A DNA stretch of 44,834 nt. Source: Phycisphaerales bacterium (GTDB taxonomy: Bacteria; Planctomycetota; Phycisphaerae; Phycisphaerales; UBA1924). Every line of letters begins with the position of its first letter. The stretch's first letter is position 1. A model generated the notes under the pieces. That model was given only the letters and a program-made list of their open reading frames with translations, was not told the DNA's origin and made no database searches. Of the stretch, positions 1-44,834 are shown piece after piece. The DNA lies in assembly GCA_035628055.1 (NCBI GenBank), contig DASPKO010000156.1, positions 1 to 44,834 on the forward strand. The letters run 5' to 3'. Both the position numbers and the translations under genes were made by a program.

Positions 1-318
1 GCGGCGGAGTCGCTGTGGGCCTGCGACCCGATGCACGGGAACACCGAGCTGTCGGGCGCGCGCAAGACCCGCCGCTTCGAGCACATCCTCGGGGAGCTGG
101 CCCGCACCTGCGACGTCCACGCCGCGGAGGGGACCCGTCTGGGCGGCGCTCACCTCGAGATCACGCACCAGGACGTGACCGAGTGCCTGGGCGGCGCCTC
201 GGGGGTCACCGAGACCGACCTGACGCGCAACTACGTCACCGCCTGCGACCCGCGCCTGAACTACGAGCAGGCCCTCGAGCTGGCCTTCACGCTCGGGGAA
301 CGGATCGCGGCCGCCTGA
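1..318 (+). CDS. Class II 3-deoxy-7-phosphoheptulonate (DAHP) synthase, C-terminal fragment (5' end lies outside the window)
   Basis: Frame 1 is open from nt 1. The translation AAESLWACDPMHGNT...GAHLEITHQDVTECLGG...ACDPRLNYEQALELAF carries the DPMHGNT and HLE.T..VTECLGG blocks typical of class II DAHP synthases. Stop at 316-318. Confidence 0.8.
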   Translation, partial: AAESLWACDPMHGNTELSGARKTRRFEHILGELARTCDVHAAEGTRLGGAHLEITHQDVTECLGGASGVTETDLTRNYVTACDPRLNYEQALELAFTLGERIAAA

Positions 319-496
319 GGGCCCGCTCGGACCCCGGGCGGGGCCCGATTCGGGTGTCCGGTCCTGAAACGCGTGGGGCGGGTCTCCATATACTTGCGTG
401 AGGCCGACGCGGGGTGCGGGACTCCGGGCCCGCGGCCGGCGCGCCGTTCGGCCGGCGCCGCCAAAGCACCTCCTCAACGCAAGAAAGGGTCAGGAC

Positions 497-2281
497 ATGA
501 ATCGTCTGCGTGGTCTGGTTGTCGGCGCGGGGCTCGCGCTGGGAATGTCGGCCGCCTCCGTGCTGGCCCTGCCGCCGGTGCTCGACAGGGTTCCGGCCGA
601 CGCGGCCTTCATCGTCACCGCGCCCAGTCTCGACCGCCTCGACAAGGGTCTGAGCACGATCTCCACCTCGCTCCAGCTCCCCATGCCCGTCCCGGGCATC
701 CGGCAGATGCTGCAGATGGGCGGCATCGAGAAGGGCGTGGACGGCGCCCGCCCGCTGGTGATCTTCCTCACCGGCCCGAAGGCCGGGCAGAGCCCCGAGG
801 AGTGGCGCGAGTCGCACGACAAGCCCCCGATGGTGCTGCTCGTGCCCACCTCGGACTACGCGGCCCTGGTCTCCAACTTCGCGGGCGCGCAGCCCGGGGC
901 GGGGGTCACCGAGGTCGACATCCAGGGTGAGCCCGGCTACATCAAGCGCGTGGGCGACGACTATGCCGCCCTGGGCCCGATCCGCGAGGTGGTCGAGGCC
1001 TTCACGCCCGCCAAGGGCGCCTCCGCCGAGCACCAGCGCTCGATGGGCCAGGCCGTCAGCGACATCGTCGATAAGTCCGACGTGACCTTCGTGGCCAACA
1101 TGGCGGTGCTCCGTCCCATTCTCGGGCCGCAGGTGGACCAGGCCTTCGAGGAGATGGCCGGGCAGATGGCGATGATGGGAGGCGGGGGGAACATCGAGGG
1201 GATGCAGACGTTCGTCAAGTCGTTCCTCGACGAGTCGCGCGTGGCCGCCATGGGCGTGCGCGTGGACGGCGCCGGGCTCATGATGGACATGGGCGCGAGC
1301 TTCACGGAGGGGTCCGGGTTCGCCAAGACCTTCTCCACCGCGGGCGACGCCTCGGCCCTGCTGGGAAAGCTCCCCAACCAGCCCTACCTCTTCGCCTTCG
1401 CGGTCGACCTCTCGAGCGCCGGGCTCAAGGACTTCGCCCGGCGCATGGCCGGCAGTCAGCCGGGCATGGAGGAGATGCGCGGGCTCATCACCACCCAGAT
1501 CGACGCCGTCGACGGGCAGGCCGTCTCCGTCGGCTCCGCCCCCGGCGCCATGTTCGGGGGTGGTCTGCTGCTCAACACCGTGGCCTACATCAAGACCCGC
1601 AACCCCGCCGAGTACCTGGAAAAGACCAAGACGCTCATGGCCCAGATGAGCGGCAAGGAAATGGAAGGCATGACGTTCACGACGGAGTACCAGCCCGGCG
1701 CGACCACGGTCAACGGCGTCGAGGCCGACGCCTGGTCCATGACGGTCCAGCCCGACGAGGAGGGCGAGGGGGCGGCCGCGGCCCAGCAGATGATGATGAT
1801 GATGTACGGCGGGGCCGGCGGGCCCAGCGGGTACATCGCCAAGGCCGAAGGCGGCGTGGTGCAGACGTTCAGCAAGAACTCGGTGCTGCTCGGGGCCGCC
1901 CTCGACGCCGCCAAGGGCAACAACACGCTGGCCGGCGACGCCCCCCGGGCGCAGGTCGCCGAGCGGCTGGCGCCGGGGCGGATCCTCGAGGCCTACGTGG
2001 GCATGCGCACGGTGGCCGAGATGGTCCTCCCCATGGTCGGGATGATGGTGCCGGGGGTCGGGGACATCAAGGTCCCGGAGAATCTGCCGCCGATCGGCAT
2101 GGGCCTGGGCGCCCAGGGCGGGTCCGCCCGGGCCTCGGTCTTCGTCCCGATGCCCGTCATGAAGCTGATGAGCGACATCGCGAAGGCGGCCCAGCAGGCC
2201 GACGACGAGATGGAGGAGGAGGACGAGGAAGCCGACGAGAATTTGCAGAACGAGAAAACCACTGGACAGCCACGGTTTTGA
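497..2281 (+). CDS. Secreted hypothetical protein, Met-rich with an acidic C-terminal tail
   Basis: ATG at 497 is preceded by AAGAAAGGG. Signal-peptide-like N-terminus MNRLRGLVVGAGLALGMSAASVLA, and high GC3 throughout. Met-rich blocks (QMAMMGGGG, QQMMMMMYGG, LPMVGMMVPG, PMPVMKLM) and a tail DDEMEEEDEEADE. No family recognised. The ORF-track start at 398 would put a non-signal extension in front. Confidence 0.7.
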   Translation: MNRLRGLVVGAGLALGMSAASVLALPPVLDRVPADAAFIVTAPSLDRLDKGLSTISTSLQLPMPVPGIRQMLQMGGIEKGVDGARPLVIFLTGPKAGQSPEEWRESHDKPPMVLLVPTSDYAALVSNFAGAQPGAGVTEVDIQGEPGYIKRVGDDYAALGPIREVVEAFTPAKGASAEHQRSMGQAVSDIVDKSDVTFVANMAVLRPILGPQVDQAFEEMAGQMAMMGGGGNIEGMQTFVKSFLDESRVAAMGVRVDGAGLMMDMGASFTEGSGFAKTFSTAGDASALLGKLPNQPYLFAFAVDLSSAGLKDFARRMAGSQPGMEEMRGLITTQIDAVDGQAVSVGSAPGAMFGGGLLLNTVAYIKTRNPAEYLEKTKTLMAQMSGKEMEGMTFTTEYQPGATTVNGVEADAWSMTVQPDEEGEGAAAAQQMMMMMYGGAGGPSGYIAKAEGGVVQTFSKNSVLLGAALDAAKGNNTLAGDAPRAQVAERLAPGRILEAYVGMRTVAEMVLPMVGMMVPGVGDIKVPENLPPIGMGLGAQGGSARASVFVPMPVMKLMSDIAKAAQQADDEMEEEDEEADENLQNEKTTGQPRF

Positions 2282-2318
2282 CGGTTATACTGATCGCATA
2301 ACCGAACCCCCCCCCCCC

Positions 2319-2359
2319 GAGGGCTCGCCGGCGTTGTGCCGCGAGCCCTCTTTGTTTTT
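2319..2359 (+). terminator. Rho-independent terminator downstream of the 497-2281 gene
   Basis: Perfect 10-bp stem GAGGGCTCGC (2319-2328) / GCGAGCCCTC (2341-2350) with a 12-nt loop, followed by TTTGTTTTT (2351-2359). A C12 homopolymer (2307-2318) lies immediately upstream. Confidence 0.8.
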
Positions 2360-2525
2360 GCCTCCGAAATGGCCTTGGACCGCTTATCTCCTGGCCATGG
2401 CGATTCGCCCGGGCGGTGTGCGGGAACGAGGCCACCGCCTTCGAGGTGCTGAAAGGCCTGGATCGACTGGAGGTCGAGCACGCCGGGTGCGTCAGAGGGG
2501 CCGGTGCCAGGGGCCGGGCGTGGGG

Positions 2526-4136
2526 CTAGACACTCAGTTCCGGGCGGTCGGGATCGGTCCAGTCGAGGTGGAAGAACCGGCCCGGCGGCTCGTCGATCCG
2601 CTCGTAGCTGTGCGCACCGAAGTAGTCCCGCTGCGCCTGGAGCAGGCTCGCGGGCAACCGGGGCGACCGGAGCGCGTCGTAGTACCCCAGGGCGGAACTG
2701 AAGGCCGGCGCCGGCACGCCCTCGGCCGAGGCGCGGCAGACGGTCGTCCGCCAACCGGCCTGCAGGTCTCGGAGCGCGGCGGCGAAGTGCGGGTCGAGCA
2801 TCAGGTTGGGAAGCGATGGGCTGGCGGCGTAGGCGTCGGTGATCTTCTGGAGAAACCGGGCCCGGATGATGCACCCGCCCCGCCAGACCTGGGCCACCTG
2901 GCCCAGGTCCAGCTCCCACCCTCCCGCCTGCGACGCCGCGCCCATCAGCGCAAAGCCCTGCGCGTAGCAGCAGACCTTGGAGCAGTAGAGGGCCTGGCGG
3001 GCGGCCTCGACGAGGTCGTCGCCCGCGGGGCCTTCCGCGCGGGTTGCCGCGGCGCGGTCCGGGCCGGCGAGCGCCCCGGCCGCCGCGGACCGCGCCCCAC
3101 CCAGGGCGCTGAGCTGGCGCGCGAACACCGCCTCGGCCATTGTCGGCGCGGGGACGCCTAGGCCCAGGGCGGCCTCAATGGTCCAGCGCCCGGTTCCTTT
3201 CTGCCCGGCGGCATCGCGGATGACGTCCACGAGGGGGCGGCCCGTGCGCGGGTCCTTCTGCCGCAGGATGTCCGCGGTGATCTCGATGAGGAACGAATCG
3301 AGGTCGCCCGTGTTCCAGGTGGCGAAGACCCCGGCGAGCGTCTCGGGCTCCAGCCCGGCGCAGGTGCGCAGCAGGTCGTACGCCTCGCCGATGAGCTGCA
3401 TGTCCGCGTACTCGATGCCGTTGTGCACCATCTTGACGAAGTGCCCGGAGCCACCCGGGCCCACGCGGGCCGCGCAGGCCACGCCGCCGCGCACCGGCTT
3501 GCCCGGGGCGGCCCCGGTCAGCGGACGGCCGGTCCGGGGGTCGACCTTGGCGGCGATCGCGGTCCACACGGGCTCGAGCAGGGCCCAGGCCTCGGGCGTT
3601 CCCCCGGCCATGAGCGAGGGGCCGAAGCGCGCCCCCTCCTCCCCGCCGGAGACCCCCGAGCCGATGAACAGCAGGCCGCGCTCCGCCAGGGCGCGCTCGC
3701 GGGCCTCGGTGTCGTGCCAGTCGGCGTTCCCCCCGTCGACCACGAGGTCGCCGGGCTCCAGGAGCGGGGCGAGCTGGTCGATGACGGCGGAGGTGGGCGG
3801 GCCGGCCTTGACCATGAGGACGATGCGCCGGGGGCGGGCGATCGTGGCCACGAACGACCGGAGATCGCCGGCGGGCAGGAGCGCCCCGCCGGTCTCGCGG
3901 AACTTCACCGGGCCGTGCGCCGCGACGAACCCGTCGGTCACCGAGGTGGTGCGGTTGTAGACCGCGACCTTCAGGCCGTGGTCGGCCATGTTGAGCGCCA
4001 GGTTCTGGCCCATGACGGCCAGGCCGATGAGCCCGACGTCGGCCGCGCCGGGCGGTCTCACCCCCGTGCCCGCCGCGGAGCTGGCGGAGGACGCCGCGTC
4101 GGTGCTCGGGCCCGTGGGCCGGGGACTGCTGCTCAT
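2526..4136 (-). CDS. gnd: 6-phosphogluconate dehydrogenase (decarboxylating)
   Basis: [20 protein letters not shown] dinucleotide-binding motif, then [36 protein letters not shown] and C-terminal [13 protein letters not shown]. Start set to ATG 4136 (MSSSPRP...) because the ORF-track TTG start at 4259 runs through the tRNA-His gene. This leaves a Ser/Pro/Ala-rich N-terminal extension of about 40 aa. Confidence 0.9.
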
Positions 4137-4217
4137 GGGCGGGATTGTCGCCGGTGCGCGGGGGCCGCGGCAAACGCCCGAACGCGAGCCCGCGGCGTCC
4201 CCACCCCGGATGAAAAG

Positions 4218-4292
4218 GGCGATCGACGGGATTCGAACCCGCGACCCCGAGGACCACAACCTCGTGCTCTAACCAACTGAGCTACGATCGCC
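4218..4292 (-). tRNA. tRNA-His (anticodon GTG)
   Basis: The reverse complement GGCGATCGTAGCTCAGTTGGTTAGAGCACGAGGTTGTGGTCCTCGGGGTCGCGGGTTCGAATCCCGTCGATCGCC folds as a cloverleaf. It has a 7-bp acceptor stem plus an encoded G-1:C73 pair (a His identity element), D arm GCTC/GAGC, anticodon stem CGAGG/CCTCG with loop TTGTGGT, and T arm GCGGG TTCGAAT CCCGT. The 3' CCA is not encoded. Confidence 0.9.
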
Positions 4293-4410
4293 ATCGCCCG
4301 CCCGGACCGCCACGCCTGGCGCCCGGCGCGCCGTTTCCCCAACACCCCGATCGCCCGAACGGTATGGGGCCCGGAGCCCCCCGGCAACGCTCCCGCGGAG
4401 CGCCGCTGCG

Positions 4411-4854
4411 CTACGGGGCCTCGAGCACGTCGCCCTGAACCGGAGCCGTGGGGGGCGGCGGGACCTGGCCCGGCATCTCCGGAACTTCGCGGAAGGTCGG
4501 ATCGAGCCGGCGCGCGGAGCGCGGGGGCACCGCCAGCGAGCTCTCCAGTTGGCCGAAGCGACGGCCTGCGGGCATCACCTGCCAGCGCATGAGGTCCGGG
4601 CGCAGGGCGCTGGGCTCCTTCTCTCCTCCCCCGCTCTCGAAGTCGACCACGAGCTGGTAGCCGACCGGCACGTGCTGCTGCCAGACCACCTCCTCCGTGC
4701 GCGTGTCCACGAGCGCCACGGTCCAGGGCTGCCAACTGGTGGACTCGTACGTGTACCGGTCCGCCGAATACCCCGGCCCGCCCGGGTAGTAGCACCCGCC
4801 GCAGGCCGCCGCCAGCAGGACACACGCGACCCGCACAAGCCCGACCCGTGGCAT
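4411..4854 (-). CDS. Hypothetical lipoprotein
   Basis: ATG 4854 has AGGAGAA 6 nt upstream. N-terminus MPRVGLVRVACVLLAAACGGC shows a signal peptide plus a lipobox-like LAAAC. High GC3. The remainder of the 456-aa track ORF (4855-5781) is antisense to ispF and is not credible. Confidence 0.7.
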   Translation of the reverse strand: MPRVGLVRVACVLLAAACGGCYYPGGPGYSADRYTYESTSWQPWTVALVDTRTEEVVWQQHVPVGYQLVVDFESGGGEKEPSALRPDLMRWQVMPAGRRFGQLESSLAVPPRSARRLDPTFREVPEMPGQVPPPPTAPVQGDVLEAP

Positions 4855-4971
4855 CGGCTTCTCCTTGAGCTCGGCGACGGCCCTCCGCCTGCGAGCGCGG
4901 GAGAGTCTATCGCCAAACGCACGCCCCGACGAACCCGCCAGACCAGGTTCGGGTGGGTACTGTGCCCGAAC

Positions 4972-5523
4972 ATGACGACCCGGCCCGCCCCTCCCGACCC
5001 CCGCGCGCCACGCATCGGCCACGGGTGGGACCTGCACCGGCTGGCGCCCATACCAGAGCCCGGACACCCTCCGACCGGAGAAGCGGGACGCCCCCTGGTC
5101 CTCGGCGGGGTGCCCCTCGGCTCGCCGGTCGGGCCGGTGGCTCACTCGGATGGCGACGTGCTCCTGCACGCCGTCACCGACGCGCTCCTGGGCGCCATCG
5201 CGGCCCCGGACATCGGCCAGCTCTTCCCGGACACCGACCCGGGCAACCGGGGGCGCGCGTCGGCCGAGTTCGTGCGCGCGGCGGCGGAACGGGTCCGCGC
5301 CGCCGGCTACGCGGTCGGCAACATGGACTGCACCATCATCGCCCAGCACGTCCGCGTGGGGCCGCACCGCCAGGCGATCCGCGAGAGCGTGGCGGCGCTC
5401 CTGGGCGTCGAGGCGGCGCGGGTGAATGTCAAGGGCAAAACGCACGAGGGCGTCGATGCGCTGGGCGAGGCCCGCGCGATCGCCGCCCATTGTGTCGTGC
5501 TCCTGCTGCCGGTCCCGGTCTAG
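4972..5523 (+). CDS. ispF: 2-C-methyl-D-erythritol 2,4-cyclodiphosphate synthase
   Basis: RIGHGWDLHRL, HSDGDVLLHAVTDALLGA, DIGQLFPDTDP and NVKGKTHEG blocks. 183 aa from ATG 4972, which is internal to the 324-aa track ORF. Confidence 0.9.
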   Translation: MTTRPAPPDPRAPRIGHGWDLHRLAPIPEPGHPPTGEAGRPLVLGGVPLGSPVGPVAHSDGDVLLHAVTDALLGAIAAPDIGQLFPDTDPGNRGRASAEFVRAAAERVRAAGYAVGNMDCTIIAQHVRVGPHRQAIRESVAALLGVEAARVNVKGKTHEGVDALGEARAIAAHCVVLLLPVPV

Positions 5524-5525
5524 CT

Positions 5526-6266
5526 TCAGGCCTCGACGAGCCCCTCGCGGATGGCGAAGCGGGCGAGCTCCACGCGGTCGTGGATGTCCAGCTTCTCCAT
5601 AATGCTGGTGCGGTGGGCGTCGACGGTCTTGGGGCTGCGGAAGATGGCCGCGGCGATCTGGCTCCGGGACATCCCCTTGCCGATCATCCGGAGAATCTCC
5701 TGCTCGCGGGGCGTGAGCGACTCCAGCCGCGAGGTGGGCGTGGCGGAGCGCTTGCCGCGCGGCCCGCGGGTGAGCTGGCACCGCTCGAGGACCTCGGGAC
5801 CGAAGGCGAACTCGCCGCGGGCGACCTTGCGGATGGCCGTGACGATCGTCTCGGGAGCGTCACTCTTGGAGAGGTATCCCCAGGCGCCGGCCTTGACGGC
5901 GGCGTCGATGTAATGGTCGCGGACGTAGGCGGTCAGCATGATCGTGCGCACGTGGGGGAGCTGGCGGTGCAGGTCCTCCATGGCGCCGAAGGGGTCGGGC
6001 CCGGGCATGTCGATGTCGAGCAGGACGATCTCGGCCCCGACCTTCTGGACCTCGGAAACCAGGTGCTCGGCGCTGGGAAGCCGCCCGACCACTTCCAGGT
6101 CGTTCTCGATCGCCAGGCGGGACTTGAGTCCTTCGGCAACGAAGGCGTGATCGTCCACGCACAGGACTTTGGTCGGGTTGGTCTTGGTCGCGCTGGCTCC
6201 ACGGGCCGCGGCCGCCGCGCTCAGACCATTGCGCACCGCAGTGTCTTGGGAGGTTGAGACTTTCAT
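5526..6266 (-). CDS. NarL/LuxR-family response regulator (receiver + HTH)
   Basis: Receiver motifs VLCVDDH, IVLLDIDMPGPD, TIMLTAY and AWGYLSK. C-terminal LuxR-type HTH LTPREQEILRMIGKGMSRSQIAAAIFRSPKTVDAHRTSIMEKL. ATG at 6266. An N-terminal extension of about 33 aa precedes the receiver. No histidine kinase is present in the window. Confidence 0.85.
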   Translation of the reverse strand: MKVSTSQDTAVRNGLSAAAAARGASATKTNPTKVLCVDDHAFVAEGLKSRLAIENDLEVVGRLPSAEHLVSEVQKVGAEIVLLDIDMPGPDPFGAMEDLHRQLPHVRTIMLTAYVRDHYIDAAVKAGAWGYLSKSDAPETIVTAIRKVARGEFAFGPEVLERCQLTRGPRGKRSATPTSRLESLTPREQEILRMIGKGMSRSQIAAAIFRSPKTVDAHRTSIMEKLDIHDRVELARFAIREGLVEA

Positions 6267-6368
6267 GGATTCGATACTAACCCCAAGCCGGTGGGGGTGA
6301 TACCGCACTTTCGTAGGGATTCGGACCATAAAGGCCCGGAAAGCCCCGGAAGGGGGCATGAAGGTGGG

Positions 6369-7640
6369 CTATCGGGCGTGGCGGAGGGGGACCGCGAGCA
6401 TGCTGTAGAAGAAGGACATCAGCACGGTCTGGACCCCCAGCGCGACCATGGTCCCGCCCACGAGCATGGGCCGGATGGTGCGCTCGAGGGGCATCGCTCC
6501 CCACCACTCGAAGAGCCAGCGGGCGACGAGGTAGGCCAGGATGGCCAGGCCGCTGATCACCAGGGCCCCGCCCGCCAGCAGGCCCCGTTCCAGGCTGAAG
6601 AGGTCCGTCAGGCGGCGCACGAAGGGCGAGCTGGGCGGTCCGAGCTCCTCCTGCATGGCGTAGACGCGTGCGGCGATGCCCACCGTGAGCGCGGTGTAGC
6701 CCACGAGGATCATGAAGCCCGCACCCGCGAGCGTGTGCGGGCCGAGCTGGACGTTCCCGACGCGGTCCAGGCCCATGGCCAGGGGGAGGCCGATGGCCAG
6801 GCCCAGGAGCGTGAGCCCCAGGCCGGGGTAGACGAGCGTCCAGCGCGGGCTGAGCAGGAGCATGAAGCGGAGGTGCCGCCAGCCGTCGCGCCACGGCCGC
6901 AGGTGGGGCGGGCGCGAGCGTCCGTCCTTGTGCATGGTGATGGGGACCTCGGCGATGCGCAGGCGCGCCACCGTGGCCTTGATCACCATCTCGCTGGCAA
7001 ACTCCATTCCCGTGGTTCGGAGGCGGAGCGCGTCGTAGGCGGACCGGGTGAACCCGCGGAGGCCACAGTGAAAGTCCGCGACCGGGGCCCGGTAGACCAG
7101 GCGGCCGATGCCCGTGAGCACGGGATTGCCGACCCACCGGTTCTTCCAGGACATGGCCCCGGGCATGATCCCGCCGCGGAACCGGTTGCCCATCACCAGG
7201 TCGTACCCCTCGCGCAGCTTGTGGAGCAGGGTGACGGCCTCGGCGAAGTCGTGGCTGCCGTCGGAATCGCCCATGACGACGTATGTGCCGCGCGAGGCCT
7301 CGATGGCCCCCATGAGCGCGCTCCCGTAGCCCCGGCGGGGCACGGGCACGACGCGGGCCCCGGCCCGGCGGGCGAGCTCCTGGGACCCATCCGTCGACCC
7401 GTTGTCCCCGACGACCACCTCGCCCTCGATGTGGTTTTCGCGGAGGCAGCGGACCGCGGAAGCCACGCAGGCCGCGATCGTCTCGGCCTCATTGAGGCAC
7501 GGGATCGCGATGGAGAGCTCGGGCCGCCCCGGGTCGGTGTCGCGGGGAGCGGCGGCGGGCGCCCGCACGGCGTGGGCCGAGGCGGGAGTCGCGACCTCGA
7601 GGGCCGGCTTGGCTTCGATCTGTGGGGTTGAGGAGGGCAC
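6369..7640 (-). CDS. Family 2 glycosyltransferase with C-terminal multi-TM domain (polyprenyl-phosphate sugar synthase-like)
   Basis: LSIAIPCLNEAETI, VVGDNGSTDGS, GYGSALMGA and VVMGDSDGSHD (DxD-type) blocks, followed by about four hydrophobic helices. The start is uncertain. GTG 7640 lies 22 nt after the upstream gene's stop, whereas the track start at 7814 would overlap that gene by about 150 nt. Confidence 0.75.
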   Translation of the reverse strand: MPSSTPQIEAKPALEVATPASAHAVRAPAAAPRDTDPGRPELSIAIPCLNEAETIAACVASAVRCLRENHIEGEVVVGDNGSTDGSQELARRAGARVVPVPRRGYGSALMGAIEASRGTYVVMGDSDGSHDFAEAVTLLHKLREGYDLVMGNRFRGGIMPGAMSWKNRWVGNPVLTGIGRLVYRAPVADFHCGLRGFTRSAYDALRLRTTGMEFASEMVIKATVARLRIAEVPITMHKDGRSRPPHLRPWRDGWRHLRFMLLLSPRWTLVYPGLGLTLLGLAIGLPLAMGLDRVGNVQLGPHTLAGAGFMILVGYTALTVGIAARVYAMQEELGPPSSPFVRRLTDLFSLERGLLAGGALVISGLAILAYLVARWLFEWWGAMPLERTIRPMLVGGTMVALGVQTVLMSFFYSMLAVPLRHAR

Positions 7641-7662
7641 GGCCAGACCTGGACCGGCGATC

Positions 7663-9222
7663 TTAGCGGGGTTCGCCGGGAGCACCGGGAGTCCGGCCCG
7701 ACGCGGTCGGTGCGCGCGGGCACGGCGCGGGTGCGCCGGGGAGGGGTAGGGCCGGGCGGGCGTGGGACGCTTCGTCGTGCGCCGCCGCGGGCGCGCGTCG
7801 CCAGAGGGCCGCAAGGCCGGCCGGGGCCAGATACATCATGATCCAGGAGGGCAGGCCGTAGCGGTCGTAGATGAGGAGCATGGCGACGTGCACGCCGATG
7901 AGGGCGACGGGCACGGCGAAGAGGAGCGCCAGGTCGAACCGCCGCCGGAGGAGCGCCAGCCCGATGACGCCCAGGGTGAGGAGGCAGAGCGGGACCTGGG
8001 GGATGCCGCGGAAGCGCTGGCGGCCGAGCCAGCCGAAGAGCCGGGCGGGGGGGCCGCCGTCGTTCCACATCTGGTACGGGACCATGGAGGGGTCGCGGGA
8101 GTCGGTGAAGAAGTTGGGCGGGGCGTCGGGGTTGGGGGGCGGATCGGCACGGCCCAGGCCGCGCATCAGCCACGCGGTCTCGCTGTACCCGTTCCAGCCG
8201 GCGGAAGGGAAACAGTTGAGCTGCCAGAGCGTCACCCAGGCGGCGGTGCGGAGGTAGTGCCTGGTGCGGGAGCGCACGCTGTGCCGGCACCAGCGGGCGA
8301 TTTCGTCGGCGGCTTCGGGCGAGTCCGGGAGGCCGACCGCGCGGAGGAAGACGAAGCGGCTGGTCTCGGTGGGCGGCGTCTGCTTGAAGAGGGCGTAGGC
8401 GGCCGCGGTCTGCGGGCGGAGCGGGAAGGCCTCGTCGAGCATGCCGGCGCGCTCGAAGCCCACGAAGAGGATCATCTCGGTGCCGTTGGCCAGGCCCACG
8501 ATCCCGCGGCGCGCGTTGTGGACCAGCCAGGGCCCCAGGAGCAGCGCCAGGCCCAGGGCCAGCCCGGTCGCCACCGGGGCGGCGGCGCGGGCACGGGCTC
8601 GCAGGGCGGGACCTGCCGCGCCGCGGGCCCCGTGGCGCCAGGCGTCGAGCAGGGCCGCGGCCCCCACGAGGGGGACGGCGATCTGCATGGCGGGGCGGAC
8701 GAGACAGGCGGCCGCGAGCACCGCGCCCAGCAGCAGCCCGCCCGCGAGGCCACGCGACCATCGCAGCATGACCACCGCGAGCGCGAGCACGCTGAGGAAC
8801 GTGGCGGGCGCCTCGCTGAGAGCGCAGCACTCCAGGGTGAGCATCCAGGGGTCAAGGGCGAGCGCAAGCCCGACGCCGAGTGCCAGCAGGGGCCCGGCGA
8901 CTCGCGCGGTGACGAGCGCCCCCAGGGCGACGACCCCGACGCCCAGCAGGTGCTGGGCGAGCACGATGGCGGTCGGGGTCTGACCGGCCAGCGCCACCAC
9001 CGCGGAGAGGAAGAGGGGATAGCCCGGGGTGCGGACTCCGGGGAAGTCGGGCCACTGGCCCGCGGCGAGCTGGGCGGCCCAGAGCAGGTAGTCGCCGCTG
9101 TCGGTGGTCATCGTGAGCGGGATGGTGCCGGTGAGGTAGAGGCGGACGAGCATGGCGACCGCGACGGGCACGAGCAGGGCGTGCCGAGGGCCAAGACGGG
9201 GTGCCGGGCGCGGGTCAGGCAT
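7663..9222 (-). CDS. GT-C fold membrane glycosyltransferase (ArnT/PMT, GT39-like), paralog 1
   Basis: Polytopic membrane protein. The first predicted extracytoplasmic loop, TMTTDSGDYLLWA, has an acidic D..Y motif like ArnT/PMT enzymes. Clearly homologous to the upstream gene (shared RTPGYP.FL, LAQHL.G, ALDPW, EC..L.EA). Start taken as ATG 9222, which overlaps the upstream stop in ATGCCTGA. Confidence 0.7.
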   Translation of the reverse strand: MPDPRPAPRLGPRHALLVPVAVAMLVRLYLTGTIPLTMTTDSGDYLLWAAQLAAGQWPDFPGVRTPGYPLFLSAVVALAGQTPTAIVLAQHLLGVGVVALGALVTARVAGPLLALGVGLALALDPWMLTLECCALSEAPATFLSVLALAVVMLRWSRGLAGGLLLGAVLAAACLVRPAMQIAVPLVGAAALLDAWRHGARGAAGPALRARARAAAPVATGLALGLALLLGPWLVHNARRGIVGLANGTEMILFVGFERAGMLDEAFPLRPQTAAAYALFKQTPPTETSRFVFLRAVGLPDSPEAADEIARWCRHSVRSRTRHYLRTAAWVTLWQLNCFPSAGWNGYSETAWLMRGLGRADPPPNPDAPPNFFTDSRDPSMVPYQMWNDGGPPARLFGWLGRQRFRGIPQVPLCLLTLGVIGLALLRRRFDLALLFAVPVALIGVHVAMLLIYDRYGLPSWIMMYLAPAGLAALWRRAPAAAHDEASHARPALPLPGAPAPCPRAPTASGRTPGAPGEPR

Positions 9223-10687
9223 GGATGGCTTCGAGGGTGTGGGGCGCCGGCGGATTTGAGGGCGAGGAGACGGGCTCGGGTCCAACGCCCCCGGGGCGGG
9301 CGCGCGGGATCCAGAGCAGGGCCGGGGCGGCGTAGAGCACGATCCAGGCCGGAAGGCTGTAGCGGCTGTAGGGCTGGACCATCAGCGCGTGGATGCCGAT
9401 CAGCGCGCCCACGCCCGCGAGGATGAGCGCCAGGCCGAAGCGGCGGCGGGCCAGCAGCACGACTCCGGCCGCCACGGCGAGGCCGAAGAGCGGCGCCTGG
9501 GGGAAACCCGGCACGTAGCGCACCCGGAGCCAGGCGAAGAAGCGCCCCGGCGGCCCGCTCTCCCCGTGCATCATCAGCGGGCGGAGGCGCTCGGGATTGA
9601 CGGTGACCTGGAGGTTGGGAGCGACCTGGCCCCACTGGGTGCCATCGGCCCCGACCCGGCCGACGTAGCCCGCCGACTCGTTGTACGTGTGCCCGGACCA
9701 CACCGGGAAGATGTTGAGCTGCCAGAGGAGGGCCTTGCCGACCCCCGCGGCGTAGTCGGCGGGGCGCTGGGCGATGCTGGCGCGGACCCAGCGGGCCAGC
9801 AGCCGGCGGCGCTCGGCGTCGTGCCAGCCGTTGATCTGGGCGAGGAAGGCGTGCACGCTCAGCGTTCCCTCGCGCAGGCGGGCGTGGGCGTCGCGCACAT
9901 CCGGGGGGAGCTCGAGCTCCTCGGTGAGCAGTCCGGCCCAGGCCATGCCGCTCCAGAAGCCGACCTCGGTCCCGCGCGCGAAGCCCTCGACGCCGCGCCG
10001 CGCGTTGTAGCGGAGCCAGGGGCCGGTGGTCACGGCAAAGGCGAGCACCAGGGCGAGCGCGGGCGCGACCGCGGCGCGGACGCCGCGCGTGCCGGGTTCA
10101 CGGGAGCTGTGGAGGAGCCATCCGAGCGCCAGGAAGGGGACGGCGATCTGGAAGCTGGGCCGGACCAGGCAGGTCAGGCCCAGGACGATGCCGAGCAGCC
10201 CCCCCCACGCCCAGCGCGGTCGCGTGCCAAGGCAGGCGATCGCGAAGGCGGCCGCCATGCCCAGCACCGAGAGCGCCTCGGTGAGCAGATAGCACTCGAA
10301 GCCGATGAGCCAGGGGTCGAGCGCGGCGAGGGTGCCCAGGGCGGCGCCGATCCGGGGTCCCGCCAGGCGGATCGCGACCAGACCGACCAGGAAGGTGGCG
10401 AGCCAGCCGGCCAGGTGCTGGGCCAGGAGAATGCCAACCGGCCCGTCGCCGAAGGCGATGAGGCAGCCCGCCAGGAAGACGGGGTATCCGGGAGTCCGGA
10501 GGGGGTTGATCTCCATGGGCTGGCCCTGCACGAGGAGCTGGGCCCAGTGGAGATATCCGCTCCCGTCATCGGTGATGACCAGGGGGAGGGCGGCCAGGCC
10601 CCAGAGCCGGATCGCAGCCCCGACCAGGGCGATCAGGTAGACCGCGCGGCGGGCCGATAAGCGCTGGGGCGTGGGTGCGGGCGTCAT
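9215..10687 (-). CDS. GT-C fold membrane glycosyltransferase (ArnT/PMT, GT39-like), paralog 2
   Basis: ATG 10687. N-terminal helix followed by VITDDGSGYLHWA, then many TM helices. Colinear similarity to the 7663-9222 product. Confidence 0.7.
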   Translation of the reverse strand: MTPAPTPQRLSARRAVYLIALVGAAIRLWGLAALPLVITDDGSGYLHWAQLLVQGQPMEINPLRTPGYPVFLAGCLIAFGDGPVGILLAQHLAGWLATFLVGLVAIRLAGPRIGAALGTLAALDPWLIGFECYLLTEALSVLGMAAAFAIACLGTRPRWAWGGLLGIVLGLTCLVRPSFQIAVPFLALGWLLHSSREPGTRGVRAAVAPALALVLAFAVTTGPWLRYNARRGVEGFARGTEVGFWSGMAWAGLLTEELELPPDVRDAHARLREGTLSVHAFLAQINGWHDAERRRLLARWVRASIAQRPADYAAGVGKALLWQLNIFPVWSGHTYNESAGYVGRVGADGTQWGQVAPNLQVTVNPERLRPLMMHGESGPPGRFFAWLRVRYVPGFPQAPLFGLAVAAGVVLLARRRFGLALILAGVGALIGIHALMVQPYSRYSLPAWIVLYAAPALLWIPRARPGGVGPEPVSSPSNPPAPHTLEAIHA

Positions 10688-10831
10688 GCGGAGCGAGGGC
10701 GGGCGGGCGGAGTATAAAAGCCGGGCCCGAGCGCGTCAGTTTGCCGACGGCCCGGGGAACCCTGCCGCGGGTGAGGCGGTACTAGGATGAGGGGTCGCTG
10801 ACGGAAGCGACGCGCGAGCCCGAGGCAACCC

Positions 10832-11266
10832 ATGACCAATCGCGGAAGCAGCCTGATGCGCCTGACGCTGGCCGTGCTGGCCGCGGTCTGGCTGCCCCTG
10901 TGCTGCTGCCAGGCGGGGATGCTGGTCGGCTGGACGGGCACGCTCGTGCGGGGCGAGGAAGCCGCGCATGCCTGCTGCGGCTGCGAGGGCGCGGAGGGCC
11001 GGTCTCCCGGGGCGCCGGCGCCGGAGCGGGACGATTGCCCGGACTGTGCCGAGTCACGTTCCCGGACGGCCACGCTCGGGGAGCGGTGGGCGCCGCAGAC
11101 CGACGACATCGGCGTGCCTGCGCCGCTGCCGGCGCGACCGACCGCGTGGGTGCTCGAGCAGGTACCTGCCGGCCCGGGCACGGCCCGGAGCGGGGACGGG
11201 TTCGAGCGCGCCGCGGCGGGGGTCTGCTGGTCGCTCGTGCGCCAGCGGTGCGCGCTCATTATCTGA
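10832..11266 (+). CDS. Cys-rich small protein with N-terminal hydrophobic helix (first gene of the efflux operon)
   Basis: GAGG 6 nt upstream of ATG 10832, and high GC3. MRLTLAVLAAVWLPLCCCQAG hydrophobic segment. Ten Cys in 144 aa (CCC, HACCGCEG, DDCPDC, C..LVRQRC). No family recognised. Confidence 0.6.
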   Translation: MTNRGSSLMRLTLAVLAAVWLPLCCCQAGMLVGWTGTLVRGEEAAHACCGCEGAEGRSPGAPAPERDDCPDCAESRSRTATLGERWAPQTDDIGVPAPLPARPTAWVLEQVPAGPGTARSGDGFERAAAGVCWSLVRQRCALII

Positions 11267-11292
11267 ATCATCGGTGCGTGTGACGGCCGCGG

Positions 11293-11310
11293 CCGCGAGC
11301 GATCGCTCGC
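11293..11310. promoter_or_regulatory. Perfect 18-bp palindrome between the Cys-rich gene and the adaptor gene (possible operator or RNA hairpin)
   Basis: CGCGAGCGATCGCTCGCG is its own reverse complement. It lies 27 nt after the stop of 10832-11266 and about 95 nt before ATG 11404. No U-tract follows it. Confidence 0.25.
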
Positions 11311-11403
11311 GCGCACGTGGCGCTCTTTGGCGCGGGCCGCCGAGGGTGCGTTGACACCACGGCGGTTGGGCCCGGATTCTCGACGGCACCGGAGCGCGAT
11401 GAC

Positions 11404-13041
11404 ATGGCGGACCTGACAGACTTTCTGGGCCGGCGGCACGCCCACCCGAGCGGGAGCATCGGCACGGGCGCGACGCCCGTGGTGGCGCCAGCGGTTCCCA
11501 TGCCGGGCCGGCGCTGGCAGACGCGGGTGCTGGTTCCGGCGCTGCTGGTGCTCGGGCTGGCGGCGCTGCTGGCGATCGCGGGGCGGAGCGCGCTGACCCC
11601 GGCGCTTGCGGTGCGCGTGCTGCCGGTGATCGTGAAGGCGGACGGGAGCGCGGGCGGCACGGACGGGGGCGGCGCCGGGGCCGGGGAGCTGGTCTCGCAG
11701 GCCGCCGGATGGATCGAGGCGGACCCGTACGCGGTGAGCGTGCCCGCCCTCTCCGAGGGCGTGGTGCGTGAGGTGCTGGTGCTCGAGGGGGATGCGGTCG
11801 AGGCGGGCGACGTGGTGGCACGGCTCATCGACGAGGACGCGCGGATCGCGCTGGGCGGCGCCGAGGCGGAGCTCGCGGAGGCCGAGGCCGAGCTGCAGAG
11901 CGCGCGCGCGGAGCTGGCGGCGGCCCAGACCCGCTGGGACAACCCGGTCGACCGCGAGGGGCTCGTGGCCGGGACGCGGGCGATGCTGGACGAGGCGCGG
12001 GCGGAGCTGGCCCAGCTCCCGGCGATGATCGGCGAGCGCGCGGCGCGGGCGGGGGAGATGCGCGACGAGCTGGAGCGCAAGGAGCGGCTGGCGGAGATCC
12101 GGGGCGTGGCCGCGGGCGAGCTGGCGCGTCTGCGCCTGCGCCTCGAGGCCGAGGAGGCCGGCCTCGAGGCGGCGCGGAAGAACGAGGGCGTGCTCCGGGC
12201 GAAGGTGGCGCAGCGCGAGGCGGAGCTGCGGGCAGCAACCGAGGAGCTCCGCCTGCGCGTGGACGAGGCGCGGATGCTGGCGCTGGCGCGGGCGGGCGTG
12301 TCCCTGGCCGAGGCCCGGGTCGGTCGGGCCCGGTGGGCGCGCGACGAGGCGGCGCTGCGGCTGGCGCGAACGGAGGTGGTCGCGCCGGTCGCGGGGGTGG
12401 TGCTGGAGCGGATCGCCGAGCCGGGGTCCCGCGTGATGCTGGGGGGCGAGGGGGGCGGCGGCGCGATCCTGCGGCTCTTCGACCCGGGCAAGCTGCAGGT
12501 GCGGGCTGACGTGCCGCTGGCCGAGGCGTCGGGGGTGGGACCGGGGCAGCGGGCGGAGGTCGTCGTCGACGCCCTGCCCGAGCGCGTCTTCGAGGGCGTG
12601 GTCACCCGGGTGGTGGGGCAGGCGAACATCCAGAAGAACACGCTGCAGGTGAAGGTGGCGCTGCGCGACCCGGCGCCGCAGCTCCGCCCCGAGATGCTGG
12701 CGCGGGTGCGGCTCTTCGGGCGCGGGCCCGAGGGCGGCGCGGCCGCGGCGGGGGCGGGGAGCGCGGGCCCCGAGCGCGTGCTGGCGCCCCGCGCGGGCCT
12801 GTTCGAGGTCGCCGGCGACGCGGCGCGGGCCTGGGTGGTGGACAAGGCGCGCTCGGCGGCCACGCTCCGCCAGGTGGCGCTGGCGCCGGGGGCGGGGAGC
12901 GGGAGCGGGGAGTGGGTGCGGGTCGAGTCCGGCCTGTGGCCGGGCGATCAGCTCATCGAGCCCGGCACGCCCGGGCTGAGGGAGGGCCGGCGGGTGCGCG
13001 TCGCGGGAGAGGTCCCGGGGGAGGATGACCATGGAGCGTGA
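11404..13041 (+). CDS. HlyD/MacA-family periplasmic adaptor (membrane fusion protein)
   Basis: N-terminal TM helix VLVPALLVLGLAALLAIA, lipoyl-like half VSVPALSEGVVREVLVLEGDAVEAGDVVARL, a long Ala/Glu/Arg coiled coil, the second lipoyl half TEVVAPVAGVVLER, and a beta-barrel region. GGAG sits about 10 nt upstream of ATG 11404 (the track start at 11317 is also possible). Confidence 0.85.
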   Translation: MADLTDFLGRRHAHPSGSIGTGATPVVAPAVPMPGRRWQTRVLVPALLVLGLAALLAIAGRSALTPALAVRVLPVIVKADGSAGGTDGGGAGAGELVSQAAGWIEADPYAVSVPALSEGVVREVLVLEGDAVEAGDVVARLIDEDARIALGGAEAELAEAEAELQSARAELAAAQTRWDNPVDREGLVAGTRAMLDEARAELAQLPAMIGERAARAGEMRDELERKERLAEIRGVAAGELARLRLRLEAEEAGLEAARKNEGVLRAKVAQREAELRAATEELRLRVDEARMLALARAGVSLAEARVGRARWARDEAALRLARTEVVAPVAGVVLERIAEPGSRVMLGGEGGGGAILRLFDPGKLQVRADVPLAEASGVGPGQRAEVVVDALPERVFEGVVTRVVGQANIQKNTLQVKVALRDPAPQLRPEMLARVRLFGRGPEGGAAAAGAGSAGPERVLAPRAGLFEVAGDAARAWVVDKARSAATLRQVALAPGAGSGSGEWVRVESGLWPGDQLIEPGTPGLREGRRVRVAGEVPGEDDHGA

Positions 13042-13765
13042 GGCGATCATCCGCTGTCGGGCGCTCACGCGCTCGTACCGCAAGGGCGAGACGGTGATCA
13101 CGCCGCTCGACGGCATGGACCTGGACGTTCCCGAGGGGGACTTTCTGGCGCTGATGGGCCCGTCGGGGAGCGGCAAGACGACGCTGCTCAACCTGGTCGC
13201 CGGGATCGATCGGCCCACGTCGGGGTCGCTGCGGATCGCGGGGGTCGAGCTCGCGGAGGTGCCGCCGGCCAAGCTGGCGGCCTTCCGGGCCGAGCACATC
13301 GGGTACATCTTCCAGCTCTACAACCTGGTGCCGGTGCTCACGGCCTATGAGAACGTCGAGCTCCCCCTGCTGCTGCGCCGCGAGCTGTCGCGCCGCGAGC
13401 GGCACGCCCGCGTGGCGGCGGCGCTTGGGCTGGTGGGGCTGGCGGACCGGCATGACCACTTCCCGCGGCAGCTCTCCGGGGGGCAGGAGCAGCGGGTGGC
13501 CATCGCCCGCGCGATCGTGCCGGACCCCAAGATCATCGTGGCCGACGAGCCCACCGGCGACCTGGACCGGGCCTCGGCCGGGGCGGTGATGGAGCTCCTG
13601 GGGCGGCTCAATCGCGAGCTGGGCAAGACCATCGTGATGGTGACGCACGACCCGCGCACCGCCGGGCACGCGCGGCGGGTGCTGCACCTGGACAAGGGGC
13701 GGCTGGTGCGCGAGGACCAGCACGACCACGAGCCGGCCCTGGCCGGAGAAGGGATGGCCCGATGA
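13031..13765 (+). CDS. ABC transporter ATP-binding protein (MacB/LolD-type)
   Basis: Walker A GPSGSGKTT, Q-loop FQLYNL, signature LSGGQEQR, Walker B IIVADEPT, H-loop VTHD. GGGAGG lies 7 nt upstream of ATG 13031. The alternative ATG at 13025 overlaps the SD. Overlaps the adaptor gene's stop. Confidence 0.93.
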   Translation: MEREAIIRCRALTRSYRKGETVITPLDGMDLDVPEGDFLALMGPSGSGKTTLLNLVAGIDRPTSGSLRIAGVELAEVPPAKLAAFRAEHIGYIFQLYNLVPVLTAYENVELPLLLRRELSRRERHARVAAALGLVGLADRHDHFPRQLSGGQEQRVAIARAIVPDPKIIVADEPTGDLDRASAGAVMELLGRLNRELGKTIVMVTHDPRTAGHARRVLHLDKGRLVREDQHDHEPALAGEGMAR

Positions 13766-14913
13766 TCGGCCCGAGGCACATGCCCCTGGTGCTCAAGCAG
13801 GTGTGGAGGCAGCGGACCCGGAGCCTGCTGACGGTGCTGGGCGTGGCGGTCGCGATGTTCCTGTTCGCCTCCGTGCAGGCGATGGACCGGGGCGTCACCC
13901 GCGCCACGAGCGCCACCCGGGCCGACACGGTGCTGGTGGTCTACCGGGAGAACCGGTATTGCCCCTTCTCGAGCCGCCTGCCCGAGCACTATCTCCAGCG
14001 GATCGCGCGTCTTCCCGGGGTCGCGAGCGTGGTGCCCATGAAGATCGTGGTGAACAACTGCCGGGCGAGCCTGGACGTGATCACGTTCCGGGGCGTGCCG
14101 GCCGAGGGGTTCCGCCAGTACGCCCGGGCGATGACGTTCCTGGATGGCTCGTTCGAGAAGTTCGAGGCGCGGGGCGACGCCGCGGTGATCGGGGAGGCGC
14201 TGGCGCGGCGGCGGGGTTTTCGGGTGGGTGATGGCTTCGACGCCGCGGGCATCACGGTGAACGTGGCGGGGATCATCCGCTCCGACGAGCCCCAGGACGA
14301 GAACGTGGCGTATGTGCACCTGGGGTTCCTGCAGCGGGCCAACGAGCGGAACCAGGAGGGGATCGTGACGCAGTTCAACGTGCGCGTGACCGACGCGGCG
14401 CTGCTGCCCCAGGTCGCCCGGGCCATCGACGAAGAGTTCCAGGACGACCAGGACCCGACGCACACGCGCACGGAGAAGGCCTTCGTCGAGGCCGCGGCCC
14501 GGGACGTGGTCGAGATCGTGCGCTTCACGCGGTGGCTGGGGTGGGGATGCCTCGCGGCGGTGCTGGCGCTGGTGGGCAACGCCATCGTGCTCAGCGTGCA
14601 GGACCGCGTCAAGGAGCACGCGATCATGCAGACGCTCGGCTTCGGGCGGGGTCTGCTGGCCCGGCTGATCGTGGCCGAGGGCCTGGTCCTGGGACTGATC
14701 GGCGGCAGCCTGGGAACGGCGGGCGCGTGCGCGCTGCTGTGGCTGCGGCCGGTGAGCTTCTCGACCGAGGGGATCAATCTCACGGTGTCGGCCCCGCCGG
14801 GCCTGCTGGCGGCGGGCGTCGTCGGGTCGGCGGTGCTGGGCGCGCTGGCGGGCCTGGTGCCGGCCTGGCAGGCGTCGCGTCGCGAGATCGCGGCCTGTTT
14901 CCGGGCGGTGTAG
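13762..14913 (+). CDS. ABC transporter permease, FtsX/MacB-type (permease 1)
   Basis: ATGA start/stop overlap with the ATPase gene. N-terminal TM LLTVLGVAVAMFLF, a large periplasmic domain, then three C-terminal TM helices with the FtsX-like block IMQTLGFGRGLLARLIVAEG. Confidence 0.85.
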   Translation: MIGPRHMPLVLKQVWRQRTRSLLTVLGVAVAMFLFASVQAMDRGVTRATSATRADTVLVVYRENRYCPFSSRLPEHYLQRIARLPGVASVVPMKIVVNNCRASLDVITFRGVPAEGFRQYARAMTFLDGSFEKFEARGDAAVIGEALARRRGFRVGDGFDAAGITVNVAGIIRSDEPQDENVAYVHLGFLQRANERNQEGIVTQFNVRVTDAALLPQVARAIDEEFQDDQDPTHTRTEKAFVEAAARDVVEIVRFTRWLGWGCLAAVLALVGNAIVLSVQDRVKEHAIMQTLGFGRGLLARLIVAEGLVLGLIGGSLGTAGACALLWLRPVSFSTEGINLTVSAPPGLLAAGVVGSAVLGALAGLVPAWQASRREIAACFRAV

Positions 14914-14931
14914 GCAGGAGGTTCGGCAGAG

Positions 14932-16098
14932 ATGGTGCTGCTCCCGATCGACTACGCGGTGCGGAACCTGGGGCGCTCGCCCCTGCGCCTGTGGCTCTGG
15001 GTGTCGGGGAGCGCCCTGATGGTGCTGCTGGTGCTGGCCGCCGGGGCCTTCGTGCGCGGGATGCAGCACTCGCTGAGCGTGAGCGGCGCCAGCGACCGCG
15101 TGGTGCTGATCGGCGCCGGGAGCGAGGACTCGATCGAGCGCAGCGAGATCGCGGCCAACGTCGGGGCGCTGATCGCCGCCTCCGTGCCGGGTATCCGCAG
15201 CGTCGGGGGCGTCCCGCTCGTGTCGGCGGAGGTGCACATGGCCCTCCCGCTCAAGGCCTCGGTAGCGGCGGCGCAGGAGTCGATGGCGGTCGTGCGGGGC
15301 GTGACGAGCGCGGCCCTGCTCGTGCACACCCCGGTGCAGATCGTCGCGGGGCGGCTTCCCCGGGCCGGGGCCGACGAGCTGATGCCCGGGCGGATGGCGG
15401 CCGCCAAGCTGGGCCTGCCCGAGAGCGCCCTGGAGATCGGGCAGAGCCTGTGGATCGACGAGCGGCCCTGGGAGATCGTGGGGCGGTTCGTGGCCCCCGG
15501 GTCGGTGATGGAGAGCGAGGTGTGGACCGCGCTCACCGACCTGAAGATCGCGGCGCGGCGGGAGACGGACTCGACGGTGATCCTCGCGCTGGGGACCGCG
15601 GAGCTGGCGGACATCGACGCGTTCACGCGGCAGCGGCTGGACCTGGAGCTGGCGGCGATGCTCGAGAGCGAGTACTACGCCAAGCTGGCCCGGTTCTACG
15701 CCCCGGTGCGCGCGGTCGCCTGGGGCACCGCGGCGCTGATCGGATTGGGCGGGCTCTTCGGAGGGCTGAACATCATGTACGCGGCGTTCGCGTCGCGCAT
15801 CCGCGAGATGGCCATGCTCCGGTGCCTGGGGTACACGCGCGGGGCGATCATGCTCAGCCTGGTGCAGGAGTCGGTCATCGCCGCCGCGGCCGGCTCGCTG
15901 ATCGGGGCGGCGATCGGCCTGGGGGTGCTCGACGGCGTCGCGGTGCCGTTCTCGATGGGCGCGTTCGGACTGCGCGTGGACGCGGGCGCGCTGAGCGTGG
16001 GCCTGGGGGCCGGGCTGGGGATGGGGCTGGGCGGGGCGATCCTGCCGGCCTACAGGTCGCTGAAGGCACCGATCACCGAAGCGCTCAGGGCGGCATAG
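14932..16098 (+). CDS. ABC transporter permease, FtsX/MacB-type (permease 2)
   Basis: AGGAGG 9 nt upstream of ATG 14932. Same topology as permease 1 (N-terminal TM, periplasmic domain, three C-terminal TM helices, MLRCLGYTRGAIMLSLVQES). Confidence 0.8.
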   Translation: MVLLPIDYAVRNLGRSPLRLWLWVSGSALMVLLVLAAGAFVRGMQHSLSVSGASDRVVLIGAGSEDSIERSEIAANVGALIAASVPGIRSVGGVPLVSAEVHMALPLKASVAAAQESMAVVRGVTSAALLVHTPVQIVAGRLPRAGADELMPGRMAAAKLGLPESALEIGQSLWIDERPWEIVGRFVAPGSVMESEVWTALTDLKIAARRETDSTVILALGTAELADIDAFTRQRLDLELAAMLESEYYAKLARFYAPVRAVAWGTAALIGLGGLFGGLNIMYAAFASRIREMAMLRCLGYTRGAIMLSLVQESVIAAAAGSLIGAAIGLGVLDGVAVPFSMGAFGLRVDAGALSVGLGAGLGMGLGGAILPAYRSLKAPITEALRAA

Positions 16099-16173
16099 TT
16101 CCAGGCGGCGGGGCGATGACGGGCGACGTGGGACGGCGTGACAGAGCACAGCACTTCAACCAAAGGAGGTCCT

Positions 16174-16770
16174 ATGACGGTCAACCGGTTCGGTGGGATG
16201 TGCGCGGGGGCGTGCCTGGCGGGAGCGCTCCTGGGCGTGGGCGCGTGGCTCGGGGGGTGCGAGGAGAAACCCAACCCCGTCGGCGCCGAGACCTCGCGGC
16301 CGGCGGGCGCACCCGCGCCCGCGGGCGTGACCGTGCCCGCGAGCCTCTTCCTGGCGCAGGCGCCGGACGCGGCCCAGCCGGTGCGGGCCGCCAAGGCCGC
16401 CGCCAAGGCGGGCGACCGCGTCGTGCTGGTGGGCAAGATCGGCGGGACCGAGGACCCTTTCGCGCCCGAGCGGGCGATCTTCACGATCGTCGACCCGGCG
16501 ATGCCGACCTGCGCCGACAACCCGGCGGACTCGTGCAAGACGCCCTGGGACTACTGCTGTGAGGATCCCGACGACGTCGCCGCCAGCTCGGCGACGGTGC
16601 AGATCGTCGGTCCGGACGGGATGCCGCTGAAGGTGACCGCGCAGAACGCGGGCGGCCTGCGCCCGATGAGCACGGTGACGGTGGTCGGGACGGTGGCGCA
16701 GCGCGACGAACACACCCTGGTGGTGAACGCGACGGGCATCCACGTCGAGGCGCCCAAGCCGAGAGGGTGA
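16174..16770 (+). CDS. Hypothetical lipoprotein with a C-x7-C-x6-CC cluster, embedded in the efflux operon
   Basis: AAAGGAGG 5 nt upstream of ATG 16174. Signal peptide plus lipobox AWLGGC. The mature part has PTCADNPADSCKTPWDYCCED followed by beta-rich segments. No family recognised. Confidence 0.7.
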   Translation: MTVNRFGGMCAGACLAGALLGVGAWLGGCEEKPNPVGAETSRPAGAPAPAGVTVPASLFLAQAPDAAQPVRAAKAAAKAGDRVVLVGKIGGTEDPFAPERAIFTIVDPAMPTCADNPADSCKTPWDYCCEDPDDVAASSATVQIVGPDGMPLKVTAQNAGGLRPMSTVTVVGTVAQRDEHTLVVNATGIHVEAPKPRG

Positions 16771-16773
16771 GCG

Positions 16774-18180
16774 ATGGGATTTCCGAGAGTCTGCGCGCGC
16801 GACCCCGCCGGGGCGCTGGTCCTCAGTGCGCTCCTCGTCGTCCAGGCGCCGGGGTGCGCCAGCACCGACGCCGCCCGCGACCACTCCGAGGCGGCCGCCC
16901 TCGTCGGTGCCCGCGGGGGTGTGCCGGCCCCGGCCTGGGCGACACCGGGAGGGGCGGTCGAGTCGGCGCCGGCGGAGTGGGACGGCGTGAGCGACCTGGG
17001 AGAGGACCAGGCGGTCGCCCTGGCGCTGGCGCACAGCCCGATGATCCGCGCCGAGCTCGAACGGGTCTCGGCGGCCCGGGCCGACCTGGTCCAGGCGGGC
17101 CTGTTGCCGAACCCGATGGTCAACGTCTCGGCCTTGTGGCCGATCGGCGACCCGGACGCGGCGACGGCCTGGAGCGCCAGCGCCATGGAGCAGCTCTCGT
17201 GGCTCTGGCTGCGCGAGCCGCGGACGCGCGCGGCAAGCCACCGCCTGCGGGCCGCGGTGCTGGGCGTGAGCGACACGGCTTTGGGGCTTGTGTTCGAGGT
17301 CCGGGCGACACATGCCGGGGTCGTCTCGGCCCAGCGGGCGGCCACGGCGGCACTGGACGGGGCCCGGTCCGCCTCCGAGCTGGCGCGGCTGGCCCGGGCC
17401 CGGCTCGACGCCGGGGAGAGCACCGAGCCGGAGCTCAATCGGTTCCTGATCGAGGAGGCGGAGGCGCAGGCCCGGCGGGTCCGGCTGGCGGCGGAGTTCG
17501 AGGGCGGGAAGCGCCGGCTGCTCGGGCTGCTGGGCCGGAGCGGCGCGGACGCGGCCTGGGACGCGGTCGGCGGGCCGGCGAGCCGCTGGAGCGACCTGGA
17601 TGGGCTCGCGGAGGAGGAGGTGATCGGGCTGGCGCTGAGGCGGCGCCTCGATGCCGCCGAGGCGCGGGCGCTGGCCCGGGCCTCGGGGTACATGCTCGAC
17701 GAGGCCCGGCTGATGCGCCTGGGCGAGGCGAGCGCCGGGCCGATGTTCGAGCGCACCGAGGATCGCATGGAGATGGCGGGAGTCGGGCTGGCGGTGATGG
17801 TGCCGATCCTCGACACGGGGGCGGCCCGGGTGGCGCGGGGCCGGGCCGACTCGCGGCGGATGGCCCTCGAGGCCAACGAGCTCGCTGAGCGGGCGGTCCG
17901 CGAGGCCCGCGTGGGGTGGCACGAGGCGCGGGCGCGGGCCGAGGCCGCCGAGCGCTACGGGAGCGAGATCGTGCGCCGGCGCGAGCAGAACCTGCGGATC
18001 GCCGAGCAGAGTCTCGAGGCCGGGGAGGCCGACCTGACCGAGGTGCTGATGGCCCGGCTGGCGCTGAGCCAGGCCCGGGTGGAGCTGGCGCAGATGGAGG
18101 CCGAGGCGGCCGAGGCCTTCTTCGGACTCGAGCGCGCGGTGGGCGGGCGCCTGGCGCGGCGGGAGCCGCCCGCGCGCTAG
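16774..18180 (+). CDS. Outer membrane efflux protein, TolC/NodT (OMF) family lipoprotein
   Basis: Signal peptide plus lipobox VVQAPGC. Two OEP-type repeats (ALALAHSPMIRAELERVSAARADLVQAGLLPNP and later coiled segments). Starts 4 nt after the preceding stop. Confidence 0.8.
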   Translation: MGFPRVCARDPAGALVLSALLVVQAPGCASTDAARDHSEAAALVGARGGVPAPAWATPGGAVESAPAEWDGVSDLGEDQAVALALAHSPMIRAELERVSAARADLVQAGLLPNPMVNVSALWPIGDPDAATAWSASAMEQLSWLWLREPRTRAASHRLRAAVLGVSDTALGLVFEVRATHAGVVSAQRAATAALDGARSASELARLARARLDAGESTEPELNRFLIEEAEAQARRVRLAAEFEGGKRRLLGLLGRSGADAAWDAVGGPASRWSDLDGLAEEEVIGLALRRRLDAAEARALARASGYMLDEARLMRLGEASAGPMFERTEDRMEMAGVGLAVMVPILDTGAARVARGRADSRRMALEANELAERAVREARVGWHEARARAEAAERYGSEIVRRREQNLRIAEQSLEAGEADLTEVLMARLALSQARVELAQMEAEAAEAFFGLERAVGGRLARREPPAR

Positions 18181-19775
18181 CGGGCGTCGTCGTGGTCGCC
18201 CGCGGTGCCGGCGGGCGCCGGGTCGGGCTCACGCTCCGCGGGGGTGCGCGGCTGGGCGCGATCGGTGGGACGGAGGAGGTCCACGCGCGTGGGGGTGATA
18301 ATGTTCAGGCGCAGCGACTCGTCGTAGCGCGCCTCTCCCTCGACGCCGACGACGCGACCGATCTTTCCCTCGAGCCCCGGGTCGTCCTGGCCCGGGCTGT
18401 GCCCGCGCGCGGCGACGTAGGCGAGCGTGCGCGGGAAGCCGGCGTCGACCGAGACGATGCGGAACATCTTGGGCAGCCGAGTCCCGTCGTAGACGGTGCT
18501 GGGGAGGAGCGTCCCGACGACCGCGTAGACGCGGTTGACGGCCTCGGCCTGCTCGAGCACGACCTGGCCGCGCCGCTCGAAGCGGCGCCGCGACTCGGCG
18601 GCGCTGCGGAGCGACTCCTGCAGGTCGCTGCGGATGCGCAGGACCTCCAGGCGGGCGCGGAGGAACTCCGCGGTGCGCCGGTCATCCTCGCCCGAGCCGA
18701 GCGCCCCGATGGCTTTCTCGAACTCGGCGATCACGCCCCCGAGCTCGGCCTCGCGGATGGGCTGCGTCCGCACCTGCTCGTAGAGGGAGGCGAGGGCGTC
18801 GATCGAGCCCATGTCCGGCTCGCGCGGGGGCGCGGGCTGGGGGCGAGCCGGAGCGGGAATGCCGACCGGGTCGCCCATCGTCGTGGTGGGCGGAACGGCG
18901 GGATCGATCACCCCGGGCGCGGGCGCGCCGCCCGGAGCGGCGCCCGCCGGACTGCCCCCAGGCGTGCTGGGGAGGTCGATCACGCCCGGCGCCGAAGGGG
19001 GGGGCGGGAGGGGGCGACGGACGGGGCCGGGGAGCTGCTCGGAGTCGGGGTTCGCCGGGGCGGGCGCGCCTCGCGGGGGCGCGGCCACAGAAGGTGCGGG
19101 TGGCACGGGCTCGGCCGGAGCGCCCGGGCGGGGCGCGGGGACTCCGGAGGTGCCGGCGGGAGTGTCGGCGGCGGGTGGACGGCCCTCGGCCCCGGCGGCC
19201 TCGGCGGGCGTGGCGCGCCGCGTGGCCTCGGGCTTCACGTAGCCGCGGGCCTCGGGCGGCGCGGGGACCAGGTAGCCGTACACCTTGCCATCGGCGGTCT
19301 TGAGCGTCTGGAGGACCTGGAACCTGGTTCCCGCGGGGACGGGCGTCTCGAGGAGCGTCCACCAGTTGGCGCGCTCCCCGCCCGAGGCGTTAGCCGCCAT
19401 GAGCTGCGAGGGCGCGGCGAGCGTGAGTGAGGACCCGTCGGGCTCGGGCCGGGCCTCCTCGGCCTTGACGAACGCGGGCACGCCGGCGGGATAGTGGACC
19501 CGGAGCCAGTCGCCCACCTGGGCGTCGACCTTGAGCAGGTCGCCCGACTTGAGCGAGCGCACGGGGTAGTACGGCAGCCCGGCCCCCGCCTTCAGCGGCA
19601 GGTTGTCGGCCGTGACCACGACCCAGTACGGCTCGACCTTCTGGGCCGGCTGGGCGAGGGCCGGCTCGGCGAGCATCACCAGCACGCCGGCGCCGGCCAG
19701 TCCCTGGGCGAGGCCGGCACAGGCGAAGGCGGTGGCGGCGAGGGCGTGTCCGGGACGGCGCGCGCTGTGAGTCAT
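18177..19775 (-). CDS. Secreted protein with bacterial SH3-like domains and a long Pro-rich linker
   Basis: ATG 19775, signal peptide ending in ALAQ. YWVVVTADNLPLKAGAGLPYYPVRSLKSGDLLKVDAQVGDWLRVHYP resembles SH3_3-type domains. A Pro/Ala-rich linker of about 150 aa is followed by a helical and beta-rich C-terminal half. Confidence 0.6.
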   Translation of the reverse strand: MTHSARRPGHALAATAFACAGLAQGLAGAGVLVMLAEPALAQPAQKVEPYWVVVTADNLPLKAGAGLPYYPVRSLKSGDLLKVDAQVGDWLRVHYPAGVPAFVKAEEARPEPDGSSLTLAAPSQLMAANASGGERANWWTLLETPVPAGTRFQVLQTLKTADGKVYGYLVPAPPEARGYVKPEATRRATPAEAAGAEGRPPAADTPAGTSGVPAPRPGAPAEPVPPAPSVAAPPRGAPAPANPDSEQLPGPVRRPLPPPPSAPGVIDLPSTPGGSPAGAAPGGAPAPGVIDPAVPPTTTMGDPVGIPAPARPQPAPPREPDMGSIDALASLYEQVRTQPIREAELGGVIAEFEKAIGALGSGEDDRRTAEFLRARLEVLRIRSDLQESLRSAAESRRRFERRGQVVLEQAEAVNRVYAVVGTLLPSTVYDGTRLPKMFRIVSVDAGFPRTLAYVAARGHSPGQDDPGLEGKIGRVVGVEGEARYDESLRLNIITPTRVDLLRPTDRAQPRTPAEREPDPAPAGTAGDHDDAR

Positions 19776-19994
19776 ACCTATCTCTCCATCGGGCCCATGG
19801 ACGGGGCGGCCCACGTCATGCTACCGGGGCGGGCGGCGGCGCGACGCGACGTCCGGCCGCACGGGGATGGCGGGAGCGCCCCGGGCTCGGGCCCGGGGGA
19901 ACATCGGCTCGGGCGGGGCGCCGGTCTGTATGCTTTGTGCCCGGCGCCGACCGGGTGACCGGATCGGACCGGCCCACACATACCCTGGCGACGC

Positions 19995-22022
19995 ATGATC
20001 AACCCCCGACCCCGTGCGTCCCGCCGTGCCGGCGGGATCCTGACCCTGACGCTGCCCCCCGCGGCGGTGGCCCTGCTCGTGGCCGGCTGCGGTCGCCCCC
20101 TGTTCTCCGGCGACGACGACACCCTCCGCCGGTCGATCGCCGAGAGCGCGGGCCGGGAACTGGCCGACGCCCGCCGGACCGACGAGCAGACGCAGCTCAC
20201 CCGGCCCGACCGCGTGGAGGCCCTGGGGATCAAGCCGTCGATCCGGGAGCAACTGGAAGGGATGGCGGGGCCGGGCTCGTACGGCTCGATGCAGCCGCGG
20301 CTGGGAGATCCCCTGGTGCCGGGCGACCAGAAGATCGTGGCGGTGAGCCTGGAGCGGGCGATCGCGGCGACGGTGCGGAACAACCTGGACGTGGAGTTTG
20401 CGCGGATCGACCCGGCGATCGCCTCGGCCCGCGTGGTGCAGGCCCAGGCCGCCTTCGACTGGGTGCTCTTCTCGAACTCCCAGTGGACCTCGATCGACTC
20501 GCCGCGCACGAGCTCCAACGCCTTCTCGCAGGCGGTGCGCAACGACGAGCAGCAGCAGGTGGACGTGGGCGTGGGGCTGCGGCGGCGCCTGACCACGGGC
20601 GGCCAGCTCTCGATCGCGCACAACTTCCGGTACACCGACGTCGAGACGAGCGGGCTGACGACGTTCCCCGACCCGGCCTACGAGCCCTCGGTCACCCTGC
20701 AGCTCGACCAGCCGCTGCTGCGCAACAGCGGCTCGGACGTGGCCCTCTCGCAGGTCCGGCTCAACCGCAACGCGGAGCTCGAGGAGATCCAGGCGCTCAA
20801 GCAGCAACTGCTGCTGAGCGTGACGCAGACCGAGGAGGCGTACTGGACGCTGGTGCGGGCCTACAACGACCTGCTCATCCTGCAGCGGCTCCTGGAGCGC
20901 GGGACCGCGACCTCGGACTTCCTGCAGCGCCGGCGGGCGCTGGCCCGCCCGGCGCACGTCTCGGACGCCGCGGCGAACGTGCAGACCCGCCAGGCCAACG
21001 TGATCCGCGCCCAGCGCACGCTGCGGCAGGCCTCCAACCGCCTCAAGCAGCTCATGAACGACCCGCAGCTCACCGTCGGGTCGGAGGTGCTGGTCCTTCC
21101 CGCCGACGTGGCGATCGACGCGCCCATCCGCTTCAACCTCGCCGACGCGGTGCTGACGGCCCTGCGGAACCGACCCGAGATCCAGCGGGCCCTGCTCTCG
21201 ATCGACAACACGTCCATCCGCCAGGAGCTGGCCGAGAACGCACTCCTGCCCCTGCTGGACCTGCGCGTGCAGACGCGGGTCGGCGCCCTGGGCGAGGACA
21301 CGGGGGACGCGTACAACGAGCTGGACGCGGACTTCGTGGACTACCTCGTTAGCCTCAACTTCGAGCTGCCGGTCGGGAACCGCGCGGCGCAGGCGACGGA
21401 GCGCGAGCGGCACCTGCAGCGGGTGCAGTCGGTGATCGCCTACCGGAATACCTTGCAGGGCGTGGTCGCGGAGGTCCGCAACGCCCTGATCGAGATCACC
21501 ACGAACTACCAGCTCATCGAGCAGACGCGCGCGGCCCGCGTGGCCGCCGCCGAGAACCTCCGCACGATCGAGCTCGAGCAGGAGCTGCTCGAGGAGATCA
21601 CCACGGACTTCCTGGACCTGCGGCTGCGGCGCCAGCAACTGCTGGCCCTGGCCGAGCAGGAGGAGGTCCAGTCGCTCATCGACTACAACACGTCGCTGGC
21701 GCGGCTGTACGCCGCGATGGGCACGGCGTTGGCGCGCAACCGCATTCTCCTCGAGGTTCCCGACGCCCCCCAGCTCGCGCCCACCAGCCCGCTCTTCCCG
21801 CTCTACCCGCTCGCCCCCGAGTGGCAGCGCCCGCGGGACTACGACCGGGAGGTGGGCGGGGCCGCCGGCGAGGCCGAGGCCGCGCCGGCTGACCAGACCG
21901 CGGGCGCGCCGGGCGACGCCGGGGCACCGGCCGAGCCCGACCCACAACCGGAGCCGCCGGCGGCGCGGGAGCCCGACGAGGCGAGCGAGCCACCCCTGCC
22001 CGGCGAGCCCGTGCGCCCGTAG
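19995..22022 (+). CDS. TolC-like outer membrane efflux protein (long form, lipoprotein signal, Pro/Glu-rich tail)
   Basis: ATG 19995, lipobox LLVAGCG. OEP-type repeat starts SLERAIAATVRNNLDVEFARIDPAIASARV and NLADAVLTALRNRPEIQRALLSID. The C-terminal 100 aa or so are low-complexity and Pro/Ala/Glu-rich. Confidence 0.75.
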   Translation: MINPRPRASRRAGGILTLTLPPAAVALLVAGCGRPLFSGDDDTLRRSIAESAGRELADARRTDEQTQLTRPDRVEALGIKPSIREQLEGMAGPGSYGSMQPRLGDPLVPGDQKIVAVSLERAIAATVRNNLDVEFARIDPAIASARVVQAQAAFDWVLFSNSQWTSIDSPRTSSNAFSQAVRNDEQQQVDVGVGLRRRLTTGGQLSIAHNFRYTDVETSGLTTFPDPAYEPSVTLQLDQPLLRNSGSDVALSQVRLNRNAELEEIQALKQQLLLSVTQTEEAYWTLVRAYNDLLILQRLLERGTATSDFLQRRRALARPAHVSDAAANVQTRQANVIRAQRTLRQASNRLKQLMNDPQLTVGSEVLVLPADVAIDAPIRFNLADAVLTALRNRPEIQRALLSIDNTSIRQELAENALLPLLDLRVQTRVGALGEDTGDAYNELDADFVDYLVSLNFELPVGNRAAQATERERHLQRVQSVIAYRNTLQGVVAEVRNALIEITTNYQLIEQTRAARVAAAENLRTIELEQELLEEITTDFLDLRLRRQQLLALAEQEEVQSLIDYNTSLARLYAAMGTALARNRILLEVPDAPQLAPTSPLFPLYPLAPEWQRPRDYDREVGGAAGEAEAAPADQTAGAPGDAGAPAEPDPQPEPPAAREPDEASEPPLPGEPVRP

Positions 22023-22057
22023 CCGGAGGTGCGCCGCGCGGCCAGGGGGGCGCCCGG

Positions 22058-22891
22058 CTACCGCGCCCCGGCGCCCGGGCGCGGCTTGACCATCCGGCGC
22101 AGGATCGGCGTCTCGATGCCCGGGCAGGCCACGGCGGCGGCCATGGCGACCCGGATCAGCCGGCCGCGGAAACCGGTCCAGACTTCCGGGCGCGGGCGGC
22201 GCAGGCAGGCGACGGTCTCCCGGGCCACCAGGGCGGGGTCCTGCATGAGGCCGTCGGGGGTGTGGGCGGCCCCGATGTTGCCGGTGCCGCGGAGCGTGGC
22301 CCGGAACTCCGTGCGCGTGCCGATCGGGTGCACGGTGCTCGCGCGAATCCCCTCACCGCGCAGCTCCAGGTCCATGGCGCGGCCGAGGTGGCTCTGCGCG
22401 GCCTTGCTGGCCCCGTAGGCCGAGTAGTACGGGATCGGGAGCTTGGCCAGGCACGATGAGCAGATGAGCACGTGTCCGCGGTGCGGCCCGGGGTTGGCGC
22501 GCAGGACCGGGAGGGCCGGACGGATGGTGTTGAGGGTCCCGTAGAAGTTGGTCTCGAGGATGGCGCGGAAGTCGGCGTCGCTGGTGAGCTCGACAGGCCC
22601 CTCGACGCCGTACCCCGCGTTGGCATAGACGGCATAGAGCGACCCGAACGTCTCGCGCGCGCGGGCCACCAGGCGGGCGCCGTCGTTAGGATTCGTCACG
22701 TCGCAGGCGACGGCAAGGGCCACGCCGCCGCGGGCGCGGATCTGTTCGGCAAGGCTCTCCAGACGGTCGAGGCGCCGCGCCCCCAGGGCGACGGGCATGC
22801 CCGCCGCGGCGCAGGCGAGGGCGGTCGCAGCGCCGATGCCGGAGGAAGCGCCCGTGATGGCGATGGGCCGGCCCCGGAGGTCGATGGGCAT
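22058..22891 (-). CDS. Short-chain dehydrogenase/reductase (SDR) family oxidoreductase
   Basis: TGASSGIG cofactor motif, NAG, catalytic S...YSAYGASKAA (YxxxK). 277 aa. Confidence 0.9.
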   Translation of the reverse strand: MPIDLRGRPIAITGASSGIGAATALACAAAGMPVALGARRLDRLESLAEQIRARGGVALAVACDVTNPNDGARLVARARETFGSLYAVYANAGYGVEGPVELTSDADFRAILETNFYGTLNTIRPALPVLRANPGPHRGHVLICSSCLAKLPIPYYSAYGASKAAQSHLGRAMDLELRGEGIRASTVHPIGTRTEFRATLRGTGNIGAAHTPDGLMQDPALVARETVACLRRPRPEVWTGFRGRLIRVAMAAAVACPGIETPILRRMVKPRPGAGAR

Positions 22892-22957
22892 GCGCGATCA
22901 GCATAGAGCCGGGCGGCCCGCCGCCCTGGTGCGGGCACCGTCTAGAGAAGACCGGCA

Positions 22958-22996
22958 AGCAAAGAGAGCCGGGGCGGGACGGGCCCGCACCGGCTC
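22958..22996 (-). terminator. Putative intrinsic terminator downstream of the entericidin-like gene
   Basis: On the minus strand: GAGCCGG-t-GCGGG [CCCGT] CCCGC-c-CCGGCTC (12 bp with one mismatch), followed by TCTTTGCTT. Confidence 0.5.
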
Positions 22997-23069
22997 GGAG
23001 ACGTTGGCTGGGATCGAGCGTTGGCCACCGAGGACCGGCGGCGGCCGCGGCCCGAGTGGCTCGGGTGGC

Positions 23070-23234
23070 TCAGTCGCGGACGTCTCGCGAGGTGTCGCTG
23101 ATGCCCTCGCCGGCGCTCTCGATGTCCTCGCCCGCACCCTCGACGGTGTTGCAGGCCGGCACCGCCAGAATCGCGGCGGCGATGAGGGGCAGGGCGAGCA
23201 GGGTCAGGAGCAGACGGAGCGAGCGGGTCTTCAT
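23070..23234 (-). CDS. Entericidin A/B-like small lipoprotein (54 aa; absent from the ORF track)
   Basis: AAAAGGAGAAACCC precedes ATG 23234. Translation MKTRSLRLLLTLLALPLIAAAILAVPACNTVEGAGEDIESAGEGISDTSRDVRD. A signal peptide is followed by Cys-Asn-Thr and a Gly/Glu-rich amphipathic tail, as in EcnA/EcnB. Confidence 0.7.
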   Translation of the reverse strand: MKTRSLRLLLTLLALPLIAAAILAVPACNTVEGAGEDIESAGEGISDTSRDVRD

Positions 23235-23514
23235 GGGTTTCTCCTTTTCGGGACGCGGCGGACGGTGCCGGTCCCCTCACCGATCAGGACTCAACGATGC
23301 CTCGACCGTACCCCTCCGGTGGATTGTCCCCACTAGGAACAAGGCCCGAATGTGGGGGGCGTTCGGGGGGAGCTCGCCGGCGCGGTGGGCGCCGTCCTTC
23401 CGGGCCGGTCGGCATCGCGTGGCGTGATCGATTGGGTGCTCTCTCACCCCGTTCGTGCGGCCTTGGGGCCGCCCGTGCCGGTAACCGGCGCGGAGGAACC
23501 TAGACTCCGGATGG

Positions 23515-24819
23515 ATGCCGCGCGTCAGCTACGAATCCAACCCGAAGATCGCGGTCGTGCTGGACATGCTGGCGGAAATGAGCCGCGCCGAAACATCGGT
23601 GGACTCGTTTCTCGCCTTCATGACCCGGTTCTGGCAGGTGCGCTCGATCGACCTGTTCGTGGGCGTGACCGTCCAGGACCTCCCCCCGGGGGACTACCGC
23701 GTCGTGTACCAGATCAAGTCGGCGGAGCTGGCGGCCGGCGACCGGCGGAGGCTCGATGAGGCGGCCATGGCGCCCAGCGCCGAGCTCCCGATCCGCCGGG
23801 GCGGGCTGATCGGGGAGATCGTGACCGAGCAGCGGCCGCTGCTGCTGCATCACCTGGCGCTGGAGCACGACCCGGCCCTGGGCAGCGACGCGGCGGAGGT
23901 GCGCGCCTGCATGGCGCTCCCCATCTATGAGCAGGGGCGGATCGTCGAGTGGGCCCTGGGCTTCAGCGTGGACCCGGAGGGCTTCACCCCCGAGGTGCTC
24001 GAGGAGGCCCTGCTGACGGCGAACCTGCTCGGGCTGGTGCAGCGGCATCTGTGGTCGCTGGGGCAGATCCGCCAGCTCAACCAGCGGCTCACCTCGCAGT
24101 TCGAAGAGGTGGCCCGGGTGCAGCAGCAGCTCCTGCCCGTGCGCCACCCGCCCATCCCCGGGGTCGTCCTGTCGACGAGCTATCTCCCCAGCGACGTCGC
24201 CGGGGGCGACTATTACGACTTCTTCGAGCTGGCCGACGGGCGCTGGGGCTTGCTGGTCGCCGACGCCTCCGGGCACGGCGTGGGGGCCGCGACCGTGATG
24301 GCGATGCTGCACGCCTTCCTGCACTCGTACCCGGCGCTGGAGCGCGGGCCGGCCTCGGTGCTGGGCTGGGTGAACCGGCGCCTGGCCGCGGCGCGGATGG
24401 ACGGGAGCTTCGTCACGGCGCTCTTCGCGATCTACGACCCGCGCACGCGCGAGCTGGTGTACGCGCGGGCGGGGCACCCGCTCCCGCGGCTCAAGCCCGC
24501 GGGGCGCGGGTCGGCGGTGATCGAGCTCAACGGGTCGGCGGGGCTCCCGCTGGGCATCGCCCCCGAGTATCACGTGGAGGAGTCGCGCGTGGTGCTCGAG
24601 CCCGGGCACACCCTGGTGCTGTTCACGGACGGGATCACCGAGGCCTTCTCGCCGCGCCGCGAGATGTTCGGCACGGGCGGGCTCGACGAGGCCCTCGAGG
24701 CCTGCACGGGCGAGCCGGACTGCGTGGTGGACACGGTGCACAACGCCCTCTACCAGCACACCGGGCGGCGCACGCGCGATGACGACCAGACCCTGGTGGC
24801 GCTGAAGGTGGTTCACTAG
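23515..24819 (+). CDS. GAF-like sensor fused to a PPM/SpoIIE-type serine phosphatase (RsbU-like)
   Basis: The N-terminal 190 aa or so are GAF-like. A coiled linker QLNQRLTSQFEEVARVQQQLLP follows. Phosphatase blocks are GGDYYDF, LLVADASGHGVGAA, SFVTALFAIYD, LVLFTDGITEA and RDDDQTLVALKV. Confidence 0.85.
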   Translation: MPRVSYESNPKIAVVLDMLAEMSRAETSVDSFLAFMTRFWQVRSIDLFVGVTVQDLPPGDYRVVYQIKSAELAAGDRRRLDEAAMAPSAELPIRRGGLIGEIVTEQRPLLLHHLALEHDPALGSDAAEVRACMALPIYEQGRIVEWALGFSVDPEGFTPEVLEEALLTANLLGLVQRHLWSLGQIRQLNQRLTSQFEEVARVQQQLLPVRHPPIPGVVLSTSYLPSDVAGGDYYDFFELADGRWGLLVADASGHGVGAATVMAMLHAFLHSYPALERGPASVLGWVNRRLAAARMDGSFVTALFAIYDPRTRELVYARAGHPLPRLKPAGRGSAVIELNGSAGLPLGIAPEYHVEESRVVLEPGHTLVLFTDGITEAFSPRREMFGTGGLDEALEACTGEPDCVVDTVHNALYQHTGRRTRDDDQTLVALKVVH

Positions 24820-24861
24820 GCTCCGGCGCCACGCCGGCGCGGGCGGGGAGATCCCTTCGAC

Positions 24862-26517
24862 ATGAACCTGACGCGGTTCTTCGACCACTGGGGGATCACC
24901 GAGAACCCCTTCCGCGGCGAGGAGGCCCGCCAGGACCCGGTCTTCATGCGGCTGGGCGTGCGGGGAGCGGAGGGCGCGGCCCTGGCGGCCGGCCCGGGCG
25001 CCCCGGCCCAGGCGGGCGACGGCGCCAGGCCCGGCACACCTCCGGGGCCCGCGCTGCCGCGGGCGGCGCACTCGGACTTCGAGAAGATCGCGGGGGACTT
25101 CGACCGGCCCTCGACCTCCATCGTCTTCGGCGAGAAGGGGAGCGGCAAGACCGCGATCCGCCTGCAACTGGCCGAGCGCGTGGGCGAGTTCAACCGCGCC
25201 CGGCCGCGCGGGCGGTGCCTGCTGGTCAGCTACGACGACCTCAACCCCACCCTCGATCGCTTCGCGGAGCGCCAGGGGGCGACGGACCGGCGCGCCAGCG
25301 TCACCGACCTGCTCAAGCGCCTGCGCCTGGTCGATCACATCGACGCGCTGCTGGCCCTGGTGGTCCCGCCGCTGATCGACGCGCTGCTGGGCGATGGCCC
25401 GGGGCGGGACAGCGCCGTCGACCTCGAGCTGGGCGCCGAGCCGTGGAAGGCGGTGCGGCGCCTCCCCCCCGCGCGGCGGCGCGACGTGCTGCTGCTACAG
25501 GCGGTCTACGACCGCCCCGACCAGGCCGAGCAGCGCACGCGGCGCCTGCGCCGGCGCTTGCGACTCCCCCCGCGGCCGGTGGCCCTGCTCTGGGACGCGC
25601 TGGTGCTCGTCGGCTGGCTTCCCGCGGCGGCGGTCCTGCTGTGGACGAGCACGGGCCTGCCCAGCGGGCTCTTAACGCCCTACGGCTCGCTGGCCCTGGC
25701 GCTGGCGGCGGCCTGGCTGCTGGTGCTCGCCAAGCGGCTGGGCTGGGACCGCCTGGCGTGGCTGCGCGCCGGGCACCGCCTGCGCCGCCAGGTTCGCGTG
25801 ATCGGGCGGGGCGACCGATCCTGGGGCGCCTCGGTCCGCCAGCTCCACGCCGCGGGCGTCGACCTCTCCGCCCTGCCGGTCACCGACTCGGACGACCAGC
25901 GCTACGCGATGCTGGAGCGCGTGCGCGCGGTGCTGGCGGGCTTCGGGTACGCGAGCCTGATCGTCGTGATCGACCGCGTCGACGAGCCGACCCTGATCAG
26001 CGGCGACCCGGAGCGCATGCGCGCCATGGTCTGGCCGCTGCTCAACAACAAGTTCCTCCAGCAGCCAGGGGTCGGGATCAAGATGCTCCTGCCGATCGAG
26101 CTGCGCCACGCGCTCTTCCGCGAGTCGGCGGCTTTCTTCCAGGAGGCGCGGCTGGACAAGCAGAACCTGATCGAGCGCCTGAGCTGGACGGGCTCGATGC
26201 TCTACGACCTTTGCAACGCCCGCCTGGCGGCCTGCTCGGACCCCGCGCGGGCTCCGGCGGGAATCAGCGGGCGGCCGGTGACGCTGCTGGACCTCTTCGC
26301 CGAGGACGTCACCCGCCAGGACCTGGTCGAGGCCCTGGACCAGATGCACCAGCCGCGCGACGCCTTCAAGCTCCTCTACCAGTGCCTGCTCGAGCACTGC
26401 TCGAACGTCACCGAGGACCAGGCGCAGTGGCGCATCCCGCGCCTGATCCTCGAGACGGTAAAGAAGGGCCAGGCCGAGCGGGTGCGACAGCTCTACCGCG
26501 GCGTGCGCCCGGCCTAA
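24862..26517 (+). CDS. P-loop NTPase with a two-helix membrane insertion between Walker A and Walker B (KAP-like topology)
   Basis: N-terminal FFDHWGITENPF (ExeA/AAA_22-like start). Walker A GEKGSGKT at 25129-25152. Hydrophobic helices LLWDALVLVGWLPAAAVLLW and YGSLALALAAAWLLVLA at about 25579-25731. Walker B-like LIVVIDRVDE at about 25957-25986. Lies 42 nt downstream of the phosphatase gene. Confidence 0.75.
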   Translation: MNLTRFFDHWGITENPFRGEEARQDPVFMRLGVRGAEGAALAAGPGAPAQAGDGARPGTPPGPALPRAAHSDFEKIAGDFDRPSTSIVFGEKGSGKTAIRLQLAERVGEFNRARPRGRCLLVSYDDLNPTLDRFAERQGATDRRASVTDLLKRLRLVDHIDALLALVVPPLIDALLGDGPGRDSAVDLELGAEPWKAVRRLPPARRRDVLLLQAVYDRPDQAEQRTRRLRRRLRLPPRPVALLWDALVLVGWLPAAAVLLWTSTGLPSGLLTPYGSLALALAAAWLLVLAKRLGWDRLAWLRAGHRLRRQVRVIGRGDRSWGASVRQLHAAGVDLSALPVTDSDDQRYAMLERVRAVLAGFGYASLIVVIDRVDEPTLISGDPERMRAMVWPLLNNKFLQQPGVGIKMLLPIELRHALFRESAAFFQEARLDKQNLIERLSWTGSMLYDLCNARLAACSDPARAPAGISGRPVTLLDLFAEDVTRQDLVEALDQMHQPRDAFKLLYQCLLEHCSNVTEDQAQWRIPRLILETVKKGQAERVRQLYRGVRPA

Positions 26518-26586
26518 GGCGGGGACGCCGGCCGATCGGTGCGGCACGCGGCGACGGCCAGGGGGCGTGGTCGCTCGGGCACGCGC

Positions 26587-26826
26587 TCACTTGTCCTTGA
26601 TCGGGTTCTGCGCCGGCGGGTTCGGAGAGGCCGTCCCGCTGGTGCTCCCGGCCCCGCCCATGTCCGAGCTGCTCGAGCCGGCGGTGTCGGCCCCCGACTT
26701 GGTCGAGCGCGAGCGGCTGGAGGAGTCCCCCGCCGAGGCGTTGGAGGGGAACTGGCGCTGGTGGCTGGTGCGATTGCCCCGGTCGCCGGCGTTCATGTTG
26801 GTGCGGCGGGTGTTGTCGGTTTCCAT
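26587..26826 (-). CDS. Small hydrophilic low-complexity protein (79 aa), function unknown
   Basis: ATG 26826. Translation METDNTRRTNMNAGDRGNRTSHQRQFPSNASAGDSSSRSRSTKSGADTAGSSSSDMGGAGSTSGTASPNPPAQNPIKDK. Very strong G/C at codon position 3 supports coding despite the low complexity. There is no hydrophobic segment. Confidence 0.55.
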   Translation of the reverse strand: METDNTRRTNMNAGDRGNRTSHQRQFPSNASAGDSSSRSRSTKSGADTAGSSSSDMGGAGSTSGTASPNPPAQNPIKDK

Positions 26827-26898
26827 GCCTGCTTCTACGCGGGCCGTCCCGGGCGAGTCTGTAGGGCGTGGTGCGACACCCGGAGCGGGCACACCGCA

Positions 26899-27422
26899 CT
26901 ACAGGCCGTAGTACGTGACGATCGCACTGGCAGGGCATGTTCCGAGCATGAGCAGGGAGCATCGCCGCGGGGAGCCAGTACGGCCAGGGATGCGTGCTCA
27001 GGGGAGGGCCGATGCGCCTGGGCAGCACGAGCCCGACGAAGCGGACGGACAGGACGAGCCAGAGCGGGAAGGCCCCCGATGAGGATGAGGCCGGCGGCGT
27101 TGACCTCATCGCCCAGCGCCCGGATCCCGTGCATGACGGCGCCGAACCAGGCAATCGGGACCGGCACAGCCAGGTGCGGCCATGCCGATCCGACCGCCTC
27201 CTGCAGGGGCGAGCATCCCACGCGCCACTGCGAGCGCACGATCTCGTGCCCACATTCGGAGCACATCACCGCGGTGGTTCGCGGGTCGTTGGGGAACGCC
27301 GCCGGGTACCCGCATTCGCGACAGAGACCGGTGCGCGCCTGCTTCTGGGAACCGAAATAGACCGACGCGGGATCGGTGCCCGTGTCACGCGCGCAGCGTA
27401 GGCGGATTCTGAACACCGGCAC
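26899..27422 (-). pseudogene. Zinc-ribbon membrane protein interrupted by two apparent +1 frameshifts (pseudogene or homopolymer sequencing errors)
   Basis: Frame A encodes CRECGYPAAFPNDPRTTAVMCSECGHEI (CxxC-x16-CxxC) and a TM helix WPHLAVPVPIAWFGAVMHGI. After the C5/G5 run at 27073-27077, high GC3 and hydrophobic sequence continue in the next frame (AFPLWLVLSVRFVGLVL...WPYWLPAAM). After the GGG at 26956-26958 they continue in the third frame (LLMLGTCPASAIVTYYGL, stop 26899-26901). The start (GTG 27422 or 27416) is uncertain. Confidence 0.4.
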
Positions 27423-27493
27423 GACAGTCGCGCCGCCGCGCGGGAAACGGTCCGTGCGCGGGCGCGCGGGGCCGCGCGCGGTCGAGTCCGACC

Positions 27494-27985
27494 CTACCGG
27501 CGCCGGCGGGCCGCGGCGGCGCCGCCGAGCAGGAGCAGGGCGGCCGCTCCGGGCGCGGGAACGAGCGCGAGCTGGCCGCGGATGGCGCCGCTGGGGAAGG
27601 GCGAGTTGTGGAGGTTGACGTAGAAGCCGGCCGGGTTGGCCAGCACGTTGTTGAGGTCGGGGTCCTGGAGCCCGAACCCGGTGAACTGGGAGTTGAAATC
27701 GACCACGATCCCGCCGGCCACGCCGGCCGGGGCCTGGTGGATGTGTGCCCCGGTCAGGGGCAGAGCGATGTTCTGGGCCGTGAAGATCCAGTTGACGCTG
27801 GGGTTGGGCGTCGCGGCGGTGTCGATGAAGAGGTCGGCCACGCCGGTGCCGTCGGGGTCGCCAGGACCGGGCACTTCGTTGGGGCCGTTCATGATGGCCC
27901 GCAGATGGACGATGTCGGCGCTGGCGAGGGCGGCCAGGCCGAAGGAAGCGGCGAGAGCGGTGGCGCAGACGGCAACCCGGTTCAT
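27494..27985 (-). CDS. CHRD domain protein with C-terminal PEP-CTERM sorting signal
   Basis: AGGAG 7 nt upstream of ATG 27985. Signal peptide MNRVAVCATALAASFGLAALASA. CHRD-like blocks are LRAIMNGPNEVPGPGDPDGTG, TGAHIHQAPAGVAGGIVV and FYVNLHNSPFPSGAIRGQL. The C-terminus VPAPGAAALLLLGGAAAARRRR has the pattern VPxP + TM + Arg cluster. Confidence 0.7.
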   Translation of the reverse strand: MNRVAVCATALAASFGLAALASADIVHLRAIMNGPNEVPGPGDPDGTGVADLFIDTAATPNPSVNWIFTAQNIALPLTGAHIHQAPAGVAGGIVVDFNSQFTGFGLQDPDLNNVLANPAGFYVNLHNSPFPSGAIRGQLALVPAPGAAALLLLGGAAAARRRR

Positions 27986-28180
27986 GCGGAACTCCTGTCT
28001 GAATGCGATGGCGTCCGAACGACCGGCGCGGGACACCGCGACAGAGATCGGGCGCGGAGCGGGGAGAAAGACCCGCGCGGGCGAATCTACCGGGCTCGCC
28101 CGGCACGCGGAATAGGAAAGCGGCCCCAAGCCGGAGGCCCGGCGGGTGCCGCGCGCCTCGGCGGTACGGTGCGGCACGGC

Positions 28181-28900
28181 TCAGCGGGGTCGTGGGGCCG
28201 GCGTGGGCGCCGGCGTCGGCGAGGGTGCTGGCGTCGGCGTCGGCGCGGGCGCGGGCTCGGGGGCCTGCGGGTCACGACTGGGTCCGTCGCCGGCCGGCTC
28301 TGGGAGCGCCAGCGTCGTGTCCTGGCGGCCCGGCACGGGCACGGCGGCGGGGGTGAACGTTCCATTGATGCTCAGGCCCGCCGGGAGCGGGGCGTAGAGC
28401 TCGATCGAGATCTGCGAAATCGGCATCGGCACGCCCGGGATGCGCGGCGTCTCGGAAGGGGTCAGGGTCGCGATGACCAGGACCGGTCCCTGCTCGGGGA
28501 CGCCGGCCAGCGGCTCGCGGCCCGGGGCGCCGTCACCCGCACCCGCCATGCCGCGCATCATCCGCTTGTGCGTGGGGCTGTCGTACCAGGCACGCACGGC
28601 CGCCTTGTCCTGGAACCAGGCGAAGATGACGGCCTTGCCGGTCTGGGTCTGGGCGAGCTCGGTGCCAAGGCAGCCCGGGCTGGCTTTCAGACCCGCCACG
28701 AGACGGTCGCCCATCATCGAGATCCCGCCGGCCGGGGGGCGCGCCGGGGGGCGCTCCCGGGGGCCGGGGGGCGCGGGGGAGGCCGGCGGTGCCGCGGACG
28801 CGGGCGGCCGGGGCGCGCCCACGGCGAGGGCCGCTCCCGCCAGGGGCAGCGCCAGGGTGAGCAGGGCGAGGGCACGGGACCGGGGAACGCCATGGATCAT
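28181..28900 (-). CDS. Secreted protein with ABM-like (dimeric alpha/beta barrel) domain and Pro/Thr/Ala-rich tail
   Basis: ATG 28900, signal peptide MIHGVPRSRALALLTLALPLAGAALA. The segment ASPGCLGTELAQTQTGKAVIFAWFQDKAAVRAWYDSPTHKRMM resembles antibiotic-biosynthesis-monooxygenase-type domains. Tail APEPAPAPTPTPAPSPTPAPTPAPRPR. This is only the last 239 codons of the 1459-aa track ORF. Confidence 0.55.
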   Translation of the reverse strand: MIHGVPRSRALALLTLALPLAGAALAVGAPRPPASAAPPASPAPPGPRERPPARPPAGGISMMGDRLVAGLKASPGCLGTELAQTQTGKAVIFAWFQDKAAVRAWYDSPTHKRMMRGMAGAGDGAPGREPLAGVPEQGPVLVIATLTPSETPRIPGVPMPISQISIELYAPLPAGLSINGTFTPAAVPVPGRQDTTLALPEPAGDGPSRDPQAPEPAPAPTPTPAPSPTPAPTPAPRPR

Positions 28901-29050
28901 GGGGTCGGGCTCCAGGTGGGTGCGCGGCGGATTGTTGGCCCCGCCTCCCGGCCGAGCGCGATGCCGCGCGCGCCGGCGCGGTCGTGCGCGGGCCCGGCCG
29001 GGGGGGCGCCAGACGGAGCGGAGCGCCGGAGTCGAGTACACTCCGCGCGC

Positions 29051-29566
29051 ATGAAGATCCTGGCCGACGCCGGCGAGATCGAGAGACTGATCGCCGACCT
29101 GGCGGGGCGCATACGTGCCGAGACGCCCGACATGGACCGGCTGGGGCTGGTGGGCATCCGCCGGCGGGGTGACGTGCTCGCGGCACGCCTGGCTCGGCAC
29201 CTGGGCGTGCGCGACGTGGGCTCGATCGACATCACGCTCTACCGGGACGATCTCTCCGAGACGGGTCCGGCGGCGCGGGTGGGGCGGACCAGCATCGACT
29301 TCTCCATCGAGGGGCGCGACGTCGTTCTCGTCGACGACGTGATCATGACCGGGCGGTCGTCCCTGGCGGGCATCCGCGAGATCGTCGACTTCGGCCGGCC
29401 GGCCCGTCTGCGGCTGGCGGTGCTGGTCGAGCGTCCCGAGCGCGAGCTCCCGATCCAGCCCGAGTTCGTGGCGATCCGCGCCCGCCCGGAGCCCTTCGAG
29501 AAGGTGGACGTCCGGCTGCTCCCGCAGGACGACGTGGACCGCGTCTCGATCAACCCGCGGCTCTAG
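29051..29566 (+). CDS. pyrR: Bifunctional pyrimidine operon regulator / uracil phosphoribosyltransferase
   Basis: 171 aa from ATG 29051. LVGIRRRGDVLA, ITLYRDD and the PRPP-binding loop VVLVDDVIMTGRS, typical of PyrR. Internal to the 652-aa track ORF. Confidence 0.9.
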   Translation: MKILADAGEIERLIADLAGRIRAETPDMDRLGLVGIRRRGDVLAARLARHLGVRDVGSIDITLYRDDLSETGPAARVGRTSIDFSIEGRDVVLVDDVIMTGRSSLAGIREIVDFGRPARLRLAVLVERPERELPIQPEFVAIRARPEPFEKVDVRLLPQDDVDRVSINPRL

Positions 29567-32590
<3,024 letters not shown>

Positions 32591-32717
32591 CGGGCGGGTT
32601 ATCGGGCGGGCACTCCCCGGGCCGGGGATGGCCCCGCACTCGGGCCGGGAGGGCGCGGGCCCGCTTCATCCCGGGTGAGCGCGGACCGATGAGCAGGGCA
32701 TTCCAAGGAGAAATGCC

Positions 32718-33590
32718 GTGCCGCCACGGGTGCGCCTGACGGATAACGAGCGGGGCAATACGCTCGGGCTCTCGCGCCGCGATCTGGACGAGCTCATCGC
32801 CGAGATTGAGATCGCGCAGCGGGACGATCCGGGCGTGCACCGGCGCTTCCGCCGACGGCAGTATCGCCAGTTGGCCCTGGCCCTCCAGGTGCATCAGCCC
32901 GGGGGCAGCACGTCGACGTTCCCCGTGGTCTCCCGGAATATCTCGCGGACGGGCATGGCGGTGCTGCACCGGGCCTACATCCACCTGGGCGTGCGGGTGC
33001 AGGTCGCTCTCCCACGGCGCGCCGCGGCCACGCTCAGCGTGAGCGCCCACGTGGTCCGCTGCCGGCACGTCTCGGGGATGGTGCACGAGATCGGGCTGCA
33101 GTTCGATCATCCCATCCAGCTTCGCGACCTGGTCGACCTCGAGCTCAACGACGATTGGCTCTCGCTCGAGACCGTGGAGCCGGCCACCCTGGTGGGCTCG
33201 GTCCTGCTGGCCGACCCGTCCGCCGAGGACCGGGGCCTGCTGCGGGGGCACCTGCGCGGGGCGCGGCTCTCGATCACCGAGGCGGAGACGCCCGAGGCCG
33301 CCCTGGCCGCCGCGGCCCGGCCCAATGACCTGATCATCACGGAATACTTCTTCGGCGGGCGGCCCGCGGAGGACCTGCTGCTCTCCCTCCGCCAGCTCGC
33401 GCCGCGGACCCCCCTGCTGGTGCTGACCGCGGACGTCTCGGAGGTGACACGCCGCCGGCTGGGCACGCTCGGGGCGGCCTCGCTGCTCAAGCCCGTGGAT
33501 GAACTCACCGCCCTGCGGGCCATCGGGGAGTTCCTGGGGGCGGGGGGACCGGCCGGGGCCAAGGCCTCCGGGCTGGCCCGCACCGCGTGA
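32718..33590 (+). CDS. PilZ domain + receiver-like domain protein (phospho-acceptor Asp replaced by Glu)
   Basis: AAGGAG 7 nt upstream of GTG 32718. PilZ motifs RRRQYR ... NISRTG. C-terminal CheY-like fold markers are VLLADPS, DLIITEY (E209, codon 33342-33344, where the conserved Asp is expected), LLVLTAD and LLKP. Confidence 0.75.
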   Translation: MPPRVRLTDNERGNTLGLSRRDLDELIAEIEIAQRDDPGVHRRFRRRQYRQLALALQVHQPGGSTSTFPVVSRNISRTGMAVLHRAYIHLGVRVQVALPRRAAATLSVSAHVVRCRHVSGMVHEIGLQFDHPIQLRDLVDLELNDDWLSLETVEPATLVGSVLLADPSAEDRGLLRGHLRGARLSITEAETPEAALAAAARPNDLIITEYFFGGRPAEDLLLSLRQLAPRTPLLVLTADVSEVTRRRLGTLGAASLLKPVDELTALRAIGEFLGAGGPAGAKASGLARTA

Positions 33591-33691
33591 GCGACTCAAG
33601 CCGGGGCCGGATCGCCCCGAAATAACTCCGCCACGGTGGCGGCCACGACCGGCTTGCCCACGGAACCAGACTCGAACAGCGGAGCAAGCGC

Positions 33692-35089
33692 GTGTCCACT
33701 AGCGATCCGGTGACGTCCCAGCAGCTCCACCTCTCGGGGGGGTTCGGGCGTGCCGCCAACTCCGCCCGCTCCGGGTACCTGCCGATCCCGCTCACGCGCG
33801 TGCCGATCGCCGCCCTGAAGAACCTCCCGCTGTACGTGCGCGTCCGGCACACGCCGGACGACAAGGCCGCGTTCCGTCTGTATCGGGCCCCGGAGATCAC
33901 CTTCACCGACTCGGACCGGCAGCGGCTCATCGCCGGGGGGACGCAGTTCCTGTACATCCAGATGGCGGACCAGAGCCGCTTCCGCCAGCAGACCGTCGAG
34001 TGCCTGACCGACCTGGCCTCGGACCCGTCCACGGCGGTCGCGGCCCGCTCGGCGATCATCTACAAGACCAGCATCGAGCTGGTGAACGAGCTGCTGGCCG
34101 AGCCCGACCTGGCCGCCAAGGCCCCGCGGCTCGAGGTCGTCTCCAAGTCCATCACGGCGCTGGTCATCAACGATCAGAACGCCTTCTCCCACCTCTTCGC
34201 CGCCTCGCACCACGACTTCTACACCGCGACCCACATGGTGAACGTGGCCACGTGGATGACCACCCTGGCCTACGCCATGGGCCGGCGCAGCACCGACGAG
34301 CTGAACCTGATCTGCCAGGCGGGGCTCCTGCACGACATCGGCAAGCTCTACATCCCCGAGGACCTGCTCAACAAGAAGGGCAAGCTCGAGGACCGCGAGT
34401 GGGCCGTGATCCGCGAGCACCCCGTGCGCGGCTGCGAGCACCTCGCCAAGTTCGAGGGCATCGACCCGCTCACGTTCACCGTGACGCGCCAGCACCACGA
34501 GCGCATGGATGGCACCGGGTATCCCGACGGGCTCAAGGGCGATCAGATCCACCCGGTCAGCCGCATCTGCGCCGTGGTCGATTCCTTCGACGCCATGACC
34601 GCGTTCCGCCCCTTCAAGACGCGGACGTTCACCGTGGAACAGGCGATGGAGGTGCTCGAGTCCGAGACCCCCGCGAAGTACGACCCCGAGGTCTTCGCCG
34701 CCTGGAAGGCCCTGCTCGAGTCCGCCCCCCCCGAGGCCGACGTCTCCCCCAGCGCCGAGGCCCCGGCGGCCGGAGGCGGGGCCGAACGCCGGCAGTTCCA
34801 GCGCTACCCGCTTCACACGCCGGCCCGGGTCCACCCCCTGGCGGCGGGGTCGGGGCGCTGGAACGAGATGCCGGCCATCCAGGCGGTGACCCACAGCATC
34901 TCCCGGGCGGGACTGGGGTTCCTCAGCCCGTCGCCGATCCAGATCGGCGAGTTCGTGAGGCTGTACCTCTCCACGCCCGCCGACAAGAACTTCATGGGCC
35001 AGATCGTGCGCAGCCGCTCCTACCGGGACGGCTGGTTCGAGGTCGGGCTCTGCTTCTCCCAGCTCCCCGCGATGGGCCAGGCGGCCTGA
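33692..35089 (+). CDS. HD-GYP domain c-di-GMP phosphodiesterase with C-terminal PilZ-like domain
   Basis: GGAG 7 nt upstream of GTG 33692. THMVNVA, AGLLHDIGK, REHP, HHERMDGTGYPDGL (HD-GYP signature) and VVDSFDAMT. C-terminal RRQFQR ... HSISRAG (PilZ-like, with His in place of D/N). Confidence 0.85.
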   Translation: MSTSDPVTSQQLHLSGGFGRAANSARSGYLPIPLTRVPIAALKNLPLYVRVRHTPDDKAAFRLYRAPEITFTDSDRQRLIAGGTQFLYIQMADQSRFRQQTVECLTDLASDPSTAVAARSAIIYKTSIELVNELLAEPDLAAKAPRLEVVSKSITALVINDQNAFSHLFAASHHDFYTATHMVNVATWMTTLAYAMGRRSTDELNLICQAGLLHDIGKLYIPEDLLNKKGKLEDREWAVIREHPVRGCEHLAKFEGIDPLTFTVTRQHHERMDGTGYPDGLKGDQIHPVSRICAVVDSFDAMTAFRPFKTRTFTVEQAMEVLESETPAKYDPEVFAAWKALLESAPPEADVSPSAEAPAAGGGAERRQFQRYPLHTPARVHPLAAGSGRWNEMPAIQAVTHSISRAGLGFLSPSPIQIGEFVRLYLSTPADKNFMGQIVRSRSYRDGWFEVGLCFSQLPAMGQAA

Positions 35090-35174
35090 CGCCGGCGCCC
35101 GCGCGGGCGCGGCAGAAGCCCGGCCCCGGATCGGCCGATGTCTGCACTACGGGCCGTCAGGAGGCCCCGCGACC

Positions 35175-37466
35175 ATGCCCCCCCGCGTCCGCATAACCTC
35201 GCACCAGCGCCCGAACTCGCTTCGGCTGTCGCAGCGCGACCTGGACGCGATGCTCGCCGAGCTCGACGCGGGCCGCCCGGGGTCGAAGTCCACGAGCGTG
35301 CGCCGGTGCCGGCGCCGGCAGTTCCGCCAGCTCGCGCTGCCCATGGAGATCCTGCAGCCGGGCGGAACCTGGTCGCGGTTCGCGGTGGTGTCGCGGAACA
35401 TCTCCCGGTCGGGGATGGCCCTGCTGCACCGGGCGTACGTGCACGTCGGGGTGCGCTGCACCGTGGCCCTCCCGCTCACCGAGGGCCGGGTGCTCAACTG
35501 CCCCGCCCGCGTGGTGCGCTGCCAGCACATCCGGGGGATGGTGCACGAGATCGGGCTCTGCTTCGACGCGCCCATCGAGCTCCGCGAGGTCGCGGCGCTC
35601 GACCTGGGGTCGGACTGGATGGCCGCCGAGCGCGTCGAGCCGCGGGCGCTCTGCGGGACGATGCTGCTGATCGACCCCAACGCCGAGGACCGGTCGCACC
35701 TGCGCGAGCTGCTGGGCCGCACCAAGATCATCCTCACCGAGGCCGACGGCCCCGAGGCGGCGATGGGCCTGCTGGCGTCCCCGTTCGGGATCATCCTCAC
35801 CGAGTTCACCTTCCGGGGCAAGGGGGACGAGGACCTGGTGCGCGGCCTGCGCGCCTGCTGCCCGCAGACGCCCGTGATCGTGGTCACGCAGAACATCTCC
35901 GAGGTCACGCGCCGGCGGCTGGCGACCCTCTCCAGCGGCGTGCTGCTCAAGCCCCTGGACGAGGCGACGCTGCACCGCGCCCTGGCCGAGTTCCTCCTCC
36001 CGCTCCCGGGCGCGGGCGAGCCGCGCGACGTGCGCGGGCCCAAGAAGAAAGGCGGCGACGTGGCCAGCGACGACCAGCCGACCCTCGAGCAGCTCAACCT
36101 TTCCGGCAGCTTCGGGCGGGCCGCGGGCACGGCCCGTGCCGGGTTCCTGCCCGTCCCGCTCGAGCGCATCCCGCTCGCGGCGGTGCAGCGGCTGCCCCTG
36201 TACACCCGCGTGCGCGAGACCGCCAACGACGAGAGCGACTTCAGCCTCTACCGGGCCCCGGAGGTCCCCTTCACCGCGACGGACCGGGACCGCCTGCTGG
36301 CCTCGGGCGTGCGGTTCGTCTACCTTCGCATGGCCGACCAGCCCGTCCTCCGGGCCACCTCGCTCAGCGCGCTTCCCGAGATCGCGGCCGACCAGGCGAC
36401 CACCGCGGCCACGCGGGCCGCCATCGTCTATGACGCGAGCATCGAGCTGGTCAATGAGATCCTCGCGGACCAGAACTCCCCGGAGATGCCCGCCAAGCTC
36501 GCGAAGGTGAGCGCGGCCCTGAGCTACGTGGTGCTCAATGACCGCCGGGCCTTCGCCCACCTCTTCTCGGCCGCCCACCACGACTTCTACGCCGCCACGC
36601 ACATGGTCAACGTGGCCGCCGGCATGACCTGCCTGGCCTTCAACCTCGGGCACAACGACCCCGCCTTCCTGGCCGCGGTCTGCCAGGCCGGGCTCCTCCA
36701 CGACATCGGCAAGCAGCACATCCCCGAGCACGTGCTCAACAAGCGCGGGCGGCTGCACCCGGACGAGTGGGCGATCATCCGCGAGCATCCGACGCGCGGC
36801 TGCGAGCAACTGGCCCGCTTCCCGGGCTTGGACCCGCTCGTGACCACCGTCACGCGCCAGCATCACGAGCGGCTCGACGGCTCGGGCTACCCCGACGGGC
36901 TCAAGGGGCAGGAGATCCATCCCGTCAGCCGGATGTGCGGGCTCGTGGACTCCTTCGACGCCATGACCGCTTTCCGACCCTTCAAGACCCGGACGTTCAG
37001 CGTCGCCAAGGCGATGGAGATCCTCGAGGCCGAGACCCCGACGCGGTACGACTCGGAGACCTTCGACGCCTGGAAGAAGCTGGTCTCCACGGTCTCGGAG
37101 CTGGAGCTGGGGGCGGGCGAAGCGACCGCCTCCGGCGGCGCGGACCCCGGCAGCGAGGCGGACCGCCGGCAGCACGAGCGGCACCCGCTGCACGCGCCGG
37201 CGCGCGTCCATCCGGTCGTCGTCTCGGGCACGGGCTGGGTGGAACAGCCGGGCATGCAAGTGGTCATGCACAGCCTGTCGCGCTCGGGCATGGGGTTCCT
37301 GAGCCCGGCCCCGGTGCAGATCGGCGAGTTCGTGCGCGTGTACCTGGCCGGGGCGGGGGAGAAGGTCTTCGAGGGCCAGACCGTCCGCAATCGGGCCTAC
37401 CGGGACGGCTGGTTCGAGATCGGCATGGCCTTCGCGCCGCTGCCCACCATGAGCGCCGCGGCCTGA
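35175..37466 (+). CDS. Fused PilZ / receiver-like / HD-GYP / PilZ-like protein (single-ORF paralog of the two preceding genes)
   Basis: AGGAGG upstream of ATG 35175. Colinear with 32718-33590 plus 33692-35089. Motifs in order: RRRQFR...NISRSG; MLLIDPN, GIILTEF (E210, codon 35802-35804), VIVVTQN, LLKP; AGLLHDIGK, HHERLDGSGYPDGL; RRQHER...HSLSRSG. Confidence 0.85.
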   Translation: MPPRVRITSHQRPNSLRLSQRDLDAMLAELDAGRPGSKSTSVRRCRRRQFRQLALPMEILQPGGTWSRFAVVSRNISRSGMALLHRAYVHVGVRCTVALPLTEGRVLNCPARVVRCQHIRGMVHEIGLCFDAPIELREVAALDLGSDWMAAERVEPRALCGTMLLIDPNAEDRSHLRELLGRTKIILTEADGPEAAMGLLASPFGIILTEFTFRGKGDEDLVRGLRACCPQTPVIVVTQNISEVTRRRLATLSSGVLLKPLDEATLHRALAEFLLPLPGAGEPRDVRGPKKKGGDVASDDQPTLEQLNLSGSFGRAAGTARAGFLPVPLERIPLAAVQRLPLYTRVRETANDESDFSLYRAPEVPFTATDRDRLLASGVRFVYLRMADQPVLRATSLSALPEIAADQATTAATRAAIVYDASIELVNEILADQNSPEMPAKLAKVSAALSYVVLNDRRAFAHLFSAAHHDFYAATHMVNVAAGMTCLAFNLGHNDPAFLAAVCQAGLLHDIGKQHIPEHVLNKRGRLHPDEWAIIREHPTRGCEQLARFPGLDPLVTTVTRQHHERLDGSGYPDGLKGQEIHPVSRMCGLVDSFDAMTAFRPFKTRTFSVAKAMEILEAETPTRYDSETFDAWKKLVSTVSELELGAGEATASGGADPGSEADRRQHERHPLHAPARVHPVVVSGTGWVEQPGMQVVMHSLSRSGMGFLSPAPVQIGEFVRVYLAGAGEKVFEGQTVRNRAYRDGWFEIGMAFAPLPTMSAAA

Positions 37467-37693
37467 GCACCGGCGCGGCGGCGGGCGGTGGCCGGTCGAG
37501 CCCGGCCCGTCTGCGCGTCAGCGCCGCGGTTTTTCCGTCGAGCCCGCCCGCGCGGTCCCGCTCATGCCCCGGCGCGCCCGGGAGCCTATCGCCCCCGGGC
37601 CCCGGCAACCGGGGCCTCGGCGGACCGGTACACGGGCTCGTCGACGCCGCATGTCACAGGGGCCACGCCCCACCGCCCCGGGAGACCGCCGCC

Positions 37694-38980
37694 ATGCCCT
37701 TCCGTGCACTTGCTGTCGCGATCGCCGCGCTGCCCCTGCTCGGTGAATCGGCCCGCGCGGTCCCACCGACCGACGCGCAGATCGAGCAGGCGGTGGCCAA
37801 GCACCGGGCCGTGCTGGACCGTGGCCCGGTCAAGCGCGAGGACCTGGTCGCCTCGGCGCACGCGGCCCTGGCCGGGCTCGATGTCCGCGAGATGACCGGC
37901 GTGCAGCTCGGCGTCCTGGCAAACCACTACAACATTCTCGAATACGCCGGCCAGTGGGAGGCGGCCAAGGAACGCCTGCGGAGCTTCCTGCCGGACCGGG
38001 GTGCCGACGGAGCCTCGGCGGCGGTGCGGCTGCTCGGTGAGCGGCTCCGGGCCGCCGGCGATGAGAAGTCCAAGCTCGCGCTCCTGCGGGACATCGTGAC
38101 GCACCCCGGGCTCGAGGAGGCCATCCGCCGCGGCGGGGCGACGCGCGTGCTCGGCATTTTGGGGGCCGAGAGCGGTACCCTGGCGGCCCAGCTCGGCCCC
38201 GAGCTGGAGAGTCTCGACCGGCTTCTGACGCCCGAGCTCGCACCCCTGCTGGCGCCGGACTACATCGCCTACTTCGAACTCCGCCAGCGGAGCGGGACCG
38301 ATGGGCCGCGGGAGGCCATCGAGCAGCTCCGCCAGAAGCTCGTGCGCCTGGCCCGTGAGGCGGCCGCCAGAGAGGGAGTCACGCACCGCGAGTTCATCGC
38401 GAGCGTCGCCGACTACCTCGACGGGCGGCACGTCAGGGGACAGTTGCTCGGGCACGCGGCCCCCGGCCTCACGGTGCTCTGGTCGAGCGACCCCGCGATC
38501 CGGTCCCTGGACGATCTTCGCGGGCGCGTGGTGGTGCTGGATTTCTGGGCGACCTGGTGCGGCCCGTGCGTCGCGACCTTCCCGCAGGTCCGCGAGCTCG
38601 AGGCGCGCTACCGGGACTACCCGGTCACGATCCTGGGCGTGAGCAGCCCGCAGGGGAGCGTGGTCGGGCTCGACGGGGGGGCCGTCAAGGCGGATTCGCC
38701 CGAGCACGAGTTCGGGCTGATGCGCCGCTACATCGAGGAGAAGCAGGTCACCTGGCCGCTCATCTTCACGCGTGAGCCGGTCACCAACCCGGACTACGGC
38801 GTGCGCGGGATCCCGCACGTCGTGATCATCGATCCCAAGGGCGTGGTCCGCCACCGCGGCCTGCACCCGGCCGAGCCCCTGGCCAAGAAGGCCGCGAAGA
38901 TCGATGCCCTGCTGACCGAGTTCGGGCTCGCGGCCCCCCCACCGCCCGCCCAGGAGCCGGCGCCCTCTCCGGACCGCTGA
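37694..38980 (+). CDS. TlpA-like thiol:disulfide oxidoreductase (thioredoxin fold) with a long helical N-terminal domain
   Basis: ATG 37694, signal peptide MPFRALAVAIAALPLLGESARA. A helical region of about 270 aa is followed by VVLDFWATWCGPCVATFP (WCxxC active site), ILGVS and GIPHVVIIDPKG. The first 309 codons of the track ORF overlap the preceding gene out of frame and are not credible. Confidence 0.8.
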   Translation: MPFRALAVAIAALPLLGESARAVPPTDAQIEQAVAKHRAVLDRGPVKREDLVASAHAALAGLDVREMTGVQLGVLANHYNILEYAGQWEAAKERLRSFLPDRGADGASAAVRLLGERLRAAGDEKSKLALLRDIVTHPGLEEAIRRGGATRVLGILGAESGTLAAQLGPELESLDRLLTPELAPLLAPDYIAYFELRQRSGTDGPREAIEQLRQKLVRLAREAAAREGVTHREFIASVADYLDGRHVRGQLLGHAAPGLTVLWSSDPAIRSLDDLRGRVVVLDFWATWCGPCVATFPQVRELEARYRDYPVTILGVSSPQGSVVGLDGGAVKADSPEHEFGLMRRYIEEKQVTWPLIFTREPVTNPDYGVRGIPHVVIIDPKGVVRHRGLHPAEPLAKKAAKIDALLTEFGLAAPPPPAQEPAPSPDR

Positions 38981-39256
38981 GAATCTCACGGCGAGGTCTT
39001 CCGCCGACGACGGCCCGGGGCTGCGCGCCCGCGCGGAGCGCCGCTGCTTATCGGCCTGCCCGTGGATCGAGGGCGTCACCGCCGGCCCCCCTTTCCGGCG
39101 CAAACGGCGCGGGCGGCGCGGGCTTCGCCCCGCTTCACCGCGCGGCTGGTGCGGGCCGGGAGGGAATTGCACGCTTCAGCATCGGGTGGGCGCAGTGGAC
39201 CGCGACTCACCGACGGGCAGGACGAGCCGACCCTCGGCCTGGCTGCCCCTGCCAAG

Positions 39257-39293
39257 AACCCCAGGCCGGCTGCCTCCCCGACCTGGGGTTTTT
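39257..39293. terminator. Intrinsic terminator between convergent genes (best U-tract on the + strand)
   Basis: Stem CCCCAGG (39259-39265) / CCTGGGG (39282-39288), flanked by AGAA upstream and TTTTT (39289-39293) downstream. It lies 23 nt from the stop of the minus-strand ATPase gene and about 280 nt after the tlpA-like stop. Confidence 0.7.
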
Positions 39294-39315
39294 CGTTGGG
39301 TACAACCGCCTCGCG

Positions 39316-41397
39316 TTAGGACGCGGCGGCAGCGGGAGCCATCACCATCGAGCCGGCGCGCCGCTGGCGCAGGGTCTCGGCGGATCGCGCCGGTTCGGCC
39401 TCGGCCTGCCCCTCGCCGAAGCGGAAGAGGCGGAACGAGTTGCCGATCACGAATACGTCACCGACGAAGTGGTAGAGAGCCGCCAGGGGGACGGCCAGGT
39501 TGCCCGTCGCCGCCAAGGCCAGCCCGATGAGCGCGATCACGATAGAGGCGGCGATGTTCTGGGCGACGATGTTCCGTGTCCGCCGCGCCAGTTCGATGAG
39601 GAACGGCACGCGTGAGAGGTCGTCGTTCATCAGGGCCACGCCGGCCGAGTTGGCCGCGATGTCCGACCCGCCCAGGCCCATCGCCACGCCCACGTCGGCG
39701 GCGGCGAGGGAGGGCCCGTCGTTGATCCCGTCGCCCACCATCAGCACGCGCCGCCCCGAGCGCGTGAGCTGCTCGATGAGCGCGTGCTTCTCCTCGGGCA
39801 GGCACTCGGCCTCGACGGCGTCGACGCCCACGGCCCGCCCCACCCGCTCCGCCACCGAGAGCCGGTCGCCCGTGAAGATCGCCAGCCAGCGCACCCCCAG
39901 CTCGCGGAGGCGGTCCATCACCGCCTTGGTGTTCGGGCGCAGCTTGTCCTCCAGGCCCACGGCCCCGAGGTAGCGCGCCTGCCCGCCGCCCGTCACCCGG
40001 GCCACGTGCACGCTGGTGATCCCCTCCAGCCGCGCCTCGGCGGCCGCCAGGTCGTCCGCGACCGCGGGGAGCGTCTCGCGCAGCCACGAGGCCCGGCCCA
40101 CGCGGAGCTCGCCCATGGAGGTGCGTGCCGCGATCCCGCGGCCGTGGAACTCCTCGTAGTCGGCGGTGCCGTCGGGCTTGATCCGTGCCGCCTCGGCGGT
40201 CGCCAGGATCGAGCGCGCCAGCGGGTGGTTGGAGTGCTGCTCGCCGTTGGCGGCGGCCTGGAGCAGCTCGGCCCCCTCGACGCCCGGCGCCGGCACCAGG
40301 CGCGAGACCGTGAACCGCCCCGTGGTGATCGTGCCGGTCTTGTCGAGCACGACCGTGTCGATGGAGCCCGCGGCCTCGAGGTACGAGGTCTGCTTGATGA
40401 GAATGCCCAGGCGGGCCGCCGAGGCGAACGCCGCGACCATCGCGCTCGGGCTGGCCAGAAGGAGGGCCGACGGGCAGGTGACCACCAGCACGGTGATGGC
40501 GGTCTCCACGTCCTTGGTGAGGAACCAGACGATGAAGGCGACCGAGAGGGCCACGGGCACGAAGAACCGCGCCACCTGCTCGATCAGGAGCTGCCGCGGG
40601 GTCCGGCTCTGCTCCGCGGCGCGGATCAACTGGCTGACCTTGCCGATGGTCGTGTCCTGCCCGACCTGGGTGGCGCGCACGTCGATCGCCCCCGACAGGT
40701 TGGTCGTGCCCGCGTACACCGGCTCCCCGGGCTGGACCTCGTGGGGGACGGCCTCGCCGGTCAGCGACGCCTGGTTGAGCGTGGAACGCCCCGAGACCAC
40801 CACGCCGTCCACCGGCAGGTTCTCGCCGGGACGGACGCGCACCACCTGCCCGACCCTCACCTCGGCGATGTGGACCTCGCGCTCGAGGCCCGCGTCGATC
40901 ACGCGCGCCGTGTCGGGGGTGAGACCCACGAGCTGCTCGATGGCCCGCTGGGCGCCGAAAGCGGTGCGCCGCACCACCTGGTCGGCGATGAGCAGGATGA
41001 AGGCCAGGAAGCCCGCGGTCTCGAACTGCTGGGTCGCGATCGCCGCCAGGATCGCGATCGCCGCCAGGGAAGAGGACGAGACCCGCTTGTCCCGCACCTC
41101 GGTGTAGGCGGCGATGAAGAGCGGGGTCGAGAGCATCAGGGCGCCGATCAGGGCCGGGATGCCCGCCACCTCGGCGGGAATGGTCTCGCCGAAGAACCGC
41201 TTGGCGATGGTCGTGGAGAGGACGAGGATGCCCCCGACCAGGTAGACGAGCATGTAGCGCTCGATCTCGACTTCGTGGTGGGAGCAGCAGGCCATGGGCT
41301 CGCCGGCGGCGGCCCGCTCGCCGTGCACGTCGGGGGAAACCACGTCGTGCCGGTGGCTGTGCCCGTGCGCTGGCTGCGGGCCGGGAGAGGTCTGCAT
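39316..41397 (-). CDS. Heavy-metal translocating P1B-type ATPase (no HMA domain, His/Cys-rich N-terminus, CPS motif in TM6)
   Basis: ATG 41397 with GGAG 9 nt upstream. DKTGTIT phosphorylation site, TGE (LTGEAVP), SNHPLA (HP motif) and GDGINDGP hinge. TM6 reads VVTCPSALLLASP (TGC CCG TCG at 40468-40476). N-terminus PAHGHSHRHD...MACCSHHE. Only the last 693 codons of the 1623-aa track ORF are real. Confidence 0.9.
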   Translation of the reverse strand: MQTSPGPQPAHGHSHRHDVVSPDVHGERAAAGEPMACCSHHEVEIERYMLVYLVGGILVLSTTIAKRFFGETIPAEVAGIPALIGALMLSTPLFIAAYTEVRDKRVSSSSLAAIAILAAIATQQFETAGFLAFILLIADQVVRRTAFGAQRAIEQLVGLTPDTARVIDAGLEREVHIAEVRVGQVVRVRPGENLPVDGVVVSGRSTLNQASLTGEAVPHEVQPGEPVYAGTTNLSGAIDVRATQVGQDTTIGKVSQLIRAAEQSRTPRQLLIEQVARFFVPVALSVAFIVWFLTKDVETAITVLVVTCPSALLLASPSAMVAAFASAARLGILIKQTSYLEAAGSIDTVVLDKTGTITTGRFTVSRLVPAPGVEGAELLQAAANGEQHSNHPLARSILATAEAARIKPDGTADYEEFHGRGIAARTSMGELRVGRASWLRETLPAVADDLAAAEARLEGITSVHVARVTGGGQARYLGAVGLEDKLRPNTKAVMDRLRELGVRWLAIFTGDRLSVAERVGRAVGVDAVEAECLPEEKHALIEQLTRSGRRVLMVGDGINDGPSLAAADVGVAMGLGGSDIAANSAGVALMNDDLSRVPFLIELARRTRNIVAQNIAASIVIALIGLALAATGNLAVPLAALYHFVGDVFVIGNSFRLFRFGEGQAEAEPARSAETLRQRRAGSMVMAPAAAAS

Positions 41398-41595
41398 CGG
41401 GGCTGGCTCCGTGATGGGTCCCGGGCGCGGCGCGCCGGCCCGAGCGGGCCGGCGTTCTCGCCTCCCGGGCGCGACCCGGCCGGGACGCCGGGCCGTGGCT
41501 CCAGGGGGGCGATATGGTAGCCGTGAGGGCCCGGCGGCCGTCGCAAGCGTTACGCGGACGGGCTCGGCGCGGTTCAGACCGTGGAGGCACGCGAC

Positions 41596-42681
41596 ATGGC
41601 GTCGGGCAAGCCAGCGCGGTCGGGACGGGCAGGGCCGGGGAGCGCGACCGGGCCGAAAGTCGCCATCCTCGGGCTGGGGCAGATGGGCCTGGTCTGCGCC
41701 GCGGCGTTGGCCGGGGGGGAGCGCCCCGCGGACCAGGGGCCGCTCCCCGGGGTCGTGATGTGGGGTCACAGCCGGGACGAGGCGGACCTGCTCGGCCAGA
41801 CCCGTGCCAGCCCGCGCCTGCCAGGGTTCGTCCTGCCCGACACCGTCCGCGTCGCGATGACCGACGCCGAAGCGCTCGGGGGCGCCGGGCTCATCGTGTC
41901 GGCCGTGCCCGTCCAGTTCATGCGCTCGGTGTGGGAGCGCCTGGCGGGGCTGGTGCCCGGGGACGCGGCGGTGGTGTCGGTCTCCAAGGGGATCGAGAAC
42001 GGCACGCTGCTGCGCCCGACCGAGATCGTGCGGGACGTGCTGGGCGCCGGCCGGGCGCTGGCCCCGGTGGGCGTGCTCTCGGGCCCGACGATCGCGGCCG
42101 AGCTGGCACGCTACCGCCCCGCCACCATGCTGGCCGCGAGCGCCGACGCGGGCCTGTCCGCGCGGCTCCAGGCCCTCTTCACCACGAGCTGGCTGCGGAT
42201 CTATACCCACGACGACGTGCCGGGGGTTGAGCTGGCGGGCGCCACCAAGAACGTGATCGCCATCGCGGCGGGCATCATCGACGGGCTGGGGGCGGGCTAC
42301 AACGCCAAGTCGGCCCTGCTGGCGCGCGGGCTGGCCGAGATCGTGCGCCTGGGCACGGCCATGGGGGCGAGCCCCGAGACCTTCTTCGGCATCGCCGGCG
42401 TGGGCGACCTGGCGACGAGCTGCTTCTCCCCCGAGGGGCGCAACCGGTCGTGCGGGGAGGCGCTGGGGCGCGGCGAGCCCCTGGCGGAGTACCTCAACCG
42501 GACCCGCTCGGTGGTCGAGGGCGTGGCCACGACCCGGAGCGTGATCGACCTGGCGCGCCGACACGGGGTGGACATGCCCATCGTCGAGGCGGTGCACGCG
42601 GTGCTCTTCGAGGGCCTCGACCCGATCGACGGGATCGCCCGGCTGATGAGCCGCAGGCCCACCGCGGAACGGATCGGCTAG
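41596..42681 (+). CDS. gpsA: NAD(P)H-dependent glycerol-3-phosphate dehydrogenase
   Basis: KVAILGLGQMG dinucleotide fold, SVSKGIE, LSGPTIAAE, ELAGATKNVIAIAAGI, GDLATSC and VEGVATT blocks. ATG 41596. Confidence 0.9.
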   Translation: MASGKPARSGRAGPGSATGPKVAILGLGQMGLVCAAALAGGERPADQGPLPGVVMWGHSRDEADLLGQTRASPRLPGFVLPDTVRVAMTDAEALGGAGLIVSAVPVQFMRSVWERLAGLVPGDAAVVSVSKGIENGTLLRPTEIVRDVLGAGRALAPVGVLSGPTIAAELARYRPATMLAASADAGLSARLQALFTTSWLRIYTHDDVPGVELAGATKNVIAIAAGIIDGLGAGYNAKSALLARGLAEIVRLGTAMGASPETFFGIAGVGDLATSCFSPEGRNRSCGEALGRGEPLAEYLNRTRSVVEGVATTRSVIDLARRHGVDMPIVEAVHAVLFEGLDPIDGIARLMSRRPTAERIG

Positions 42682-44429
42682 ACCCCGGCGGGCGCGGTGG
42701 GTGGCGTCCGGCGGATCGCCCGGCCCGCCTCGAGCACGAAGAGCAGGGCGAGCAGCAGCAGGGCGATCGCCACGGCGCCGTTGACCAGGGCGGGCCCGGA
42801 GCCCGCGCCCCCGCGGAGCGCCGCGCGCACGCCCGAGGCGATCTGGAGGGCCAGCGCGCTGAGGGTGATGACCATGACGAAGACGGTCGGGGCGAGCGTG
42901 TACCAGAAGCGCCGCCCGGTCCGGGCGAGCCAGACCGTGACGCCCAGGAGCGTGAGCGCCGCCAGGAGCTGGTTGGAGGTTCCAAAGAGCGTCCAGAAGG
43001 AGCGCCAGGCCGCGCCCGGGCGCGCCGGGTCGTGCACGCCGAGCAGGATCGCCAGCGGGAGGCCGGCGGTGAGCGCCGACGCGAGCACGCCCGCGAGCCG
43101 GGCGCGCGTGCCGAGCAGCTCCTGGATGAGATAGCGGCCCAGACGCGTCGAGACGTCGAGCGTGTCGAAGACGAAGGTGGCCACCGCCATGGTCCCGAAG
43201 GTCGTGGCGAAGAGCAGGTAGCGGTCGCCCAGCAGGGTGGTGAGGAACCGGGCCAGACCCTGCCCGTAGACGACGTTGGGCGGCGTTCCCGCCGGGATGT
43301 CGGCGGCGATCATCGCGGTGGCGAGCGCGATCACCGCGACGAGGCCCTCGGCGAGCATCGCGCCATAGCCGATGGGCCGGCAGTGCGACTCCTTGGCGAT
43401 CTGCTTCGAGGTGGTCCCGCCGCAGACCAGCCCGTGGAATCCCGAGCAGGCGCCGCAGGCGATGGTCACGAAGAGGAACGGAAAGATCATCGCCTCGGGC
43501 GGCGTCTCGCCGCGGAGCCCGCTCCCGAGCGCCTGGAGCCACCCGCCGGCGGGCGAACGGACCGCGTGCTGCGCGATCTCGAAATCGCCCCCCAGACCTC
43601 CCACGAGCAGTCCGGCCAGGGCGACCGCGATGGCGAGATACAGCACGAAGCCGCCAAGATAGCCGCGCGGCTGCTGCAGCAGCCACACCGGCAGGAGCGA
43701 GGCGACGAAGCAGTACGCCAGGATGGCGATGTACCAGGTGGCGGGGCCGAAGACCAGTACCGTGCTCACCTGTGTGCCCAGCCAGATGGCCCCCAGCGTC
43801 GCCGGGACGAACACGAGCGTGCTGATCCACATCGGGGGGCGGGCCAGGCGCTGGACCAGGCCCATCGCCATCGCCAGCAGCAGGTACATGGTGCTGGCGG
43901 CGGCAACGGCGCCGCCGAGGTTGAAGGCGCCGCCGCCCTGGGCAAGATCCTCGGTGACGCCGCGGAAGGTCTGCGCGGTGACGTCGGCGAAGGCGATGAT
44001 CACGTACAGAAGGGCGAGCCAGATGAAGGCGGCCAGGGCCAGGTAGGCGCGCCGGCCGAGGTGGGCCCGGGCCACCTCGGCGATGGAGTGCGCCCCGTGC
44101 CGGAGCGAGGCGACCAGGGCCGAGAGGTCGTGGACCGCGCCGATGAAGATGACCCCAAAGACGATCCACAGCACGCAGGGGAGCCATCCGAAGGCCATGC
44201 AGGCCGCGATCGGCCCGACGATCGGCCCCGCGGCGGCGATCGCGGAGAAGTGCTGCCCGAAGAGGTAGAAGGGCGGCGTGGGCACGAAGTCGATGCCGTC
44301 GCGCCGCGCCACCGCGGGGGTGATCGCGGCGTCGTCGAGGCGGTACTGGCCCGCGACGAAGCGGCCATAGAGGCGATACCCCAGCGCGAGGGCGACCGCC
44401 ACGCCGGTGACCAGGGCGAGCAGGCTCAT
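42678..44429 (-). CDS. cstA: Carbon starvation protein A family transporter
   Basis: 583-aa polytopic membrane protein. YLFGQHFSAIAAAGPIVGPI, WLPCVLWIVFGVIFIGAVHD and CGACSGFHGLV blocks are typical of CstA. Confidence 0.9.
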   Translation of the reverse strand: MSLLALVTGVAVALALGYRLYGRFVAGQYRLDDAAITPAVARRDGIDFVPTPPFYLFGQHFSAIAAAGPIVGPIAACMAFGWLPCVLWIVFGVIFIGAVHDLSALVASLRHGAHSIAEVARAHLGRRAYLALAAFIWLALLYVIIAFADVTAQTFRGVTEDLAQGGGAFNLGGAVAAASTMYLLLAMAMGLVQRLARPPMWISTLVFVPATLGAIWLGTQVSTVLVFGPATWYIAILAYCFVASLLPVWLLQQPRGYLGGFVLYLAIAVALAGLLVGGLGGDFEIAQHAVRSPAGGWLQALGSGLRGETPPEAMIFPFLFVTIACGACSGFHGLVCGGTTSKQIAKESHCRPIGYGAMLAEGLVAVIALATAMIAADIPAGTPPNVVYGQGLARFLTTLLGDRYLLFATTFGTMAVATFVFDTLDVSTRLGRYLIQELLGTRARLAGVLASALTAGLPLAILLGVHDPARPGAAWRSFWTLFGTSNQLLAALTLLGVTVWLARTGRRFWYTLAPTVFVMVITLSALALQIASGVRAALRGGAGSGPALVNGAVAIALLLLALLFVLEAGRAIRRTPPTAPAGV

Positions 44430-44464
44430 GCCGGGCCTGATCCTACCAGCAACGCCACGGCGCC

Positions 44465-44502
44465 AAAAACAACGGCGCCCGCTCGGGTAGCGAGCGGGCG
44501 CC
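44465..44502 (-). terminator. Rho-independent terminator downstream of the dockerin-like gene
   Basis: Perfect 12-bp stem GGCGCCCGCTCG (44474-44485) / CGAGCGGGCGCC (44491-44502) with a 5-nt loop. On the minus strand it is followed by GTTGTTTTT (complement of 44465-44473). Confidence 0.75.
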
Positions 44503-44557
44503 GTGTGAACTCAGTCGTCGCGCGGGCCGGAAGTAGGCGGCCCGGCCGCGGGCGGGC

Positions 44558-44834
44558 TTACGGGCAGTTCCGGAAGGCCGGCTGACCGTTGAGGGCGTTG
44601 AACCAGATGCTCAGGAAGGTCGAGACGTCGTTGGTCCCGATGCTGCCCGAGCAGTTGATGTCCGCCTTGAGCTGCCCGGTCTGGATGTCGTTGAACCAGG
44701 AGCTGAGGAACGCGGAGATGTCGCTGGTGCCGACCGCGGCGTCACGGTTGAAGTTGGCCTGGCACTCGCAGGCGTCGATGATCCCGTTGGGCCCGCCGAC
44801 CTGGAAGAACCCGTTCATGAGCGGGGCCGTCCGG
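44558..44834 (-). CDS. C-terminal dockerin-like (EF-hand-type repeat) domain of a larger secreted protein; 5' end outside the window
   Basis: Two repeats, NRDAAVGTSDISAFLSSWF and DINCSGSIGTNDVSTFLSIWF, and a C-terminus ...FRNCP. The frame stays open upstream of the listed ATG 44818 to the window edge. This resembles the GC-type dockerin-like anchors of Planctomycetota, recalled from memory and not verified. Confidence 0.55.
   Translation of the reverse strand, partial: RTAPLMNGFFQVGGPNGIIDACECQANFNRDAAVGTSDISAFLSSWFNDIQTGQLKADINCSGSIGTNDVSTFLSIWFNALNGQPAFRNCP

Follow-up and report, generated by a model that had tools for sequence, protein, structure and literature searches.

Two neighbouring genes of a Phycisphaerales bacterium, one for a GAF-like/PP2C serine phosphatase and one for a P-loop NTPase, are best read, with a probability of roughly 0.7, as independent genes that are adjacent by chance in this one genome, the NTPase being a stand-alone, membrane-anchored AAA+/STAND-like protein whose family is uncharacterised. 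Both lie within a stretch of 44,834 nucleotides (hereafter the window), and their features are collected in Table 1. The idea that phosphatase and NTPase form a signalling pair, which was the main source of the original interest in this locus, does not hold up, and attention shifts to the NTPase family itself, in which two hydrophobic helices are inserted inside the nucleotide-binding domain.

Table 1. Positions of the two genes and their features, numbered from the first nucleotide of the window
Feature	Position	Strand	Description
Phosphatase ORF (gene 1)	23515-24819	+	434 aa; GAF-like/PP2C (SpoIIE/RsbU-type) serine phosphatase
GAF-like sensor region	23749-24036	+	aa 79-174 of phosphatase; GAF_2/GAF matches below cut-off
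PP2C/SpoIIE catalytic domain	24235-24810	+	aa 241-432; PF07228, Foldseek
Intergenic spacer	24820-24861	+	42 nt; GGAG Shine-Dalgarno-like site, no terminator-like site (read from sequence)
P-loop NTPase ORF (gene 2)	24862-26517	+	551 aa; hydrophobic hairpin between Walker A and Walker B
N-terminal motif FFDHWGITENPF	24877-24912	+	aa 6-17; N15, P16 and F17 invariant in family
Ala/Gly/Pro-rich low-complexity insert	24949-25062	+	aa 30-67; missing from most homologues
Walker A GEKGSGKT	25129-25152	+	aa 90-97; G90, K92, G93, G95, K96 and T97 invariant
Hydrophobic helix 1	25579-25653	+	aa 240-264; preceded by Arg-rich flank; KD 2.06; model helices aa 239-263
Hydrophobic helix 2	25669-25740	+	aa 270-293; KD 1.79; model helix aa 273-310
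Walker B LIVVIDRVDE	25957-25986	+	aa 366-375; D371, R372, D374, E375 and P376 invariant; model strand aa 363-370
C-terminal helical (lid-like) domain	26191-26496	+	R454, C458, R499, F502, H512 and C513 invariant; from model

Arrangement of the two genes and conservation of their neighbourhood

An earlier note on this DNA had described two open reading frames on the same strand separated by a short gap; this layout was confirmed, and all sequence features that the note listed were found where it had placed them. Codon composition is of coding type in both frames, with GC3/GC2 values of 0.97/0.45 for the phosphatase and 0.96/0.49 for the NTPase, and no further small ORFs of coding type were detected in the window. 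The surrounding genes are housekeeping genes, namely DAHP synthase, 6PGD, ispF, pyrR-like, gyrB, gpsA and cstA. A scan for promoter and terminator consensus sequences across 22800-27500 in both directions returned none; with a planctomycete of 73% GC such a scan is not informative.

The note had further proposed that the phosphatase and the NTPase constitute a two-gene module, and the corresponding alternative is an operon specific to this lineage, with control running from the GAF-PP2C phosphatase to the membrane NTPase or the other way round. The shared strand, the narrow spacer with its GGAG site and the absence of terminator- or promoter-like sites between the genes are all in keeping with such an operon. 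So is the observation, already made in the note and upheld by a Pfam scan of the window ORFs, that genes for a STAS antagonist, an anti-sigma kinase and a sigma factor are absent from the window, which leaves the phosphatase without the adjacent partners of an RsbU-type partner-switching module; however, partners of PP2C phosphatases are often encoded elsewhere, thus the absence of a STAS gene says little. Against the operon stands the comparison with other genomes. No SpoIIE homologue was present within 6-8 kb of the orthologous NTPase at any of 27 loci, 24 of which were searched by single-sequence tblastn, a search that would miss very divergent PP2C genes, and Pfam calls on the immediate NTPase neighbours examined also included no SpoIIE. 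Conversely, the NTPase was downstream of none of three phosphatase orthologues, which are followed instead by a CxxCxxCC protein at two loci and by a response-regulator SpoIIE protein at the third, and in GCA_019636655.1 the two orthologues reside on different megabase-sized contigs. The closest relatives in these comparisons share 65% identity with the NTPase and 56% with the phosphatase. Co-occurrence of the NTPase with a SpoIIE gene in relatives was the check that the note itself had suggested, and the outcome speaks against its module. We therefore regard a lineage-specific operon as unlikely, and on the preferred reading of two independent genes any co-transcription of the NTPase with the phosphatase would be a local arrangement carrying no conserved meaning.

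Other neighbours of the NTPase vary with the lineage. Among Phycisphaerales loci a phosphomannomutase/phosphoglucomutase gene is located upstream in 10 of 24 and UvrD/PcrA nearby in 8 of 24, a dynamin-like GTPase accompanies the gene in Opitutales, MacB/HlyD in Pseudohongiella, and a Wzc-like kinase in one Pirellulaceae MAG. No neighbour common across orders was found, and the phosphomannomutase and UvrD genes were accordingly treated as local synteny rather than as a clue to function.

The phosphatase and the core of the NTPase

Gene 1 encodes a cytoplasmic GAF-like/PP2C phosphatase of the ordinary RsbU/SpoIIE type and belongs to a Phycisphaerales-wide orthologue group. Its identification in the earlier note as a SpoIIE/PP2C phosphatase with a GAF-like N-terminus agrees with the motifs GGDYYDF, ADASGHG, FTDGITEA and DDQTLV, all present in the translation, with the Pfam match to SpoIIE (PF07228; E 7e-45, 153.7 bits against a cut-off of 25, aa 241-432) and with structure comparison. 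The sensor region scored slightly under the cut-off for GAF_2 (PF13185; E 4.8e-6, 27.3 bits against 28.6) and below that for GAF (PF01590; E 8e-4, 20.4 bits against 22.4). In the AF2 model (pLDDT 89.2) the N-terminus forms an alpha/beta sandwich, from which a long linker helix (aa 159-206) leads on, a secondary structure compatible with GAF, while the best Foldseek matches were the PP2C domains of RssB, Rv1364c (RsbU domain), SiaA and SpoIIE (E 1e-14 to 1e-10), and the 50 top matches listed were all PP2C domains and none GAF. A sensor domain and a long helix ahead of the PP2C domain are common to gene 1 and the RsbU/RssB/SiaA/SpoIIE-type phosphatases, from which it differs in that its sensor is GAF-like instead of an RsbU N-domain, a receiver or HAMP, and in that no STAS or anti-sigma kinase genes are found nearby.

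The translation and the model likewise bear out the description of gene 2 as a P-loop NTPase with an ExeA/AAA_22-like N-terminus, a Walker A motif and a Walker B-like motif. Both Walker motifs, the second of the form hhhhDRVDE, are intact, invariant across 69 sequences and placed on the expected strand-loop elements of a confident AF2 model (pLDDT 89.8, pTM 0.88), in which the core runs in the order strand, Walker A, helix, strand, insertion, Walker B strand, strand and helical lid. The low-complexity insert falls below pLDDT 50 at aa 42-57 of this model, and most representatives align from about query residue 67 onwards. More than 1900 homologues were retrieved at E<=0.001, and the family comprises 609 representatives of 50%-identity clusters, with proteins of about 500 aa in Phycisphaerae, Pirellulales, Opitutales and Pseudohongiella conserved at 35-65% identity over their full length. 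No plasmid or phage homologues were found, and an origin from a mobile element was rejected on this ground.

Profile and fold searches place the core among AAA+/STAND-like NTPases; the family is uncharacterised and has no Pfam model. At E<=1 the window NTPase matched only AAA_16, AAA_25, Zeta_toxin and AAA_22 in Pfam, all below gathering scores where compared (21.1 bits against 32.6 for AAA_16, 12.9 against 27 for AAA_22). Weak AAA_22 and AAA_16 matches, which point to no more than the general class, recur in 66 of 69 members, and matches to NACHT, NPHP3_N or ATPase_2 occur in 25-34 of the 69, all of them below gathering cut-offs. Neither phmmer nor profile searches against PDB sequences yielded a solved structural relative, and Foldseek comparison of the model with PDB and BFVD gave nothing at E<=1e-3 but weak AAA+ matches at E>0.1, the best of which were ORC, FtsH, p97, Msp1, TnsC and RdrA. 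The F..G...PF-type motif ahead of Walker A is shared with AAA_22 proteins of the ExeA/GspA type; ExeA presumably carries a single transmembrane helix after its ATPase domain, not inside it.

A hydrophobic hairpin inside the P-loop domain

The two hydrophobic helices and the Arg-rich stretch that the earlier note had placed between the Walker motifs are supported by hydropathy over 25579-25740 and by conservation in the family, and they go beyond what chance would give. The stretch RTRRLRRRLRLPPRP precedes the two hydrophobic segments, which the model builds as helices between strand 118-123 and the Walker B strand, and the second helix runs on into an Arg-rich helix, up to aa 310, that is read as cytoplasmic. 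Among 61 scorable diverse homologues, strongly hydrophobic 19-mers are confined to the interval from Walker A to Walker B, where at least one is present in 55 and at least two in 32, and elsewhere they occur in 0 of 61. Flanking charges in the family are about +5 and +4.7, and the loop has a median of 9 aa and a charge near 0; these positive flanks and the short uncharged loop fit an inner-membrane anchor on an otherwise cytoplasmic NTPase.

On a different reading the hairpin does not span the membrane, and its helices are buried or amphipathic parts of an oligomer that is soluble or bound peripherally. This reading draws on the window protein itself, the segments of which are marginal on a simplified Hessa-type scale (+2.2 kcal/mol for helix 1 and +1.7 kcal/mol for helix 2), and on those relatives with a single strongly hydrophobic 19-mer (23/61) or none (6/61). 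On the other hand, many family members have very hydrophobic helices, with KD values up to 2.85 and negative Hessa-type sums, the position of the hairpin is conserved while its sequence is not, as is the pattern for lipid-facing helices, flanks of about +5 with a short neutral loop recur in 47 of 49 members, and no soluble protein of the window has a comparable segment. A hairpin that does not span the membrane thus appears most improbable.

From hydropathy and charge, we infer that the NTPase is a cytoplasmic protein anchored in the inner membrane, the whole of it lying on the cytoplasmic face and held by an in-out-in hairpin. It would need no fixed partner, would probably form a homo-oligomer, and could be a nucleotide-driven switch or assembly factor in some process at the membrane. 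Such a partner-less role is suggested by the invariant Walker A and Walker B motifs and several invariant arginines, by the chromosomal location of the gene and by the lack of a conserved neighbour.

Relation to named NTPase families and to phage defence

The earlier note had likened the NTPase to the KAP family on the strength of its internal helices. Membership was not supported, as the window protein gave no match to KAP_NTPase (PF07693) at E<=1, and the 25 families that the 69 members matched most often did not include PF07693; the NTPase as a KAP protein was therefore rejected. The sole link to KAP by name is a UniRef entry, 'KAP family P-loop domain protein', an automatic name given to the Lignipirellula orthologue. 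KAP proteins (PF07693; PifA, Kidins220, and EF_KAP of PMC13552941) are, like the NTPase family, P-loop NTPases related to STAND/AAA+; many of them bear transmembrane helices in or beside the NTPase domain, and a site of action on the cytoplasmic side of the membrane has been proposed for them, whereas the present family is distinguished by its hhhhDRVDE Walker B and lacks fused effector domains and repeats. It resembles KAP in architecture only, and the same feature is shared with the YobI family. Tmn/YobI proteins and many KAP proteins are typified by transmembrane helices inside the P-loop domain (PMC13001434, PMC13552941), and YobI/Tmn are defined by two such helices inserted within a P-loop domain that has no accessory domains (PMC13001434). 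Two hydrophobic helices in the P-loop domain accordingly link the window protein to both groups, and the lack of accessory domains to YobI/Tmn. Tmn and the NTPase family are alike in being stand-alone proteins with two helices inserted after Walker A and no obligate partner (PMC13001434). While Tmn is a defence gene whose product is decameric and exports Mg2+ (PMC13001434), the NTPase family is likened to it by architecture alone, and membership in Tmn/YobI or another known defence system was rejected since neither a Tmn match in PADLOC nor a YobI match in Pfam was obtained at E<=1, the PADLOC scan at that threshold giving one marginal match, to mad8 (E 0.0018).

The nearest named relatives are two NCBIfam families, the DS41_1 anti-phage protein (NF053860) and the Sll1717-family P-loop ATPase (NF047389), the only named families with significant similarity, whose proteins are about 450-500 aa long. 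DS41_1 matched the window NTPase with E 7e-24 and 84.6 bits, against an equivalog cut-off of 370, and ten other members with 75-109 bits against the same cut-off, and the Sll1717 family scored 46.1 bits on the window protein and 30-67 on other members, against a subfamily cut-off of 75. In several members these matches begin in the N-terminal region, cross both Walker motifs and reach the helical C-terminal domain. Members of the NTPase family exceed the matched span of the profile by about 100 residues (e.g. 476 residues against 371 profile positions), an excess consistent with the hairpin being an insertion missing from DS41_1, though not proof of it. Literature searches returned nothing on Sll1717, and nothing relevant on planctomycete P-loop membrane proteins or on SpoIIE-GAF.

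These relationships raise the alternative that the NTPase is an anti-phage defence protein, whether KAP-, Tmn/YobI- or DS-41-like, which senses infection and by NTP hydrolysis alters the membrane or ion balance. DS-41 ('AAA2', DefensePredictor) has itself been validated as a single-gene system and is about 500 aa in length (PMC13092281), and the best named matches, the helix-in-P-loop architecture and the KAP name in UniRef all point the same way. However, the DS41_1 and Sll1717 scores are far under their cut-offs, KAP_NTPase is absent and the PADLOC match is marginal at most. Whereas DS-41 is a validated defence gene of E. coli, the NTPase family sits in a housekeeping chromosomal context, with housekeeping genes around it in every locus seen and no defence island or mobile element, copies on plasmids or phages are lacking, and such high conservation as it shows over the full length in different phyla is not typical of defence genes. 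A defence function is thus distinctly unlikely. Very doubtful, too, is a more elaborate scheme, in which the family would be a housekeeping, membrane-embedded relative of DS-41 that gained its hairpin independently of KAP and YobI/Tmn, would form a Tmn-like oligomeric ring coupling NTP hydrolysis to a membrane or ion change in PVC-group bacteria, and would in this one lineage be controlled by a GAF-sensor PP2C phosphatase as a result of operon fusion.

Few P-loop NTPases are known to carry transmembrane helices within the nucleotide-binding domain, and until recently only KAP and YobI/Tmn, both now tied to phage defence, were recognised. On the preferred reading of a stand-alone membrane NTPase, the present family, which is widely distributed and well conserved among Planctomycetota and Opitutales, would have this architecture in a sequence lineage of its own. 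Its separate lineage, wide conservation and housekeeping context, together with the lack of a Pfam model or a solved structural relative, mark it out as a reasonable candidate for a role of the helix-in-P-loop architecture that is tied to the envelope and not to defence. One orthologue is encoded by a cultured isolate, Lignipirellula cremea, which might permit experiments.

The phosphatase and its proposed link to the adjacent NTPase

The upstream gene of the pair is an ordinary RsbU/SpoIIE-type PP2C phosphatase. The Pfam SpoIIE profile (PF07228) matched aa 241-432 with an E-value of 7e-45, all four phosphatase motifs quoted in the earlier note occur in the translation, and the sensor is probably a GAF domain, the Pfam GAF_2 match (E 4.8e-6) reaching 27.3 bits, slightly below the cut-off of 28.6. 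In a confident model built from 45 orthologues (pLDDT 89.2) the N-terminal domain has an alpha/beta fold and is followed by a long helix (aa 159-206) and then the PP2C domain; Foldseek paired the model with PP2C domains from P. aeruginosa RssB, M. tuberculosis Rv1364c (RsbU domain), SiaA and SpoIIE with E-values of 1e-14 to 1e-10. The orthologue group comprises Phycisphaerales proteins sharing 44-56% identity over the full length, named 'RsbU' or 'PP2C family phosphatase' in the databases. In this window of ~73% GC, coding frames were tested by codon-position composition (GC3 of at least 0.85 and GC2 of at most 0.62), and both the phosphatase and the NTPase ORF passed clearly.

Coordinates of the gene pair and of other features in the window
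Feature	Position (nt)	Strand	Details
6-Phosphogluconate dehydrogenase ORF (listed)	2526-4259	-	
tRNA-His	4217-4291	-	
HlyD/MacB-type exporter and OEP genes	11317-22022		
Phosphatase ORF	23515-24819	+	434 aa; codon-position GC 0.74/0.45/0.97
NTPase ORF	24862-26517	+	551 aa; codon-position GC 0.76/0.49/0.96
NTPase N-terminal motif FFDHWGITENPF		+	aa 6-17
NTPase low-complexity insert	24949-25062		aa 30-67
NTPase Walker A GEKGSGKT	25129-25152	+	aa 90-97
NTPase hydrophobic segments	25579-25740		aa 240-264 and 270-293
NTPase Walker B LIVVIDRVDE	25957-25986	+	aa 366-375
gyrB ORF	29573-32590	+	1005 aa
PilZ protein	32718-33590	+	
HD-GYP protein with C-terminal PilZ	33692-35089	+	
PilZ-receiver-HD-GYP protein	35175-37466	+	
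ORF	37586-39172	-	
ORF	39458-41590	-	
ORF	39784-41520	+	
ORF with duplicated S.FLS.WF motif	44558-44818	-	86 aa; GC3 0.97, low GC1/GC2

The earlier note had proposed that the two genes form a module, an idea to be abandoned if the NTPase did not co-occur with a SpoIIE gene in relatives, and the orthologous NTPase loci surveyed indeed lack one. Four close NTPase orthologues (57-65% identity) have neighbourhoods without a SpoIIE gene, and tblastn with the phosphatase of the window as query returned nothing at E<=1e-3 from 24 distinct NTPase loci with 6-8 kb flanks, made up of these close-orthologue loci and 21 loci from a one-genome-per-species scan. SpoIIE was also missing at three further NTPase loci, in Lignipirellula cremea, a Pirellulales MAG and a TARA Phycisphaerae contig. 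Where both orthologues occur in one assembly, GCA_019636655.1, the NTPase lies on JAHBXB010000001 (1.28 Mb) and the phosphatase on JAHBXB010000002 (1.06 Mb). Downstream of phosphatase orthologues with 50-55% identity stands a CxxCxxCC (PF03692) protein at two of three loci and a response-regulator SpoIIE protein at the third. In the window the pair shares one strand, the 42-nt spacer holds a GGAG site and a terminator-like site was not found, thus co-transcription is possible; since the arrangement is not conserved, it has no bearing on a functional link. In two genomes the CxxCxxCC protein (7302-7874 in L027 and 7353-7850 in L028, both loci with phosphatase orthologues) directly follows the phosphatase together with a small unannotated ORF, making it a candidate conserved phosphatase partner, and it is missing from the window.

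An NTPase family with a hydrophobic hairpin

What retains value is the NTPase family itself rather than the pair. No Pfam family matched the window NTPase at cut-off, the weak matches being AAA_16, AAA_25 and AAA_22, and among 69 diverse relatives weak AAA_22 and AAA_16 matches recurred in 66, with weak NACHT, NPHP3_N or ATPase_2 matches in 25-34. The family numbers more than 1900 proteins at E<=0.001 in a 90%-clustered database, with 609 cluster representatives at the 50% identity level (159 at E<=1e-30), nearly all annotated 'hypothetical protein', and its hosts include Phycisphaerales, Pirellulales, Opitutales/Puniceicoccaceae and Pseudohongiella. Six members drawn from these groups have many invariant blocks in common at a pairwise identity of ~34%; both Walker motifs are conserved and several Arg, Asp and His residues are invariant. 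The model from 69 sequences (pLDDT 89.8, pTM 0.88) runs from a strand (86-90) through Walker A and its helix (96-113) and a second strand (118-123) into a helical insertion (aa 128-359, containing helices 239-263 and 273-310), followed by the Walker B strand (363-370), a further strand (404-411) and, at the C-terminus, a helical domain. No PDB or BFVD entry reached E<=1e-3 in Foldseek, whose weak top matches were AAA+ proteins such as ORC, FtsH, p97, Msp1, TnsC and RdrA, and sequence and profile searches of PDB gave no match. Profile matches, family survey, model and structure searches thus identify an AAA+/STAND-like P-loop NTPase without characterised close relative. An Ala/Gly/Pro-rich insert (aa 30-67) separates the conserved N-terminal motif from Walker A; it is missing from most homologues and disordered in the model (pLDDT <50 at aa 42-57).

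Translation and hydropathy bore out the coordinates, motifs and hydrophobic segments of the earlier note, and its domain calls for both genes were right, the GAF call being probable. The two segments, preceded by RTRRLRRRLRLPPRP and followed by KRLGWDRLAWLRAGHRLRRQVR, are the only strongly hydrophobic 19-mers from Walker A to Walker B, and the hairpin is present at a position conserved in the family, as judged by hydropathy and charge. Across 80 diverse full-length members, the two 19-mers of highest hydrophobicity in the interval between the Walker motifs fall ~135 to 150 and 165 to 185 residues after Walker A, a nearly constant distance with no conservation of sequence. Under a stricter criterion (Hessa-type sum <=3 kcal/mol), one segment or more lies between the Walker motifs in 55 of the 61 scorable members and two lie there in 32, with none elsewhere in any of the 61. 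For the 49 members in which both segments are clear, charge averages +5 and +4.7 over the 20-residue flanks and -0.2 over the loop, whose median length is 9 residues; positive flanks with a short neutral loop recur in 47. Under the positive-inside rule these charges indicate an in-out-in hairpin with a predicted cytoplasmic NTPase. In the window protein itself the segments are of marginal hydrophobicity (+2.2 and +1.7 versus -3.9 to +1.7 for helices of FtsX and CstA, also encoded in the window); the same scan of the window's soluble proteins gave no such segments.

Neighbourhoods, known families and putative role

The gene content of the window is of housekeeping and envelope type: the end of a DAHP synthase gene, 6-phosphogluconate dehydrogenase, tRNA-His, IspF, a LuxR-type response regulator, glycosyltransferases, a HlyD/MacB/FtsX exporter with two OEP genes, a short-chain dehydrogenase (SDR), the pair, a CHRD protein, a PyrR-like phosphoribosyltransferase, gyrB, three PilZ/HD-GYP genes, gpsA and cstA. 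The window ORFs scanned include no STAS, anti-sigma kinase or sigma factor gene. In Phycisphaerales, phosphomannomutase/phosphoglucomutase lies upstream of the NTPase on the same strand at 10 of 24 loci (L001, L002, L003, L006, L008, L010, L011, L014, L018 and L026), with UvrD/PcrA nearby at eight and a DinG/YoaA-type helicase at five. Elsewhere the neighbours are a dynamin-family GTPase (Opitutales), MacB/HlyD (Pseudohongiella) and, in one Pirellulaceae MAG, a Wzc-like polysaccharide tyrosine autokinase that the NTPase follows; the remaining loci have unrelated genes. The envelope and polysaccharide genes are suggestive, yet we treat the pattern as local synteny, as no neighbour is conserved across orders. 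That the MacB/HlyD pair preceding the NTPase in Pseudohongiella resembles the window exporter is probably coincidence.

Aravind et al. (2004) reportedly described a KAP NTPase architecture that in many cases resembles the window NTPase. The earlier note had likened the protein to this family, a membership we reject, since KAP_NTPase (PF07693) gave no match in it even at E<=1 and is not among the 25 families most frequent in the 69 relatives. The likeness to many KAP NTPases (PMC13552941) is one of architecture, not sequence, and the same holds for the YobI/Tmn family, whose members carry two transmembrane helices within the P-loop domain and lack accessory domains (PMC13001434). Significant named matches came from NCBIfam only: the DS41_1 anti-phage protein (NF053860; 84.6 bits at E 7e-24, cut-off 370) and the Sll1717-family P-loop ATPase (NF047389; 46 bits, cut-off 75), nearest by sequence and far below cut-off. 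All ten further members matched DS41_1 at 75-109 bits, several end to end, each exceeding the matched profile span by ~100 residues. On sequence grounds the protein is best filed as a putative undescribed lineage of its own among the membrane-inserted P-loop NTPases.

DS-41 ('AAA2'), a single E. coli gene of ~500 aa, is a validated defence system (DefensePredictor study, PMC13092281). A defence role for the window NTPase is nevertheless improbable: conservation is core-like and the neighbours are housekeeping genes, no homologue was found in plasmid and phage collections, PADLOC returned a marginal mad8 match and nothing else, and the window ORFs scanned include neither an integrase nor a transposase nor any recognised defence gene. 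On the strength of the conservation pattern, the housekeeping setting and the lack of mobile-element copies, we give a cellular role a probability of about 0.7. The positively flanked hairpin, a conserved insertion that follows the second core strand and precedes the Walker B strand, would tether a catalytically competent NTPase to the inner membrane on its cytoplasmic side, and, given an AAA+/STAND-like core and no fixed partner, the protein may act as a homo-oligomeric nucleotide-dependent switch or assembly factor.

Other observations in the window

The listed 6-phosphogluconate dehydrogenase start is overlapped by tRNA-His, and the true start probably lies downstream, the Pfam match beginning at aa 74. 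The exporter cluster (HlyD, ABC ATPase, two FtsX permeases) precedes two outer-membrane efflux (OEP) genes, between which an unannotated Pro/Ala-rich ORF of 545 aa runs on the opposite strand. In gyrB, ~300 Ala/Pro/Gly-rich residues separate Toprim (aa 516-627) from the C-terminal domain (aa 933-994), and the ORF as listed, from a GTG start, may be extended at its N-terminus, since the ATPase domain match starts near aa 115. Directly 3' of gyrB stand three successive c-di-GMP-related genes (32718-37466, +). The ~4 kb from the HD-GYP gene to gpsA (37586-41590) hold three ORFs only, none with a Pfam match or passing the codon-position filter, the two on the minus strand also lacking an NCBIfam match. 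The 86-aa ORF near the window's end has a sub-threshold NCBIfam match to a GC-type dockerin domain (23.1 bits versus 29).

Follow-up and report, generated by a model that had tools for sequence, protein, structure and literature searches.

Fusions of the PilZ domain with the receiver domain (REC) and with the HD-GYP domain have been catalogued since 2006 (cited in 10.1101/814665). The PilZ-REC response regulator PixA of Myxococcus xanthus has been shown to bind c-di-GMP in vitro, with the D180E variant behaving as a phosphomimic (PMC8316039). PA4108 and VC2497, which are grouped with Bd1817 as DUF3391-HD-GYP proteins, are active c-di-GMP phosphodiesterases, and the HD-GYP domain of ECA3548 from Pectobacterium atrosepticum, inactivated by changes of HD to HT and of HHE to ANE, fails to hydrolyze c-di-GMP (10.1101/2021.11.05.467447). 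Two related cassettes of such domains lie in tandem in the 44,834-nucleotide window (the whole stretch of DNA analyzed) from a Phycisphaerales bacterium, and the earlier note on this DNA did not recognize them as a characterized architecture. This is correct for the complete five-domain arrangement, which is unique, and incorrect for its parts, as PilZ-REC and PilZ with HD-GYP fusions were already known and all of the building blocks are of known types. On the whole, it seems fairly probable that the locus represents lineage-specific paralogous c-di-GMP phosphodiesterase cassettes that are gated by PilZ domains, one of which (B) arose by fusion.

Gene organization of the two copies

Three forward-strand ORFs follow gyrB, namely A1 (32718-33590, 290 aa), a free PilZ/pseudo-receiver protein with AGGAG 7 nt before its GTG start, A2 (33692-35089, 465 aa), a predicted Bd1817-like HD-GYP phosphodiesterase with a C-terminal PilZ, and B (35175-37466, 763 aa), a fused five-domain protein with AGGAG 11 nt before its ATG start. 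Given the fact that A1, A2, and B each have their own SD, that no forward-strand terminator was found inside the A1-A2-B unit, and that a GC-rich hairpin followed by a U-run lies after B (37467..37530, + strand; TTTTT at 37521-37525), the three genes probably form one transcription unit. The hairpin is terminator-like and weak alone, folding at -43.8 kcal/mol (z -1.75) with 11 of 200 shuffles folding equally well.

Copy A (A1 and A2) was found to be colinear with copy B, as had been noticed by eye. Concatenated A1+A2 (755 aa) aligns with B end to end with a score of 2186 (shuffles, -142 ± 25) and 420 of 753 identical columns, so that the former estimate of about half now stands at 56%, and all of the shared blocks quoted earlier occur in both copies. 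Separately, B residues 1-283 are 53% identical to A1 (E 9e-89) and residues 296-763 are 57% identical to A2, while nucleotide identity between the copies is just 63-69%. All three ORFs bear the coding signature of a 73% GC genome (GC3 0.92-0.97, GC2 0.47-0.49), and dN/dS between the copies is ~0.5, a value that is inflated as extreme GC3 compresses dS and that shows constraint weakly. In NJ trees A1 pairs with the N-terminal half of B and A2 with its C-terminal half, suggesting that the cassette was duplicated as a unit. A2 is equally near an outsider, P0031 (59%), and the C-terminal half of B (58%), which indicates an old duplication and a shallow tree.

It had been argued that the interruption of copy A is not a single-base error, and this has been borne out. 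TGA at 33588-33590, TAA at 33623-33625 in the A2 frame, and GGAG at 33681-33684, 7 nt before GTG 33692, were all confirmed. The 101-nt spacer (33591..33691, + strand) has stops in both frames and a palindrome (33628-33642), and its folding is no better than that of shuffles. A1 and A2 lie in different reading frames, as would suit the idea that pseudogenization, a frameshift error, or mis-assembly made copy A a decaying or artefactual form of copy B. However, the copy A junction is by coordinates ~104 nt longer than the B linker, which is not a one-base slip, both ORFs of copy A have remained intact across more than 30% nucleotide divergence and bear the coding GC3 signature, every functional motif is retained, and A2 comes with an SD and a start of its own. 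Moreover, a difference of 31-37% between the copies at the nucleotide level excludes assembly collapse. The split is thus no single-base error, assembly artifact, or recent pseudogene, and the idea is effectively refuted.

Domain architecture and the probable substrate

The earlier note had counted four domains, and its PilZ, receiver-like, HD-GYP, and PilZ calls were right, but it missed a fifth; the order is PilZ, pseudo-receiver, Bd1817-like N-domain, HD-GYP, and PilZ. In the Pfam check, the two terminal PilZ domains and the central HD_5/HD scored above the gathering scores and Response_reg below, and AF2 models of the two halves reached pLDDT 84 and pTM 0.71-0.72. The N-terminal PilZ of A1 (32841..33110, + strand; 40.4 bits, cut-off 22.5), with its beta-barrel modeled at residues 54-129, carries RxxxR as R42/R46/R50 and N74-I-S76-R-T-G79, and that of B (35301..35573, + strand) carries R43/R47/R51 and N75-I-S77-R-S-G80; these motif residues are invariant or nearly so across the family. 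The pseudo-receiver follows at 33192..33536 in A1 and 35655..36005 in B (both + strand). In A1 it scores 19.4 bits, under the cut-off of 30.2, and its AF2 model shows the whole (beta-alpha)5 fold; the REC region matches CheY4 in Foldseek with TM 0.84 and rmsd 2.1 Å. In both copies the position of CheY D57 is Glu (E209 in ITEY of A1, E210 in LTEF of B) and that of D13 is Pro, with T87 and K109 kept.

The ~145 residues that separate REC from HD-GYP (33752..34186 in A2, 36120..36554 in B, + strand) fold like the N-terminal domain of Bd1817 according to AF2 and Foldseek, with four strands and long helices in the model of the B segment, to which that of A2 is homologous. Indeed, the enzyme half matches full-length Bd1817 with TM 0.71-0.74 over ~305-345 columns, and no PF11871 (DUF3391) sequence hit was found in 30 family members of the enzyme half.

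The HD-GYP domain occupies 34187..34741 in A2 (+ strand; HD_5 108.8 bits; H181, H214-D215, K218, H243, H268-H269-E270, G276-Y277-P278, D297, R306) and 36555..37109 in B (+ strand; H476, H509-D510, K513, H538, H563-H564-E565, G571-Y572-P573, D592, R601), and its catalytic motifs are intact in both, as previously described. The H, HD, K, H, HHE, DGxGYP, D, and RPxK positions are kept in both copies and in 30 family members, and at the equivalent of PmGH E185 there is a Tyr, with an Asp two residues further upstream, so that the metal center may be of more than one type and the end product either pGpG or GMP. HD-GYP would hydrolyze c-di-GMP. It is very improbable that the true substrate is another cyclic dinucleotide such as 3′3′-cGAMP, in which case PilZ would bring cross-regulation by c-di-GMP instead of self-gating. 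Some HD-GYP enzymes do hydrolyze cGAMP (10.1101/2021.11.05.467447), and the top PDB sequence match of the catalytic domain is the cGAMP-specific V-cGAP3 (5z7c, E 1e-21), but the c-di-GMP enzyme PmGH scores practically equal (E 1.7e-21), the enzyme family keeps the K and the Y of GYP that contact c-di-GMP, and no cGAMP synthase was noticed among the neighbors scanned.

The C-terminal PilZ lies at 34784..35068 in A2 (+ strand; Pfam PilZ 39.4 bits; R367-x-x-x-R371, S402-I-S404-R-A-G407) and 37161..37445 in B (+ strand; R665-x-x-x-R669, S700-L-S702-R-S-G705), and the Foldseek matches of the enzyme half include PilZ structures with bound c-di-GMP. All four PilZ domains carry RxxxR, and the two N-terminal ones carry NxSxxG as well, suggesting that these domains may bind the nucleotide. 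In the C-terminal PilZ, Ser replaces the Asp/Asn of canonical [D/N]xSxxG, and N, S, and D alternate at this position across the family, so its c-di-GMP affinity is uncertain.

Independent families and the origin of copy B

In an exhaustive phmmer search of 1.84 billion representatives, 43 representatives span the enzyme half as a single stretch, 19 span the sensor half only, and no protein besides B was found to join both halves; the long multi-stretch matches contain no PilZ. The enzyme half matches stand-alone proteins of ~440-510 aa in at least 43 clusters, and A2, with the length of this family, starts exactly at its N-terminus. In loci L001-L006 these HD-GYP-PilZ genes stand alone without a PilZ-REC neighbor. 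The sensor half, on the other hand, matches uncharacterized PilZ-REC-Hpt proteins of Phycisphaerae, 34-45% identical to A1 and to B residues 1-285, that have the N-terminal NSLGL helix motif and the PilZ motifs in common with A1 and B. Their genes come right after gyrB (L012, L014, L015/L019, L016, and L018), and in the loci examined no HD-GYP was found within 8 kb of them. The gyrB upstream of our cassette (29573..32590, + strand) is 65-70% identical to the gyrB of those loci and serves as a synteny anchor, A1 occupying the conserved gyrB-adjacent slot of the family. In contrast to the family, A1 and B have no Hpt-like C-terminal domain; a phosphodiesterase is linked or fused to them in its place.

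Copy A had been described as split, which is probably the wrong way round. Given that the halves are independent elsewhere, that A2 starts where its family starts, that A1 sits in the gyrB slot, and that B is the sole fused protein, parsimony makes B most likely a derived fusion rather than copy A a fission. An HD-GYP-PilZ gene from the populous stand-alone family would have landed behind a gyrB-linked PilZ-REC gene, with Hpt lost, the two-gene cassette would have duplicated in tandem, and a ~104 nt deletion in the downstream copy would have removed the stop and the intergenic region, giving the in-frame fusion B. In B, the linker RDVRGPKKKGGD is followed by the GTG codon of V296 (36024..36062, + strand), which aligns with the codon that starts A2, and AAGAAGAAAGG, a purine-rich tract, ends 7 nt before this GTG; the two may be a fossil start codon and ribosome-binding site. 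The intermediate states are unobserved, since no genome closely related to this one was found.

In the reverse scenario, which we regard as unlikely, a fused PilZ-REC-HD-GYP-PilZ protein came first, was duplicated, and was then split in the upstream copy by an insertion that brought the stop codon, spacer, and new ribosome-binding site and start codon. In-gene recombination replacing Hpt would yield such a fused protein directly, the tail of A1 after REC is short and without a homologue, the total number of events is the same, and the junction DNA is uninformative, being too diverged for a deletion scar to be visible. However, a ~104 nt insertion plus a frame change would be needed, and a new start and SD would have to appear precisely at the N-terminus native to the stand-alone enzymes. 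The fused form is seen only in B, while both separate forms are common, and B retains the GTG and purine-rich tract where A2 starts. The fusion of B is thus the favored direction.

Predicted regulation and comparison with known systems

Each cassette brings together two modules that in all other cases are genes of their own. The first, with its N-terminal helix, PilZ, and pseudo-receiver, would be a c-di-GMP receptor descended from the PilZ-REC-Hpt gene, and the second a Bd1817-like HD-GYP phosphodiesterase that has a C-terminal PilZ of its own. The PilZ domains may bind c-di-GMP and set the enzyme activity, so that degradation would be gated by the substrate level, with activation at high c-di-GMP, the favored sign, producing a ceiling or homeostat. 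The pseudo-receiver, locked by the Asp-to-Glu change and presumably not phosphorylatable, could convey the signal from PilZ to the catalytic half, in trans by a putative A1-A2 contact and in cis in B. Hydrolysis is likely controlled by c-di-GMP binding to PilZ without phosphorylation, and self-gating of the predicted phosphodiesterase by its substrate is plausible. By Rosetta-stone logic it is reasonable that the two halves work together, and the occurrence of fused and two-gene copies is a hint that the enzyme is under the control of the sensor protein.

Alternatively, PilZ and the pseudo-receiver might not tune catalysis but link the occupancy or turnover of c-di-GMP to a partner protein, in the manner of an effector or trigger enzyme, or PilZ might serve only dimerization or localization; we consider this improbable. 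The ancestral PilZ-REC-Hpt protein presumably worked through a partner likewise, its family resembling a phosphorylation-independent adaptor with a degenerate acceptor residue and an Hpt-like helical domain. Some PilZ proteins work purely by protein contacts (10.1101/814665), the motility role of PixA does not need c-di-GMP binding (PMC8316039), and trigger phosphodiesterases are an established concept (PMC5052742). However, the N-terminal PilZ keeps both binding motifs family-wide and the C-terminal one keeps RxxxR, the catalytic residues are fully kept, and the target is suggested to be the enzyme itself by its fusion with the sensor module, as in the PilZ-gated reading that we prefer.

Among described proteins, ECA3548 (PilZN-PilZ-HD-GYP) also has PilZ-type receptor domains and HD-GYP in one protein (10.1101/2021.11.05.467447), but its PilZ is N-terminal only, whereas here the catalytic set is intact and the enzyme is bracketed by PilZ. 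Bd1817, PA4108, and VC2497 share the two-domain core of A2 and the C-terminal half of B, a small beta/alpha N-domain, long helices, and HD-GYP, and phmmer aligns B residues 372-601 to Bd1817; in contrast to them, A2 and B carry the additional C-terminal PilZ, PF11871 is undetected by sequence, and the catalytic motifs are canonical (HHE..DG.GYP), unlike those of Bd1817 itself. The RpfG family of REC-HD-GYP response regulators likewise has a receiver fold upstream of an HD-GYP phosphodiesterase, and the best NCBIfam match is a REC-HD-GYP family (NosR type), far under its cut-off. Here, however, Glu replaces the acceptor Asp and Pro stands at the D13 position, residues that predict no phosphorylation, a Bd1817-type domain lies between REC and HD-GYP, PilZ stands at both ends, and the copy A receiver is a separate polypeptide. 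PixA resembles A1 and B by domain order, an N-terminal PilZ with both binding motifs preceding a receiver, but it keeps the phosphorylatable Asp and regulates cell polarity, whereas A1 and B have a natural Glu and a phosphodiesterase partner. In the GAF-regulated eukaryotic PDE2 and PDE5 and in I-site feedback of diguanylate cyclases, the nucleotide made or destroyed binds a separate allosteric site of the same protein; their folds and origins are unrelated to those of the present cassettes, for which a comparable allostery is hypothetical.

Domain architecture of the split and fused copies

Copy A comprises two + strand ORFs, the sensor ORF A1 (32718-33590, 290 aa) and the enzyme ORF A2 (33692-35089, 465 aa), and copy B is a single fused + strand ORF located downstream (35175-37466, 763 aa), all three at exactly the coordinates reported in an earlier note. 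A1 is 53% identical to B residues 1-283 (E 9e-89) and A2 is 57% identical to B residues 296-763. The proposed colinearity of the copies was borne out, as concatenated A1 and A2 align with B from end to end with 420 of 753 columns identical (score 2186, against -142 +/- 25 for shuffled sequence), and the shared sequence blocks that had been listed were all found in both copies. The described stops TGA (33588-33590) and TAA (33623-33625) are present, as is the GGAG (33681-33684) located 7 nt upstream of the A2 start GTG 33692, and the reading frames of A1 and A2 differ. From the conserved GAGGP to the A2 start, copy A has 140 nt and the equivalent in B, by coordinates, has 36 nt. DNA identity between the copies is only 63-69%, and the base composition of each of the three ORFs is that of coding sequence in this 73% GC genome (GC3 0.92-0.97, GC2 0.47-0.49). 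Taken together, the ORFs, alignments, spacer, DNA identity and coding signature establish that the split of copy A is real and old; the same evidence rules out that it stems from a slip in sequencing, an artefact of assembly or recent pseudogene formation, and a reading in which copy A is decayed or artefactual is effectively excluded. The dN/dS between the copies (NG86) is of limited use where GC3 exceeds 0.92.

A Pfam scan finds a PilZ domain at either end with HD_5/HD between them, each above its gathering score. The domain order given previously (PilZ, receiver-like, HD-GYP, PilZ) therefore stands, but the count of four does not, because a fifth, Bd1817-like domain had been overlooked: the true architecture is PilZ, pseudo-receiver, Bd1817-like N-domain, HD-GYP and PilZ. 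Against a gathering cut-off of 22.5 bits for PilZ (PF07238), A1 scores 40.4 bits, A2 39.4 bits and B 69.7 bits over two stretches, so the terminal domains are PilZ as had been claimed, and the profile is also matched by 28 of 30 members of the stand-alone HD-GYP-PilZ enzyme family. The RxxxR motif is kept in all four PilZ domains, at R42/R46/R50 of A1 and R43/R47/R51 of B in the N-terminal domains, and at R367..R371 of A2 and R665..R669 of B in the C-terminal domains. The [D/N]xSxxG motif is canonical in the N-terminal domains (NISRTG, NISRSG), and the C-terminal domains have Ser at its first position (SISRAG, SLSRSG), a column that alternates between N, S and D in the enzyme family. The sensor and enzyme halves were modelled separately by AlphaFold2, each on its own family alignment, so that the models hold no inter-half geometry; both are confident (pLDDT 84.4, pTM 0.72; pLDDT 84.1, pTM 0.71) and contain the expected six-stranded PilZ barrel, with strands at 54-129 in A1 and 375-458 in the C half of B. 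Foldseek matches to PilZ structures include PA0012, YcgR, PP4397, MapZ and the BcsA PilZ. With binding motifs intact or near-intact, the two PilZ receptors bracketing the enzyme are predicted to bind c-di-GMP.

In the model of the sensor half, a helix (20-34) and the PilZ barrel are followed by a complete (beta-alpha)5 receiver (159-273), which superimposes on CheY4 in Foldseek with TM 0.84 and 2.1 A. The Response_reg profile (PF00072) scores 19.4 bits in A1 and 22.9 bits in B, below its gathering cut-off of 30.2 bits, and several relatives in the sensor family pass this cut-off. Alignment with E. coli CheY places Glu at D57 and Pro at D13 in both copies, with the equivalents of D12, T87 and K109 kept. 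Because of the two substitutions, the domain is, as judged from its residues, a pseudo-receiver for which phosphorylation on Asp is predicted to be impossible. In the sensor family the acceptor position is degenerate, with a residue other than Asp in 14 of 21 compared sequences (D 7, E 6, S 4, A 3, N 1). Glu at the acceptor position of a receiver is a classical phosphomimic, and in the PilZ-REC protein PixA the substitution D180E acts as such (PMC8316039).

The enzyme half starts with four beta-strands followed by long helices (A2 residues 21-165), modelled as strands 29-33, 47-50, 61-65 and 86-90 and helices 91-160, and this domain of ~145 aa intervenes between the receiver and HD-GYP. The best Foldseek matches are full-length Bd1817 (~305-345 aligned columns, TM 0.71-0.74), ranking above PmGH, DvhD and PA4781, and the published description of the Bd1817 N-domain (3TM8) fits the modelled fold (10.1101/2021.11.05.467447). 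The DUF3391 profile (PF11871) is matched by 0 of 30 members of the enzyme family at E <= 1, and P0081, an unrelated match, does match it; the N-domain as modelled is thus Bd1817-like by fold only.

The HD_5 profile scores 108.8 and 105.6 bits. Both copies carry HHDFY.ATH, AGLLHDIGK, REHP, QHHER.DG.GYP, VDSFDAMT and RPFK, and the catalytic set (H, HD, K, H, HHE..DG.GYP, D..D, RP.K) is complete in both copies and in 30 relatives, so that the HD-GYP assignment holds with all HD and GYP positions retained on alignment. The position of PmGH E185, the N-terminal-loop acidic residue marking the trinuclear subclass (four residues before the first His), is occupied by Tyr, preceded at a distance of two residues by a conserved Asp. 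The NCBIfam NosR-type (REC-HD-GYP) model scores 79-99 bits, compared with its cut-off of 400. By analogy with PA4108 and VC2497, which share this core and hydrolyse c-di-GMP (10.1101/2021.11.05.467447), the catalytic half should do the same. A rival reading assigns it a different substrate such as cGAMP, in line with the equal scores of V-cGAP3 and PmGH against the catalytic domain.

Separate families and the origin of the fused gene

The two halves of B belong to families that are separate elsewhere. In a word-indexed protein search, A1 returned itself alone and missed the 53%-identical B, and B missed A2 despite 57% identity; since this search overlooked the paralogues within the window, claims of absence are based on an exhaustive phmmer search with B as query against 1.84 billion representatives. 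No second protein in that library matches both halves of B, and because any homologue of both would score near the top, the fused form appears to be unique within it. Enzyme-half relatives are 43 representatives of ~420-510 aa covering B from ~300-360 to ~750 unbroken, PilZ included, and sensor-half relatives are 19 representatives, mostly of 380-400 aa, covering only residues 1-285; the latter are PilZ-REC proteins, mostly with an extra C-terminal Hpt-like domain. Long matches in multiple stretches are tandem HD-GYP, GAF/PAS or REC-HD-GYP proteins, all without PilZ. The comparison of split and fused forms proposed in the earlier note thus finds separate halves to be common and the fused form a singleton.

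Genomic neighbourhoods were collected in a census that is small but consistent, comprising 5 loci from a genome scan (four-sequence alignment) and 7 from a metagenome scan. HD-GYP-PilZ genes stand alone in every context recovered, including that of P0031, the closest outsider to A2 (59% identity), and no PilZ-REC gene was found upstream of them in these contexts. The MAGs carrying PilZ-REC-Hpt genes are assigned to Phycisphaerales, Phycisphaeraceae and other planctomycetes; the genes lie directly downstream of gyrB in L012 (8001-9182), L014 (8001-~9150), L015/L019 (3760-4851 in L019), L016 and L018 (8001-9104), but not in L010/L013 or L017. A fructosamine-kinase gene is often next, and no HD-GYP gene occurs within 8 kb in the loci examined. 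This family of ~380-400 aa, to which P0075 and P0105-P0178 also belong, is uncharacterised and conserved directly after gyrB in Phycisphaerae MAGs. By eye, the Hpt-like motif of the family, C-x-x-[IL]-[KR]-G-x-A-P-x-x-G-F, lacks a His at the CheA/ArcB-type phospho-His position and carries a conserved Cys one residue before it; judging by these residues, the family resembles a relic of a phosphorelay that became a c-di-GMP receptor. In L016, a Phycisphaeraceae MAG, two tandem PilZ-REC paralogues (6702-7487 and 8001-8804) come straight after gyrB, so the window is not alone in having a tandem duplication at this locus.

The window has the order PRTase, gyrB, A1, A2, B, redoxin-family protein and then, on the other strand, P-type ATPase, with A1 immediately downstream of gyrB (29573-32590, + strand, 1005 aa). 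Homology to the PilZ-REC-Hpt family spans the helix, the PilZ and the REC of both A1 and the sensor half of B (identity 34-45%; tblastn E values from 1e-47 to 1e-67), and both nest within the family tree. The Hpt is present in the other loci; A1 and the sensor half of B end or diverge right after REC, and the window holds no Hpt match downstream. Since adjacency to gyrB is conserved in the relatives, A1 is, as gene order and homology indicate, in the conserved PilZ-REC-Hpt slot, having lost the Hpt and gained a phosphodiesterase neighbour. GyrB of the window is 65-70% identical to that of the MAGs carrying this family, and the organism is accordingly assigned to their group. The gyrB ORF is of unusual length, and its C-terminal half contains low-complexity stretches rich in Ala, Pro, Gly and Glu; because its relatives align over 930-1017 aa at this identity, a long GyrB is common to the planctomycete group. 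A 1459-aa ORF opposite gyrB (28181-32560) fails the GC3/GC2 coding filter used on the window and is therefore probably an antisense artefact of high GC. A further signalling protein, a GAF-SpoIIE (PP2C-type) phosphatase, is encoded about 8 kb upstream of A1 (23515-24819), and the product of the gene that follows it, 551 aa long, matches AAA_16 weakly.

In neighbour-joining trees A1 pairs with the sensor half of B and A2 with its enzyme half, so the two-gene unit was duplicated as a whole. The difference between the copies probably reflects fusion in B. Fusion is favoured because the two halves commonly occur apart and are joined in a single protein of the library, because A2 begins at the position where the stand-alone enzymes have their N-terminus, because the codon of B aligned with the A2 start is itself GTG (36060, V296), and because an in-frame deletion of ~104 nt is simpler than an insertion making a stop, spacer, Shine-Dalgarno and start. 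The purine-rich AAGAAGAAAGG, which ends 7 nt before GTG 36060 (window 36042-36062), the same spacing as that of the GGAG before A2, and is now translated as KKKG, looks together with this codon like the relic of a former translation start with its ribosome-binding site, and the pair could support internal initiation giving a free HD-GYP-PilZ enzyme from B. No deletion scar is recognisable in the DNA alignment at the junction, where the DNA is too diverged. The argument is one of parsimony, and the analysis turned up no close relative of the genome. Fission in copy A, the direction implied when copy A had been called split, is unlikely, requiring an insertion that created a stop, spacer, Shine-Dalgarno and start right at the native boundary; what stands of that description is the two-ORF form.

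Expression and a possible regulatory mechanism

Each of the three ORFs is preceded by a Shine-Dalgarno motif, a simple terminator scan found no + strand terminator between gyrB and the end of B, and a sigma-70 promoter scan gave no match. Predicted folding of the internal spacers is no more stable than that of shuffled sequence. Just after the B stop codon lies a long GC-rich hairpin (37467-37530, -43.8 kcal/mol) followed by the U-run GGUUUUUCC, which folds only marginally better than shuffles (z -1.75) and is likely an intrinsic terminator whose large loop and inner stem kept the simple scan from picking it up. Co-transcription of A1, A2 and B thus seems likely. The A1-A2 spacer also contains a perfect 15-nt palindrome, CCGCCACGGTGGCGG (33628-33642), flagged as terminator-like on the minus strand only; the whole spacer folds no better than shuffles.

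In the most economical reading, c-di-GMP occupancy of the PilZ domains would set phosphodiesterase activity, with the pseudo-receiver as a relay linking the N-terminal PilZ to the enzyme; the sensor module would control A2 in trans as the free protein A1, and would work in cis within B. By analogy with GAF phosphodiesterases stimulated by their substrate, we favour activation at high c-di-GMP, which would make the enzyme a ceiling or homeostat, and inhibition fits the sequence equally. In a rival reading the proteins are adaptors or trigger enzymes, whose PilZ and pseudo-receiver talk to another partner. The full proposal, a self-gated phosphodiesterase whose hydrolysis is switched on by substrate that binds two flanking PilZ domains and acts through a phosphorylation-dead receiver, is put forward tentatively. 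If true, bacteria would have an equivalent of the GAF phosphodiesterases that cGMP stimulates, the split and fused paralogues would show that a free PilZ/pseudo-receiver protein can serve an HD-GYP enzyme as its regulatory subunit in trans, and a former phosphorelay module (REC-Hpt) would have been rewired into a nucleotide-controlled switch.

Significance and relation to known systems

Regulation of HD-GYP phosphodiesterases is far less understood than that of EAL enzymes, and the locus offers a good experimental handle on it as a clean Rosetta-stone case: because sensor and enzyme exist both split and as one chain in one genome, regulation in trans and in cis is directly comparable. It also brings out two uncharacterised families, the stand-alone HD-GYP-PilZ enzymes (dozens of clusters) and the gyrB-linked PilZ-REC-Hpt proteins of Phycisphaerae, and illustrates the recruitment of a degenerate phosphorelay module to second-messenger control. 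Its practical value is as a lead on c-di-GMP homeostasis mechanisms, with no new class of system, and a c-di-GMP specialist would be unsurprised in principle.

The original PilZ description, as cited in 10.1101/814665, lists fusions to REC, GGDEF, EAL and HD-GYP. Studied proteins include the PilZ-REC protein PixA (PMC8316039) and the PilZN-PilZ-HD-GYP protein ECA3548, whose catalytic site is dead (10.1101/2021.11.05.467447). Neither the components nor the principle of combining them is therefore new. In the literature searched, whose coverage is incomplete, we found no paper on an active HD-GYP with a C-terminal PilZ or on the PilZ-REC-Hpt family, and no dedicated study of a named HD-GYP-PilZ or PilZ-REC architecture; in the searchable literature there seems to be no characterised example of a phosphodiesterase that is catalytically active and fused to PilZ receptors. 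Of the related families, RpfG is REC-HD-GYP and Bd1817 is DUF3391-HD-GYP (10.1101/2021.11.05.467447). Unlike the RpfG family, the window proteins have no acceptor Asp and no phosphorylatable receiver directly coupled to HD-GYP, whereas with the Bd1817 family they share the fold of the N-domain and of the helices leading into HD-GYP but not the DUF3391 sequence match. What is new compared with these systems is the five-domain protein, its adjacent split twin and the recruitment of a gyrB-linked sensor.
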